Source: Octopus vulgaris (lineage: Eukaryota). From it: a DNA stretch of 64,000 nt. Positions within the stretch are counted from its first letter, which is position 1, and the number at the start of each line of letters is the position of its first letter. The translations under genes and the position numbers were made by a program. The notes below the pieces were generated by a model. That model did no database searches and was not told the origin of the DNA. It was given only the letters and a program-made list of their open reading frames with translations. Below are positions 1 to 64,000 of this stretch, in pieces. The DNA is taken from the NCBI GenBank assembly GCA_951406725.2, contig OX597826.1:65348001-65412000 (forward strand). The letters run 5' to 3'.

Positions 1-168
1 CCGGCCTTGTCACTCTCTGTGTCACGCTGAATATCCCCGAGAACTACGTTAAGGGTGTACGTGTCTGTGGAGTGCTCAGCCACTTGCACGTTAATTTCAC
101 GAGCAGGCTGTTCCATTGATTCGGATCAACCGGAGCCCTCGTCGTCGTAACCGACGGAGTGCTTCCAA
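1..168 (+). mobile_element. 3' part of a SINE-like dispersed repeat
   Basis: GC-rich island ending at an A-run against an AT-rich flank. Resemblance to octopus SINE tails is from memory only. Confidence 0.4.
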
Positions 169-879
169 AAATTAACTTTATATATTAAGATATATTTGCA
201 TGTATGTATTTACATTTATTTTTCTGTGTTGCTTGAGAATATGTATTGTAAATATGGTTATTTGCATATCATTTTTGGATCTTGTATTTTTAATTGGATA
301 ACATTTTATTGTTCTCATCTGTAAACAGAGAGAAATGTAAATATCTTATGATCAGAAGACTTTAACTGAGTTTGAACTTAGTGTAACATCATTCAATAAC
401 TTTAACTTAGAGCAAATTGTGCATGTTATATCAATAGACCAGAGAAAATATATATTATTAGTTAAAGGGCTGTTTATGAAACTATATTTTTCAAGTTTTG
501 GTTCAAGAAATATGCAAGAAATATGCAAATGTATTTCTTGCATATTTTAAAGTCTGTCTTGGACTTCAAGTTACATTTTTGGATTTTCAAGACACTGATA
601 CTGGAAATACAAGACTTCTCCCATCCTAATTGAGAGACCAGTCCATTGTTGGGTTAAACATTTGGTACAACTCGTACTTACTTTCAGCTGGGTGAACTGG
701 AATGACATGAGATGAAGTGTTTTACTGAAGGCACAATATATTACCCAGTCCAAGACTTGAACCCACAACTTAATGATCATGATCCCAACAACCTGGCCAC
801 AAGGTCACTCACCTTCATCTCCATATTTCAAGAAAGTGAAAAAAAACAATGGTGATAACATATTTTCTTTTGTGACTAG

Positions 880-990
880 GTGTTGGCTGACCGTGTTGTT
901 ATACGTTGTTCTCTCGTGCATGGAGATTTCTTCAAAGCATGGAATATTGTTTTGCTTGGAAATGAAGAAGCAGAAACTGTAGGTCAAAAG
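880..990 (+). CDS. ARMC3: Penultimate coding exon of an ARMC3-like gene (EDR1/CTR1/ARMC3-type C-terminal domain)
   Basis: Acceptor ttttcttttgtgactag|, donor AAG|gttggt, 111 nt, phase 0. Translates VLADRVVIRCSLVHGDFFKAWNIVLLGNEEAETVGQK, matching the recalled LADRxxIxCSLVxGxxxxAWN motif of ARMC3/EDR1. Joins in frame to 3275. Confidence 0.8.
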
Positions 991-1289
991 GTTGGTTGAA
1001 AAATATTTTTCTTTTAATTGTCGATTCTGGAGGCACCTTAAATAATATTTAAGAAAAACTCTGCACTCTACTACACTAGAAATAAAACACTGAAATGAAT
1101 GAGGGTATGTCCACTTGCTAGAAATAACAGACAAAACTCCCCCAAACCATTACCTTCATATCTTAAAAAAAGAATTCATTGGATAATTTATCCTGCGGTA
1201 TAAATATTGCTGGGAAAAATTATAAGAATGGTCATGGCTGGAAGACTTTTGATCATAAGTTTGTTTAATCTGGGTTGGCCTGGAGTTAA

Positions 1290-1500
1290 ATAATCCTTTC
1301 TACTATAGTCATAAGGCCTGAAATTTTTGGAGTGGGGTTAGTTGGTTACATTGCCCCTTGTGTGGAACTGATACTTATTTTATTGATCCCAATGGGATGA
1401 AAGGTAAAGCTAACCTCAGTGAAATTAGAAGAACATAAATCAGAAGAACTGCTGCTATGCATTTTGTCCAACATGCTAACAATTCTTCTAGTTTGCCATC
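1290..1500 (-). mobile_element. Degenerate SINE remnant
   Basis: Minus strand reads gatcaataaaataagtatcag...aaatttcaggcctt...tagaaagga, a SINE core/tail-like pattern. Confidence 0.4.
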
Positions 1501-2223
1501 TTGAACTGGAGCGGAATAACAAGCAACAACACACATTTGTTTCTGTTGCAGTTTAACCCCATGCTAATCCTGACTGAGTAGACTTATGATTACAGACACT
1601 CCAGTTGTGACCACCTGGTCTTTTTTAGATGTGGTATTAGTAGTGTTATGGGCTGTGATAGAGCTATGTGGTGTTGGTGGAGGGGATTGCAGATGAGGTG
1701 GATGGAAGAAGGGCTTGCAGGGGCCGGGGAGACAGGCAGAGTGCATGCGTGGGCAGGAAGCATGTGTGGTCAGTTTGAGCAGAGATGGTGGAGCGACAAG
1801 ACATGTTTAATTCGTGAGAGGTCAACAGGTAAAGCCTTTTGTATTTCTTTCTCCCATTTGCTTCTTTTTCTGTTGTCCTTTTCCTCCATCACACTACATT
1901 AGAGATATAAGATTTCATTGTCCAATGATTCTTTTCTGATTTTGAAGATGGTGAGGTGAGATTTGAAGTAGATTAAGTTGCTTTTTTTTTTCTTTGGTCA
2001 AGTTGGCCACTTACAGGTACCATCATTGGAAGATAGTATACTATTATATTTACTTTGGTGTCCAGTCTGATTTACGAGTTTGATACCAACCTGCTTGAGA
2101 TTACTCTTGGTTATATGATGCAAGCTTTCTGTTGATCTTGATTGAAAGATTAGCTCAGAATGTAATGTCGTGGAACAAATACTGTTAGACATTTTGTCTG
2201 ATACTGCCAATGTACTACCATCT

Positions 2224-2443
2224 GAGCGTGGCCGTTGCCAGTATTACCTGACTGGCCCTCGTGCCGGTGGCACGTAAAAGCACCCACTACACTCTCAGAG
2301 TGGTTAGCATTAGGAAGGGCATCCAGCTGTAGAAACTCTGCCAGATCAGATTGGAGTCTGGTGCAACCATCTGGTTCGCCAGACCTCAGTCAAATCGTCT
2401 CACCAAAGCATGGAAAGCGGACGTTAAATGATGATGATGATGA
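2224..2443 (+). mobile_element. 3' UTR fragment of an RTE-like LINE with (GAT)n tail
   Basis: Near-identical to the 3' UTR after the RTE-like ORF (41370-41620). An inverted copy lies at 58005-58141. Confidence 0.75.
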
Positions 2444-3274
2444 TTAAGGTGTTAATGATAACAGAAATATTATACAATATCAAGGAAATGATCAGTTTTA
2501 TGGAACTTATTGCTCAAATTAGTTGCAAAGGAATCAGTAGCATATAAGATATGGGAAAATTTCCTCAGAAATGGTATTTACATGAAGACATATAGTTCAG
2601 TGCAGGCTAATATGTTAAATGTAGCAAACCAAAAATAATTTTTAATCAACTGAAATTATATTCAAGCCATATACTATTTGTAAGAAATTAAAAGTTGAAA
2701 GCTAGAATCAGTTCGGAAGGTTCACAAGTGGTATTAGATAAGTTGACCATAATTATCTAATGAAGATTAATTGGATATATAAGTATAGGGGTAGTGGGAG
2801 AGAGCAAGAAATGTTAATTGATGCTTTCCTATTATCGACAGCTAATTGTTTTTATTTACTAAAGGCTTAGTAAATAAACTATTACACTTGTGAGACATGT
2901 GTAATAATTATGCGACAGGCTTTCAGAATAGCTACCACTACCTCATGGAGAAGAAAAAAGGCAAGGGGCTGGGTGATTGTTTTCTTCTGTGAAAAAACTT
3001 TTTGTCTAAAACATAATTATTTTTACATTTTTGCTCTTCAATTCTGTGCCCTTTTCTAGTATATTTTTACTGGTTCCTTTTCCCATGAAGTAGTGATGGC
3101 AAGTCTGAAATAGTTTATTTATTGATCCTTTAGTAAATAGGAAAATAACCATTATTTGACAGATTTGCTAATAGATTTTTCAATGCTAAACTGAATATAA
3201 AAATACTGAGGGCTTTCCATAGAAATCTCCTAAAGATACCGAATGTCTAAAAGCACTGTCAATCTCATTTTCAG

Positions 3275-3382
3275 AATGATTCAAGCTCACCTCTCAAAGC
3301 TTACATTGTGGATGTCATTCATGAGCCTGGACGACTTATTCTAGTAGACACTCCAGAGGCCATCCGCTATTGTACAATGTAA
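3275..3382 (+). CDS. ARMC3: Terminal coding exon of the ARMC3-like gene
   Basis: Acceptor ctcattttcag|. Translates NDSSSPLKAYIVDVIHEPGRLILVDTPEAIRYCTM*; YIVDxxxxPGxL is the recalled ARMC3/EDR1 C-terminal motif. In phase with the 880-990 exon. Confidence 0.8.
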   Translation, partial: NDSSSPLKAYIVDVIHEPGRLILVDTPEAIRYCTM

Positions 3383-3397
3383 TCATTTTGTTTTGGA

Positions 3398-3495
3398 AAT
3401 AAAAAAGAAAAAATTGCAACTAAATACCGTAACTTCATTTATGTTGTTATTTCAATGCATATGATCTTATCTTTTAGTTTTGGTGTTTAAATAAA
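3398..3495 (+). terminator. Candidate polyadenylation signals (AATAAA at 3398 and 3490)
   Basis: Two AATAAA hexamers shortly after the ARMC3-like stop codon. The context is AT-rich, so specificity is low. Confidence 0.4.
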
Positions 3496-3644
3496 ACTTT
3501 ACTTTTAAATCACACACAAATTACCGGTTTCTTTTCGCTCTATGTGTGAAATAGTGAAGAAAATTCTCGAGTCACATGACTGAATTCAGGGCTTAAGGAG
3601 GTATCAAAAATACTTTCTCCATTGGTTAAATCTTTTTAGAAAGC

Positions 3645-3897
3645 AAGCGTGGGTGCGTGGAAAGAAGTTTGCTTCCCAACCACATGGTTCCAGGTCCAGT
3701 CTTCTACTAGAGTCTTCTATTATAGCCTTGGGCCGACTAAAACCTTGGAGGGAAACAGGAGTGGCTGTGTGGTAAGTAGCTTGTTTACCAACCACATGGT
3801 TCCGGGTTCAGTCCCACTGAATGGCACCTTGGGCAAGTGTCTTCTACTATAGCCTCAGGTCGACCAAAGCCTTGTGAGTGGATTTGGTAGACGGAAC
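3645..3897 (+). mobile_element. Two tandem tRNA-derived SINE heads
   Basis: A-box-like tggctgtgtggt and B-box-like ggttcagtccc. Same family as 30231, 38652 and 50092. Confidence 0.75.
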
Positions 3898-3969
3898 CGT
3901 TCGGCAGTGGTTCAGTAAAGATGCAGATTGACCACAACTGTTATCCTACTACATCATAAGCAAATTATT

Positions 3970-4238
3970 TTTTTTCCTTCTTTCTTCAAATTTTCCATAT
4001 ACCTAGGGCAGAGAAGCTCATTGTATGCATTCCCAGATTACACACGCAAATTCACAGGTAAAATATGAATTTAAAAAATTAATAAATGAATAAATTCATG
4101 AATGGAGGTTGTTTTCACAGTGATAATGCTCTTCTCAGTACATGAGCCGTTCCAGTTAACATGATTTTTTGCACTTCTTGTAGGGATGGTAAGCCTGGTA
4201 TCATTTTCAAATAGGTTTCAGCACCTTTTTCCATTCCT
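3970..4238 (-). mobile_element. 3' fragment of R4/Dong subfamily B
   Basis: Minus strand translates GMEKGAETYLKMIPGLPSLQEVQKIMLTGTAHVLRRALSL*, homologous to the C-terminus of the main Dong ORF. Abuts (TAA)n. Confidence 0.8.
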
Positions 4239-4260
4239 TATTATTATTATTATTATTATT

Positions 4261-4806
4261 GAGTGAGAGAGCAGTTCATGCCATCAAAGTGACACTGGGG
4301 TAAAATATACGAAGCACAGTATACCCATCATGACTACCCGTCTGATAAGGGTACACCAAGCACATGCATCACAACCATATGTGCGCAACATGGTGATCTC
4401 ATATCAAGATAAACAGCACATGACCTTGCAGGTGGGGCCCAGTTAGAATTTTCTTCAGGTTGAGTAGCCCATCCCGCTCAAACGGTCCCTGAATAAGGGT
4501 TGTTTAAGGATGTTAAAAAAACCACCCATGTTTCCAGAGGTGAATTATTCAAACCCCAAAGAATCCCTCTCAACACATGGCTATGATGCTCCACCACTAC
4601 TCGTGATCAGAGATGTACATATCGTCAGCCACTAAGGGACATTCTCAACTGGTTAAGGTCAAACAACTGACAAGCAAATCTGTGGTATTGAGCAGAATAT
4701 TTGCTGTAGCTCATCTTTTATACCAAGACAAAACAATGTACATGATAACACTTCCAATCAGTTAAGATCAGAAGCCATGAGAGCCACTGCCTGGTACTGC
4801 ATCAGG
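4261..4806. mobile_element. ~550-bp non-coding element in (TAA)n, copy 1
   Basis: Flanked by TTA runs on both sides. Colinear, diverged copy at 7086-7644 with the same ends. Confidence 0.75.
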
Positions 4807-4840
4807 TATTATTATTATTATAATTATTATTATTATTATT

Positions 4841-6970
4841 CAGTAGTTTTATTTTTATTTTTATAGCGTGCTTTCACTTCACTACCGAGCGCAGCTCTGT
4901 GTGCCTTGGGTATGTGCTGTGATTTGTTGTGATGCTCTGATGGTTATTGTATGGAAAGTGTTCTGCGTAGGATGTGTGCAGTGCCTAGTAGTGCAATTTT
5001 CTGTATGTTATATGTGTTTGTAAGTCCTGGTGTTTTTGTTATGTATTTGTCTGAATATTTTTTTATCATGCCTAATGCACCTACTATGATAGGAATTGTT
5101 TCTGTTTTCAGATTCCACATTCTAATTACCTCTATTTCCAGGTCTTTGTATTTTGAGAGTTTCTCCATTTCTTTTAGAGACACGTTGTCATCTGCCGGTA
5201 CTGATACATCAATTAGAAAGCATTTTTTTCTTCATGGTCTCTGACAACTATATCTGGTCTGTTGGCCTTAATTTCTCTATCTGTGTGTATCGGCATATCT
5301 CAGAGTATGGTTGCTTTCTCGTTTTCTGTGACCTTTTCTGGTGTGTGCCTATACCATCTTTTTTCTGTTGTTATTCCATAATGTTGGCATAGCTTCCAAT
5401 GTATGTAAGTTCCAACTCTGTCATGTCTGTGAATATATTCCTTCTTAGCCAGGACTGGGCAGCTAGAGATAATATGATTTATTGTTTCTTGTCCATCTCC
5501 ACATATTCTGCAGTTACTTGTAATATTTCTTTTCATTACATGTTTTTGGTAATTTCTGGTGGGGAGGCTTTGGTCTTGTGCTGCAATTAAAAATCCCTCT
5601 GTTTCTGCTTTGAGTCCTAAGCTTCTCAACCATTGCTGGGATTTTTCTTTGTCTATTTCTTTTGCGTTTAGTTTAGTCCAGTATTTATCATGAAGGGGCT
5701 TTTCTTGCCATCGTTTTATCATGGTTCGTTGCTGTTCTATTTTTAGTTTGGATATCATTTTTTTTATAGATTTTGTTGTTTCTTCATCTTCTTCTTCTTC
5801 TTCATGTTTATTAGGTGGTATGATTTCTTGTTTGTATTTGTCAGCTTCCTTAAATACTGAGAACAGTTTTTTGTTTTGCTCGTGTTTTGCCGCTATCTGG
5901 ATCAGTTTTCCTTCCTTCTGAAGTAGATATTTTTGCAGTCCTATGGTGGTTATTTTATAGTAGTTTTCCAGCTGTATAAGGCCTCTACCACCTTCTATAC
6001 GTTGTATATATAGTCTTTCTATGTCAGATTTTGGGTGATGCATCCTAGATCCTGTCATTATTTTTCTTGTTTTCCTGTCTATTTTGGTCAGTTCATTTCG
6101 TGTCCAGTTAAGGATATTGTAGCTGTAACTTATAACTGGGACAGCTAAAGTGTTGATACCTATTATCTTGTTTTTAGCATTGAGCTCTGTGTTTAGTATT
6201 GATCTAACTCGTCTATAATATTCTTTTTTTATTTTCTCTTTCATTTGTGTGTGTTGTGTCTTATCTAGTTCATGGATTCCTAAGTATTTGTAAGTTTGGC
6301 TTTGGTCTAATTCTTTTATTTCATTTGCTTCATCTAGTGTGATGTTGTTACTCTTAACTAGTTTTCCTCTTTTCATGGTTACTTTGGCGCATTTTTCTAA
6401 TCCAAATTTCATATCTATTTCTTTGGTAAATCCATGAACTGTCTTTAATAGTGTTTCCAGCTGTTTGTCATTTGCAGCGTATAGTTTTAGGTCATCCATA
6501 TATAAAAGGTGGCTGATCGTTTTGCCGTAACATTTATATCCGCATCCAGTTCTATTTAACATATCAGATAGAGGTGACAGTGCTAAGCAGAAAAGGAGTG
6601 GAGAGAGCGTATCTCCCTGGAATATTCCTCTTCTAATGGGGATGTCTTTGGTTTTCATGAGTCCCTCTTTTGTTTGGAAGTGTAGGACTGTTTGCCATTT
6701 ATTCATAGAGTGCTCTATGAATTTTATGATTGTTGGTGCTACTTTGTTAATGGCTAGTGTTTCGAGGATCCATGTGTGGGGGATGCTATCAAACGCCTTT
6801 TTGTAGTCAATCCAGGCCATACTGAGGCCTTTCTTCTTTCTGTGGCTGTCTTCAGTTATGGCTTTATTAATCATTAGTTGATCTTTACAGCCATATGAGC
6901 CTTTGTGGCATCCTTTCTGCTCTTCTGGGAACAGTTTGTTTTCGTCCAGGTGCTTGTTCAGCCTTTGTGA
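4841..6970 (-). mobile_element. 5'-truncated R4/Dong-clade non-LTR retrotransposon (RT, CCHC knuckle, restriction-like endonuclease), inactive
   Basis: RT motifs WIDYKKAFDS, GIFQGDTLSPLLF and YMDD; knuckle CRICGDGQETINHIISSC; REL motif RPD..LIDVS. Premature TGA at 5300. (TAA)n on both flanks, the known Dong target. Confidence 0.93.
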
Positions 6971-7027
<57 letters not shown>

Positions 7028-7029
7028 CA

Positions 7030-7085
<56 letters not shown>
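6971..7085. repeat. (TAA/TTA)n microsatellite; others at ~4239, 4807, 7645, 31177, 33750, 42297, 42704, 45353, 50714, 51100, 53470
   Basis: Directly visible. Source of the poly-I/N/L ORFs in the track. Confidence 0.95.
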
Positions 7086-7644
7086 GAGTGAGAGAGCAGT
7101 GCATGCCATCAAAGTGACACTGGGGTAAAATATACGAAGCCCAGAATACCCATCATGACTACCCGTCTGATAAGGGTTCACTAGGCACATGCATCAGAAC
7201 AATATGTGCGCGACATGATGATCTCATATCAAGATAAACAGCACATGACCTTGCAGGTGGGGCCCAGTTAGAATTTTCTTATGGTCGAATAACCCATCCC
7301 GCTCAAAAGGTCCCTGAATAAGGGTTGTTTAAGGATGTTGAAAGAAACACCCATGTTCCCAGAGGTGAATTATTCAAACCTCAAAGAATCCCTCTCAACA
7401 CATGGCTATGATGCTCCCCCACTACTTCTGCTCGTGATCAGAGATGCACATATCGTCAGCCATTAAGGGACATGGTCAACTGGTTAAGGTCAAACAACTA
7501 ACAAGCAAATCTGTGGTATTGAGCAGAATGTTTGCTGTAGCCCATCTTTTTTTTTTACCAAGATAAAATAATGTACATGATAACACTTACAATCAGTTAA
7601 GATCAGAAGCCATGAGAGCCTCTGACTGGTACTGCATCAGGCCA
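7086..7644. mobile_element. ~550-bp non-coding element in (TAA)n, copy 2
   Basis: Direct repeat of 4261-4806. Confidence 0.75.
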
Positions 7645-7710
7645 TTTATTATTATTATTATCATCATCATCATCATCATCATTATCATCATCATCATCAT
7701 CATCATCATC

Positions 7711-7747
<37 letters not shown>

Positions 7748-8202
7748 TCATTATTATTGTCTAAATCTCTCCGTTAAACAATGATCACAATGAGCAGACT
7801 TCACTCGCACTATGTATATGTACAGAACTACGTACAAATGTAAGTGCACGCGTGTGTCTATGTGTGGGTACAAAGAGAACACAAGACAGATAGTTAGAGT
7901 AATACAGATTTACACATCTACATATATGTTTTGCTACGGTTTTGCCTTTGTACGTTTATTTTCATTCTTTTTTTCTTTTTTCTGTCTTCAGTTTCTTTGT
8001 CATTTTCGTCCTTACCACTCCTAAAGAATCTCGTCCTCACCACTCCACGAACAAATACTGCGTTCTAAGAATATCAGCTTCTCAGACTCAGCACCAACTG
8101 TTAGACTTTCTAAAGTAAATTTACCTGGTCAAACTATAGATTAGTTTAGTTCCATACTTATAATTAAAAACAAGATTATTATACAATATCAAGGAAATGA
8201 GC

Positions 8203-11200
8203 CTCTTTGATCTCTGTCGGCACACTCTTTGTCAAATCGTCTCACACTTGTGTCAGCACCCTCTTTGATCTCTGTCGGCACCATCTTTGATCTCTGGCGG
8301 CGCCCTCTTTGATCTCTGTCGGCACTCTCTTTTATCTCTATTGGCATCCTCTTTGATCTCTGTCGGCACTCTCTTTGATCTCTGTCGGCACGCTCTTTGA
8401 TCTCTGTGGGCACGCTCTTTGATCTCTGACGACACCCTCTTTGATCTCTGTCAGCACTCTCTTTGATCTCTGCCGGCACTCTCTTTTATCTCTGTCGGCA
8501 TCCTCTTCGATCTCTGTCGAAACTCTCTTTGATCTCTGTCGGCACGCTCTTTGATCTCTTTCGGCACCCTATTTGATCTCTGGAATGTGAAGAATGTCTG
8601 GAATGTCAGGAATGTATGGAATGTCAGGAATGTCTGGAATGTATGGAATGTCAGGAATGTCTGGAATGTATGGAATGTCAGCAACGTCTTTGATCTCTGT
8701 CGGCACTCTCTTTGATCTCTGTCGGCATCCTCTTTGATCTCTGTCGGCACTCTCTTTGATCTCTGTCGACACGCTCTTTGATCTCTGTCGGCACGCTCTT
8801 TGATGTCTGTCGGCACGCTCTTTGAACTCTGTCGGCACCCTCTTTGATCTATGTCGGCACGCCCTTAGATCTCTTTCGGCACACTATTTGATGTATGTCG
8901 GCACCCTCTTTGATCTCTGTCGGCACCCTCTTTGATCTCTGCCGGCACTCTCTTTGATCAATGTCGGAACCGTCTTTGATCTCTGGAATGTATGGAATGC
9001 CAGGAATGTCTGGAATGTCAGGAATGTCTGGAATGTAAGGAATGTCTGGAATGTCAGGGATGTCAGGAATGTCAAGAATGTATGGAATGTCAGGAATGTC
9101 AGGAATGTCTGGAATGTATGGAATGTCCGGATGTCGGCATCCTCTTTGATCTCTGTCGGCACTCTCTTTGATCTCTGCCGACACGCTCTATGATCTCTGT
9201 CGGCACGCTCTTTGATGTCTGTCGGCACTCTCTTTGATCTCTTTCAGCACGCTCTTTGATCAATGTCGGCACGCTCTTTGATCTCTGTTTGCATCACTTT
9301 GATATCTGCCGGCACTCTCTTTTATCTCCGTCGACATCCTCTTTGTTCTCTGTCGGCAAGCTCTTTGATCTCTGTCGACACGCTCTTTGATCTCTTTCGG
9401 CACCCTCTTTGATCTCCGTCGGCACCCTCTTTGATCTCTTTCAGCACGCTCTTTGATCTCCGTCGGTACCCTCTTTAATCTCATTCGGCACACTCTTTGA
9501 TCTCTGTCGGCACCCTCTTTGATCTCTGGAATATCTGGAATGTCAGGAATGTCTGGAATGTCAGGAATGTCCGGAGTGTCAGGAATGTCAGGAGAGTCAG
9601 GAATGTCAGGAATATCTGGAATGTATGGAATGTCTGGAATGTCAGGAATGTCCGGAATGTCTGGAATGTCAGGGATCTCTGGAATGTCTGGAATGTCAGC
9701 AACGTCTTTGATCTCTGTCGGCACCCTATTTGATCTCTGTCGGCACTCTCTTTGAAATCTGTCCGCAATCTCTTTGATCTCTGTCGGCACCGTCTTTGAT
9801 CTCTGTCGGCACACTCATTGATCTCAGCCGACACTCTCTTTTATCTCTGTCGGCATCCTCTTTGATCTATGTCGGCATCCTCTTTGATCTCTGGAATGTC
9901 TGGAATGTCTGGAATGTCAGGAATATCTGGAATGTCAGGAATGACAGCACCGTCTTTTATCTTCGTCGACACCCACTTTGATCTCTGTCGGCACTCTCTT
10001 TGATCTATGTCGGCATCCTCTTTGATATCTGTCGGCACCGTCTTTGATCTCTCTCGGCACTCTCTTTTGATCTCTGTCGGAACGCTCTTTGATCTCTTTC
10101 GACACCCTCTTTGATCTCTGTCGGCACTCTCTTTGATCTCTGCCGAAACTCTCTTTGATCAATGTCGGCACGCTCTTTGATCTCTGTCGGCTCTCTCTTT
10201 GATCTCTGCCGTCATTCTCTTTTATCTCTGTCGGCATCCTCTTTGATCTCTCTCGGCACACTCTTTGATCTCTTTCGGCACCCTATTCGATCTCCGTCGA
10301 CACCCTCTTTGATCTCTGTCGGCACCCTCTTTGATCTCTGGAATATCTGGAATGTCTGGTATGTGTGTAATGTCAAGAATGTCTGGAATGTCAGGAATGT
10401 CTGGAATGTCAGGAATGTCTGGAGTGTCAGGAATGTCAGGAGAGTCAGGAATGGCAGGAATGTATGGAATGTATGGAATGTCAGGAATGTCCGGAATGTC
10501 TGGAATGTCAAGGATCTCTGGAATGACTGGAATGTCAGGAATGTCAGCAACGTCTTTGATCTCTGTCGGCGCCCTATTTGATCTCTGTCGGCACTCTCTT
10601 TGAAATCTGTCCGCATTCTCTTTGATCTCTGTCGGCACCGTCTTTGATCTCTGTCGGCACACTCTTTGATCTCTGCCGGCACTCTCTTTTATCTCTGTCG
10701 GCATCCTCTTTGATCTCTCTCGGCACAATCTTTGATCTCTTTCGGCACCCTCTTCGATCTCCGTCGACACCCTGTTTGATCTCTGTCGGCACCATGTTTG
10801 ATCTCATTCGGCACCCACTTTGATATCTTTCGGCACCCTCTTTGATCTCTCGGCACCCTCTTTGATCTCTGGAATATCTGGAACGTCTGGTATGTGTGTA
10901 ATGTCAAGAATGTCTGGAATGTCAGGAATGTCTGGAATGTCAGGAATGTCTGGAGAGTCAGGAATGTCAGGAGAGTCAGGAATGGCAGGATTGTATGGAA
11001 TGTATGGAATGTCAGGAATGTCCGGAATGTCTGGAATGTCAGAGATCTCTGGAATGACTGGAATGTCAGGAATGTCAGCAACGTCTTTGATCTCTGTCGG
11101 CACCCTATTTGATCTCTGTCGGCACTCTCTTTGAAATCTGTCCACATTCTCTTCGATCTCTGTCGGCACCGTCTTTGATCTCTGTCGGCACACTCTTTGA

Positions 11201-12330
11201 TCTCAGCCGGCACTCTGTTTTATCTCTGTCGGCATCCTCTTTGATCTTTGCCGGCGCACTCTTTGAGCTCTGCCGGCACTCTCTTTTATATCTGTCGGCA
11301 TCCTCTTTGATCTCTTTCGGCACTCCCTTTTATCTCTGTCGGCACTCTCTTTGATCTCTGCGACACTCTCTTTTATCTCTGTCGGCATCCTCTTTGATCT
11401 CTCTCGGCACTCTCTTTGATCTCTTGCGGCACCCTCTTTGATATCCGCCGACACCCTCTTTGATCTATGTCAGAACCCTCTTTGATCTCTGTCTTCACCC
11501 TCTTTGATCTCTGTCGGCACCGTCTTTGATCTCTGGAATGTCTGGAATGTCAAGAATGTGTGGAATGTCAGGAATGTCAGGAATGTCTCGAATGTCAGGA
11601 ATGTCTGGAATGTATGGAATGTTAGGAATGTCCGGATGTCTGGAATGTCAGGAATGTCAGCAATGTCTTTGATCTCTGTCCGCACTCTCTTTGATCTCTG
11701 TCGGCACTCTCTTTCATCTCTGCCGGCACTCTCTTTTATCTCTGTCGGCATCCTCTTTGATCTCACTCGGCACTCTCTTTGATCTCTTTCGGCACCCTCT
11801 TTGATATCCGTCGACACCCTCTTTGATCTCTGTCGGCACCCTCTTTGATCTCTTTTGGCACCAACTTTGATCTCTGTCGGCACCCTCTATGATCTCTTTC
11901 GGCACCCTCTTTGATCTCTGTCGGCACCCTCTTTGATCTCTGGAATGTCTGGAATGTCAAGAATTCCAGATATCAAAGAGGGTGCCGACAGAGATCAAAG
12001 AGAGTGCCGAAAGAAATCAAAGAGGGTGCCGACAGATATCAAAGAGGGTGTCGACGGATATCAAAAAGGGTGCCGGCAGAGATCAAAGAGAGTGCCGAGA
12101 GAGATCAAAGAGGATGCCGACAGAGATAAAAGAGAGTGCCGGCTGAGATCAAAGAGTGTGCCGACAGAGATCAAAGAGGATGCAGACAGAGATCAAAGAG
12201 AATGCGGACAGATTTCAAAGAGAGTGCCGATAGAGATCAAATAGGGTGCCGACAGAGATCAAAGACGTTGCAAGAATGTCTGGAATGTCGGGAATGTCTG
12301 GAATGTCAGGAATGTCAGGAATTTCAGGAA
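8203..12330. repeat. Compound minisatellite: 22-bp unit CTCTTTGATCTCTGTCGGCACN alternating with blocks of 9-bp GGAATGTC(A/T), with an inverted segment at ~11963-12271
   Basis: Units directly visible. Near-identical 9-mer blocks at ~10338 and ~10869 give a higher-order period of ~530 bp. Confidence 0.95.
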
Positions 12331-12920
12331 TGTTGCTGTTCTGTTTTTACTTGCTGTTCTATTTTTAGTTTATTTGTTCTATTTTTAGTCGCTGTTCTAT
12401 TTTTAGTTTATTTGTCCAATTTTTAGTTTATTTGTCCTATTTTGAGTTTATTTGTCCTATTTTTAGTTTATTTCTCCTATTTTTAATTTATTTGTTCTAT
12501 TTTAAGTTTATTTGTCCTAATTTTAGATGCTGTTCTATTTTTAGTTTATTTGTTCTATTTTTAGTTGCTGTTCTATTTTTAGTTTATTTGTTCTATTTTT
12601 AGTTGCTGTTCTATATTGGGTTTATTTGTTCTATTCTTAGTTGCTGTTCTATTTTTAGTTGCTGTTCTATTTTTAGTTTATTTGTTCTATTTTTTGTTGC
12701 TGTTCTAATTTTAGTTAACTTGTAATATTTTTAGCTGCTGTTCTATTTTTAGTTAATTTGTCCTATTTTTAGTTTATTTGTTCTATTTTTAGTTTATTTT
12801 TCCTATTCTTAGTTGCTGTTCTATTTTTAGTTTATTTCTTCTATTTTTAGTTTATTTGTCCTAATTTTAGTTGCTGTTCTATTTTTAGTTTATTTGTCCT
12901 ATTTTTAGTTTGTCCTATTT
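12331..12920. repeat. AT-rich minisatellite, 18/20-bp units (GTTGCTGTTCTATTTTTA and GTTTATTTGTTCTATTTTTA)
   Basis: Directly visible. Confidence 0.92.
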
Positions 12921-13820
12921 TTATAGCTTCTATTTATTGTTTCTATTTATTGTTTCTATTTATAGCTACTATTTATAGATTCTATTTATAGATTCTATTT
13001 ATAGATTCTATTTATAGATTCTATTTATAGATTGTATTTATAAATACTATTTATAGATTCTATTTATTTATTTATTTATTTATTTATTTATTCATTTATA
13101 GATTCTATTTATAGATTCTATTTATAGATTCTATTTATAGATACTATTTATATATTCTATTTATAGATTCTATTTATAGATTCTATTTATAGATTCTATT
13201 TATAGATTCTATTTATAGATACTATTTATTTATTTATTTATTTATTTATTTATAGATTCTATTTATAGATACTCTTTATTTATTTATTTATTTATAGATT
13301 CTATTAATAGATTCTATTTATTTGTTTATTTATTTATAAATTCAATTTATAGATTCTATTTATAGATTCTATTTATTTATTTATTTGTTTATTTCTTTAT
13401 TTATAGATTCTATTTATAGATTCTATTTATAGATTCTATTTATTTATATATTTATTTATAAATAGAATCTATAAATTGAATCTATAAATAGTATCTATAA
13501 ATAGAATCATTAAATTGCATCTATAAATAGAATCTATGAATAAATAAATAAATAAATAAATACATGAATAGAATCTGTAAATAGAATCTATAAATAGACT
13601 CTATAAATAAATAAATAAATAAATAAATAGAATCTATAAATAGAATCTATAAATAGAATCTATAAATAAATAAATAAATAGAATAAATAAATAAATAAAT
13701 AAATAAATAGAATCTATAAATAGAATCTATAAATAGAATCTATAAATAGAATCTATAAATAGAATCTATAAATAGTATCTATAAATAGAATCATTAAATA
13801 GTATCTATAAATAGAATCTA

Positions 13821-13851
<31 letters not shown>

Positions 13852-14399
13852 ATACATGAATAGAATCTATAAATACAATCATTAAATAGAATCTATAAAT
13901 AGAATCTATAAATAGAATCTATAAATAGAATCTATAAATAGAATCAATAAATAAATAAATAAATAAATAAATAGTATCTATAAATAGAATCTATAAATAG
14001 AATCTATAAATAGAATCTATAAATAGAATCTATAAATAGAATCTATAAATAGAATCTATAAATAGAATCTATAAATAGAATCAATAAATAGAATCTATAA
14101 ATAAATAAATAAATAAATAAATAGAATCTATAAATAGAATCTATAAAATAGAATCTATAAATAAAAAATAAAAAAATAAATAAATATATAAATAGAATCT
14201 ATAAATAGAATCTAAAAATAGAATCTATAAATAGAATCTATAAATAAATAAATAAATAAAGAAATAGAATCTATAAATAAATAAATAAATAAATAAATAG
14301 AATCTATAAATAAATAAATAAATAAATAAATAGAATGTATAAATAGAATCTATAAATAGAATCTATAAATAGAATCTATAAATAGAATCTATAAATAGT
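12921..14399. repeat. 13-bp satellite (CTATTTATAGATT)n mixed with (ATTT)n, switching to the reverse complement at ~13458
   Basis: Directly visible. Runs into the N gap. Confidence 0.92.
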
Positions 14400-14499
14400 N
14401 NNNNNNNNNNNNNNNNNNNNNNNNNNNNNNNNNNNNNNNNNNNNNNNNNNNNNNNNNNNNNNNNNNNNNNNNNNNNNNNNNNNNNNNNNNNNNNNNNNN
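14400..14499. other. Assembly gap (100 N)
   Basis: Run of N. Confidence 1.
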
Positions 14500-15683
14500 T
14501 AAAAGAAATGAACATTAAAAACAAGTGCACCGTCATCCATGCCCACACATTTTCCTCCTGTGACATCACAATTTTCTTTCACACACTGCGTTGCCATCTG
14601 AGATACCTCTGTTCTTTGGTCCTCACGTAACTGCACATTTGCAAACTTCTTCTTTTCTGCTTCTCCCTTGGCTATGTAGAGCTGTCACACAACCTCCCCT
14701 TGACTATCTGTTACAGTTCCAAGGTAGCCCCACTCTTCCAGGCTTTCCAGGCCTGTTTCTTTGCTCTAATGCCCTTGTCTACTATATTATTCCACCATCA
14801 CATTTCTCTGAGTCTGGAAGGGACTTTGCCCCAGCCCCACATTTGGTCTGTGGTGCTCAGTAAGCTATTTCGTAGGAATTTCCAACTACGCACTATGTCC
14901 AAAGAATGTGGCTCCTCCTCCCACTCATCAGATTTCTCGATGACGATCTCCCTAAATCTCTGACCATGTGAAGGGTTCTTTAGCTTCCAAATCTTCTTTT
15001 CTGCATTGGTCTGCTGCTTGGCATTCTTCGACCTAGAGTCTAAAGTCAATAATGACAAATCTATTCTGGGGTTTACATTCTTCACCCGGGAGTGCCTTTG
15101 TATTTATGAGCAACCCTGTGTACCACTGTCTGTTGATGGTGAAATAAATCTGGCTAGCAGAGTCACATGATTGATAGGTTATCAACTGGTTGCCTGGCTT
15201 CCTGAAGTTAGTGTTGCAGATTAATAGCTTACATACATATGCGACTATGGATGCATTTAACATAGTATGAGATAAGCCTCCTGTTACCAGGGTAGAGATG
15301 AACTTACATTTCAGATCTTAATCCAGAGAAGTTAAAACATGTTTCTATACGTGAATGTAGATATATGAGTTCCAATCGGAAGGTATTGAGACATCTCTTA
15401 TGGTAACAGGATTGACTATGCCAAGACTGACCTGCAGCTGTCATGTAGACTCATTAATTAATACATTCACACTCACATTAGTTATAGCTGTGTTTCACAA
15501 TAAATTGTATGCTCTATGATCATCTTTGAAATGACACCTTTTTCTGCTGCCAAGAATCTCATTAATTGTGTCGAGAGAGTCAAAGGAATTTGCCACACAC
15601 GGGATTTCTCTCTTGAGAAAAATTGAAGCCAAATATATCTCTAATCATACATTATTTTCTTTCAAAATTTGCAGAATACATAC

Positions 15684-15749
15684 CTCCTTGATTGGGTTGC
15701 TGTGTGCTTTGTTCTCCATTTCCTACAACTTGAGGAATTTCCGTAGTAC
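15684..15749 (-). CDS. 66-nt symmetric phase-1 exon (GTTEIPQVVGNGEQSTQQPNQG); further copies 17205-17271 (67 nt, +1 indel), 18726-18791, 20245-20310, 21762-21827, 23283-23348, 24802-24867, 28172-28237
   Basis: Acceptor catttcttttaag| and donor GAG|gtatgt. Length is a multiple of 3 with no stop. Confidence 0.65.
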
Positions 15750-18700
15750 CTTAAAAGAAATGTACAAAAATAAGGAACTGAACAACAACATATGTACTAA
15801 GATGTAAGATACAATATGGATATTATACTATGATATATCCACACATTACATAGATCTCCAATTAGTCCCTCATGTCCTAACCTACACACGATGTCCTACT
15901 ATAACAACACTCATCATAGCTTGTCCCTCTACTGGATCAACATTTGGCAGGATCTCCTCCTCCCATTTATTCTCCACATTCAGCAGCCTTTCATAATGTC
16001 TTCTCCAAGACTCTTTCTTTTCAGAATCATTAAAAACAAGTGCACCGTCATCCATGCCCACACATTTCCCTCCTGTGACATCACAATTTTCTTTCACACA
16101 CTGTCTTGCAATCTGAAATACTTCTGTTCTTTGGTCCTCAAGTCACTGAACATTGGCAAACTTCTTCTTTTCTGCTTCTCCCTTAGCTATGTAGAGCTGT
16201 TACACAGCCTCCCCTTGACTATCTGTTACAGTTCCTAAGGTACCTCCACTCTTCCAGGCTTTCCAGGCCTGTTTCTTTGCTCTAATGCCCTTGTCTACCA
16301 TATTATTCCACCATCACATTTCTCTGGGTCTGAAGGGACTTTGCCCCAGCCCCACATTTGGTCTGTGGTGCTCAGTAAGCTGTTTCGTAGGAATTTCCAA
16401 CTACTCACTATGTCCAAAGTATGTTGCTCCTCCTCTCCTCCCACTCATCAAATTTCTCAATGACGATCTCCCTAAATCTCTGACCATGTGAAGTGTTCTT
16501 TAGCTTCCAAATCTTCTTTTCTGCATTGGTCTGCTGCTTGGCATTCATCGACCTTGAGTCTAAAGTCAATAATGACAAATCTATTCTGGGGTTTACATTC
16601 TTCACCCGGGAGTGCCTTTGTATTTATGAGCAACCCTGTGTACCACTGTCTGTTGATGGTGAAATAAATCTGGCTAGCAAAATCACATGATTGATAGGTT
16701 ATCAACTGGTTGCCTGGCTTCCTGAAGTTAGTGTTGCAGATTAATAGGTTACATACATATGCGACTATGGATGCATTTAACATAGTATGAGATAAGCCTC
16801 TGTTATCAGGGTAGAGATGAACTTACATTTCAGATCTTAATCCAGAGAAGTTAAAACATGTTTTTACGCGTTAATGTAATATATGAGTTCCAATCGGAAG
16901 GTATTGAGACATCTCTTATGGTAACAGGATTGACTATGCCAAGACTGACCTGCAGCTGTCATGTAGACTCATTAATTAATACATTCACACTCGCATCAGT
17001 TATAGCTGTGTTTCACAATAAATTGTATGCTCTATGATCATCTTTGAAATGACACCTTTTTCTGCTGCCAAGAATCTCATTAATTGTGTCGAGAGAGTCA
17101 AAGGAATTTGCCACACACGGGATTTCTCTCTTCTTGAGAAAAATTGAAGCCAAATATATCTCTAATCATACATTATTTTCTTTCAAAATTTGCAGAATAC
17201 ATACCTCCTTGATTGGGTTGCTGTGTGCTTTGTTCTCCATTTCCTACAACTTGAGGAATTTCCAGTAGTACCTTAAAAGAAATGTACAAAAATAAGGAAC
17301 TGAACAACAACATATGTACTAAGATGTAAGATACAATATGGATATTATACTATGATATATCCACACATTACATAGATCTCCAATTAGTCCCTCATGTCCT
17401 AACCTACACACGATGTCCTACTATAACAACACTCATCATAGCTTGTCCCTCTACTGGATCAACATTTGGCAGGATCTCCTCCTCCCATTTATTCTCCACA
17501 TTCAGCAGCCTTTCATAATGTCTTCTCCAAGACTCTTTCTTTTCAGAATCATTAAAAACAAGTGCACCGTCATCCATGCCCACACATTTCCCTCCTGTGA
17601 CATCACAATTTTCTTTCACACACTGTCTTGCAATCTGAAATACTTCTGTTCTTTGGTCCTCAAGTCACTGAACATTGGCAAACTTCTTCTTTTCTGCTTC
17701 TCCCTTAGCTATGTAGAGCTGTTACACAGCCTCCCCTTGACTATCTGTTACAGTTCCTAAGGTACCTCCACTCTTCCAGGCTTTCCAGGCCTGTTTCTTT
17801 GCTCTAATGCCCTTGTCTACCATATTATTCCACCATCACATTTCTCTGGGTCTGGAAGGGACTTTGCCCCAGCCCCACATTTGGTCTGTGGTGCTCAGTA
17901 AGCTGTTTCGTAGGAATTTCCAACTACTCACTATGTCCAAAGTATGTTGCTCCTCCTCTCCTCCCACTCATCAAATTTCTCAATGACGATCTCCCTAAAT
18001 CTCTGACCATGTGAAGTGTTCTTTAGCTTCCAAATCTTCTTTTCTGCATTGGTCTGCTGCTTGGCATTCATCGACCTCGAGTCTAAAGTCAATAATGACA
18101 AATCTATTCTGGGGTTTACATTCTTCACCCGGGAGTGCCTTTGTATTTATGAGCAACCCTGTGTACCACTGTCTGTTGATGGTGAAATAAATCTGGCTAG
18201 CAAAATCACATGATTGATAGGTTATCAACTGGTTGCCTGGCTTCCTGAAGTTAGTGTTGCAGATTAATAGGTTACATACATATGCGACTATGGATGCATT
18301 TAACATAGTATGAGATAAGCCTCTGTTATCAGGGTAGAGATGAACTTACATTTCAGATCTTAATCCAGAGAAGTTAAAACATGTTTTTACGCGTTAATGT
18401 AATATATGAGTTCCAATCGGAAGGTATTGAGACATCTCTTATGGTAACAGGATTGACTATGCCAAGACTGACCTGCAGCTGTCATGTAGACTCATTAATT
18501 AATACATTCACACTCGCATCAGTTATAGCTGTGTTTCACAATAAATTGTATGCTCTATGATCATCTTTGAAATGACACCTTTTTCTGCTGCCAAGAATCT
18601 CATTAATTGTGTCGAGAGAGTCAAAGGAATTTGCCACACACGGGATTTCTCTTCTTGAGAAAAATTGAAGCCAAATATATCTCTAATCATACATTATTTT

Positions 18701-21700
18701 CTTTCAAAATTTGCAGAATACATACCTCCTTGATTGGGTTGCTGTGTGCTTTGTTCTCCATTTCCTACAACTTGAGGAATTTCCGTAGTACCTTAAAAGA
18801 AATGTACAAAAATAAGGAACTGAACAACAACATATGTACTAAGATGTAAGATACAATATGGATATTATACTATGATATATCCACACATTACATAGATCTC
18901 CAATTAGTCCCTCATGTCCTAACCCTACACACGATGTCCTACTATAACAACACTCATCATAGCTTGTCCTCTACTGGATCAACATTTGGCAGGATCTCCT
19001 CCTCCCATTTATTCTCCACATTCAGCAGCCTTTCATAATGTCTTCTCCAAGACTCTTTCTTTTCAGAATCATTAAAAACAAGTGCACCGTCATCCATGCC
19101 CACACATTTCCCTCCTGTGACATCACAATTTTCTTCACACACTGTCTTGCAATCTGAAATACTTCTGTTCTTTGGTCCTCAAGTCACTGAACATTGGCAA
19201 ACTTCTTCTTTTCTGCTTCTCCCTTAGCTATGTAGAGCTGTTACACAGCCTCCCCTTGACTATCTGTTACAGTTCCTAAGGTACCTCCACTCTTCCAGGC
19301 TTTCCAGGCCTGTTTCTTTGCTCTAATGCCCTTGTCTACCATATTATTCCACCATCACATTTCTCTGGGTCTGGAAGGGACTTTGCCCCAGCCCCACATT
19401 TGGTCTGTGGTGCTCAGTAAGCTGTTTCGTAGGAATTTCCAACTACTCACTATGTCCAAAGTATGTTGCTCCTCCTCTCCTCCCACTCATCAAATTTCTC
19501 AATGACGATCTCCCTAAATCTCTGACCATGTGAAGTGTTCTTTAGCTTCCAAATCTTCTTTTCTGCATTGGTCTGCTGCTTGGCATTCTTCGACCTCGAG
19601 TCTAAAGTCAATAATGACAAATCTATTCTGGGGTTTACATTCTTCACCCGGGAGTGCCTTTGTATTTATGAGCAACCCTGTGTACCACTGTCTGTTGATG
19701 GTGAAATAAATCTGGCTAGCAAAATCACATGATTGATAGGTTATCAACTGGTTGCCTGGCTTCCTGAAGTTAGTGTTGCAGATTAATAGGTTACATACAT
19801 ATGCGACTATGGATGCATTTAACATAGTATGAGATAAGCCTCTGTTATCAGGGTAGAGATGAACTTACATTTCAGATCTTAATCCAGAGAAGTTAAAACA
19901 TGTTTTTACGCGTTAATGTAATATATGAGTTCCAATCGGAAGGTATTGAGACATCTCTTATGGTAACAGGATTGACTATGCCAAGACTGACCTGCAGCTG
20001 TCATGTAGACTCATTAATTAATACATTCACACTCGCATCAGTTATAGCTGTGTTTCACAATAAATTGTATGCTCTATGATCATCTTTGAAATGACACCTT
20101 TTCTGCCTTTTAAGAATCTCATTAATTGTGTCGAGAGAGTCAAAGGAATTTGCCACACACGGGATTTCTCTTCTTGAGAAAAATTGAAGCCAAATATATC
20201 TCTAATCATACATTATTTTCTTTCAAAATTTGCAGAATACATACCTCCTTGATTGGGTTGCTGTGTGCTTTGTTCTCCATTTCCTACAACTTGAGGAATT
20301 TCCGTAGTACCTTAAAAGAAATGTACAAAAATAAGGAACTGAACAACAACATATGTACTAAGATGTAAGATACAATATGGATATTATACTATGATATATC
20401 CACACATTACATAGATCTCCAATTAGTCCTCATGTCCTAACCTACACACGATGTCCTACTATAACAACACTCATCATAGCTTGTCCCTCTACTGGATCAA
20501 CATTTGGCAGGATCTCCTCCTCCCATTTATTCTCCACATTCAGCAGCCTTTCATAATGTCTTCTCCAAGACTCTTCTTTCAGAATCATTAAAAACAAGTG
20601 CACCGTCATCCATGCCCACACATTTCCCTCCTGTGACATCACAATTTTCTTTCACACACTGTCTTGCAATCTGAAATACTTCTGTTCTTTGGTCCTCAAG
20701 TCACTGAACATTGGCAAACTTCTTCTTTTCTGCTTCTCCCTTAGCTATGTAGAGCTGTTACACAGCCTCCCCTTGACTATCTGTTACAGTTCCTAAGGTA
20801 CCTCCACTCTTCCAGGCTTTCCAGGCCTGTTTCTTTGCTCTAATGCCCTTGTCTACCATATTATTCCACCATCACATTTCTCTGGGTCTGGAAGGGACTT
20901 TGCCCCAGCCCCACATTTGGTCTGTGGTGCTCAGTAAGCTGTTTCGTAGGAATTTCCAACTACTCACTATGTCCAAAGTATGTTGCTCCTCCTCTCCTCC
21001 CACTCATCAAATTTCTCAATGACGATCTCCCTAAATCTCTGACCATGTGAAGTGTTCTTTAGCTTCCAAATCTTCTTTTCTGCATTGGTCTGCTGCTTGG
21101 CATTCATCGACCTCGAGTCTAAAGTCAATAATGACAAATCTATTCTGGGGTTTACATTCTTCACCCGGGAGTGCCTTTGTATTTATGAGCAACCCTGTGT
21201 ACCACTGTCTGTTGATGGTGAAATAAATCTGGCTAGCAAAATCACATGATTGATAGGTTATCAACTGGTTGCCTGGCTTCCTGAAGTTAGTGTTGCAGAT
21301 TAATAGGTTACATACATATGCGACTATGGATGCATTTAACATAGTATGAGATAAGCCTCTGTTATCAGGGTAGAGATGAACTTACATTTCAGATCTTAAT
21401 CCAGAGAAGTTAAAACATGTTTTTACGCGTTAATGTAATATATGAGTTCCAATCGGAAGGTATTGAGACATCTCTTATGGTAACAGGATTGACTATGCCA
21501 AGACTGACCTGCAGCTGTCATGTAGACTCATTAATTAATACATTCACACTCGCATCAGTTATAGCTGTGTTTCACAATAAATTGTATGCTCTATGATCAT
21601 CTTTGAAATGACACCTTTTTCTGCTGCCAAGAATCTCATTAATTGTGTCGAGAGAGTCAAAGGAATTTGCCACACACGGGATTTCTCTTCTTGAGAAAAA

Positions 21701-24700
21701 TTGAAGCCAAATATATCTCTAATCATACATTATTTTCTTTCAAAATTTGCAGAATACATACCTCCTTGATTGGGTTGCTGTGTGCTTTGTTCTCCATTTC
21801 CTACAACTTGAGGAATTTCCGTAGTACCTTAAAAGAAATGTACAAAAATAAGGAACTGAACAACAACATATGTACTAAGATGTAAGATACAATATGGATA
21901 TTATACTATGATATATCCACACATTACATAGATCTCCAATTAGTCCCTCATGTCCTAACCTACACACGATGTCCTACTATAACAACACTCATCATAGCTT
22001 GTCCCTCTACTGGATCAACATTTGGCAGGATCTCCTCCTCCCATTTATTCTCCACATTCAGCAGCCTTTCATAATGTCTTCTCCAAGACTCTTTCTCTTT
22101 CAGAATCATTAAAAACAAGTGCACCGTCATCCATGCCCACACATTTCCCTCCTGTGACATCACAATTTTCTTTCACACACTGTCTTGCAATCTGAAATAC
22201 TTCTGTTCTTTGGTCCTCAAGTCACTGAACATTGGCAAACTTCTTCTTTTCTGCTTCTCCCTTAGCTATGTAGAGCTGTTACACAGCCTCCCCTTGACTA
22301 TCTGTTACAGTTCCTAAGGTACCTCCACTCTTCCAGGCTTTCCAGGCCTGTTTCTTTGCTCTAATGCCCTTGTCTACCATATTATTCCACCATCACATTT
22401 CTCTGGGTCTGGAAGGGACTTTGCCCCAGCCCCACATTTGGTCTGTGGTGCTCAGTAAGCTGTTTCGTAGGAATTTCCAACTACTCACTATGTCCAAAGT
22501 ATGTTGCTCCTCCTCTCCTCCCACTCATCAAATTTCTCAATGACGATCTCCCTAAATCTCTGACCATGTGAAGTGTTCTTTAGCTTCCAAATCTTCTTTT
22601 CTGCATTGGTCTGCTGCTTGGCATTCTTCGACCTCGAGTCTAAAGTCAATAATGACAAATCTATTCTGGGGTTTACATTCTTCACCCGGGAGTGCCTTTG
22701 TATTTATGAGCAACCCTGTGTACCACTGTCTGTTGATGGTGAAATAAATCTGGCTAGCAAAATCACATGATTGATAGGTTATCAACTGGTTGCCTGGCTT
22801 CCTGAAGTTAGTGTTGCAGATTAATAGGTTACATACATATGCGACTATGGATGCATTTAACATAGTATGAGATAAGCCTCTGTTATCAGGGTAGAGATGA
22901 ACTTACATTTCAGATCTTAATCCAGAGAAGTTAAAACATGTTTTTACGCGTTAATGTAATATATGAGTTCCAATCGGAAGGTATTGAGACATCTCTTATG
23001 GTAACAGGATTGACTATGCCAAGACTGACCTGCAGCTGTCATGTAGACTCATTAATTAATCCATTCACACTCGCATCAGTTATAGCTGTGTTTCACAATA
23101 AATTGTATGCTCTATGATCATCTTTGAAATGACACCTTTTTCTGCTGCCAAGAATCTCATTAATTGTGTCGAGAGAGTCAAAGGAATTTGCCACACACGG
23201 GATTTCTCTTCTTGAGAAAAATTGAAGCCAAATATATCTCTAATCATACATTATTTTCTTTCAAAATTTGCAGAATACATACCTCCTTGATTGGGTTGCT
23301 GTGTGCTTTGTTCTCCATTTCCTACAACTTGAGGAATTTCCGTAGTACCTTAAAAGAAATGTACAAAAATAAGGAACTGAACAACAACATATGTACTAAG
23401 ATGTAAGATACAATATGGATATTATACTATGATATATCCACACATTACATAGATCTCCAATTAGTCCCTCATGTCCTAACCTACACACGATGTCCTACTA
23501 TAACAACACTCATCATAGCTTGTCCTCTACTGGATCAACATTTGGCAGGATCTCCTCCTCCCATTTATTCTCCACATTCAGCAGCCTTTCATAATGTCTT
23601 CTCCAAGACTCTTTCTTTTCAGAATCATTAAAAACAAGTGCACCGTCATCCATGCCCACACATTTCCCTCCTGTGACATCACAATTTTCTTTCACACACT
23701 GTCTTGCAATCTGAAATACTTCTGTTCTTTGGTCCTCAAGTCACTGAACATTGGCAAACTTCTTCTTTTCTGCTTCTCCCTTAGCTATGTAGAGCTGTTA
23801 CACAGCCTCCCCTTGACTATCTGTTACAGTTCCTAAGGTACCTCCACTCTTCCAGGCTTTCCAGGCCTGTTTCTTTGCTCTAATGCCCTTGTCTACCATA
23901 TTATTCCACCATCACATTTCTCTGGGTCTGGAAGGGACTTTGCCCCAGCCCCACATTTGGTCTGTGGTGCTCAGTAAGCTGTTTCGTAGGAATTTCCAAC
24001 TACTCACTATGTCCAAAGTATGTTGCTCCTCCTCTCCTCCCACTCATCAAATTTCTCAATGACGATCTCCCTAAATCTCTGACCATGTGAAGTGTTCTTT
24101 AGCTTCCAAATCTTCTTTTCTGCATTGGTCTGCTGCTTGGCATTCATCGACCTCGAGTCTAAAGTCAATAATGACAAATCTATTCTGGGGTTTACATTCT
24201 TCACCCGGGAGTGCCTTTGTATTTATGAGCAACCCTGTGTACCACTGTCTGTTGATGGTGAAATAAATCTGGCTAGCAAAATCACATGATTGATAGGTTA
24301 TCAACTGGTTGCCTGGCTTCCTGAAGTTAGTGTTGCAGATTAATAGGTTACATACATATGCGACTATGGATGCATTTAACATAGTATGAGATAAGCCTCT
24401 GTTATCAGGGTAGAGATGAACTTACATTTCAGATCTTAATCCAGAGAAGTTAAAACATGTTTTTACGCGTTAATGTAATATATGAGTTCCAATCGGAAGG
24501 TATTGAGACATCTCTTATGGTAACAGGATTGACTATGCCAAGACTGACCTGCAGCTGTCATGTAGACTCATTAATTAATACATTCACACTCGCATCAGTT
24601 ATAGCTGTGTTTCACAATAAATTGTATGCTCTATGATCATCTTTGAAATGACACCTTTTTCTGCTGCCAAGAATCTCATTAATTGTGTCGAGAGAGTCAA

Positions 24701-26226
24701 AGGAATTTGCCACACACGGGATTTCTCTTCTTGAGAAAAATTGAAGCCAAATATATCTCTAATCATACATTATTTTCTTTCAAAATTTGCAGAATACATA
24801 CCTCCTTGATTGGGTTGCTGTGTGCTTTGTTCTCCATTTCCTACAACTTGAGGAATTTCCGTAGTACCTTAAAAGAAATGTACAAAAATAAGGAACTGAA
24901 CAACAACATATGTACTAAGATGTAAGATACAATATGGATATTATACTATGATATATCCACACATTACATAGATCTCCAATTAGTCCCTCATGTCCTAACC
25001 TACACACGATGTCCTACTATAACAACACTCATCATAGCTTGTCCCTCTACTGGATCAACATTTGGCAGGATCTCCTCCTCCCATTTATTCTCCACATTCA
25101 GCAGCCTTTCATAATGTCTTCTCCAAGACTCTTTCTTTTCAGAATCATTAAAAACAAGTGCACCGTCATCCATGCCCACACATTTCCCTCCTGTGACATC
25201 ACAATTTTCTTTCACACACTGTCTTGCAATCTGAAATACTTCTGTTCTTTGGTCCTCAAGTCACTGAACATTGGCAAACTTCTTCTTTTCTGCTTCTCCC
25301 TTAGCTATGTAGAGCTGTTACACAGCCTCCCCTTGACTATCTGTTACAGTTCCTAAGGTACCTCCACTCTTCCAGGCTTTCCAGGCCTGTTTCTTTGCTC
25401 TAATGCCCTTGTCTACCATATTATTCCACCATCACATTTCTCTGGGTCTGGAAGGGACTTTGCCCCAGCCCCACATTTGGTCTGTGGTGCTCAGTAAGCT
25501 GTTTCGTAGGAATTTCCAACTACTCACTATGTCCAAAGTATGTTGCTCCTCCTCTCCTCCCACTCATCAAATTTCTCAATGACGATCTCCCTAAATCTCT
25601 GACCATGTGAAGTGTTCTTTAGCTTCCAAATCTTCTTTTCTGCATTGGTCTGCTGCTTGGCATCCTTCGACCTCGAGTCTAAAGTCAATAATGACAAATC
25701 TATTCTGGGGTTTACATTTTCTACCCAGTATTAATTAATACTTTCACACTCGCATTAGTTATAGCAGAGTTTCACAATAAATTGTATGGTCTATGATAAT
25801 CTTTGAAATGACACCATTTTCTGCTGCCAAGAATCTCATTAATTGTGTCGAGAGAGTCAAAGGAATTTTGGAAATGGTCACAAGAAGTGATGACTCATGT
25901 ATCTTATGTTTATGACCCTGAAACTATGCTAAAAGTCAAACCACACTACAAATGAAAACATTTCAATATATTCAGCAAATCCAAGAGAATGGCCCAAGAC
26001 ATACAGTGCTGAAAAATGTTGATTTCTTTGTCACTGTACGTCACTGTGACTTGTCATCACACTTTATATAAATATTTTCTACATTAGGAAATCTCTTTGT
26101 CTTCACTCACTTTTTCAATATTTTCACACGTACATACACAAGCACACACACACACACACACACACACAAGTAAGTCCATAAATTAATCTTTACGGGATTT
26201 CTCTTCAAAATTCGCAGAGTACATAC

Positions 26227-26292
26227 CTCCTTGATTGGGTTGCGGTGTGCTTTGTTCTCCATTTCCTACAACTTGAGGACGTTCAGTAGTAA
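26227..26292 (-). CDS. Diverged paralog of the 66-nt exon (VTTERPQVVGNGEQSTPQPNQG)
   Basis: Same splice sites and length retained despite substitutions and different flanks. Confidence 0.65.
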
Positions 26293-26586
26293 CTTAAAAG
26301 AAATGAACAAAAATAAGGAACTGAACAACAACATATGTACTAAGATGTAAGATACAATATGGATATTATACTATGATATATTCACACATTACATAGTCCT
26401 GCAATCAGTCTCCCCATGGTCCAACTTACTTAAGTTCTCCAACCATAATGACACTCACCATATATATATTTTCATAAATATACATACATATACATACATA
26501 CACATGTGTGTATGTATATGTGTGTATATATAATGTAGATATATATATACATATATATATAGATATACATACATATATATATATAC

Positions 26587-26632
<46 letters not shown>

Positions 26633-29600
26633 TCCAGAATACTTGCACTAATGTAAGCAATGTTGTATCAAGTGTGTAGTTTCAGGAAAGGACTAATTTG
26701 TGGGGAATACAGTGCTGAAATGATAAGTATGTTGTTTTCTTTGTCACTGTACGTCACTGTGTGTTTTTATAACCCTTTATATAAATATTTGCTACATTAG
26801 GAAATCTCTTTGTTTTCACTCAATTTTTAAATGTTTTCACACGTACATACACAAGCACACACACACACACACATACACACACACACATATACTCATAGGT
26901 AAGTCCATATATTAATCTTTACGGGATTTCTCTTCTTCAAAAAAAATTAAAGCCAAGTATATCTCTAATCAGGACTTTCAGCAGTAACTTAAAAGAAATG
27001 AACATTAAAAACAAGTGCACCGTCATCCATGCCCACACATTTTCCTCCTGTGACATCACAATTTTCTTTCACACACTGCGTTGCCATCTGAAATACTTCT
27101 GTTCTTTGGTCCTCACGTAACTGCACATTTGCAAACTTCTTCTTTTCTGCTTCTCCCTTGGCTATGTAGAGCTGTCACACAACCTCCCCTTGACTATCTG
27201 TTACAGTTCCAAGGTAACCTCACTCTTCCAGGCTTTCCAGGCCTGTTTCTTTGCTCTAATGCCCTTGTCTACTATATTATTCCACCATCACATTTCTCTG
27301 GGTCTGGAAGGGACTTTGCCCCAGCCCCACATTTGGTCTGTGGTGCTCAGTAAGCTATTTCGTAGGAATTTCCAACTACGCACTATGTCCAAAGAATGTG
27401 GCTCCTCCCCCCACTCATCAAATTTCTCGATGACGATCTCCCTAAATCTCTGACCATGTGAAGGGTTCTTTAGCTTCCAAATCTTCTTTTCTGCATTGGT
27501 CTGCTGCTTGGCATTCATCGACCTCGAGTCTAAAGTCAATAATGACAAATCTATTCTGGGGTTTACATTCTTCACCCGGGAGTGCCTTTGTATTTATGAG
27601 CAACCCTGTGTACCACTGTCTGTTGATGGTGAAATAAATCTGGCTAGCAAATCACATGATTGATAGGTTATCAACTGGTTGCCTGGCTTCCTGAAGTTAG
27701 TGTTGCAGATTAATAGGTTACATACATATGCGACTATGGATGCATTTAACATAGTATGAGATAAGCCTCTGTTATCAGGGTAGAGATGAACTTACATTTC
27801 AGATCTTAATCCAGAGAAGTTAAAACATGTTTTTACGCGTTAATGTAATATATGAGTTCCAATCGGAAGGTATTGAGACATCTCTTATGGTAACAGGATT
27901 GACTATGCCAAGACTGACCTGCAGCTGTCATGTAGACTCATTAATTAATACATTCACACTCACATCAGTTATAGCTGTGTTTCACAATAAATTGTATGCT
28001 CTATGATCATCTTTGAAATGACACCTTTTTCTGCTGCCAAGAATCTCATTAATTGTGTCGAGAGAGTCAAAGGAATTTGCCACACACGGGATTTCTCTTC
28101 TTGAGAAAAATTGAAGCCAAATATATCTCTAATCATACATTATTTTCTTTCAAAATTTGCAGAATACATACCTCCTTGATTGGGTTGCTGTGTGCTTTGT
28201 TCTCCATTTCCTACAACTTGAGGAATTTCCGTAGTACCTTAAAAGAAATGTACAAAAATAAGGAACTGAACAACAACATATGTACTAAGATGTAAGATAC
28301 AATATGGATATTATACTATGATATATCCACACATTACATAGATCTCCAATTAGTCCCTCATGTCCTAACCTACACACGATGTCCTACTATAACAACACTC
28401 ATCATAGCTTGTCCCTCTACTGGATCAACATTTGGCAGGATCTCCTCCTCCCATTTATTCTCCACATTCAGCAGCCTTTCATAATGTCTTCTCCAAGACT
28501 CTTTCTTTTCAGAATCATTAAAAACAAGTGCACCGTCATCCATGCCCACACATTTCCCTCCTGTGACATCACAATTTTCTTTCACACACTGTCTTGCAAT
28601 CTGAAATACTTCTGTTCTTTGGTCCTCAAGTCACTGAACATTGGCAAACTTCTTCTTTTCTGCTTCTCCCTTAGCTATGTAGAGCTGTTACACAGCCTCC
28701 CCTTGACTATCTGTTACAGTTCCTAAGGTACCTCCACTCTTCCAGGCTTTCCAGGCCTGTTTCTTTGCTCTAATGCCCTTGTCTACCATATTATTCCACC
28801 ATCACATTTCTCTGGGTCTGGAAGGGACTTTGCCCCAGCCCCACATTTGGTCTGTGGTGCTCAGTAAGCTGTTTCGTAGGAATTTCCAACTACTCACTAT
28901 GTCCAAAGTATGTTGCTCCTCCTCTCCTCCCACTCATCAAATTTCTCAATGACGATCTCCCTAAATCTCTGACCATGTGAAGTGTTCTTTAGCTTCCAAA
29001 TCTTCTTTTCTGCATTGGTCTGCTGCTTGGCATCCTTCGACCTCGAGTCTAAAGTCAATAATGACAAATCTATTCTGGGGTTTACATTTTCTACCCAGTA
29101 TTAATTAATACTTTCACACTCGCATTAGTTATAGCAGAGTTTCACAATAAATTGTATGGTCTATGATAATCTTTGAAATGACACCATTTTCTGCTGCCAA
29201 GAATCTCATTAATTGTGTCGAGAGAGTCAAAGGAATTTTGGAAATGGTCACAAGAAGTGATGACTCATGTATCTTATGTTTATGACCCTGAAACTATGCT
29301 AAAAGTCATACCCCACTACAAATGAAAATATTTCAATATATTAGGGAAATCCAAGAGAATGTTCCAAGACAGTTCCTTGCTGTCACAACAAAGAAGAACT
29401 GAGAATGCTTGCACTAATGTCAGCAATGCTGTATGAAGTGTGTAGTTTCAGGAAAGGACTACTTTGGGGGAGATACAGTGTTGACATTATATGTATGTTG
29501 TTTTCTTTCTTACCATAAGCCACTGTGAGATTTCATAACACTTTATATATGCATTTGCTACATTAGGAAATCTCTTTGTCTTCATTCAATGTGCAGCAAA

Positions 29601-30230
29601 CATGTCCAATTCAATACCGAATTACTTCAAGCAACATTTCCACAGATTTTGTCACAACTCTATTTCACTTCTATCAAGTTCAGATATTAATAATATGAAT
29701 TCTCCTCTCTGCTGTGTTCTACCTTGACCAACTTTCTCATCATTCTCTATGCCCTCAGTTATCTACTATACTTACCACTAAGCCACTTCTGTATATTTAA
29801 CCATCACCTGCTACATTCACCACTTCCCCAACTCTAAACATTTCCCCCAACTCTAAACATTTCCCCCAACACTTTTATGTAACATACCCCTCTTTCACCC
29901 CTGCCCACTCTAAATGTGCAATCATTTGTCCCACATTCCTTTATGTTGATGGAAACATAAAGACACAGCTTCCTAAACAACTAATGGACTTCGCTGAAAC
30001 GAATCAAGTGTCTTTTGGTGCCTATTTCAAAATCATGACACCAGCTTAACTGGCCTTCCTTTTTGCAATTTTTCAGATGCAAGATGCAATTTTTTCATTT
30101 ACTTTTACTCCCACCATGCCTGCAAAAATCTAGTGCTAATTTTTGTGACTTCGGAGTATTTTGACTCCTACTCTTGGCAAACGCTTGCTTGTCAATAGCA
30201 TCCTTGTTATATATAATTCTTATATATCTA

Positions 30231-30620
30231 GGTGCAGAAGTGGCTGTGTGGTAAGTAGCTTGCTTACCAACTGCATTGTTCCAGGTTCAGTCTCACTGCA
30301 TAACATCTTGGGTAAGTGTTCTCTACCATAGCCTCAGGCCGGCTAAAGTCTTGTTAGTGGATTTGGTTGATGGAAACAGAAAGAATCCCATCATGAGTAT
30401 ATGTGTGTGTGTGTGTCTGTGTTTGTCCCCCCACCATTGCTTGACAACCAATGCTGGTATGTTTACGTCCCTGTAACTTAACAGTTCAGTAAAGAGACTG
30501 ATAGAATATGTACTAGGCTTACAAAGAATAATTCCTGGGGTCGATTTGTTCGACTAAAAGCAGTGCTCCAGCATGGCTACAGTCAAATGACTGAAACATA
30601 TAAAAAATAAAAAAGAATAA
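30231..30620 (+). mobile_element. tRNA-derived SINE with A-rich tail (copies 38652-39040 and partial 50092-50285)
   Basis: A/B-box-like head, internal (TG)n, A-rich tail. Confidence 0.75.
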
Positions 30621-31175
30621 GAAAAAATATATCTATTAGTTTTGCCTATACGGTTTTTAGCTTGTAGTCACAAACATTAATATCTCTCATGAGTATTAAT
30701 GTTCTTTATATATTTTATACACATATGTATGTATATATATTTCTATGGGTCTATATGTGTGTATATTTGTGAAACTTTGTCATCACATCACTTGATAGTT
30801 GCAAATGAACATCACCATCATACAAGCAATGCTCTTCTTTTCAAGCCCTCTGTAGAAAACATGCCTGGCCAGGAAAAAATATTACCTTATTTAGAAACAC
30901 AAACGTTATAATCAAGGCAATACATGAACCTCTCTAGAATTTCTCCACCTGCCTGAAGTAGCAGCCAAACCTACTTCTAATCATACTCTAATCTCTTCAG
31001 AAATTTACAGAACACATAGCATACGACATGAAAGATATACAGTCTTATTATAAAACAAGATAGATAGAAGTATAGGCACAAATTGATATTAAAAAATGAA
31101 AATATAAGCAGTCCCCATGTTCAGTATTTTTGCCATCGTTTCTATCATTTTCTCATAAAGCAAAAGTCAAACATA

Positions 31176-31229
<54 letters not shown>

Positions 31230-31235
31230 TAATAA

Positions 31236-31644
31236 AGTATGGCCTCGATTGACTACAAAGTATGGCCTGGATTGACTACAGGTATGGCCTGGATTGACTA
31301 CAAAGTATGGCCTGGATTGACTACAAAGTATGGCCTGGATTGACTACAAAGTATGGCCTGGATTGACTACAAAGTATGGCCTGGATTGACTACAAAGTAT
31401 GGCCTGGATTGACTACAAAGTATGGCCTGGATTGACTACAAAGTATGGCCTGGATTGACTACAAAGTATGGCCTGGATTGACTACAAAGTATGGTCTGGA
31501 TTGACTACAAAGTATGGCCTGGATTGACTACAAAGTATGGCCTGGATTGACTACAAGTATGACCTGGATTGACTACAAAGTATGGCCTGGATTGACTACA
31601 AAGTATGGCCTGGATTGACTACAAAGTATGGCCTGGATTGACTA
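31236..31644 (+). repeat. 23-bp tandem array AGTATGGCCTGGATTGACTACAA (~18 units)
   Basis: Unit identical to the Dong RT coding sequence for SMAWIDYK (e.g. 31799-31821). Confidence 0.95.
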
Positions 31645-33746
31645 TAATAAAGATCAACTAATGATTAATAAAGCCATAACTGAAGACAGCCACAGAAAGA
31701 AGAAAGGCCTCGGTATGGCCTGGATTGACTATAATAAAGATCAACTAATGATTAATAAAGCCATAACTGAAGACAGCCACAGAAAGAAGAAAGGCCTCAG
31801 TATGGCCTGGATTGACTACAAAAAGGCGTTTGATAGCATCCCCCACACATGGATCCTCGAAACACTAGCCATTAACAAAGTAGCACCAACAATCATAAAA
31901 TTCATAGAGCACTCTATGAATAAATGGCAAACAGTCCTACACCTTCAAACAAAAGAGGGACTCATGAAAACCAAAGACATCCCCATTAGAAGAGGAATAT
32001 TCCAGGGAGACATGCTCTCTCCACTCCTTTTCTGCTTGGCACTGTCACCTCTATCTGATATGCTAAATAGAACTGGATGCGGATATAAATGTTACGGCAA
32101 AACGATCAGCCACCTTTTATATATGGATGACCTAAAACTATACGCTGCAAATGACAAACAGCTGGAAACACTATTAAAGACATAGATATGAAATTTGGAT
32201 TAGAAAAATGCGCCAAAGTAACCATGAAAAGAGGAAAACTAGTTAAGAGTAACAACATCACACTAGATAAAACCAATGAAATAAAAGAATTAGACCAAAG
32301 CCAAACTTACAAATACTTAGGAATCCATGAACTAGATAAGACACAACACACACAAATGAAAGAGAAAATAAAAAAAGAATATTATAGACGAGTTAGATCA
32401 ATACTAAACACAGAGCTCAATGCTAAAAACAAGATAATAGGTATCAACACTTTAGCTGTCCCAGTTTTAAGTTACAGCTACAATATCCTTAACTGGACAC
32501 GAAATGAACTGACCAAAATAGATAGGAAAACAAGAAAAATAATGACAGGATCTAGGATGCATCACCCAAAATCTGACATAGAAAGACTATATATACAATG
32601 TATAGAAGGTGGTAGAGGCCTTATACAGCTGGAAAACTACTATAAAATAACCACCATAGGACTGCAAAAATATCTACTTCAGAAGGAAGGAAAACTGATC
32701 CAGATAGCGGCAGAACATGAGCAAAACAAAAAACTGTTCTCAGTATTTAAGGAAGCTGACAAATACAAACAAGAAATCATACCACCTAATAAACATGAAG
32801 AAGAAGATGAAGAAACAACAAAAGCTATAAAACAAATGAAATCCAAACTAAAAATAGAACAGCAACGGACCATGATAAAACGATGGCAAGAAAAGCCCCT
32901 TCATGGTAAATACTGGACTAAACTAAACGCAAAAGAAATAGACAAAGAAAAATCCCAGCAATGGTTGAGAAGCTCAGGACTCAAAGCAGAAACAGAGGGA
33001 TTTTTAATTGCAGCACAAGACCAAAGCCTTCCCACCAGAAATTACCAAAAACATGTAATGAAAAGAAATATTACAAGTAACTGCAGAATATGTGGAGATG
33101 GACAGGAAACAATAAATCATATTATCTCTAGCTGCCCAGTCCTGGCTAAGAAGGAATATATTCACAGACATGACAGAGTTGGAACCTACATACATTGGAA
33201 GCTATGCCAACATTATGGAATAACAACAGAAAAAAGATGGTATAGGCACACACCAGAAAAGGTCACAGAAAACGAGAAAGCAACCATACTCTGGGATATG
33301 CCGATACACACAGATAGAGAAATTAAGGCCAACAGACCAGATATAGTTGTCAGAGACCATGAAGAAAAAAATGCTTTCTAATTGATGTATCAATACCGGC
33401 TGATGACAACGTGTCTCTAAAAGAAATGGAGAAACTCTCAAAATACAAAACCTGGAAATAGAGGTAACTAGAATGTGGAATCTGAAAACAGAAACAATTC
33501 CTATCATAGTAGGTGCATTAGGCATGATAAAAAAATATTCAGACAAATACATAACAAAAACACCAGGACTTACAAACACATATAACACACAGAAAATTGC
33601 ACTACTAGGCACTGCACACATCCTACACAGAACACTTTCCATACAATAACCATCAGAGCATCACAACAAATCACAGCACATACCCAAGGCACACAGAGCT
33701 GCGCTCGGTAGTGAAGTGAAAGCACGCTATAAAAATAAAACTACTG
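31645..33746 (+). mobile_element. 5'-truncated R4/Dong element, copy A (frameshifted)
   Basis: Near-identical to 4841-6970. Deletion at ~32182 and frameshifts near 33370 and 33450. Ends ctactg + (TAA)n. Confidence 0.93.
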
Positions 33747-33750
33747 AATG

Positions 33751-33808
<58 letters not shown>

Positions 33809-33822
33809 TAATAATAATGATG

Positions 33823-33877
<55 letters not shown>

Positions 33878-34399
33878 GTAAAGTTAAGGCAGTACACCAG
33901 CTATATAATCTATGAGTAGATAAAGATATTATGGGTTTATCTAAAGAAAAAGAATTGCAACTAAGAGTATAATGGGCAAGTTTAGTAATGAATAGACTTA
34001 TTTAAAGCTGGATTAGATCAAATTGTTTAATTTTATTTATTGTAATAATTTTAATCAATCTACTTAGTTTACATTATTCAACATCATTCAAGTATACACT
34101 ATTAAGAACAATACAGGGTACTAGTTGTTGAATCAGAGAAAATAATTTCAATAGTGAGTTATTTATATCAAAAAAGGAATTTTCATTACTTCTACATTAA
34201 CTCCCGGACAAGATAGGGTTATAATACAGATTTATAGTGTAGGAAATTTCTATGGATTTAGATATTTTCTTCTTTATTCTTCAAATTTATGTTTAAGGTT
34301 GAATCAGTTTAGCATGTGAAGCTAATGATGGTGAATGGTTAATGGCTCTATATGAACCACACTGTCCCTAAATGAATCAAATAGCATGTTTAAGAATCC

Positions 34400-34960
34400 T
34401 TCATTTGAAAATTTATATCTTACTATAATCCCATCAGTGGCATATTTCCTGATAAATCTCTATTGGAGTATTACCTGGCAACATGGCAAGTTATATAAAC
34501 CTCTTATTGCATGTCAAATGATATGCAATGTGTTGATAATAAATTTTGCTGGTAAAACATGTAATAATTCAACACCCAGTTGGGTGCTTCTAGTAGACTG
34601 CATCTCTGCAGTTTTCCCCAGACAATGCATTATTACTTCTACTAAGATATGACCTGAGAAAATAGTTGGAAATCACCTTAACATTATAGATGAACTTGTG
34701 ACACATAGGGCTATTTGTACCCTTTGTTGAGGGAAGCACTCATGTAAAAACACGCTTGAAAGAAGGTAGCCATTAGGCCATTTGACATTAGGAATCTAGG
34801 TTGAAGTCTTCTAGAAGAAATGTAATGGCTGTCATCTAGTTGGTAGTACCTTTTCCATATTTTAAGGCTCTCTTTGAACAAATCCCTAAGATTTGGAGCA
34901 TCTGGATGATATGTAGTACATATTACTGTTTTGATGACTTTGTTAATAACTCACTATTGA
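34400..34960 (-). mobile_element. Highly decayed Penelope-like fragment (copy ~45950-46500)
   Basis: Minus-strand peptide VICTTYHPDAPNLRDLFKESLKIW resembles the PLE post-RT 'LVxTYHP..N' segment. Confidence 0.35.
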
Positions 34961-35218
34961 AATATGCCATCACTGTGTTACAGACTGAATATGAGCAAGA
35001 GGAAGCTTACAGGTATGGCATCTTCCCGGATGTACACCACAACGCAACCATGAGTTGTTACCTTCAAAATACGACATACTTTGGTATGTGTATTTCAGCA
35101 TCTGTTAAGTCAGCTGGAACACTAGTGTGATGCATGGGGTATCAGAAGAGGCCACTGGTCTGACATATCTATAAACACTCACACGCACACACATACACAC
35201 ACACTTATATTTGTATGT

Positions 35219-35282
<64 letters not shown>

Positions 35283-36579
35283 CCTTGTCTTCACATCACT
35301 TGATGGTTGCAAACAAGCATCACCATCACACAAGCAAAAGTAGTCGTCTGTATAAAAAAAAAAACATCTGACCATGGGAAAATGTTAAGGCACCAGCACC
35401 TGAGAGATCTATTTTGGTATAGATTTTATGGCTGGAAGCCCTTCCTAATGCCAACCACTTTACAAAGAGAGCTGGATACTTTTTACATGGTACCAGCACT
35501 AGCAAATCCTGCTTTGGCATGGCTTTTCTTAGTTGGATGCCCTTCAAAATGCCAACCTCTTTACAGTGTGGGCTGTATGCTTTTTACATGGCACAAGCAC
35601 CAGTGAGATCTCCAAGTAACTTGCAAGACAAATATCTTTTGAGAGGGGGAATACTGGATGTGGTGGCTTTGTGCCAGATGATGAGAGATGAGAGTATGAC
35701 AGAGGGAAAGAAACTATGGCTACCATAGTTGGGGGGAGAGAGCAAGAGAGAGAGAGAGAATTATCAAGAATGAGAGAGAGTGAGAGTGGAAGAGAATAAG
35801 AGTGAGAGAGATGGTGGTGATGTGTCAGGGCATACTCCTAAGCTATGGGAATGAGAATATAAATTAGATGGTAGAGCATTATTAATGGTACAAGTGGTGA
35901 GTAGGGAGATCATGTGAATGCAAAGAAAGGGGAAGGTGGAGAATACATAGAGGTGTGGAGGGACAACAGAATAGCAATGATACAGTGGACAGAGACAGAG
36001 CAGTGAGGACATGATTGGACTCTAGGAGTGAGGATGGAGAAATAAGTACTATGCATGAGAAAAGAAGAAATGTGAGGAAGAGAAGGGGAGATGTAGTTTG
36101 GTTTACTGGAGTAGGATGTGTGAAAAATGTTAATGTTTCATCTAAGTGAAACATGCAATGCTTCCGGAACTCAGTTTCACTCAAGTGAGCTAGTCTTCTC
36201 AAGAACCTCATATCATTAGACATCTTGGTTCATTGTCATCTACTCGGTGAGGCCCTCAGAGAATGATTTCCAGCAGCTAAGTCCAAAATATAGAGCAAGC
36301 TCATACAACACTGTCATACTCTCAGTGTGCATACGCAAACATATTATATTAGCCTCTATAGTGTTTCTCCACCTGCAAGATGTAGCAGCCAAATGTGCTT
36401 CTGATTATACCATTGCCTGAGATATATAGTGTGTAAATAAAAGACAAGGTAGGCTTGGCAGGAATATCTTTGATCATAAATCTACAGAAATAGAGGCTGA
36501 AGCTGGTATTAAAAAAATAAAAATAACAACAGTTAAGAGAACAAAAATCACATAAATCCAATTAAACATCCACTCTCAC

Positions 36580-36720
36580 CTCGTCCATTACTTGTAGCAC
36601 TTGTAGCACTTGTAGCACTTGTAGCACTTGTAGCACTTGTAGCATTATTTGTAGCACTTGGTGTTCTGCTTCTTCGAGCTACAAAGGAAAATACAAGACA
36701 AGAAAAAGATAGCGCATTAC
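36580..36720 (-). CDS. Phase-1 exon with in-frame (SAT)n expansion: GNALSFSCLVFSFVARRSRTPSATNNAT(SAT)5SNGR; alternative acceptor gives 36580-36678
   Basis: Acceptors ttttctaag| and ttcctttgtag| lie 42 nt apart in the same frame. Donor GAG|gtgaga. Lengths 141 and 99 nt. Confidence 0.6.
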
Positions 36721-36949
36721 CTTAGAAAAAATATAAAACAATATTACAATAAACAATAAAATATATAGAATAATATAGAATACAACGTGGGTGTTATTTT
36801 ACTTTATATTTACCAACCACTTAGTTTTGGGGTTCAATCCCACTGTATGCCACCATGAGCAAGTGTCTTCTAGTTTAGCCATGGGCCAATGAAAGACTTA
36901 TGAGTAGATCTGGTAGATGTAAACCAAAAAAGGCTATCATATATGTATG

Positions 36950-37745
36950 CAACTACCCTCTATGTCCAAACTATGTGGCCCCTCCTCCCACTCATCAAAT
37001 TTCTCTATGACGAGATCCCTAAATCTCTGATCATGTGAAGTGTTCTTTAGCTTCCAAATCCTTCTTTTCTGCATTGTTCTGCTACTTGACATCCTTCGAC
37101 CTTGAATCTAAAGTCAATAATGACTAATCTATTCTGGGGGTTACATTCTTCACCCAGGAGGGTCTTTGTATATTTGTGTAACCCTGTGTACCACAGTCTG
37201 GTGAGGATGAAATAAATCTGGCCAGCAGAGTCACGTGATTGATAGGTTATCAAGTGGCTGCTCGGCTTCCTCAAGTTAGTACTAATAGGTTACATGCATC
37301 ACAGAACACCAGTAGCCTACTTAGATGCATTTAACATAGTATGAGATGAGCCTCTGATACCATGGTAGCGACGATCTTACATTTCAGATCTTAATACAGA
37401 GAAGTTCAAGCATGTTTCTACATGTGAGTGCTTATAAATAGATATATGAGTTTCAATCAAACACTATCAGGGCATTTGTTGTGGTAGCAGGATTAACTAC
37501 GTGGATACTGACCTGCAGCAGTCATGCAGACACATTAATTAATACTTTCACACTCGCATTGGTTATAGCAGAGCTTCACAATATATTGTATAGTCTATAA
37601 TCATCTTTAAAATGACACCATTTTTCTGCTGTGAAAGATCTCCTCAATTGTGTTGAGAGAGTGAAAGGAATTTTGAAAACGGTCATCACATGTGATGAAT
37701 CATGTATCTATGGTTATGACCCTGAAACTATGCTAAAAGTCATAC
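36950..37745. mobile_element. Diverged RTE-like relic (-) plus mariner relic (+), related to the 1.52-kb unit (copy 48390-49180)
   Basis: Colinear with the array unit. Plus-strand peptide ILKTVITCDESCIYGYDPET at ~37670-37730 matches the mariner VITGDESWxYxYDPET motif. Confidence 0.7.
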
Positions 37746-39575
37746 CCCACTACAAATGAAAATATTTCAATATATTAGGGAAATCCAAGAGAATGTTCCA
37801 AGACAGTTCCTTGCTGTCATAACAAAGAAGAACTGAGAATGCTTGCACTGATGCCAGCAATGTTGTATGAAGTGTGTAGTTTCAGGAAAGGACTACTTTG
37901 GGGGAGATACAGTGTTGACATTATATGTATGTTGTTTTCTTTCTTACCATAAGCCACTGTGAGATTTCATAACACTTTATATATGCATTTGCTACATTAG
38001 GAAATCTCTTTGTCTTCATTCAATGTGCAGCTCCCGCAAACATGTCCAATTCAATACCGAATTACTTCAAGCAACATTTCCACAGATTTTGTCACAACTC
38101 TATTTCACTTCTATCAAGTTCAGATATTAATAATATGAATTCTCCTCTCTGCTGTGTTCTACCTTGACCAACTTTCTCATCATTCTCTATGCCCTCAGTT
38201 ATCTACTATACTTACCACTAAGCCACTTCTGTATATTTAACCATCACCTGCTACATACAGCACTTCCCCAACTCTAAACATTTCCCCCAACACTTTTATG
38301 TAACATACCCCTCTTTCACCCCTGCCCACTCTAAATGTGCAATCATTTGTCCCACATTCCTTTATGTTGATGGAAACATAAAGACATGGCTTCCTAAACA
38401 ACTAATGGACTTCGCTGAAACGAATCAAGTGTCTTTTGGTGCCTATTTCGAAATCATGACAGCAGCTTAACTGGCCTTCCTTTTTGCAATTTTTCAGATG
38501 CAAGATGCAATCCTTTTTCACTTACTTTTTCTCCCACCATGCCTGCAAAAATCTAGTGCTAATTTTTGTGACTTCGGAGTATTTTGACTCCTACTTTTGG
38601 CAACGCTTGCTTGTCAATAGCACCCTCGTTATATATAATTCTTATATATCTAGGTGCAGGAGTGACTGTGTGGTAAGTAGCTTGCTTACCAACCGCATGG
38701 TTCCAGGTTCAGTCCCACTGCATAGCATCTTGGGTAAGTATTCTCAGGCCGGCTAAAGTCTTGTTAGTAGATTTGGTAGATGGAAACTGAAAGAAGCCCA
38801 TCATGAGTATATGTGTGTGTGTATATGTTTGTGTGTCTGTGTTTGTCCCCCCACCATTGCTTGACAACCAATGCTGGTATGTTTACGTCCCTGTAACTTA
38901 ACAGTTCGGTAAAGAGACTGATAGAATATGTACTAGGCTTACAAAGAATAATTCCTGGGGTCGATTTGTTCGACTAAAAGCAGTGCTCCAGCATGGCTAC
39001 AGTCAAATGACTGAAACATATAAAAAATAAAAAAGAATAAGAAAAAATATATCTATTAGTTTTGCCTATACGGTTTTTAGCTTGCAGTCACAAACATTAA
39101 TATCTCTCATGAGTATTAATGTTCTTTATATATTTTATACACATATGTATGTATATATATTTCTATGGGTCTATATGTGTGTATATTTGTGAAACTTTGT
39201 CATCACATCACTTGATGGTTGCAAATGAACATCACCATCATACAAGCAATGCTCTTCTTTTCAAGCCCTCTGTAGAAAACATGCCTGGCCAGGAAAAAAT
39301 ATTACCTTATTTAGAAACACAAACGTTATAATCAAGGCAATACATGAACCTCTCTAGAATTTCTCCACCTGCCTAGCAGCCAAACCTACTTCTAATCATA
39401 CTCTAATCTCTTCAGAAATTTACAGAACACATAGCATACGACATGAAAGATATACAGTCTTATTATAAAACAAGATAGATAGAAGTATAGGCACAAATTG
39501 ATATTAAAAAATGAAAATAAAAGCAGTCCCCATGTTCAGTATTTTTGCCATCGTTTCTATCATTTTCTCTCTCAC

Positions 39576-39632
39576 CTTCATTATTTCCATTTTGTTGACC
39601 GTTATCCATTAGAGGTCTTTCTTCCTGAGGAT
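39576..39632 (-). CDS. 57-nt symmetric phase-1 exon (DPQEERPLMDNGQQNGNNE)
   Basis: Acceptor tatattttttcttag|, donor GAAG|gtgaga, open frame. Confidence 0.6.
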
Positions 39633-39830
39633 CTAAGAAAAAATATACAAAAATAATAAAATAAACAAGTATATATATAGTTAGATATAAGATACAATGT
39701 GGATATGATTTTACTACCATAGCTTCTGGTTCAGTCCCTCTAAGTGCCAACTTAGGAAGGGGATTCTAGGGTAAGCATTGTCAGTGCATTTGGTAGATGG
39801 AAACTGAACAATGCTTATTATATACGTATA

Positions 39831-40170
39831 TACGATTTCTGATCAAAAAGTACCAGGACTGTTGTTATCGTAGCAGAGCTAAAGTATGCAGAGTGAAGCT
39901 GCTTGGCAGAGATTGACTTTAAACTCTGTCATTCATGTACATTCTCACTCACTTCCATTGCTTCAAAGTAAGACATGTAGTGTGTAGTCATCTCAAAAAG
40001 AAAATCGGGTTTCAGTTGCACAGATTCTCCTGGATTGTATCAAGGAAATCAAAATCTTTTTGAAAATGGTCATTACATGTGATGATTTGTGGGTGTATGG
40101 CTATAACTCTGAAATGAAGGTAAAGATCAAATCCCACTTGAAATTAAAAGCATTTCAATACACTGAGAAA
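39831..40170 (+). mobile_element. Mariner transposon relic
   Basis: TIR-like start tacgatttctgatcaaaaagt and peptide FLKMVITCDDLWVYGYNSEMK. Confidence 0.6.
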
Positions 40171-40635
40171 ATGTGCTTGCTATCCCATCAATGGAAACAA
40201 CACTGGATAAGGTATATGGCTTAAGAAAGGGACAGCTTTCAAGATTAAATGCTAAATTATGTATCAATAATTCGTTTTTGGATTTGGTTTGCAAGATTCT
40301 TTATATGAGTTCGTATGTTGAAGCATATTCTGTTGTGTCTGGGGAGAGTCATTTTCTTTTTGTGCCTTATTATTCAACACACTCACCAGTAAAATTTCCA
40401 CATATTCCTTATTTTTATTTTCCTAAAATTTTCGTTGCGTGTTGCAACCTTTTCAATAGTTTTGAATAAAGAATATAAACTTTTCAAGTTAGAATAAACA
40501 TAAAATGATGTTTTATGGGTGTCTATTTACATACTACATTTATATGTGCATACATACATACATACATACATACATACATACATACATACATGCATACATG
40601 CATACATATACATATACATATACATATATATATAT

Positions 40636-41620
40636 GGGGGCGGGTGTGCTGAAAGTGTAACTGCTAGAGTAAGAATAGCCTAGGCAAAGTTTAGAGAGCT
40701 CTTACCACTGCTGGTGACAAAAGGCCTCTCGCTCAGAATAAAAGGCAGACTGTATGACGCATGTGTACGAACAGCCATGCTACATGGCAGTGAAACTTGG
40801 GCCGTGACTGCTGAGGATATGCATAAGCTCGCAAGAAATGAAGCCAGTATGCTCCGATGGATGTGTAATGTCAGTGTTCATACTCGACAGAGTGTAAGTA
40901 CCTTGAGAGAAAAGTTGGACCTAAGAAGCATCAGTTGTGGTGTGCAAGAGAGACGTTTGCACTGGTATAGTCATGTAGCGAGAATGGATGAAGATAGTTG
41001 TGTGAAAAAGTGCCACACCCTGGCGGTTGAGGGAACCTGTGGAAGAGGTAGACCTAGGAAAACCTGGGACAAGGTGGTGAAGAACGACCTTCGAACTTTA
41101 GGTCTCACCAAGGAAATGACCAGAGACTGAGACCTTTGAAAGTATGCTGTGAGTGGGAAGACCCGGCAGGACAAGTGAGACCATAACCCGTGGCCTCTAC
41201 CGGGGACGTAGCCAGCCCACTTATGCATACCTTTCCTTCTTGTGACACAAACCCTACTTGTGAAGACCTGTTGAGGCAAGTGAAAATCAAAATCGAAATC
41301 GAAATCGATCAACATGAATGGAAATTGTAGCTGAGATACCAGTGCCGGTGGCAGGTAAGAGAACCATCCGAACGTGGCCGTTGCCAGCGCCACCCTGACT
41401 GGCCTCCGTGCCGGTGGCATGTAAAAAGCACCATCCGACTGGGCCATTGCCAGCCTCGTCTGGCACATGTGCAGGTGGCACATAAAAAGCACCCACTACA
41501 CTCTCGGAGTGGTTGGCGTTAGGAAGGGCATCCAGCTGTAGAAACACTGCCAGATCAGACTGGGCCTGGCACAGCCTTCTGGCTTCCCAGGCCCCAGTTG
41601 AACCGTCCAACCCATGATGA
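40636..41620 (+). mobile_element. 5'-truncated RTE-like LINE (ORF C-terminus plus 3' UTR)
   Basis: Peptides KGRLYDACVRTAMLHGSETW, RRLHWYSHVARM and GRGRPRKTW. The 3' UTR is shared with 2224-2443. Confidence 0.85.
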
Positions 41621-42296
41621 TATATATAATTAAGGAGAGAAGAAAACAAATTCAGAGGCCAATGTATATATTCATTCAATCCATATTAACGAAATTCTCC
41701 ATGGTATACAAATTACATACATAGATGCATTCATCACTATGGTTTTGATGCAAGGGCAATAAAAGCAAAGAATGAAGCAGATTTAGGATGGAGCATTATA
41801 TTTTGATGATGTACTTATCTGCCCTGCAAACTGACGTTTTTGTGCATCACTACAAAACAATTTCTAACTGTGCTTACTCTTATAAATCAGATGTTAAGAT
41901 GTTCTTCCTTTTATATTCATCAGACTTATTGTCTAGACTTCAAGTCATACACTTTTTGATTAAACCTAATAACATAATTTCACCATATAAAATATTTTCT
42001 TATCCCCATTTGTTCTCACACCTATTTTTTACACACTTTGACTACGAAATTTGTATTTTCTCTCTATAATTCAATCTATGGGGGACAAGAACTTCTATTG
42101 CAAAACTTTGTCCATCAAAATTTTCTTTGGGCGTATGCATGAATACTATTGTAGAGTTGACAATATTATTATGTGTGAGGGATAAATAAATAAAGAGAAT
42201 GCTAAAGACAATAAAAATTTACTAAATTAATATACTACCCTATTGAGATTCAGTGGTTATAAATACATAAATATACATATATACTTACCTATCCAC

Positions 42297-42328
<32 letters not shown>

Positions 42329-42331
42329 TAA

Positions 42332-42373
<42 letters not shown>

Positions 42374-42374
<1 letters not shown>

Positions 42375-42702
42375 TCATAGGTGCCCTGGGAATGATAGCG
42401 AAAGGGACTGATTGCTACCTAACTCAGATACCAGGAAACCCCAAACTGGCAGAAATTCAAAAGATAGTGCTCATGGGAACTGCTCATATCCTACGCAAAA
42501 TACTCTCTATGTAATCCCAAGGTTTAAAACAAACTTTTTTTTTTTATGTATTAGACATTCACTAGTACAACACCAAAAAAATCCCCAAATATATGGCACG
42601 CTAGGCATAACAACAACGTGAACTTCCAACCTGTTGTCTCTTGAGGTCTCTGGGTGAGACTTGGAGCCAACTTGTACAGACATAAAGCAAAAGTCAAACA
42701 TA

Positions 42703-42703
<1 letters not shown>
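42374..42703 (+). mobile_element. 3' fragment of R4/Dong subfamily C (copy 50772-51099)
   Basis: Translates VIGALGMIAKGTDCYLTQIPGNPKLAEIQKIVLMGTAHILRKILSM* plus UTR, between (TAA)n runs. Confidence 0.85.
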
Positions 42704-42786
<83 letters not shown>

Positions 42787-42791
42787 TTATA

Positions 42792-43294
42792 AAGTATGGC
42801 CTGGATTGACTATAAAGTATGGCCTGGATTGACTACAAAGTATGGCCTGGATTGACTATAAAGTATGGCCTGGATTGACTACAAAGTACGGCCTGGATTG
42901 ACTACAAAGTATGGCCTGGATTGACTACAAAGTATGGCCTGGATTGACTACAAAGTATGGCCTGGATTGACTATAAAGTATGGCCTGGATTGACTACAAA
43001 GTATGGCCTGGGTTGACTACAAAGTATGGCCTGGATTGACTACAAAGTATGGCCTGGATTGACTACAAAGTATGGCCTGGATTGACTACAAAGTATGGCC
43101 TGGATTGACTACAAAGTATGGCCTGGGTTGACTACAAAGTATGGCCTGGATTGACTACAAAGTATGGCCTGGATTGACTACAAGTATGGCCTGGATTGAC
43201 TACAAAGTATGGCCTGGATTGACTACAAAGTATGGCCTGGATTGACTACAAAGTATGGCCTGGATTGACTACAAAGTATGGCCTGGATTGACTA
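42792..43294 (+). repeat. 23-bp Dong-derived tandem array (~22 units)
   Basis: Same unit as 31236. Confidence 0.95.
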
Positions 43295-45034
43295 TAATAA
43301 AGATCAAATAATGATTAATAAAGCCATAACTGAAGACAGCCACAGAAAGAAGAAAGGCCTCAGTATGGCCTGGATTGACTATAATAAAGATCAACTAATG
43401 ATTAATAAAGCCATAACTGAAGACAGCCACAGAAAGAAGAAAGGCCTCAGTACGGCCTGGATTGACTACAAAAAGGCGTTTGATAGCATCCCCCACACAT
43501 GGATCCTCGAAACACTAGCCATTAACAAAGTAGCACCAACAATCATAAAATTCATAGAGCACTCTATGAATAAATGGCAAACAGTCCTACACCTCCAAAC
43601 AAAAGAGGGACTCATGAAAACCAAAGACATCCCCATTAGAAGAGGAATATTCCAGGGAGACATGCTCTCTCCACTCCTTTTCTGCTTGGCACTGTCACCT
43701 CTATCTGATATGCTAAATAGAACTGGATGCGGATATAAATGTTACGGCAAAACGATCAGCCACCTTTTATATATGGATGACCTAAAACTATACGCTGCAA
43801 ATGACAAACAGCTGGAAACACTATTAAAGACAGTTCATGGATTTACCAAAGAAATAGATATGAAATTTGGATTAGAAAAATGCGCCAAAGTAACCATGAA
43901 AAGAGGAAAACTAGTTAAGAGTAACAACATCACACTAGATAAAACCAATGAAATAAAAGAATTAGACCAAAGCCAAACTTACAAATACTTAGGAATCCAT
44001 GAACTAGATAAGACACAACACACACAAATGAAAGAGAAAATAAAAAAGAATATTATAGACGAGTTAGATCAATACTAAACACAGAGCTCAATGCTAAAAA
44101 CAAGATAATAGGTATCAACACTTTAGCTGTCCCAGTTATAAGTTACAGCTACAATATCCTTAACTGGACACGAAATGAACTGACCAAAATAGATAGGAAA
44201 ACAAGAAAAATAATGACAGGATCTAGGATGCATCACCCAAAATCTGACATAGAAAGACTATATATACAATGTATAGAAGGTGGTAGAGGCCTTATACAGC
44301 TGGAAAACTACTATAAAATAACCACCATAGGACTGCAAAAATATCTACTTCAGAAGGAAGGAAAACTGATCCAGATAGCGGCAAAACACGAGCAAAACAA
44401 AAAACTGTAGTCAGTATTTAAGGAAGCTGACAAATACAAACAAGAAATCATACGACCTAATAAACATGAAGAAGAAGAAGTTGAAGAAACAACAAAAGCT
44501 ATAAAACAAATGAAATCCAAACTAAAAATAGAACAGCAACGAACCATGATAAAACGATGGCAAGAAAAGCCCCTTCATGGTAAATACTGGACTAAACTAA
44601 ACGCAAAAGAAATAGACAAAGAAAAATCCCAGCAATGGTTGAGAAGCTCAGGACTCAAAGCAGAAACAGAGGGATTTTTAATTGCAGCACAAGACCAAAG
44701 CCTCCCCACCAGAAATTACCAAAAACATGTAATGAAAAGAAATATTACAAGTAACTGCAGAATATGTGGAGATGGACAGGAAACAATAAATCATATTATC
44801 TCTAGCTGCCCAGTCCTGGCTAAGAAGGAATATATTCACAGACATGACAGAGTTGGAACCTACATACATTGGAAGCTATGCCAACATTATGGAATAACAA
44901 CAGAAAAAAGATGGTATAGGCACACACCAGAAAAGGTCACAGAAAACGAGAAAGCAACCATACTCTGTGATATGCCGATACACACAGATAGAGAAATTAA
45001 GGCCAACAGACCAGATATAGTTGTCGAGACCATG
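43295..45034 (+). mobile_element. R4/Dong copy B, truncated at both ends, with frameshift and stop
   Basis: Near-identical to copies A and C. Breaks off in the REL domain. Confidence 0.92.
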
Positions 45035-45352
45035 AAGTTCCTGTTATTGTAGGTGCCCTAGGTATAATAAGTTCCTGTTATTGTAGGTGCCCTAGGTATG
45101 ATAAAAAAGGGATGTCAGAAACACCTAGACAATATCCCTGGAAAACCATGTCTCAAGGAAATCCAAAAGATTGTGCTAACAAGTACTGCCCACATCCTTA
45201 GAAAAACCCTATCAATGTAAATGTCTGTGTTTGCATTACATGGAGATATATCTCTACTTCCCCTCCCCAAGCTTTCAGCTATATTTCAACAACTCTTAAC
45301 CTTCACTTGCCCTAGGGCGCTGGGTGTGCCCCGGCAGGTGATTGCATCAAAC
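45035..45352 (+). mobile_element. 3' fragment of R4/Dong subfamily D, with a 34-bp duplication at its 5' end
   Basis: Translates VPVIVGALGMIKKGCQKHLDNIPGKPCLKEIQKIVLTSTAHILRKTLSM* plus UTR and (TAA)n. Confidence 0.85.
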
Positions 45353-45369
45353 ATAATAATAATAATAAT

Positions 45370-45422
<53 letters not shown>

Positions 45423-48075
45423 GTAAAGTTAAGGCAGTACACCAGCTATATAATCTATGAGTAGATAAAGATATTATGGGTTTATCTAAAGAAAAAGAAT
45501 TGCAACTAAGAGTATAATGGGCAAGTTTAGTAATGAATAGACTTATTTAAAGTTGGATTAGATCAAATTGTTTAATTTTATTTATAGTAATAATTTTAAT
45601 CAATCTACTTAGTTTACGTTATTCAACATCATTCAAGTATACACTATTAAGAACAATACAGGGTACTAGTTGTTGAATCAGAGAAAATAATTTCAATAGT
45701 GAGTTATTTATATCAAAAAAGGAATTTTCATTACTTCTACATTAACTCCCGGACAAGATAGGGTTATAATACAGATTTATAGTGTAGGAAATTTCTATGG
45801 ATTTAGATATTTTCTTCTTTATTCTTCAAATTTATGTTTAAGGTTGAATCAGTTTAGCATGTGAAGCTAATGATGGTGAATGGTTAATGGCTCTATATGA
45901 ACCACACTGTCCCTAAATGAATCAAATAGCATGTTTAAGAATCCTTCATTTGAAAATTTATATCTTACTATAATCCCATCAGTGGCATATTGCCTGATAA
46001 ATCTCTATTGGAGTATTACCTGGCAACATGGCAAGTTATATAAACCTCTTATTGCATGTCAAATGATATGCAATGTGTTGATAATAAATTTTGCTGGTAA
46101 AACATGTAATAATTCAACACCCAGTTGGGTGCTTCTAGTAGACTGCATCTCTGCAGTTTTCCCCAGACAATGCATTATTACTTCTACTAAGATATGACCT
46201 GAGAAAATAGTTGGAAATCACCTTAACATTATGGATGGACTTGTGACACGGAGGGCTATTTGTACCCTTTGTTGAGGGAAGCACTCATGTAAAAACACGC
46301 TTGAAAGAAGGTAGTCATTAGGCCATTTGACATTAGGAATCTAGGTTGAAGTCTTCTAGAAGAAATGTGATGGCTGTCATCTAGTTGGTAGTACCTTTTC
46401 CATATTTTAAGGCTCTCTTTGAACAAATCCCTATGATTTGAAGCATCTGGATGATATGTAGTACATATTACTGTTTTGATGACTTGGTTAATATATGCCA
46501 TCACTGTGTCACAGACTGAATATGAGCAAGAGGAAGCTTACAGGTATGGCATCTTCCCGGATGTACACCACAACGCAACCATGAGTTGTTACCTTCAAAA
46601 TACGACATAATTTCGTATGTGTATTTCAGCATCTGTTAAGTCAGCTGGAACACTAGTGTGATGCATGGGGTATCAGAAGAGGCCACTGGTCTGACATATC
46701 TATAAACACTCACACGCACACACATACACACACACTTATATTTGTATGTGTGTGTGTGTGTGTGTGTGTGTGAATCCTTGTCTTCACATCACTTGATGGT
46801 TGCAAACAAGCATCACCATCACACAAGCAAAAGTAGTCTTCTATAAAAAAAAAAAAACATCTGACCATGGGAAAATGTTAAGGCACCAGCACCTGAGAGA
46901 TCTATTTTGGTATAGATTTTATGGCTGGAAGCCCTTCCTAATGCCAACCACTTTACAAAGAGAGCTGGATACTTTTCACATGGTACCAGCACTAGCAAAT
47001 CCTGCTTTGGCATGGCTTTTCATAGTTGGATGCCCTTCAAAATGCCAACCTCTTTACAGTGTGGGCTGTATGCTTTTTACATGGCACAAGCACCAGTGAG
47101 ATCTCCAAGTAACTTGCAAGACAAATATCTTTTGAGAGGGGGAATACTGGATGTGGTGGCTTTGTGCCAGATGATGAGAGATGAGAGTATGACAGAAGGA
47201 AAGAAACTATGGCTACCATAGTTGGGGGGAGAGAGCAAGAGAGAGAGAGAGAGAGAATTATCAAGAATGAGAGAGAGTGAGAGTGGAAGAGAATAAGAGT
47301 GAGAGAGATGGTGGTGATGTGTCAGGGCATACTCCTAAGCTATGGGAATGAGAATATAAATTAGATGGTAGAGCATTATTAATGGTACAAGTGGTGAGTA
47401 GGGAGATCATGTGAATGCAAAGAAAGGGGAAGGTGGAGAATACATAGAGGTGTGGAGGGACAACAGAATAGCAATGATACAGTGGACAGAGACAGAGCAG
47501 TGAGGACATGATTGGACTCTAGGAGTGAGGATGGAGAAATAAGTACTATGCATGAGAAAAGAAGAAATGTGAGGAAGAGAAGGGGAGATGTAGTTTGGTT
47601 TACTGGAGTAGGATGTGTGAAAAATGTTAATGTTTCATCTAAGTGAAACATGCAATGCTTCCGGAACTCAGTTTCACTCAAGTGAGCTAGTCTTCTCAAG
47701 AACCTCATATCATTAGACATCTTGGTTCATTGTCATCTACTCGGTGAGGCCCTCAGAGAATGATTTCCAGCAGCTAAGTTCAAAATATAGAGCAAGCTCA
47801 TACAACACTGTCATACTCTCAGTGTGCATACACAAACATATTATATTAGCCTCTATAGTGTTTCTCCACCTGCAAGATGTAGCAGCCAAATGTGCTTCTG
47901 ATTATACCATTGCCTGAGATATATAGTGTGTAAATAAAAGACAAGGTAGGCTTGGCAGGAATATCTTTGATCATTAATCTACAGAAGTAGAGGCTGAAGC
48001 TGGTATTAAAAAATAAAAATAACAACAGTTAAGAGAACAAAAATCACATAAATCCAATTAAACATCCACTCTCAC

Positions 48076-48159
48076 CTCGTCCATTACTTGTAGCACTTGG
48101 TGTTCTGCTTCTTCGAGCTACAAAGGAAAATACAAGACAAGAAAAAGATAGCGCATTAC
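48076..48159 (-). CDS. Phase-1 exon paralog GNALSFSCLVFSFVARRSRTPSATSNGR (short form 48076-48117)
   Basis: Same splice sites as 36580-36720 without the SAT expansion. Lengths 84 and 42 nt. Confidence 0.55.
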
Positions 48160-50732
48160 CTTAGAAAAAATATAAAACAATAAATACAATAAACAATAAA
48201 ATATATAGTATAATATAGAATACAACGTGGGTGTTATTTTACTTTATATTTACCAACCACTTAGTTTTGGGGTTCAATCCCACTGTATGCCACCATGAGC
48301 AAGTGTCTTCTAGTTTAGCCATGGGCCAATGAAAGACTTATGAGTAGATCTGGTAGATGTAAACCAAAAAAGGCTATCATATATGTATGCAACTACCCTC
48401 TATGTCCAAACTATGTGGCCCCTCCTCCCACTCATCAAATTTCTCTATGACGAGATCCCTAAATCTCTGATCATGTGAAGTGTTCTTTAGCTTCCAAATC
48501 CTTCTTTTCTGCATTGTTCTGCTACTTGACATCCTTCGACCTTGAATCTAAAGTCAATAATGACTAATCTATTCTGGGGGTTACATTCTTCACCCAGGAG
48601 GGTCTTTGTATATTTGTGTAACCCTGTGTACCACAGTCTGGTGAGGATGAAATAAATCTGGCCAGCAGAGTCACGTGATTGATAGGTTATCAAGTGGCTG
48701 CTCGGCTTCCTCAAGTTAGTACTAATAGGTTACATGCATCACAGAACACCAGTAGCCTACTTAGATGCATTTAACATAGTATGAGATGAGCCTCTGATAC
48801 CATGGTAGCGACGATCTTACATTTCAGATCTTAATACAGAGAAGTTCAAGCATGTTTCTACATGTGAGTGCTTATAAATAGATATATGAGTTTCAATCAA
48901 ACACTATCAGGGCATTTGTTGTGGTAGCAGGATTAACTACGTGGATACTGACCTGCAGCAGTCATGCAGACACATTAATTAATACTTTCACACTCGCATT
49001 GGTTATAGCAGAGCTTCACAATATATTGTATAGTCTATAATCATCTTTAAAATGACACCATTTTTCTGCTGTGAAAGATCTCCTCAATTGTGTTGAGAGA
49101 GTGAAAGGAATTTTGAAAACGGTCATCACATGTGATGAATCATGTATCTATGGTTATGACCCTGAAACTATGCTAAAAGTCATACCCCACTACAAATGAA
49201 AATATTTCAATATATTAGGGAAATCCAAGAGAATGTTCCAAGACAGTTCCTTGCTGTCATAACAAAGAAGAACTGAGAATGCTTGCACTAATGCCAGCAA
49301 TGTTGTATGAAGTGTGTAGTTTCAGGAAAGGACTACTTTGGGGGAGATACAGTGTTGACATTATATGTATGTTGTTTTCTTCTTACCATAAGCCACTGTG
49401 AGATTTCATAACACTTTATATATGCATTTGCTACATTAGGAAATCTCTTTGTCTTCATTCAATGTGCAGCTCCCGCAAACATGTCCAATTCAATACCGAA
49501 TTACTTCAAGCAACATTTCCACGGATTTTGTCACAACTCTATTTCACTTCTATCAAGTTCAGATATTAATAATATGAATTCTCCTCTCTGCTGTGTTCTA
49601 CCTTGACCAACTTTCTCATCATTCTCTATGCCCTCAGTTATCTACTATACTTACCACTAAGCCACTTCTGTATATTTAACCATCACCTGCTACATTCACC
49701 ACTTCCCCAACTCTAAACATTTCCCCCAACACTTTTATGTAACATACCCCTCTTTCACCCCTGCCCACTCTAAATGTGCAATCATTTGTCCCACATTCCT
49801 TTATGTTGATGGAAACATAAAGACACGGCTTCCTAAACAACTAATGGACTTCGCTGAAACGAATCAAGTGTCTTTTGGTACTAATTTCGAAATCATGACA
49901 GCAGCTTAACTGGCCTTCCTTTTTGCAATTTTTCAGATGCAAGATGCAATCCTTTTTCACTTACTTTTTCTCCCACCATGCCTGCAAAAATCTAGTGCTA
50001 ATTTTTGTGACTTCGGAGTATTTTGACTCCTACTTTTGGCAACGCTTGCTTGTCAATAGCACCCTCGTTATATATATTTCTTATATATCTAGGTGCAGGA
50101 GTGACTGTGTGGTAAGTAGCTTGCTTACCAACCGCATGGTTCCAGGTTCAGTCCCACTGCATAGCATCTTGGGTAAGTATTCTCAGGCCGGCTAAAGTCT
50201 TGTTAGTGGATTTGGTAGATGGAAACTGAAAGAAGCCCATCATGAGTATATGTGTGTGTGTATATGTTTGTGTGTCTGTGTTTGTCTGAAGTAGCAGCCA
50301 AACCTACTTCTAATCATACTCTAATCTCTTCAGAAATTTACAGAACACATAGCATACAACATGAAAGATATACAGTCTTATTATAAAACAAGATAGATAG
50401 AAGTATAGGCACAAATTGATATTAAAAAATGAAAATAAAAGCAGTCCCCATGTTCAGTATTTTTGCCATCGTTTCTATCATTTTCTCTCTCACCTTCATT
50501 ATTTCCATTTCTATTGCAAAACTTTGTCCATCAAAATTTTCTTTGGGCGTATGCATGAATACTATTGTAGAGTTGACAATATTATTATGTGTGAGGGATA
50601 AATAAATAAAGAGAATGCTAAAGACAATAAAAATTTACTAAATTAATATACTACCCTATTGAGATTCAGTGGTTATAAATACATAAATATACATATATAC
50701 TTACCTATCCACATAATAATAATAATAATTAA

Positions 50733-50772
<40 letters not shown>

Positions 50773-51098
50773 TCATAGGTGCCCTGGGAATGATAGCGAA
50801 AGGGACTGATTGCTACCTAACTCAGATACCAGGAAACCCCAAACTGGCAGAAATTCAAAAGATAGTGCTCATGGGAACTGCTCATATCCTACGCAAAATA
50901 CTCTCTATGTAATCCCAAGGTTTAAAACAAACTTTTTTTTTATGTATTAGACATTCACTAGTACAACACCAAAAAAATCCCCAAATATATGGCATGCTAG
51001 GCATAACAACAACGTGAACTTCCAACCTGTTGTCTCTTGAGGTCTCTGGGTGAGACTTGGAGCCAACTTGTACAGACATAAAGCAAAAGTCAAACATA

Positions 51099-51197
<99 letters not shown>

Positions 51198-51202
51198 TAA
51201 TA

Positions 51203-51428
51203 AAGTATGGCCTGGATTGACTACAAAGTATGGCCTGGATTGACTACAAGTATGGCCTGGATTGACTACAAAGTATGGCCTCGATTGACTATAAAGTATG
51301 GCCTGGATTGACTACAAAGTATGGCCTGGTTTGACTACAAGTATGGCCTGGATTGACTACAAAGTATGGCCTGGGTTGACTACAAAGTATGGCCTGGATT
51401 GACTACAAAGTATGGCCTGGATTGACTA
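51203..51428 (+). repeat. 23-bp Dong-derived tandem array (~10 units)
   Basis: Same unit as 31236. Confidence 0.95.
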
Positions 51429-53466
51429 TAATAAAGATCAACTAATGATTAATAAAGCCATAACTGAAGACAGCCACAGAAAGAAGAAAGGCCTCAGTAC
51501 GGCCTGGATTGACTACAAAAAGGCGTTTGATAGCATCCCCCACACATGGATCCTCGAAACACTAGCCATTAACAAAGTAGCACCAACAATCATAAAATTC
51601 ATAGAGCACTCTATGAATAAATGGCAAACAGTCCTACACCTCCAAACAAAAGAGGGACTCATGAAAACCAAAGACATCCCCATTAGAAGAGGAATATTCC
51701 AGGGAGACATGCTCTCTCCACTCCTTTTCTGCTTGGCACTGTCACCTCTATCTGATATGCTAAATAGAACTGGATGCGGATATAAATGTTACGGCAAAAC
51801 GATCAGCCACCTTTTATATATGGATGACCTAAAACTATACGCTGCAAATGACAAACAGCTGGAAACACTATTAAAGACAGTTCATGGATTTACCAAAGAA
51901 ATAGATATGAAATTTGGATTAGAAAAATGCGCCAAAGTAACCATGAAAAGAGGAAAACTAGTTAAGAGTAACAACATCACACTAGATAAAACCAATGAAA
52001 TAAAAGAATTAGACCAAAGCCAAACTTACAAATACTTAGGAATCCATGAACTAGATAAGACACAACACACACAAATGAAAGAGAAAATAAAATAAGAATA
52101 TTATAGACGAGTTAGATCAATACTAAACACAGAGCTCAATGCTAAAAACAAGATAATAGGTATCAACACTTTAGCTGTCCCAGTTATAAGTTACAGCTAC
52201 AATATCCTTAACTGGACACGAAATGAACTGACCAAAATAGATAGGAAAACAAGAAAAATAATGACAGGATCTAGGATGCATCACCCAAAATCTGACATAG
52301 AAAGACTATATATACAATGTATAGAAGGTGATAGAGGCCTTATACAGCTGGAAAACTACTATAAAATAACCACCATAGGACTGCAAAAATATCTACTTCA
52401 GAAGGAAAACTGATCCAGATAGCGGCAAAACATGAGCAAAACAAAAAACTGTTCTCAGTATTTAAGGAAGCTGACAAATACAAACAAGAAATCATACCAC
52501 CTAATAAACATGAAGAAGAAGAAGTTGAAGAAACAACAAAAGCTATAAAACAAATGAAATCCAAACTAAAAATAGAACAGCAACGAACCATGATAAAACG
52601 ATGGCAAGAAAAGCCCCTTCATGGTAAATACTGGACTAAACTAAACGCAAAAGAAATAGACAAAGAAAAATCCCAGCAATGGTTGAGAAGCTCAGGACTC
52701 AAAGCAGAAACAGAGGGATTTTTAATTGCAGCACAAGACCAAAGCCTCCCCACCAGAAATTACCAAAAACATGTAATGAAAAGAAATATTACAAGTAACT
52801 GCAGAATATGTGGAGATGGACAGGAAACAATAAATCATATTATCTCTAGCTGCCCAGTCCTGGCTAAGAAGGAATATATTCACAGACATGACAGAGTTGG
52901 AACCTACATACATTGGAAGCTATGCCAACATTATGGAATAACAACAGAAAAAAGATGGTATAGGCACACACCAGAAAAGGTCACAGAAAACGAGAAAGCA
53001 ACCATACTCTGGGATATGCCGATACACACAGATAGAGAAATTAAGGACAACAGACCAGATATAGTTGTCAGAGACCATGAAGAAAAAAAATGCTTTCTAA
53101 TTGATGTATCAATACCAGCTGATGACAACGTGTCTCTAAAAGAAATGGAGAAACTCTCAAAATACAAAGACCTGGAAATAGAGGTAACTAGAATGTGGAA
53201 TCTGAAAACAGAAACAATTCCTATCATAGTAGGTGCATTAGGCATGATAAAAAAATATTCAGACAAATACATAACAAAAACACCAGGACTTACAAACACA
53301 TATAACACACAGAAAATTGCACTACTAGGCACTGCACACATCCTACACAGAACACTTTCCATACAATAACCATCAGAGCATCACAACAAATCACAGCACA
53401 TACCCAAGGCACACAGAGCTGCACTCGGTAGTGAAGTGAAAGAACGCTATAAAAATAAAACTACTG
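51429..53466 (+). mobile_element. R4/Dong copy C (stop at ~52093, frameshift ~52405)
   Basis: RT, CCHC and REL motifs. Ends ctactg + (TAA)n. Confidence 0.93.
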
Positions 53467-53470
53467 AATG

Positions 53471-53523
<53 letters not shown>

Positions 53524-53547
53524 CATAATAATGATAATGATAATAAT

Positions 53548-53588
<41 letters not shown>

Positions 53589-54761
53589 GTAAAGTTAAGG
53601 CAGTACACCAGCTATATAATCTATGAGTAGATAAAGATATTATGGTTTTATCTAAAGAAAAAGAATTGCAACTAAGAGTATAATGGGCAAGTTTAGTAAT
53701 GAATAAACTTATTTAAAGTTGGATTAGATCAAATTGTTTAATTTTATTTATTGTAATAATTTTAATCAATCTACTTAGTTTACATTATTCAACATCATTC
53801 AAGTATACACTATTAAGAAGAACAATACAGGGTACTAGTTGTTGAATCAGAGAAAATAATTTCAATAGTGAGTTATTTATATCAAAAAAGGAATTTTCAT
53901 TACTTCTACATTAACTCCCGGACAAGATAGGGTTATAATACAGATTTATAGTGTAGGAAATTTCTATGGATTTAGATATTTTCTTCTTTATTTTTCAAAT
54001 TTACGTTTAAGGTTGAATCAGTTTAGCATGTGAAGCTAATGATGGTGAATGGTTAATGGCTCTATATGAACCACACTGTCCCTAAATGAATCAAATAGCA
54101 TGTTTAAGAATCCTTCATTTGAAAATTTATATCTTACTATAATCCCATCAGTGGTATATTGCCTGATAAATCTCTACATTTAAATTCAACATTTAAATTT
54201 CATTTGTGTCAAAATATTTTTGTTGCCTAGAAACCATGACCTGTTCACTGATAAAACTTCACCAACTTTTGCCGTATGTACATATATAAATACATACTTT
54301 TGTTCTGAATTGCTGAGTTATGAGGACATAGATAAACCAACACTGATTGTCAAACAGTGAGAGGGAACAAACACAAACATACATGAATGTATGTATGTAT
54401 ATATGAGTGTACATATATACATACAAGTGTGTATGTGTGTGTATGTTCTTTCCATCCACCAAATTCACTCACAAGACTTTCATTGCCTGGAAGCTCTAAT
54501 AAAAGAAAACTTCCCCCCAAGGTGTTGTGCTTTGCAACTGTATGTAAAACTTCTTAGTCACAGAGCTGCATTTAGCATCTGAGCCTAAGTATGTTAGGTT
54601 GACATTAATATATCTTCACCACCTTATCCCATGTTTTCCTGGGTCTCGCTCTTTAAAATTTCCTGTTTCAATTTCCCCACCAAAACCCAAGAAAATGATG
54701 ATAAATGAGATTTAAGAACTTGATTAATTAATATCAAAATAAAGAAATTAGTAATACTGAC

Positions 54762-54806
54762 CTAATAATTTTTGTATCTTCTGAGGGCATGCAAAAACTA
54801 CACACA
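54762..54806 (-). CDS. 45-nt symmetric phase-1 exon (VCVVFACPQKIQKLL), possibly the end of a transmembrane segment
   Basis: Acceptor ttttgttttgtctttag|, donor TAG|gtcagt, open frame. Confidence 0.5.
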
Positions 54807-55692
54807 CTAAAGACAAAACAAAAAATTTTACAGATATATATGTATGTAATTGTGCATACATGTGTGTATGTGTGTGTGTGTGTGTGTGGTAGGGGTGCAT
54901 TTCAATAGTCATGGAAGAGAAAGTGGGTGTCAGATTAGAAGATTTAGTGTATCTAGCACAACATTTTGCCACCTGAACTTCACATCTCTCATCACTACAT
55001 TGGTTTCTTAAGTTTATGTTGTACAAAAGCAACCATGTCTCTAACCAAAAGACCTTACAGTATTCAGTTTAAAACTTCTACATTTTGAGTTCATTTCTAT
55101 TGTAGCCACCATTGTGTTTTATCACTCAAGGTTCAACAGTAAAAGTACCAGTATATAGTGAAAAGAAACTGTTCTTCCCAATGATATACACAGCTTTCTA
55201 AGTAAATATTTAGTTTATAATCAAGGATGAATACGAAATGATGTGATCATAATTAGATTACATTTAGAGATGTATGTATGGGTGTATACACACTCAGACT
55301 CATTTGTATTTGTTGTGTGTGTGCTTCCATGTATTTCTGTCTTGAACATTACCTGATGGCCGTTAATGAACATCACCATTTTGCAAACATTGTTGTTCAC
55401 TCCCAATCTTCTTTGTAAAAAAATGTCTGGCCATGGGGAAGCATTATATTACTGGGAAATAAGTGTTAGTGACATGACAGAAAATTTACCGCAGCAAACT
55501 CTATCTGACCTCATGCAAGCAAGGAAAAGTGGACAATAAATCAAATATACATGTGTGTGTGTGTGTGTATGTGTGTGTGTGTGTATCATCAGTAAATCAT
55601 AAATCAAAAAAGCACACTCTAAGTTATACAGCAGTAGAGAATATAGATAAAAAAAGATATGGCTGGTTCATGGGGTTGCCCTGGGTTTCACG

Positions 55693-55738
<46 letters not shown>

Positions 55739-56155
55739 TTGAGATAGGGGTTGTAAATGCAACCCTCTATGGGATAACATATATCCAATATACTGCTAGT
55801 GAAGTACCCAACAAAGTTAATACATAAATGTTAAGGATTGCGATGCAATCAATTCATTTACTGTATTATATGGGCAAAGGTAAAATGATTTACCACAAAT
55901 TACTAATACAAGATAAGAAAATGGAGAAATACATCTAAATCAAATATCAATTACCAGATAATACTCAATCACATACTATATTAAACCACCACATAAGAGA
56001 CTGTAGGGTTAAACATAAAAAAGCAGAACAAATCAGTGTACATAAAGGAATGTACATAAAAAAGTGTACATAAAAGAGTAATGTTGTATAATAAGTAGAA
56101 TATATATAAAAAAAAAGTATATAAATATAAGTAAATATAAATATAAGTATAGATT

Positions 56156-56286
56156 ACATCTTACAGCTGTTTCGGCCATGTAGATAAGTATGTTTCATTT
56201 TACCAATATTAGCCTTTTATGGTAGGTCAATATATAGATATAAATGAGACATTTACAAAAATATCATAAGGCCTCTTCGGAGATAT
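56156..56286 (-). ncRNA. Minimal type-I hammerhead-like motif (Penelope type), core variant CCGAAGA
   Basis: Minus strand: atatct-CCGAAGA-ggcc-[~90-nt loop]-ggcc-GAAA-cagctg-TA-agatgt. Stems I and II pair, and stem III is a palindrome. Confidence 0.65.
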
Positions 56287-56911
56287 ACATATACATATGA
56301 GTGCATATACTCACACTCCTATACATATAAAAATATACATATACATAATGATGTAAATAAATAATATAAATTAGTAAACATATATAAGTTCCACATTCAA
56401 TGTTTCAGTTTTTCAACTTAATATTGTGATAATAAACATACACATATTAGTACCTAGATGCAAATATACATGGTCAATAGTACATTATATTACTTCCTAC
56501 TAATTTCCAAAGTGTCATTAAAGTTAGCATCATTATCGTTGTCAATACCATTAATGCTATCATTATTATCATTCATAATATTATTAATAACGCTTACATT
56601 AGGATCCAAAGTGGCACATATGTATGTCCGGGTTCCAGTTAGTAATTTTCCTTATGACATAAATACACTATTGGATTTGAATTTAAATTATCATTGTCTT
56701 CCTCACGGTATATGGTCATCTGAGTGAAACTACTCGAATACCAGCTACATGATTATGAGTTCAGACATAACTACTAGAGCTGTTATGTTGTGTCCTAAAC
56801 AGACCAAACTGTTGGTCATAATTTATCTGGCTACCAAAACAATTCCACACATCTTCCATGACTGGATGGTTAATAGTAGGAAGAATATCTCAAGTGTGCA
56901 AAGAATTAAAT

Positions 56912-57204
56912 CAGTGGTTCCCAAAGTGGGTGGTACCACCCCACTGGGTGCAGTGGTAAGATCCAAAGGGCATTGAAGAAAAATGGGGTGATAATAGGGT
57001 AACCAAAACGGAGCAATGAATGTAAAAACAAACAATGAAAATAAAGGATTAATAAGGTTAAGATTTGTTTGTGAAATATTGTTGCTTTGAATCTGCTGCA
57101 GAAAATGGTCTATGTGTGTGATGGTGAGTAGGCAGTGGGGAGGCACTAGGAATGTGGTCTTAGAACAAAGTGGGCCACAGCCTGAAAAGGTTTGGGAAAC
57201 ACTG
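56912..57204. mobile_element. hAT-type MITE
   Basis: TIRs cagtggttcccaaa / tttgggaaacactg with a perfect 8-bp TSD AATTAAAT on both sides. Confidence 0.88.
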
Positions 57205-57962
57205 AATTAAATAGAACTTCTAATGATGAACAAAATGTACAAACTTTCATAGAGCATTCTAAATGGATGTTAAACATTATGAATATTCCAAAGGTTTTCT
57301 CTTTATCTTCTATCTACCCACTTTTACATTCATTCTTTACATTCATTTTACATTCATTATATGAAAATGTACATACAATTTACATTCATTATATGAAAAT
57401 GTGACATCTCCAGTCATTTGTAGTTCAATAAGAATTAAAAAAATAAATAAATAAAATTAATCAATAGCCTCAAAATGTGCAAAGCAATTACAACAATTTG
57501 CTAAAAATCAGCACTCTGTGATTATAGACGACATAAAAAAAAAGGCAAAATTCAAATTGGACATCAGTTCAATGTTTCAGTAAACCTTGAGGTTGGAATT
57601 ACAGATGTAAAAACTATGAAAATAAATTAAGCTAAGTGATGAGAGGTTGAGAAAATTCTACGGTGTGACACTGGATTTATAAGATTTTTATGGTTATTAT
57701 TAGTATAAAAAAAAAATGCACAAACCTGCAATAATAATAATAAGAAGAGCAACACTAAAGAGGATACCAAAAATAATTGCAAGATTTGGACTTTCAGGAT
57801 CTGAAATTAAAAGGAAGCAATAGATTAATGTTCTGAAAACTGTGCATGAATACTACATATAAATACAAAATATTAATACCAGTTGTTGAAATTAATGCAA
57901 GCAAGATTTCACAGAACTAGAATCCCTCCTTCATAGTCAGCCTATGAACTGATCATCCCAAC

Positions 57963-58000
<38 letters not shown>

Positions 58001-58004
58001 ATCA

Positions 58005-58141
58005 TCAGCATCATTGTTTAACGTCCACTTTCTATAGTGACATGGGTTGGACAGTTTGACTGAGAACTGGCAAGCCAGGAGGCTGCACCAGGCTCCAATC
58101 TGATTTGGTAAGGTTTCTACAGCAGAATGCCCTTCCTAATG
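58005..58141 (-). mobile_element. RTE-like 3' UTR fragment abutting the Penelope element
   Basis: Reverse complement of 2310-2443 and 41520-41620. Confidence 0.7.
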
Positions 58142-59831
58142 CCTGATGAAGGCTGGAGAGTAGATCAGCTGAAACGTTGTGGTAACAACAAACAAGATGA
58201 GGACACATATCCATCCAATGTAAATAATGTACAGAATTTCTCAACCCTAAAATATAGAACAGTATTATCTAATCGGTATGGAGCCAACATTAGACTTCAA
58301 TGGAAACACACAAAGAAAATCCATCAGAAATTAGCTCGTCTTTCAAACCATCTAACTTTCCTGTCTAGATGTAGAGATTCAAAGCTCAAACCCCTGGCTT
58401 ATATGTGATGACACCAGTGGGTTCAAATAAAGCTCAAAGAGTAGTCGAAAGGGCAGGGCACATCCTCATCTGTGAGAGGATCCATTATAACCGTTGGAAA
58501 AAACATCAACTAAATAACGAAATCAGATACAGTTTATCTTCATTGCTTGGGAAAATAACCAGAGATAATGATAGAAAGAGAATCCAACAAGATCTAGAAA
58601 AGTTGTACAAGAAAGAATTTGAGAATGTAAAGACACGCCAGATTAAGAAGTTTATAAAACTCAAAGGTCAGAGAATGACGACTGAATTCCATTACCCACC
58701 TGTAAAAGCAGCAATTAACGTAAGTAGCCAACATTTGGAAAACTCTGAAGAAGCAGTAGTAAACAAAGGTCTCAACTTTGTGTCAACCATCAAGTGCATT
58801 CCATACTTGGACATCATAGTCCCTATTGAGGAGATAGTCATAAAGATACCAAAGGCTCAAGGAGATGAACTAAGGTGGTAAGTGAGACAGGGACTAGAGA
58901 AAGCAAAACTTCCCAAACCAAACATCACTGAGGAAGAAAAGTTCACTATCAAAACACTACAGAGTGACAATTCCATCATAATACTTCCAGCAGACAAGGG
59001 CAATGCTTTTGTGGTAATGAACAAGTCTGACTACTCTGAAAAATTGGCATATCTCATAAGTGATGGTAGCAACAGTAAAGAAAAGAAAGACCCAACTCTG
59101 AAAACAGAGAGGAAATTGTCACAGACCTTAATCAAGAACAAGGATCACTTTACACCAATGAAGTACGGACAACTGATCCAAAACTACAGTAAGCCACCAC
59201 ACATGTACAGTCTCCCTAAGATTCACAAGGATGGTATTCCATTAAGACCCTTAGTGAGTGGTAGAGGTTTGGCATGTTATCCACTGAACCACTTCCTTGT
59301 GAATATAATCATTCCAGTAGCAGGTAAGTCAACATCATATGTGAAGAATTCCACCCAGTTCACAGAATTAATCAAGGATACCCCCATTGGATTCAACCAG
59401 ATGATAAGTTCAGATGTGATAAATCTGTTCACTTTTGTCCCAACTGATGAAGCACTATCAGTGATTCAAGAAAAATAAGTGATGGACACCTATCTAAAAG
59501 ATCACAGTAGTATACCAATAGAAAACGATGAAAATGTTGACCTTCTGTGTAGAAACTACCTACTTCAGAGTAGATACTGATATATATCAACAGGATGAGG
59601 GTTTAGCTATGGGTTCACCATTATCACCAATAGTAGCCAATATATACATGGAATACTTTGAGAATATGGCTTTAGGATGAACACCACTAAAACCAACCCT
59701 ATGGCTTCAATACATTGATGATACCTTTATACTCTGGCCCCACCAGGAAGATGTTCAAGTACTGCTAGATCATATCCATTGAGTTCACAATGGAAAAGGA
59801 AAAAGACAATCAGCTAGCATTCCTGGATGTA
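58142..59831 (+). mobile_element. Penelope-like element, 5' part (partial pLTR, N-terminus, RT), decayed
   Basis: Peptides ILPADKGNAFVVM, YSLPKIHKDGIPLRPLVS, GLAMGSPLSPIVANIYM, WLQYIDD and FTMEKEKDNQLAFLDV. 58142-58235 is repeated at 63791-63885. Confidence 0.9.
58143..58180 (+). ncRNA. Minimal hammerhead core in the Penelope terminal repeat (degenerate copy 63792-63830)
   Basis: CTGATGA-a-ggctg-[loop]-cagct-GAAA-cg-TT. Stem I is lost in this copy, and GAAA is mutated in the 3' copy. Confidence 0.6.
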
Positions 59832-60015
59832 CACCACAACGCAACCATGAGTTGTTACCTTCAAAATACGACATACTTTGGTATGTGTATTTCAGCATCT
59901 GTTAAGTCAGCTGGAACACTAGTGTGATGCATGGGGTATCAGAAGAGGCCACTGGTCTGACATATCTATAAACACTCACACACACACACATACACACACA
60001 CTTATATTTGTATGT

Positions 60016-60065
<50 letters not shown>

Positions 60066-61369
60066 CCTTGTCTTCACATCACTTGATGGTTGCAAACAAG
60101 CATCACCATCACACAAGCAAAAGTAGTCTTCTGTAAAAAAAAAAAACATCTGACCATGGGAAAATGTTAAGGCACCAGCACCTGAGAGATCTATTTTGGT
60201 ATAGATTTTATGGCTGGAAGCCCTTCCTAATGCCAACCACTTTACAAAGAGAGCTGGATACTTTTCACATGGTACCAGCACTAGCAAATCCTGCTTTGGC
60301 ATGGCTTTTCATAGTTGGATGCCCTTCAAAATGCCAACCTCTTTACAGTGTGGGCTGTATGCTTTTTACATGGCACAAGCACCAGTGAGATCTCCAAGTA
60401 ACTTGCAAGACAAATATCTTTTGAGAGGGGAATACTGGATGTGGTGGCTTTGTGCCAGATAATGAGAGATGAGAGTACGACAGAGGGAAAGAAACTATGG
60501 CTACTATAGTTGGGGGGAGAGAGCAAGAGAGAGAGAGAGAGAGAGAGAGAATTATCAAGAATGAGAGAGAGTGAGAGTGGAAGAGAATAAGAGTGAGAGA
60601 GATGGTGGTGATGTGTCAGGGCATACTCCTAAGCTATGGGAATGAGAATATAAATTAGATGGTAGAGCATTATTAATGGTACAAGTGGTGAGTAGGGGAT
60701 CATGTGAATGCAAAGAAAGGGGAAGGTGGAGAATACATAGAGGTGTGGAGGGACAACAGAATAGCAATGATACAGTGGACAGAGACAGAGCAGTGAGGAC
60801 ATGATTGGACTCTAGGAGTGAGGATGGAGAAATAAGTACTATGCATGAGAAAAGAAGAAATGTGAGGAAGAGAAGGGGAGATGTAGTTTGGTTTACTGGA
60901 GTAGGATGTGTGAAAAATGTTAATGTTTCATCTAAGTGAAACATGCAATGCTTCCGGAACTCAGTTTCACTCAAGTGAGCTAGTCTTCTCAAGAACCTCA
61001 TATCATTAGACATCTTGGTTCATTGTCATCTACTCGGTGAGGCCCTCAGAGAATGATTTCCAGCAGCTAAGTCCAAAATATAGAGCAAGCTCATACAACA
61101 CTGTCATACTCTCAGTGTGCATACACAAACATATTATATTAGCCTCTATAGTGTTTCTCCACCTGCAAGATGTAGCAGCCAAATGTGCTTCTGATTATAC
61201 CATTGCCTGAGATATATAGTGTGTAAATAAAAGACAAGGTAGGCTTGGCAGGAATATCTTTGATCATAAATCTACAGAAATAGAGGCTGAAGCTGGTATT
61301 AAAAAAATAAAAATAACAACAGTTAAGAGAACAAAAATCACATAAATCCAATTAAACATCCACTCTCGC

Positions 61370-61453
61370 CTCCTCCATTACTTGTAGCACTTGGTGTTCT
61401 GCTTCTTCGAGCTTCAAAGGAAAATACAAGACCTGAAGAAGATGGCGTATTAC
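61370..61453 (-). CDS. 84-nt phase-1 exon paralog GNTPSSSGLVFSFEARRSRTPSATSNGG (GC donor; may be a pseudo-exon)
   Basis: Acceptor ttttctaag|. Frame conserved with the 36.6k and 48.1k paralogs. Donor GAG|gcgaga. Confidence 0.4.
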
Positions 61454-61864
61454 CTTAGAAAAAATATAAAACAATATTACAATAAACAATAAAATATATA
61501 GAATAATATAGAATACAACGTGGGTGTTATTTTACTTTATATTTACCAACCACTTAGTTTTGGGGTTCAATCCCACTGTATGCCACCATGAGCAAGTGTC
61601 TTCTAGTTTAGCCATGGGCTATTGAAAGACTTGTGAGTGGATCTGGTAGATGTAAACCAAAAAAAGGCTATCATATATGTATGCATGTGTGTGTGTATAC
61701 ATATATATGTGTGTGTTTTGTGCAAATTATTTTGTATTTTCTTTGTTATTTGTTTTTTTGCTCACTCCTTTGTGAACAATAGCTTTGCTAACTCAATAAT
61801 AAATTGCTATAGTATCATATTACTCAAACAAGTAGAAAATTTGGGTGGGTATTGGGAAACCTCC

Positions 61865-62215
61865 CTAATGGCTTTTGAGGCACACCATCATGCTTGCAGC
61901 ATTGCTGCAGGTTAGAGCAAGGCTGATGCACTGGGACAACCTGGCACCCTCACAAGCTTCACCAGTCGCCTCTGCTAGGCAAACTGCCAGTGAAGACAGG
62001 TATCTGGAAGTCGCTGGTCCGACCCCACCAAACATCTCAAACACCACAGAATGGAAAATGTAGTTGGCCAACAGATTGTGGTATTTCAGATGTGATGGGA
62101 AAAGACCTAACAGCCTCTCCTTGTGTCCCTGGTCGAAAGGCAGATGCCTTGTCTGGGATGTCACAGTTAGTAATTCCTTTGCTTCTTCTCACGTTCTGGA
62201 TGTTACAGTCAGGGC
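61865..62215. mobile_element. CRE-like non-LTR REL-endonuclease relic in two opposite orientations
   Basis: Plus strand: DGKRPNSLSLCPWSKGRCLVWDVT. Minus strand: VVFEMFGGVGPATSRYL..RLSQCISLALTCSNAASM. Confidence 0.6.
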
Positions 62216-62237
62216 AAGATCCACAGAATTGATAGAC

Positions 62238-62679
62238 AAGACTATTTAAGAATTTTATCTAATCAATTTCATCCTATGGTTGCAGAACTGTTTCCAGAGG
62301 GAAACGCAATCTTTCAGGATAATAATGAACTAATTCACACAGCTTAAAGTTGTTACTGAATGGCACAAGGAACATTCTAGTGAAGTGGAACATTTTATCT
62401 GGCCACCACAGTCCCCAGATCTCAATATTATTGAACATTTATGGTGCTTTTTAGAAAAACAAGTAAGGAGAAGATATCCTCCATCGTCATCACTACAAGA
62501 ACTGGAGACTGTTTAAGCTGAAGAATGGACAAAAATTCCTTTGGAAACAATTCAAACTTTGTATGAGTCCATACCTTGTAGAATTCAAGCTATAATTATT
62601 GCCAAAGTTGGTCTTACTCCATATTAAAATAAATTTGTTTGAAATTTTAAGGTGTTTCCATTATTTTGTCCAACCCCTG
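62238..62679 (+). mobile_element. Tc1-like transposon, 3' half with right TIR
   Basis: Peptide IFQDNN..HTA..WPPQSPDLNIIEHLW. Ends ggtgtttccattattttgtccaacccctg followed by TA. Confidence 0.85.
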
Positions 62680-62837
62680 TATTTGTAAGCCATTCAAGAA
62701 CACTCAAAAACCATTAGTTTCACTTCAACATTTAAATTTCATTTGTGTCAAAATATATTTATTGCCTAGAAACCATGACCTGTTCACTGATAAAACTTCA
62801 CCAATTTTTGACGTATGTACATATATAAATATACATA

Positions 62838-63885
62838 TATTAACAACTTGCACTAAGCATGGGTTCAGGACAGCTGTATCAGACAAGCCAACCTTCACTT
62901 GACAATACCTTGACTTCAATTCTCACCATTCATACAGTGAAGAGAGGGATTGCTCAGTGCCTAAAACATCGAGCAAAGAATATAAGTAGCAATCCTGATA
63001 CACACCATGAATAAATGATCAAGCTAAGTAACAATCTATTTAGCAACAACTACCCAAAAAACATACTATCTACTCCAATTAGGAAGCAGAGAGAAGACGA
63101 AACCCATAAATTGACCAGTCTGTCTATCCTATGTGAAAGGCTACTTGGAAAAAGTACAAAAGATATGCAGTCCATATCATATCAGGACAGTATTCAAAAG
63201 GAATACTACTCCTTACAACTGCCACCTTCGAGTAAAACCACCAATAGAAGAGAATATGACCAAAGAATGCATGTGCTCCATCCCATGCAGTTGTGGGAGG
63301 TTATACAAAGGTGAAACATGCTACCTACTCAAAATAAGGGTAGAGAAACATCGTAAAGCTGTGACATGAGGAGATGTTGAAAAATTGGGTATAGCTGATC
63401 AGCTATGGAAAAACAGAGACCACCTAACCCTGTGGGATGTAGTTAAAATAATAGACAGAAAGCACCCCTGGAAAATACGAAAAGTAAAAGAGGCAGCACA
63501 TATGCTAGGACACAACAACCTCCTAAGCAGACCTAATGCAGATATGAGTAGAATATGGGAACTGGTATTAAGGAAGGATACAAAAATATTAGGTTTATAA
63601 TCCCTGAAATTCACTCTATAATTGCCTATGGATATATAGTGTAAGGGTTAAGAGCACGATCTACTAACCCTAAGATTCCGAGTTCAATTCCAGGCAGTAC
63701 TTTGAATAATAATAATAATGATAATAATAATGATGATGATGTCAGCAAAAAATGAGAACCCAGGGTTGGGTTCAAAATTGCATCAGGACAACTGATGAAG
63801 GCTGGAGAGAAAATCAGCCAAAATCTGTGGTAAGAACAAACAAGATAAGGGCACATATACGTCCAATGTAAATAATGTAAATAAT
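62838..63885 (+). mobile_element. Penelope-like element, 3' part (RT thumb, GIY-YIG endonuclease, terminal repeat)
   Basis: Peptides GFRTAVSDKPTFT*QYLDFNSHH, SIPCSCGRLYKGET..LKIRVEKH and KIID..WKIRKVKEAAHM. Terminal repeat matches 58142. Confidence 0.88.
63629..63700 (+). promoter_or_regulatory. tRNA-like Pol III promoter remnant (A box/B box) in the Penelope 3' terminal region
   Basis: tagtgtaaggg and gagttcaattcc (63680-63691) at tRNA-like spacing. Confidence 0.5.
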
Positions 63886-64000
63886 CACAATTTGTATATG
63901 ACGTCTTTCCATGTTAGGTACATTATTAAACATACATACATGTACACACACATATGCGTATGTAACAACTAACATGCGTGAATGTATGTCTCTGTGTGAC

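What the first reader, a model, noticed from the sequence alone, without database searches (positions are those of the whole stretch)
12331..12960. AT-rich satellite seeded from the Dong retrotransposon coding sequence
Seen: GTTGCTGTTCTATTTTTAGTTT (e.g. 12564-12585) is a 22-bp exact match to Dong 5728-5749 (KLKIEQQ codons). Its terminal GTT redundancy yields the 18-bp repeat unit directly. Shorter, weaker matches follow: ATTTATTGTTTCT (12932 = 5477-5489) and TTTATAGATT (the 13-mer core = 5763-5772). With the 23-mer arrays, this is a second satellite derived from the same element. Inference: Dong RNA/cDNA or its genomic copy can template reiterative, telomerase-like synthesis of new tandem repeats.
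Basis: partly seen in the sequence, partly recalled or inferred. Interest (0 to 1): 0.75.

Follow-up and report, generated by a model that had tools for sequence, protein, structure and literature searches.

The report
Retrotransposon fragment seeded a MEF2-site satellite
One 18-letter unit of a very abundant satellite DNA is identical to a piece of a Dong jumping gene's coding sequence and carries a textbook MEF2 binding motif; it was likely copied from the jumping gene once and then likely multiplied by ordinary DNA slippage and recombination, not by telomerase-like reverse transcription.

Summary
The 22-bp match is real (four exact copies in the array, present in all four Dong copies) and beyond chance for this pair: 0 of 2400 simulations reach it. 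The array is one block of a 6.2-kb composite satellite. Its 18- and 20-bp units are thousands-fold more abundant in public contigs than the local junction, under three organism labels, so closeness to a Dong copy means nothing. The matched piece is centred on CTATTTTTAG, a MEF2 consensus site: 73 strict sites lie in the 18/20/13-bp blocks, and the only four elsewhere in the window are this Dong position. The reverse-transcription idea is not supported. Dong-identical units never run longer than two, derived variants recur in multi-unit blocks, and no TAA target flanks the array. The three 23-mer arrays are one insertion triplicated later. Best reading: a Dong fragment seeded the unit once, and DNA-level processes amplified and spread it (about 0.6; chance match 0.2; RT seeding 0.12). 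Satellites born from transposon ORFs are known. The new point is a traceable origin for one monomer of a satellite made of transcription-factor motifs. Binding is untested, and mutations in this block do not spare the site.

The parts
12331..12908 (+). A/B block: 12 units of 18 bp (A, Dong-identical type, e.g. 12565-12582) interleaved with 18 units of 20 bp (B, e.g. 12545-12564); both end in the core CTATTTTTAG; 20 strict CTAWWWWTAG sites
12909..12965 (+). Transition from B to 13-bp units; holds TTTTATAGCTT and TTGTTTCT, which follow the 22-mer in the same order in Dong copies 2-4; the junction 12915-12919 is low-copy
12966..13450 (+). C block: 13-bp unit with core CTATTTATAG, mixed with (TATT)n runs; 20 strict sites counted over 12912-13450
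13457..14399 (-). C block inverted, running into an assembly gap (N 14400-14499); 33 strict sites counted over 13451-14399
8205..12330 (+). Rest of the composite satellite: 22-bp units (CTTTGATCT plus GCCG on the other strand, TCF-like) alternating with 9-bp units (GGAATG, TEAD-like); one 22-mer block is inverted at about 11964-12270; no significant match to the Dong part held in the window
5728..5749 (+). The 22-bp Dong segment (antisense of KLKIEQQ codons); holds the only strict MEF2-type site (5737-5746) in this 2.1-kb copy
4807..6962 (-). Dong-type LINE copy 1, 5'-truncated, between TAA runs; RT and zinc-binding domains
31735..33746 (+). Dong copy 2; the 22-mer lies at 32845-32866
43385..45352 (+). 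Dong copy 3 (similarity to copy 1 ends at about 45037); the 22-mer lies at 44519-44540
51432..53466 (+). Dong copy 4; the 22-mer lies at 52563-52584; C-terminal CCHC knuckle and endonuclease-like motif
31236..31734 (+). 23-mer array (18 units) and 87-bp duplication at the 5' junction of copy 2; same junction as copies 3 and 4
42793..43384 (+). 23-mer array (22 units) and 87-bp duplication at the 5' junction of copy 3
51204..51431 (+). 23-mer array (10 units) at the 5' junction of copy 4
8169..8245 (+). Left junction of the satellite with two snippets (24 and 15 nt exact) of the stretch 2389-2492, 5.8 kb upstream

Best explanation
The array is one block of an abundant composite satellite, and its 18-bp unit is identical to a coding segment of a Dong LINE from which it was likely copied once, after which ordinary DNA-level slippage, unequal exchange and conversion likely multiplied and dispersed it. 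Steps. (1) Shown: the Dong ORF holds a MEF2-consensus decamer between two GTT triplets 18 bp apart. (2) Inferred: a microhomology-guided duplication in a genomic Dong copy, or a short templated insertion of Dong DNA into an existing satellite, made the first A units, in an ancestor and probably not at this locus. (3) Inferred: B (20 bp) and C (13 bp) units arose from A by small changes outside the decamer, possibly using the next 40 nt of Dong. (4) Shown by shared derived variants: multi-unit blocks were duplicated as DNA. (5) Shown by contig depth: A/B and C units are far more abundant than the local junction in three public data sets. (6) Untested: the arrays would bind MEF2.
For: 22-bp identity; 0 of 2400 simulations reach it. 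Expected chance matches: 3e-5 for this array against this element and 3e-4 for the whole satellite. The Dong segment aligns as an ordinary coding stretch, without insertion, in 13 homologues, so the direction is Dong to satellite. The 40 nt after the 22-mer in Dong copy 3 are covered 29 of 40 by 7-mers of the array (3 of 1825 other overlapping windows reach this; Markov p 0.004-0.005). They align in order with the B-to-C transition (score 36; 1 of 1819 other windows). Both statistics were chosen after seeing the match. Unit string AABAbbbbBbABABABAABABAbBbABbAb with longest A run 2; CTAATTTTAG recurs in a B-b-A context at 12517 and 12861, and CTATTCTTAG before an A at 12631 and 12803. Summed contig depth at 12885-12889 is 1.03e6, 1.28e6 and 1.26e5 in X1, X2 and X16, against 101, 207 and 41 at 12915-12919 (the tool warns depth is not a copy number). 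The 23-mer arrays changed copy number after DNA duplication. The satellite's left junction carries two snippets of one nearby stretch, as a DNA-templated insertion would. Slippage between short flanking repeats is the textbook route for TE-derived minisatellites (PMC6947457, passages).
Against: No birth locus was seen. No Dong sequence precedes the 22-mer, and none of the displayed joints or loose ends bridges Dong and the array (15 of 153 joints and 15 of 743 loose ends shown; 5 joints and 18 of 42 loose ends). Five unrelated metagenome stretches hold the exact 22-mer, and two of them match the array over 27 bp. The GTT redundancy is 3 nt, shorter than the 5-10 bp of the Haber-Louis model. 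B is equally well explained by a TATT microsatellite unit replacing GC. The TCF-like and TEAD-like units do not match the 3' 2 kb of Dong (10 and 9 nt).
Confidence: 0.6

Rival explanations
1. Chance convergence: the satellite grew from AT-rich microsatellite sequence around a MEF2-like core, and one variant happens to equal a T-rich stretch of Dong.
For: Both sequences are very T-rich (Dong strand 921 of 2093 T). The look-elsewhere estimate reaches 0.4. Unrelated metagenome DNA holds the 22-mer 5 times, twice with a 27-bp match to the array. No bridging sequence was seen.
Against: 0 of 2400 simulations. Given the 10-bp core, the other 12 letters match with probability 1e-7 to 2e-6. The donor is a very high-copy family (70,743 contigs laid in X1). 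The downstream collinearity has p about 0.004.
Confidence: 0.2
2. One reading: the Dong reverse transcriptase re-primes repeatedly on a short stretch of its RNA or cDNA, writing tandem units in a telomerase-like way; these seeds later evolve as DNA.
For: The 23-mer unit is an exact Dong 23-mer placed at a 5' truncation junction next to the TAA target, with nested duplications. The related R2 polymerase jumps templates and uses microhomology at 5' junctions (PMC2718515, passages). Known DNA mechanisms explained only 6% of human TE-derived repeats in one survey (PMC3389668, section 3.4).
Against: The 23-mer case is one event triplicated. Its 87-bp unit and some 23-mer units contain target-derived TAA that the Dong copy lacks at that position, so they were copied from the integrated junction. 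A units never run more than two, 6 of 12 differ from Dong, and there is no TAA flank.
Confidence: 0.12
3. Reverse direction: the Dong lineage took the 22 bp from the satellite.
For: The region is a poorly conserved linker that could tolerate replacement.
Against: The segment is in frame and aligns without insertion to 13 homologues, keeping K456 invariant. All four copies carry it.
Confidence: 0.04
4. Assembly artefact next to a gap.
For: The satellite ends at an N gap and has two internal inversions. Raw-read run X19 laid nothing on the tested stretch, which is no test.
Against: 17 runs of 8 studies hold words of 11940-13000. A/B, transition and C sequence are all covered in X1, X2 and X16, and contigs of X2 and X16 cross the local B-to-C junction. 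The full length and the inversions were not checked with reads.
Confidence: 0.02

Closest known systems
Satellites and minisatellites derived from LINE ORFs: chicken HinfI from CR1, PROsat from L1 ORF2, 7,276 human TE-derived repeats (PMC9659126, passages; PMC3389668, abstract and section 3.4)
   Same: A piece of a non-LTR retrotransposon coding region becomes a tandem unit that then expands by local duplication.
   Different: The unit is only 18 bp, has left its parent element, is thousands-fold amplified inside a mosaic of other units, and is centred on a transcription-factor consensus site.
Haber-Louis origin of minisatellites between short direct repeats (as reviewed in PMC6947457, passages)
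   Same: The unit is bounded in the donor by a direct repeat (GTT) exactly one unit apart.
   Different: The repeat is 3 nt, not 5-10, and the birth array inside the donor was not found.
Human Satellite 3 as a transcription-factor platform (PMC11526998, abstract and passages)
   Same: Tandem repeats dense in consensus motifs; the neighbouring 9-bp block carries the same GGAATG TEAD core.
   Different: Binding is shown for HSat3 and untested here; MEF2 does not occur in that main text (0 hits); here one monomer traces to a LINE ORF.
Dong (R4 clade) non-LTR retrotransposons (PMC7998251, passages; Dong-R4 recently active in Octopus vulgaris, PMC13282606, first third of text and passages)
   Same: RT plus C-terminal endonuclease-like region, insertion in TAA repeats, young near-identical copies.
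   Different: All four copies are 5'-truncated, so the N-terminal Myb-like domain could not be checked; clade placement rests on domains and target, not on a tree.

Membership tests
Dong (R4 clade) LINE, for the donor | Reverse transcriptase domain | tested here: met
   Pfam RVT_1 E 2.8e-25
Dong (R4 clade) LINE, for the donor | C-terminal CCHC knuckle and restriction-like endonuclease | tested here: met
   C-x2-C-x8-H-x4-C invariant in 14 sequences; RPD...IDVSIP...K motif in copy 4. The motif's meaning is recalled; no profile hit was obtained.
Dong (R4 clade) LINE, for the donor | Insertion into (TAA)n repeats | tested here: met
   TAA runs at both ends of the copies; target stated in PMC7998251
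Dong (R4 clade) LINE, for the donor | N-terminal Myb/SANT-like domain; phylogenetic placement with named Dong elements | not tested
   Copies are 5'-truncated; no tree built; best homologues (up to 55% over the full query) are unnamed
TE-derived minisatellite/satellite | Unit matches a TE segment beyond chance | tested here: met
   residual genome-wide chance estimated at 0.02-0.4
TE-derived minisatellite/satellite | Array overlaps or adjoins the parent element (birth locus) | tested here: inconclusive
   Not at this locus; none among the joints and loose ends displayed, which were a small part of all; no whole genome held
Haber-Louis slippage origin | 5-10 bp direct repeats flank the unit in the donor | tested here: not met
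   Only 3 nt, a feature of 85 of 2072 windows
Telomerase-like reiterative RT product | Homogeneous run of template-identical units | tested here: not met
   Longest A run 2; 6 of 12 A units identical to Dong; 18 of 30 units are non-Dong B
Telomerase-like reiterative RT product | Marks of target-primed insertion (TAA flanks) | tested here: not met
   No run of two or more TAA/TTA in 8205-14399
Telomerase-like reiterative RT product | Enzyme reiterates a short template in vitro | not testable with these tools
   Needs biochemistry
Transcription-factor platform satellite (HSat3-like) | Dense consensus motifs | tested here: met
   73 strict CTAWWWWTAG in 12331-14399 against 4 in the 57.7 kb outside the satellite, all four in Dong; consensus from PMC3250504
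Transcription-factor platform satellite (HSat3-like) | Factor binds the array in cells | not testable with these tools
   No binding data available
Transcription-factor platform satellite (HSat3-like) | Mutations spare the motif (my own added test of selection) | tested here: not met
   16 of 300 differences inside the core against 9 of 258 outside, leaving out one T/C dimorphic site (18 of 276 with it); 21 of 30 units keep the relaxed consensus

The most novel reading that the evidence does not exclude
Transcription-factor binding decides which retrotransposon fragments become satellites. Of some 1750 possible short slippage units in this part of Dong, only 13 hold a perfect MEF2 site, and one of those became a mass-amplified satellite monomer. 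It kept the site while its spacer changed from 8 to 10 to 3 bp, and it joined TCF-type and TEAD-type blocks. LINE coding sequence would then be the raw material for multi-pathway binding platforms, with MEF2 occupancy driving their spread.
Probability: 0.25. Interest if true: 0.7.

Novelty: new variant of a known kind. Interest (0 to 1): 0.4.

Why it matters
The added value is that one monomer of a satellite family made of transcription-factor motifs can be traced to a specific LINE codon stretch, the only MEF2 consensus site in the 2.1 kb of element available (9 of 2076 18-nt windows hold it). That makes an open question testable: do such satellites look like binding sites because binding selects them, or because short AT-rich repeats often resemble some motif? 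A known donor gives an ancestral state and a full set of unused alternative units as the control.

Tried and rejected
The 13-bp and 10-bp secondary matches were rejected as chance. Physical closeness to Dong copy 1 was rejected as evidence: both repeats are very abundant, and the array tail fits copies 2-4 better than copy 1 (score 36 against 30.5). Counting the 23-mer arrays as three events was rejected (shared flank). A synonymous-codon null (25 of 3000 reach 22 or more) keeps the protein, which itself fixes most letters, so it does not test origin; it only shows the match says little about codon choice. No Dong origin was found for the 22-bp and 9-bp units in the 3' 2 kb; the 5' half of Dong was not available. 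Selection on the MEF2 core within this block was not found. Two protein searches found no near-identical full-length Dong. Raw-read runs gave little: X20 laid 0 and X18 19 reads on Dong, X19 0 on the array stretch. The metagenome scan gave 5 unrelated stretches. Sequence look-ups in earlier findings returned nothing.

Full report
Setting. The window holds four 5'-truncated copies of a LINE with an RT domain (Pfam RVT_1), a C-terminal CCHC knuckle and endonuclease-like motif (the motif's meaning is recalled), and TAA runs at its ends. That fits Dong of the R4 clade, whose target is (TAA)n in molluscs (PMC7998251, passages). Earlier AI notes on this genome call it an octopus; I did not test that. 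Dong-R4 is the LINE group with most recently active insertions in Octopus vulgaris (PMC13282606, first third of the text and passages; supplements not opened) and is abundant across coleoids (PMC8967140, passages). No whole genome is held for this window.

Observation. The 22-bp identity is exact, occurs four times in the array and once in every Dong copy, and reads KLKIEQQ on the minus strand. In 2400 Markov simulations of the Dong strand (orders 1-4) the longest shared word with 12331-12960 was at most 19, usually 10-13; the 22-mer has a probability of about 1.6e-11 per position. Eighteen non-Dong tiles of the window give 8-12. With all satellites and all repeat families of a large genome allowed for, I estimate 0.02-0.4 chance matches of this size; the library sizes are my assumption. 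The 22-mer also occurs in 5 unrelated metagenome stretches, two of which match the array over 27 bp. So chance is unlikely but not excluded.

Anatomy. The array is one block of a composite satellite from about 8205 to the gap at 14400. It begins with 22-bp and 9-bp blocks. Then come 12 A units (18 bp) mixed with 18 B units (20 bp), then a short transition, then 13-bp C units, which invert at about 13455. A, B and C share a decamer: CTATTTTTAG in A and B, CTATTTATAG in C. Both fit the MEF2 consensus CTAWWWWTAG, and CTATTTTTAG is the Drosophila Actin57B site, reported as bound by schistosome Mef2 (PMC3250504, passages; that shift is given as data not shown). There are 73 strict sites in 12331-14399 and four in the 57.7 kb outside the satellite, all at this one Dong position. 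The 22-bp unit holds CTTTGATCT, 9 of the 11 letters of the HMG site quoted in PMC4154663, and GCCG, which fits the short Helper consensus RCCG (passages). The 9-bp unit holds the TEAD core GGAATG (PMC11526998, passages). Earlier notes describe a genome-wide family of such motif satellites here; they led me to look for motifs and are not independent support.

Abundance. Seventeen runs of 8 studies hold words of 11940-13000. Laying contigs on the 131-bp stretch 12860-12990 gave summed depths of 1.03e6, 1.28e6 and 1.26e5 on A/B sequence in X1, X2 and X16 (three organism labels), 7e4, 2.7e5 and 3e4 on C sequence, and only 101, 207 and 41 on the local B-to-C junction. Depth is not a copy number, and X1 may be the source of the assembly. 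Still, a ratio of 3,000-10,000 shows the units are a widespread family and not a local product. Contigs of X2 and X16 cross the junction. Dong is similarly abundant in X1 (70,743 contigs laid). Their closeness in this window therefore carries no information.

Direction and extent of the Dong link. The segment aligns as a normal coding stretch with 13 homologues, so Dong did not gain it as an insertion. Nothing upstream of the 22-mer matches the array (6 nt at best). Downstream there is a modest extra signal in copies 2-4. The next 40 nt are covered 29 of 40 by 7-mers of the array, which 3 of 1825 other overlapping windows reach (Markov p 0.004-0.005; with 6-mers 70 of 1825, with 8-mers 14 of 1825). 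They include the B prefix within one edit, an 11-mer of the transition and an 8-mer after it, in order (alignment score 36, reached by 1 of 1819 windows). These tests were chosen after seeing the match. B can also be read as A with a TATT unit in place of GC. I treat the extension as suggestive: the donor may be some 60 bp, not 22.

Mechanism. Reiterative reverse transcription predicts a uniform run of template-identical units at an insertion site. Instead A units never run more than two, half differ from Dong, and derived variants recur in the same multi-unit context. The block joins a 9-bp block directly, and the satellite has no TAA run. The 87-bp junction duplication is seen in X1 at depth 327, about three times the low-copy junction, consistent with one triplicated event. 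Their copy numbers are 18, 22 and 10. Units ending in the junction's TAA occur 1, 4 and 2 times, counting the junction unit itself, so the arrays grew from integrated DNA. The first duplication at that 5' junction could still be an RT template switch, as R2 polymerase can jump and uses microhomology (PMC2718515, passages); sequence alone cannot decide. For the A unit, GTT triplets 18 bp apart offer a slippage route of the Haber-Louis type (PMC6947457, passages), though 3 nt is short and common. A second route is templated insertion into an existing satellite. The left junction here carries 24-nt and 15-nt exact snippets of one stretch 5.8 kb upstream (3e-5 expected for the second given the first, unless that snippet came from another copy of the repeat it lies in). 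None of the displayed joints or loose ends bridged Dong and the array, but only a small share was displayed.

Function. Only 9 of 2076 18-nt windows of copy 1, and 13 of 1753 candidate slippage units of 10-40 bp, hold a strict MEF2 site, yet that piece is the one amplified, and the core persists through three unit lengths. This suggests a filter by protein binding. Against it, differences within this block fall inside the core at least as often as outside (16 of 300 against 9 of 258, or 18 of 276 with the dimorphic site). Earlier notes report that spreading variants spare the sites in other unit types; this block does not show that. No binding data exist here.

Relation to what is known. Satellites from LINE ORFs are on record (PMC9659126, passages), and 23% of human mini- and larger satellites derive from TEs, mostly by unexplained initiation (PMC3389668, abstract and section 3.4). 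Motif-dense satellites that bind factors are shown for HSat3 (abstract). My searches (listings only unless named above) returned no paper on a Dong-derived satellite, a MEF2-site satellite or these octopus repeats. The library lacks most subscription journals, and unopened supplements such as the repeat library of PMC13282606 may list the family.

Verdict. Observation partly confirmed; Dong origin of the 18-bp unit likely (about 0.8); telomerase-like synthesis unlikely (0.12); best whole account 0.6. New variant of a known kind; interest 0.4. The boldest reading left open, binding-driven selection of LINE fragments into multi-factor platforms, has probability about 0.25.

Noticed in passing
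window 8169-8201 and 8231-8245 against 2389-2492: Two snippets (32 nt at 91% with 24 exact; 15 nt exact) of one 100-bp stretch 5.8 kb upstream sit at the satellite's left junction in swapped order, like a DNA-templated insertion at a repair junction.
   Followed up: partly
window 11964-12270 and about 13455: Two inversions inside the composite satellite: a 300-bp block of 22-mers flipped between 9-mer blocks, and a head-to-head switch in the 13-mer block. Not checked with reads.
   Followed up: no
window 4261-4806 and 7086-7645: A 560-bp element occurs twice (92% alike), each time between TAA-type microsatellite runs on either side of Dong copy 1; possibly a non-autonomous element that shares Dong's target.
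   Followed up: no
window 14500-29370: A tandem repeat of about 1.52 kb, roughly ten copies at 98-99% identity, starting right after the gap; diverged 730-bp relatives at 36950-37673 and 48390-49113.
   Followed up: no
window about 29100-54200: Overlapping segmental duplications (93-99%) carry the same Dong insertion three times; copy 3 has a different 3' end and copy 4 lacks one 87-bp unit.
   Followed up: partly
window 12920-12949: This 13-bp variant pair is itself a subfamily with very different depth between data sets (about 30,000 in X1, 5,600 in X2, 350 in X16), suggesting rapid turnover between related organisms.
   Followed up: no
window 5780-5803: A (TTC)n repeat in the Dong ORF codes a poly-Glu linker just next to the matched segment and varies in length among reads.
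   Followed up: no

Follow-up and report, generated by a model that had tools for sequence, protein, structure and literature searches.

The nine exon copies described here, on the minus strand of the Octopus vulgaris contig OX597826.1, are probably cytoplasmic-tail exons of an octopus membrane protein; their array would have been generated by crossover, and the length of the predicted tail would follow the genomic copy number. Within the sequence analysed, a stretch of 64,000 nucleotides referred to hereafter as the window, nine copies of a 66-nt-type exon were found in or beside an array with a unit of 1.5 kb, seven of them identical, one carrying an additional base and one diverged. Every copy was flanked by ...ttcttttaag at the acceptor and gtatgt at the donor, and was open in phase 1. 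The original prediction had been of nine symmetric minus-strand copies with these borders, and all nine were located, together with a truncated tenth. In their order on the minus strand, the copies and the gap that closes the array are as follows:

28172..28237, minus strand: first copy, encoding a 22-aa unit, phase 1-1; homologues in XP_036364299.1 and A0A0L8H5C1, and contig joints at its borders
26971..26987, minus strand: truncated tenth copy, with the acceptor and ~17 nt left, the remaining exon and donor gone, and an in-frame stop after
26227..26292, minus strand: diverged copy, in which 5 of 66 nt differ (3 amino acid changes), with length, frame and both splice sites intact, by sequence comparison
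24802..24867, minus strand: identical copy, by sequence comparison
23283..23348, minus strand: identical copy, by sequence comparison
21762..21827, minus strand: identical copy, by sequence comparison
20245..20310, minus strand: identical copy, by sequence comparison
18726..18791, minus strand: identical copy, by sequence comparison
17205..17271, minus strand: copy of 67 nt with one extra T, possibly a consensus error, by sequence comparison
15684..15749, minus strand: identical copy, the final one before the gap, by sequence comparison
14400..14499, no strand: assembly gap of 100 N closing the array

Measured from anchor to anchor, eight units were 1517-1523 bp in length, in agreement with the 1.52-kb exon-bearing array that had been proposed, but a single interval was 1851 bp, and the array therefore comprises two blocks rather than one uniform run. 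Six of the eight units differed by 0-4 substitutions, whilst two were more diverged. Each unit of ~1520 bp contained a LINE-like piece of about 575 bp and ~730 bp common to the other introns of the same gene, with an overlap of ~210 bp; the suggestion that the array would be masked as LINE debris thus held for just about 575 of the 1520 bp. No head-to-tail exon join was present anywhere in the window DNA.

As had been predicted, the diverged copy preserved its length, frame and splice sites; relative to the first copy it differed at 5/66 exon letters versus 2/104 letters of the upstream intron, numbers that are too small for a test of selection. The reading frame was kept in eight of the nine copies (66 nt, phase 1-1), and the +1 indel proposed for the remaining one was seen as a single extra T. 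Across the eight units there were 14 unit-level indel events, mostly of single bases, in addition to a burst of differences that spans 7 columns of a single unit. Because the chance that at least one of 14 such events strikes an exon is 0.46, the extra T may be a consensus error, from which a real change is indistinguishable. Judged from the sequence, it would shift the frame if it were real and its copy were included, and the next copy, when read in that shifted frame, was also free of stops.

Splice sites were scored with approximate matrices of our own, not with a published model. With the copies themselves counted, the array-exon acceptor was amongst the best 35 of the 4410 AG sites on the minus strand of the window and the donor amongst the best 19 of the 3639 GT sites, and an equally high-scoring stop-free AG..GT segment occurred in only 2 of 300 Markov-resampled units. 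It is very likely that the 66-nt segment is a symmetric coding exon.

The first exon copy is flanked by two direct repeats of ~575 bp, 94% identical to one another, which we take to resemble a LINE fragment, and for which no informative Pfam or PDB match was found. The repeats and the main block of the array are as follows:

28516..29096, minus strand: type A direct repeat, on the upstream side of the first exon copy, identical to type B at 543 of 574 columns
27003..27577, minus strand: type B direct repeat, on the downstream side of the first exon copy, identical to type A at 543 of 574 columns
14500..25726, minus strand: main array block, made up of a type A repeat, then seven exon units separated by six hybrid B/A repeats, then a type B repeat and the gap

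This second block opens with an A repeat and closes with a B repeat, and the six repeats between them are hybrids, being of B type ahead of the anchor and as far as column 54, and of A type from column 105. At all 23 sites from column 105 onwards where both B repeats differ from A, the A letter was found in six of six inner repeats. This A-hybrid-B pattern is that expected from unequal crossover, and hence the array is likely to have arisen by unequal crossover between the two flanking repeats. Crossover within the ~50-bp identical tract of the A and B repeats, followed by further expansion, would build such an array. In the sequence, each new unit brings a whole exon along with its own splice sites.

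Relatives of the encoded peptide were sought with phmmer, using the 32-aa read-through of the array exon as the query against 1.84 billion proteins. Two hits were retrieved at E<=0.001, the best of which was the Octopus sinensis RefSeq model XP_036364299.1 (E 3.9e-11); the other, P0003 (2235 aa, E 1.2e-5), matched over 16 residues and was dismissed as chance. XP_036364299.1 comprises cysteine-rich repeats, a 14-aa tail exon peptide and then three tandem 22-aa repeats, bearing out the expectation that tandem 22-aa repeats would be found in predicted proteins, and is without a transmembrane segment. In word-based protein searches with XP_036364299.1, only the query itself was recovered amongst proteins of near length (1/1146 candidates) and no relative amongst longer proteins (0/289), whilst the shorter proteins contained one (1/161), O. 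sinensis XP_029655600.1, which falls into one cluster with O. bimaculoides A0A0L8H5C1. By eye, the 394 residues of A0A0L8H5C1 begin like a signal peptide and continue with four six-cysteine repeats, then a hydrophobic segment and finally a polar tail, and the protein ends, after the transmembrane segment, in a single relative of the 22-aa repeat. Six-cysteine repeats are common to XP_036364299.1, XP_029655600.1 and A0A0L8H5C1, and tail peptides are common to these and the window. The number of related units is one in A0A0L8H5C1, three in XP_036364299.1 and nine in this window.

Further exons of the host gene were identified on the same strand, and those of the window aligned to the tail of A0A0L8H5C1 in gene order:

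61370..61453, minus strand: third copy of the 84-nt tail exon, situated on the upstream side of the transmembrane exon, with a GC donor and a weakened inner acceptor
57726..57800, minus strand: predicted transmembrane exon, 75 nt, phase 1-1; best 19-residue hydropathy 3.19; weak match to A0A0L8H5C1 276-295 (48/1000 shuffles as high)
54762..54806, minus strand: predicted juxtamembrane exon, 45 nt, phase 1-1; matching A0A0L8H5C1 300-312 (5/1000 shuffles)
48076..48159, minus strand: 84-nt tail exon, for which an inner acceptor at 48117, in frame, gives a 42-nt form; matching A0A0L8H5C1 310-334 (0/1000 shuffles)
39576..39632, minus strand: predicted tail exon, 57 nt, phase 1-1, preceded by an intron that is a paralogue of the one preceding the array exon
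36580..36720, minus strand: duplicate of the 84-nt tail exon, now 141 nt through a 9-bp repeat, by splice scan and comparison

The juxtamembrane exon was the best six-frame match of the window to A0A0L8H5C1 299-309, by a small margin (23 versus 21), and the inner form of the 48117 exon was identical at 14/14 residues to XP_036364299.1 87-100. A fourth colinear stretch matched by window exons was A0A0L8H5C1 369-380 (9/1000 shuffles as high), whilst the 57-nt exon had no significant peptide match to this protein (443/1000 shuffles as high). One copy of that 57-nt exon survives as its 3' end only (50510-50494). The 9-bp repeat within 36580-36720 is in-frame, present in 6.1 copies and not found in the paralogue at 48076-48159, and represents a second, intra-exonic route of lengthening. 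The tail has thus been lengthened by several routes, namely the array, older tandem duplications and this intra-exonic repeat. The ectodomains of A0A0L8H5C1 and P0004, the C-terminal half of XP_036364299.1 and the final exons had no match within the 64-kb window; the ectodomain exons would sit past base 64000. A candidate last exon at 318-290 was rejected, being devoid of homology support (964/1000 shuffles as high), and a tblastn match at 62093-62067 was not counted as a diverged copy, as by eye it had no splice context and a different surrounding sequence. By eye, the short linker at XP_036364299.1 77-86 looks like the first part of the transmembrane exon read in a shifted frame, and we speculate that this model may rest on an indel.

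From these sequence features, the protein is predicted to be an octopus single-pass membrane protein, with the array exon in its predicted cytoplasmic tail, and in these searches the gene family was seen only in octopus. The database names carried by the family, 'ribosome-binding protein 1-like' and 'TNFR-Cys domain-containing' (the latter given to A0A0L8H5C1 by UniRef), were without Pfam backing: no Pfam match to sushi (PF00084) was obtained in the family proteins at E<=1, nor any TNFR family at E<=1, and A0A0L8H5C1 had no PDB sequence match at E<=10. The Atlas feature hits were sushi clusters, scoring at most 0.82 and hence under the 0.9 bar. With a model of a one-repeat ectodomain (pLDDT 68), Foldseek returned a best E of 2.9, with several CCP-bearing entries amongst the weak rows, and VIA a best Z of 3.4, to unrelated chains; the full-length AlphaFold model of A0A0L8H5C1 had a mean pLDDT of 36. 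A sushi-like ectodomain is accordingly a lead only. Of the papers in the literature covered, none named the four family accessions, none tied O. sinensis to sushi, tandem repeat and transmembrane, and none treated the CD46 tail together with exon duplication.

The surroundings of the array are themselves rich in repeats. Older tandem duplications, 92-99% identical at offsets of about 8-11.5 kb, occupy 29100-54200 and 59820-61685 and have copied introns, a LINE and tail exons. Four copies of a non-LTR retrotransposon, presumably R4/Dong-like and 96-99% identical, lie at 4865-6887, 31619-33746, 43113-45037 and 51202-53466 (RVT_1 E 2.4e-16), three of them with a 23-mer tandem array and an (AAT)n run ahead of the element. 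At 8202-12333 is a compound satellite built from 22-mer and 9-mer blocks; on the minus strand it contains frames of 158-193 codons free of stops, and its end is inverted (11666-11942 versus 11967-12265). Between this and the gap, AT-rich 20/38-mer and 13-mer satellites extend over 12337-14398, and the orientation of the 13-mer flips near 13450, a possible mis-join or fold-back. Stop-free retroelement-like frames were also present within introns of the gene at 58375-59475 and 40684-41127, both on the plus strand; for two such frames, a Pfam scan returned nothing informative.

Contigs from four of 24 listed sequencing runs were aligned to one exon copy and its flanks (27950-28420, likeness 85). 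Three of the runs, X1, X3 and X4, originated from three studies and were taken as RNA by guess only, whilst X15, its kind being off record, was DNA-like; it was read to ~76% and had no cover at 28222-28237, making it an imperfect control. Contig depth, which does not represent copy number, rose over 28174-28237 to as much as 1568 in X1 versus about 80-150 in the near flanks, to 22 in X3 versus 0-2.5, and to 73 in X4 versus 0-2.4. Amongst the joints listed, those going back 66 nt, from exon end to exon start, were found in X1 (depth 75.5) and X4 (depth 18.9), and a second join in X1, with one other letter, had a depth of 34. When decoded by hand, a 168-nt X3 contig was found to contain 14+72+66+16 nt of four successive units. 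A total lack of spliced reads joining these segments had been named in advance as the outcome that would count against the exons; amongst the rows listed, border joints were observed in all three probable RNA runs and not in the one DNA-like run, where none occurred in 22 placed contigs and one contig continued from the exon into the downstream intron. The predicted exon-exon junction agreed with the contigs in geometry and in its first letters, but its exact sequence was not recovered.

The units shown by X3 and X4 mostly had a different 5' start from the array copies, the G-start unit of X4 differing at 3 other letters in 56, and even the best DNA-like run shared just 0.69 of the words; the contig units therefore derive from other alleles, paralogues or species. 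The exon 5' end varied amongst all versions seen, and a 72-nt variant in the contigs, two codons longer near its end, resembled the single O. bimaculoides unit. The junction of the truncated copy (26971-26987) was common to X1, X4 and X15, as an 86-nt skip in X4 and a loose end in X1 and X15, and this copy could act as an alternative last exon. Whilst contigs cannot count identical units or reveal skipping, a real exon family and its tandem splicing are well supported. Since the expressed units mostly differ at the 5' end, we infer the splicing of this array's own copies from that of the family. As all tail exons are phase 1-1, the copies would be spliced one after another, with each adding 22 polar residues to the tail, the length of which would then follow genomic copy number from one unit in O. 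bimaculoides and three in O. sinensis to up to eight or nine here.

An alternative that accepts the exon family as real is that the array is mostly neutral baggage, with the first or the truncated copy serving as the last exon through donor read-through to the stop 10 codons on, and later copies rarely or never included. The A0A0L8H5C1 model itself reads through this donor and terminates after a comparable end of 10 aa, its stop at the same position as in the array copies, although this ending may be a gene-model artefact. An X1 contig also crosses the donor without differences at a depth of 101.5, but X1 covers both introns as well, including the upstream one, so the read-through may be pre-mRNA or DNA, whereas X3 and X4 had zero depth at 28142-28157 and spliced on to the next unit. 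Furthermore, no AATAAA or ATTAAA was present within 1.18 kb past the first copy. The copies are so young (0-4 substitutions in six of eight units) that selection cannot be seen, which would suit neutrality; on balance we consider this account rather unlikely.

The copy number could otherwise be an artefact of assembly, from a two- or three-copy locus over-expanded beside the gap or a longer array cut by it. The array does end at a 100-N gap adjoining satellite DNA, and its mostly single-base indels and burst of differences resemble long-read consensus errors; however, the order of A, hybrid and B repeats is as crossover predicts, some substitutions are common to subsets of units (columns 52 and 1131) and the relatives independently show tandem units, making such an artefact very improbable. 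Slightly less probable still, in our assessment, is that the joints stem from a genomic repeat without introns or a retrocopy at another site, or from back-splicing of one exon, with the array segments being cryptic. The RNA label was guessed, and in unitigs of identical units a circle has the appearance of a tandem, yet the joins link units of differing kind (one X3 contig contains both 72- and 66-nt ones) and sit at AG/GT borders, none was seen in X15, and the colinear exons and two protein models agree. Tandemly spliced tail exons, amplified by crossover, thus remain our preferred reading.

Tandem exons of Dscam are mutually exclusive. Like these and the human set of mutually exclusive tandem exons described in PMC8373072, the array consists of homologous exons in tandem within one gene; the exons of those sets, however, replace one another and are either diverged or ancient, whereas here the units are joined and seven copies are identical. 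A mutually exclusive cassette was ruled out by the four successive units in one X3 contig and the tandem joints in X1 and X4. A closer parallel in layout is LPA kringle IV type 2, where, according to bioRxiv 10.1101/2021.05.26.445678, a 5.2-kb two-exon unit encodes a kringle domain and variation between haplotypes has been shown. Both have a near-identical exon-plus-intron unit in tandem within one gene and one protein repeat per unit, but the octopus unit is 1.52 kb with one exon, and its 22 polar residues lie in a predicted cytoplasmic tail. Of the KIV-2-type features, the repeated exon-plus-intron unit, frame preservation and the joining of units in family transcripts (probable RNA) are present here. 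In the model of PMC8831618, amplification by unequal exchange between flanking repeats involves short repeated sequences in variable number; the octopus unit is likewise bounded by direct repeats, but here fragments of ~575 bp with 94% identity form the flanks, and a single exon makes up the unit instead of a gene.

Expansion by exon units is a known route of gene lengthening, and this octopus case is new. Such expansion is less usual in cytoplasmic tails than in ectodomains. The function of the repeat can be guessed at as that of a disordered spacer or of multiplied Ser/Thr sites. A more speculative and quite doubtful extension is that this is a fast-evolving family of octopus cell-surface receptors, in which the numbers of ectodomain repeats and tail exons vary between individuals, each unit can act as an inner or, by read-through, a last exon, and a regulated series of tail lengths arises from a single allele; if true, such a series might suit self/non-self or neuronal recognition. 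At this locus exon amplification would be seen while under way, the crossover tract being legible to this day, and in a family mislabelled by automatic annotation. Near-identical exon arrays are easily masked or collapsed, and variation in cephalopod protein length may be under-counted. If copy number proves polymorphic, the locus would offer a simple test of whether tail length matters.

What the first reader, a model, noticed from the sequence alone, without database searches (positions are those of the whole stretch)
31236..31821. Reiterated 5' junction: 23-bp and 87-bp repeats of the RT's own coding sequence
Seen: between the TAA target and the truncated element lie ~18 copies of AGTATGGCCTGGATTGACTACAA and then two 87-bp units joined through gacta-TAA-taaagatc, i.e. 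with a target-like triplet at the joint. Paralogs carry ~22 + 2 units (42792) and ~10 + 1 units (51203); the independent insertion at 6970 has none. The three arrays descend from one insertion. Inference: it was seeded by repeated template jumping during target-primed reverse transcription and then evolved as a minisatellite.
Basis: partly seen in the sequence, partly recalled or inferred. Interest (0 to 1): 0.75.

Follow-up and report, generated by a model that had tools for sequence, protein, structure and literature searches.

The report
Minisatellite born at retrotransposon insertion joint
A young, broken jumping gene in this animal genome carries 20-base and 87-base pieces of its own coding sequence repeated at its front end; the first repeat was likely a joining error made during insertion, and ordinary DNA repeat turnover then changed the copy numbers, so this is a clear example of known processes rather than a new system.

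Summary
A 5'-truncated, (TAA)n-inserted R2-like (Dong-R4-type) retrotransposon starts at 31735. Upstream lie 17 units of 23 bp and two B-TAA-A blocks, all taken from its own RT coding sequence. Paralogs carry 21+2 and 9+1 units and come from segmental duplication of one insertion. The 87-bp joint appears in public contigs at about five times single-joint depth, in 1 of 4 runs tested. Differing counts and point variants shared between units show that most units arose after insertion. One 23-nt extra piece (20 nt of element plus TAA) is enough to seed everything. The seed was most likely made while the cDNA end was joined to the target. A very young second family in the window has a 34-bp duplication with a TAA-like joint, and 3 of 5 go-back joints with linkers in public contigs carry TAA, against 0 of 10 skip joints. 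Whether the RT or a host Pol-theta-type polymerase did it cannot be told, and a purely post-insertion route remains possible. Such junctions are a minority (0 of 17 in related metagenome loci). Reiterated R2 5' junctions and transposon-derived minisatellites are published.

The parts
31179..31235 (+). (TAA)n target, upstream side; ends TGA-TAA-TAA
31236..31624 (+). 17 short units (B + CAA; 23 bp, two of 22 bp) of RT coding sequence
31625..31711 (+). B (20 nt) + TAA linker (31645-31647) + A (64 nt): one 87-bp unit
   Evidence: joint seen in run X1
31712..31734 (+). second B + TAA linker (31732-31734)
31735..33748 (+). collinear 5'-truncated RLE-type non-LTR retrotransposon (RT, CCHC knuckle, endonuclease region, 3' UTR); frame broken in this copy
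33749..33877 (+). (TAA)n target, downstream side
42793..43384 (+). paralogous array: 21 short units, B-TAA-A, B-TAA
43385..45034 (+). paralogous element body; its last ~383 nt are replaced by a younger insertion
45035..45353 (+). independent 319-bp 5'-truncated insertion of a related family, with a 34-bp tandem duplication (45035-45104) at its 5' junction and TAATAA at the joint
51204..51431 (+). paralogous array: 9 short units and B-TAA
51432..53468 (+). paralogous element body
4839..6972 (-). independent insertion of the same family with a clean 5' junction; gives the native order A-B

Best explanation
This is a minisatellite made of a truncated Dong-R4-type retrotransposon's own coding sequence; it was likely seeded by one to three template switches while the new cDNA was being joined to the upstream (TAA)n target, and its copy numbers then changed after insertion. 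Likely steps: (1) reverse transcription stopped at the start of A, whose first letters TAA match the target; (2) the unfinished end paired with the target, copied about 3 nt of it and let go; (3) it re-primed on element sequence at the end of B and copied 20 nt; (4) it joined the target for good. That leaves (TAA)n-B-TAA-A-B. Two perfect 20-nt B copies 87 bp apart, and the imperfect repeats TGATAATAA / TGACTATAA 23 bp apart, would then drive slippage and unequal exchange, giving the 87-bp and 23-bp units. Segmental duplication copied the locus three times. Shown: the anatomy, the paralogy, the post-insertion turnover. Inferred: the timing of the seed and the order of switches. Open: the enzyme. 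I put a host Pol-theta-type repair polymerase slightly ahead of the element's RT (about 0.35 against 0.30 of the total).
For: Turnover after insertion: counts are 17/21/9 and 2/2/1. Substitutions recur in several units and across paralogs: A13G in 3 units of 2 arrays, C21T in 4 units of 2 arrays, G11C in 2 arrays. Two variants are shared between a short unit and a B outside the short array (T5C, A1G). Seed at insertion: the insertion is young (1.5% from another family copy; joint seen in 1 of 4 runs in a fully listed region), yet it holds two non-native joints within 90 bp. The insertion at 45035 is present in only one of three paralogs that differ by 0.4-0.7%, and has both a ~383-nt deletion ending exactly at its 5' start and a 34-bp duplication with TAATAA at the joint, although no TAA run remains upstream. 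In public contigs, 3 of 5 distinct go-back joints with listed linker letters have a TAA-phase linker (units of 108, 87 and 36 bp), against 0 of 10 skip joints (hypergeometric 10/455 = 0.02 by hand, on rows picked by depth). Go-back joints reach depths of 139-833 where single joints lie near 45-78, so other arrays probably exist. Literature: extra nucleotides at LINE 5' junctions are common (about half of ZfL2-2 in zebrafish, PMC4245944; 14.6% of truncated L1, PMC2912911); an R2 junction with three tandem ~20-nt copies is printed in PMC3774820 Fig. 5 legend; Pol-theta insertions are iterative and mostly under 25 bp (PMC12426944).
Against: A route with no insertion-time event gives the same sequence: a junction-spanning 87-bp duplication, then a 64-bp deletion over the 2-nt microhomology AG shared by the starts of A and B. 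43 of 47 short units end in native CAA, not TAA, so the minimal seed needs a further exchange with the native B, or a second primary switch. The 34-bp joint differs from native sequence by one G>A change, so it can be read as a plain microhomology duplication plus one substitution. Read laying listed no go-back joint without linker letters (table 5: 15 of 227 rows shown, 12 of 12, all skips), so the linker comparison is biased, and contigs do not show whether the other joints lie at 5' junctions. Only 2 of 4 TAA-linked breakpoints fall on a target-like site (7/9 match, top 3.3% of positions, best of four offsets); the 87-bp joint does not (5/9, 43%). Window counts are small: 2 of 5 independent element 5' junctions against 0 of 4 other TAA edges. 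Related metagenome loci: 0 of 17 TAA-to-coding edges (14 non-redundant) are duplicated.
Confidence: 0.65

Rival explanations
1. Wholly post-insertion. A clean insertion starting at A gained a tandem duplication with one breakpoint in the upstream (TAA)n, which explains the TAA linker. It then lost 64 bp over the AG microhomology, and slippage did the rest.
For: The sequence allows it: target-TAAAG fused to TATGG is exactly the start of A joined to B over AG. Internal deletions are common in the family (227 joint rows over four runs). Turnover after insertion is shown.
Against: It needs two independent rare rearrangements within 90 bp in under about 1.5% divergence, both before the segmental duplications. 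It explains the 45035 case only with an added substitution. None of 4 host-facing TAA edges in the window is duplicated (small sample).
Confidence: 0.24
2. The RT wrote most of the units in one go, by stuttering, serial end-to-end jumps between RNA fragments, or copying a small RNA circle.
For: Most short units end in native CAA (43 of 47). R2 proteins template-jump in vitro and head-to-tail products were seen with endonuclease-dead protein (PMC11371274 passages). Three tandem copies at one R2 junction are published.
Against: Counts differ among paralogs and variants are shared among units, which needs duplication after mutation. Two unit lengths with a target linker do not fit one circle. No Rfam family, ribozymes included, reaches its threshold in the window.
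Confidence: 0.07
3. Nested insertion with deletion. A second truncated copy inserted into the (TAA)n tail of an older copy and joined far upstream, near the older copy's 5' end.
For: This kind of event happened at 45035, where a related family replaced ~383 nt of the host copy. It could explain the 108-bp joint in X1, which lies about 230 nt from the tail.
Against: Here the join would have to land within 87 nt of the new copy's own start out of about 1.9 kb. In the 34-bp case both copies start at the same base. No skip joint with a TAA linker was listed (0 of 10).
Confidence: 0.03
4. Assembly artefact.
For: Five of 47 short units lack one A of an AAA run, as long-read errors would. The 23-bp counts were not checked in reads.
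Against: The 87-bp joint is in X1 contigs at about five times single-joint depth. Units carry distinct shared substitutions and the paralogs differ in flanks and inserts.
Confidence: 0.01

Closest known systems
Reiterated 5' junctions of R2 elements (Eickbush, Burke and Eickbush 2013, PMC3774820, Fig. 5 legend; read: outline, passages and section 14)
   Same: An RLE-type element with short tandem reiterations at the 5' junction, up to three ~20-nt copies in one printed junction.
   Different: There the additions are described as often matching upstream 28S target sequence. Here the units are element-internal RT coding sequence at a truncated junction, with a 3-nt target linker, amplified to 9-21 copies.
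5' extra nucleotides of LINE insertions (ZfL2-2, L1; PMC4245944 and PMC2912911, passages) and the join / snap-back / extra-template junction classes of R2 PRINT (PMC11371274, PMC11331408, passages)
   Same: Sequence added at the cDNA 3' end before the final join; joins over 1-3 nt of microhomology.
   Different: The passages read do not describe same-strand re-copying of element sequence with a target linker, or later growth into an array.
Pol-theta templated insertions (review PMC12426944, passages; PolQ in 5' joining of linear group II intron cDNA, PMC3280974, passages)
   Same: Short (20-30 nt) pieces copied from either side of a break, patchwork of both ends, repeated rounds, minimal priming.
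   Different: Dependence on Pol-theta cannot be tested from sequence; the RT could leave the same trace.
Dong / Dong-R4 elements (TAA targeting: PMC3812793 and PMC3774820, passages; recently active in Octopus vulgaris: PMC13282606, passages)
   Same: Single RT-CCHC-endonuclease ORF, (TAA)n on both sides, frequent 5' truncation.
   Different: Clade placement was not tested with a named reference; the passages read do not mention junction arrays.
Transposon-derived minisatellites (review PMC9659126, passages)
   Same: Tandem arrays built from TE sequence, LINE ORF2 included, expanding by slippage and recombination.
   Different: Here the seed joint is still readable at the insertion junction of a young, probably polymorphic copy.

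Membership tests
RLE-type non-LTR retrotransposon | RT domain related to R2 | tested here: met
   Pfam RVT_1 E 1.4e-24; all 5 PDB matches are R2 proteins or R2-type RT entries, best E 1.1e-27
RLE-type non-LTR retrotransposon | C-terminal CCHC knuckle, RH motif and restriction-like endonuclease in the same ORF | tested here: met
   CRIC..HIISSC, HRHD and PDIVV..IDVSIP..K motifs translations (motif names from my own knowledge); matches to R2 C-terminal regions, E 1.8e-4 to 1.8e-3
Dong-R4 | Insertion into (TAA)n | tested here: met
   (TAA)n on both sides of the copies at 31735, 51432 and 6970; loose ends at the 3' end are TAA runs in 4 of 4 runs
Dong-R4 | RT phylogeny within the R4 clade | not tested
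   None of the 120 listed homologs is named Dong or R4; no named reference was available for a tree
Dong-R4 | HDV-like ribozyme at the 5' end | not testable with these tools
   All copies in the window are 5'-truncated; no Rfam hit
Minisatellite (variable-number tandem repeat) | Head-to-tail units of 10-100 bp with high identity | tested here: met
   TRF period 23, 94-97% matches; period 87, 96%
Minisatellite (variable-number tandem repeat) | Copy-number change and exchange of variants among units | tested here: met
   17/21/9 units among paralogs; shared variants. Allelic variation not tested
RT template-jump product | Added sequence copied from RNA in cDNA polarity at insertion | tested here: inconclusive
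   The octopus joints fit either strand; only L045 (another organism, one short-read contig) suggests extension of the cDNA-polarity strand
Pol-theta templated insertion | Short pieces templated from both sides of the break, minimal microhomology | tested here: met
   20 nt of element + 3 nt of target, 1-3 nt microhomologies
Pol-theta templated insertion | Genetic dependence on POLQ | not testable with these tools
   needs an insertion assay
Retrozyme / rolling-circle RNA array | One monomer with a self-cleaving ribozyme in each unit | tested here: not met
   Units are 23 and 87 bp of RT coding sequence; no Rfam match in the window

The most novel reading that the evidence does not exclude
In microsatellite-targeting retrotransposons, any abortive join that copies a few bases of the target rebuilds the very primer that started reverse transcription. 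The RT can then re-prime inside its own RNA, preferring target-like sites such as ATGATAAAA, which two families hit at the homologous position. Dong-R4 5' junctions would be a recurring, RT-driven birthplace of minisatellites, and each joint a record of how 5' joining proceeds.
Probability: 0.25. Interest if true: 0.55.

Novelty: new variant of a known kind. Interest (0 to 1): 0.3.

Why it matters
How the 5' end of a truncated non-LTR retrotransposon is joined, and by which polymerase, is still being worked out. A high-copy, recently active family whose target is a microsatellite leaves readable linkers at these joints, so a genome survey can count abortive joins and test for target-like re-priming sites. 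The locus also shows a minisatellite with its seed joint still legible. No function for the array is suggested, and each component process is already described.

Tried and rejected
No whole genome is held for this window, so the genome-wide junction survey could not be run. Substitutes: two read-laying runs on the repeat-free copy at 6970 (contigs only, tables capped) and 80 metagenome loci of distant relatives. In those loci 0 of 29 TAA-run ends and 0 of 17 TAA-to-coding edges carry a local duplication; short-read contigs may collapse arrays. Retrotransposition of the array as a unit was rejected: the three copies share several hundred to 2,800 bp of 3' flank. A rolling-circle RNA origin was rejected (two unit lengths, no ribozyme hit). 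The target-mimic test gave 2 of 4 and is inconclusive. No RNA holder was listed, which says nothing on expression. Summed contig depth was not used as a copy number. Absence of the 87-bp joint in X2, X3 and X7 is only a hint, since contigs show presence, not absence, and 76% of X2 was read. Earlier findings: nothing near this place or like this sequence; two searches listed other octopus retroelement notes, none on this structure among the 8 shown of 168 and 212. Ten literature searches returned no listing that describes element-internal arrays with target linkers at Dong-R4 junctions; subscription papers are not covered. McIntyre et al. 2025, Ichiyanagi et al. 2007, Kajikawa et al. 2012 and Bibillo and Eickbush 2004 were seen only as reference entries or through other papers' summaries and may bear on novelty. 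No supplements were read.

Full report
Observation. The arrays are in the sequence as described. The minus-strand copy at 6970 gives the native order: a 64-nt stretch A that starts TAAAG, then a 20-nt stretch B, then CAAAAAGG. At 31236 the + strand reads (TAA)n, 17 units of B+CAA, B-TAA-A, B-TAA, then the collinear element from 31735 to 33748 and (TAA)n again. The paralogs hold 21 short units with two TAA joints (42793) and 9 with one (51204). The intact copy has no direct repeat over 9 nt at spacings of 10-119, as in shuffles.

The element. It has one ORF with an RT (Pfam RVT_1, E 1.4e-24), a CCHC knuckle and an endonuclease region. Its closest solved structures are R2 proteins. It sits in (TAA)n on both sides, the known target of Dong elements (PMC3812793, passages), and Dong-R4 families are reported as recently active in Octopus vulgaris (PMC13282606, passages). 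Earlier notes on this genome call it octopus (not checked by me). R4-clade placement was not tested by a tree. Three more TAA-associated families with homologous C-termini occur in the window.

One insertion, three copies. The copies share 3' flanks (33808-36603 with 45353-48099; 45353-46007 with 53519-54176). Element bodies differ by 0.44-0.71% among themselves and by about 1.5% from the 6970 copy. They are one event.

Reality in reads. The repeat-free copy was laid on public contigs. The 87-bp joint with its linker is in run X1 at depth 327.5, where nine listed single joints lie at 50-78: about five copies, as 2+2+1 predicts. In the 409-bp region, where the joint tables were complete, it was seen in 1 of 4 runs (X1, not X2, X3, X7). 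X1 may be the source sample. The 23-bp joint was not reported, so those counts rest on the assembly.

Turnover after insertion is shown. Counts differ among paralogs. Substitutions recur among units and across paralogs (A13G three times, C21T four times, G11C twice), and two variants are shared between a short unit and a B outside the short array. Units were therefore copied after mutating. A single RT burst cannot account for the present array.

What is the seed? The smallest structure that needs an explanation is (TAA)n-B-TAA-A-B. From it, exchange between the B copies gives the 87-bp unit. Misalignment between the target end TGATAATAA and the unit end TGACTA(T/C)AA gives the 23-bp unit. Because 43 of 47 short units end in native CAA, one more exchange with the native B, or a second primary switch, is needed. 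So one to three switches, not twenty (inference).

Was the seed made at insertion? For: the insertion is young yet has two non-native joints within 90 bp. A second, independent case lies at 45035: a 319-bp piece of another family, present in one of the three paralogs only, replaced about 383 nt of the host copy and carries a 34-bp duplication with TAATAA at the joint. With the upstream TAA deleted at insertion, a later duplication could not have picked up that linker, unless it is native TGATAA with one G>A change. In public contigs, 17 linker rows were seen (12 of 83, 5 of 5), giving 15 distinct joints: 3 of 5 go-back joints have TAA-phase linkers (108, 87, 36 bp), a fourth (37 bp) is compatible but ambiguous, the fifth (depth 2.65) is not; 0 of 10 skip joints have them (for the rows; the rows read by eye). 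Four go-back joints have raised depth (139 to 833), which suggests more arrays. The 108-bp joint and the 34-bp joint break at the homologous target-like site ATGATAAAA in two families.

Against: the rows were picked by depth; linker-free go-backs were not listed; contigs do not place these joints relative to 5' ends. The 87- and 36-bp joints are not on target-like sites. A junction-spanning duplication plus a 64-bp deletion over AG gives the same sequence with no insertion-time event. In the window 2 of 5 independent element 5' junctions are duplicated against 0 of 4 other TAA edges, too few to decide. In 80 metagenome loci of relatives, 0 of 17 TAA-to-coding edges are duplicated; one locus, L045, has an internal 91-bp duplication whose linker is an inverted copy of nearby sequence, a snap-back pattern, from a single short-read contig.

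Which enzyme? The sequence does not say. Template jumping from RNA to the target end is a proposed R2/L1 joining route (PMC2912911, passages). Pol-theta makes iterative, mostly sub-25-bp insertions from both sides of a break (PMC12426944, passages) and adds extra nucleotides when a group II intron cDNA is joined upstream in Drosophila (PMC3280974, passages). R2-type RTs lack RNase H (my own knowledge), so re-copying the same RNA needs displacement or a second RNA. The 20-nt size fits Pol-theta. I give insertion-time seeding 0.65 in all, split about 0.35 host polymerase and 0.30 RT; purely post-insertion 0.24; whole array by RT 0.07.

Comparison and novelty. Reiterated 5' junctions are printed for R2, including three tandem ~20-nt copies (PMC3774820 section 14). 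Extra nucleotides at LINE 5' junctions are common. TE-derived minisatellites are reviewed (PMC9659126, passages). PMC2718515, PMC4370867, PMC11371274, PMC11331408, PMC13580325, PMC8967140 and bioRxiv 10.1101/2024.12.14.628481 were read as passages only. In ten searches of the open library I found no description of element-internal arrays with target linkers at junctions of a microsatellite-targeting element; several key papers are outside the library. This is a new variant of known processes, with no sign of function. Interest 0.3. The bolder reading, RT re-priming from a regenerated TAA primer, has probability about 0.25 and can be tested on any long-read octopus assembly.

Noticed in passing
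window 45035-45353: A very young 319-bp insertion of a related family replaced ~383 nt of the host copy's 3' end in one paralog only; 34-bp duplication at its 5' junction.
   Followed up: yes
window 42373-42705 and 50771-51101: Short 5'-truncated copy of another TAA-inserted family sits directly upstream of the array-bearing element (stacked insertions in one microsatellite); only ~25 bp of it remains in the 31236 copy after a deletion.
   Followed up: partly
window 3990-4258 (minus strand): 3' fragment of a fourth related family inserted in the TAA run of a host repeat (4238-4839 resembles 7063-7679 at 91%); the 6970 element sits in a TAA run of the other copy.
   Followed up: partly
window 8251-12333: Compound satellite of alternating 22-bp and 9-bp unit blocks, with a switch of orientation near 11942-11967; gives open frames of DIP-type repeats on the minus strand.
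   Followed up: no
window 12337-14398: AT-rich satellites (20/38/58-bp and 13-bp units); the 13-bp array reverses orientation near 13450; a 100-N gap follows at 14400-14499.
   Followed up: no
window 14500-29096: Tandem array of ~1.52-kb units at 98-99% identity (about 9-10 copies); no tRNA or Rfam hit.
   Followed up: partly
window 29100-61685: Nested segmental duplications at 93-99% identity with an ~11.5-kb period and internal deletions.
   Followed up: partly
window 58375-59478: Decayed ORFs that look like a Penelope-type RT by eye (no Pfam hit for 58882-59475).
   Followed up: no
element positions matching window 5937-6000 and 5068-5162 (runs X1, X3): Go-back joints of 36, 37 and 108 bp at depths 833, 503/417 and 139: probable further arrays of this family elsewhere in these genomes.
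   Followed up: partly
L045 1681-1851: Internal 91-bp duplication in a related element whose linker is an inverted copy of nearby sequence.
   Followed up: partly
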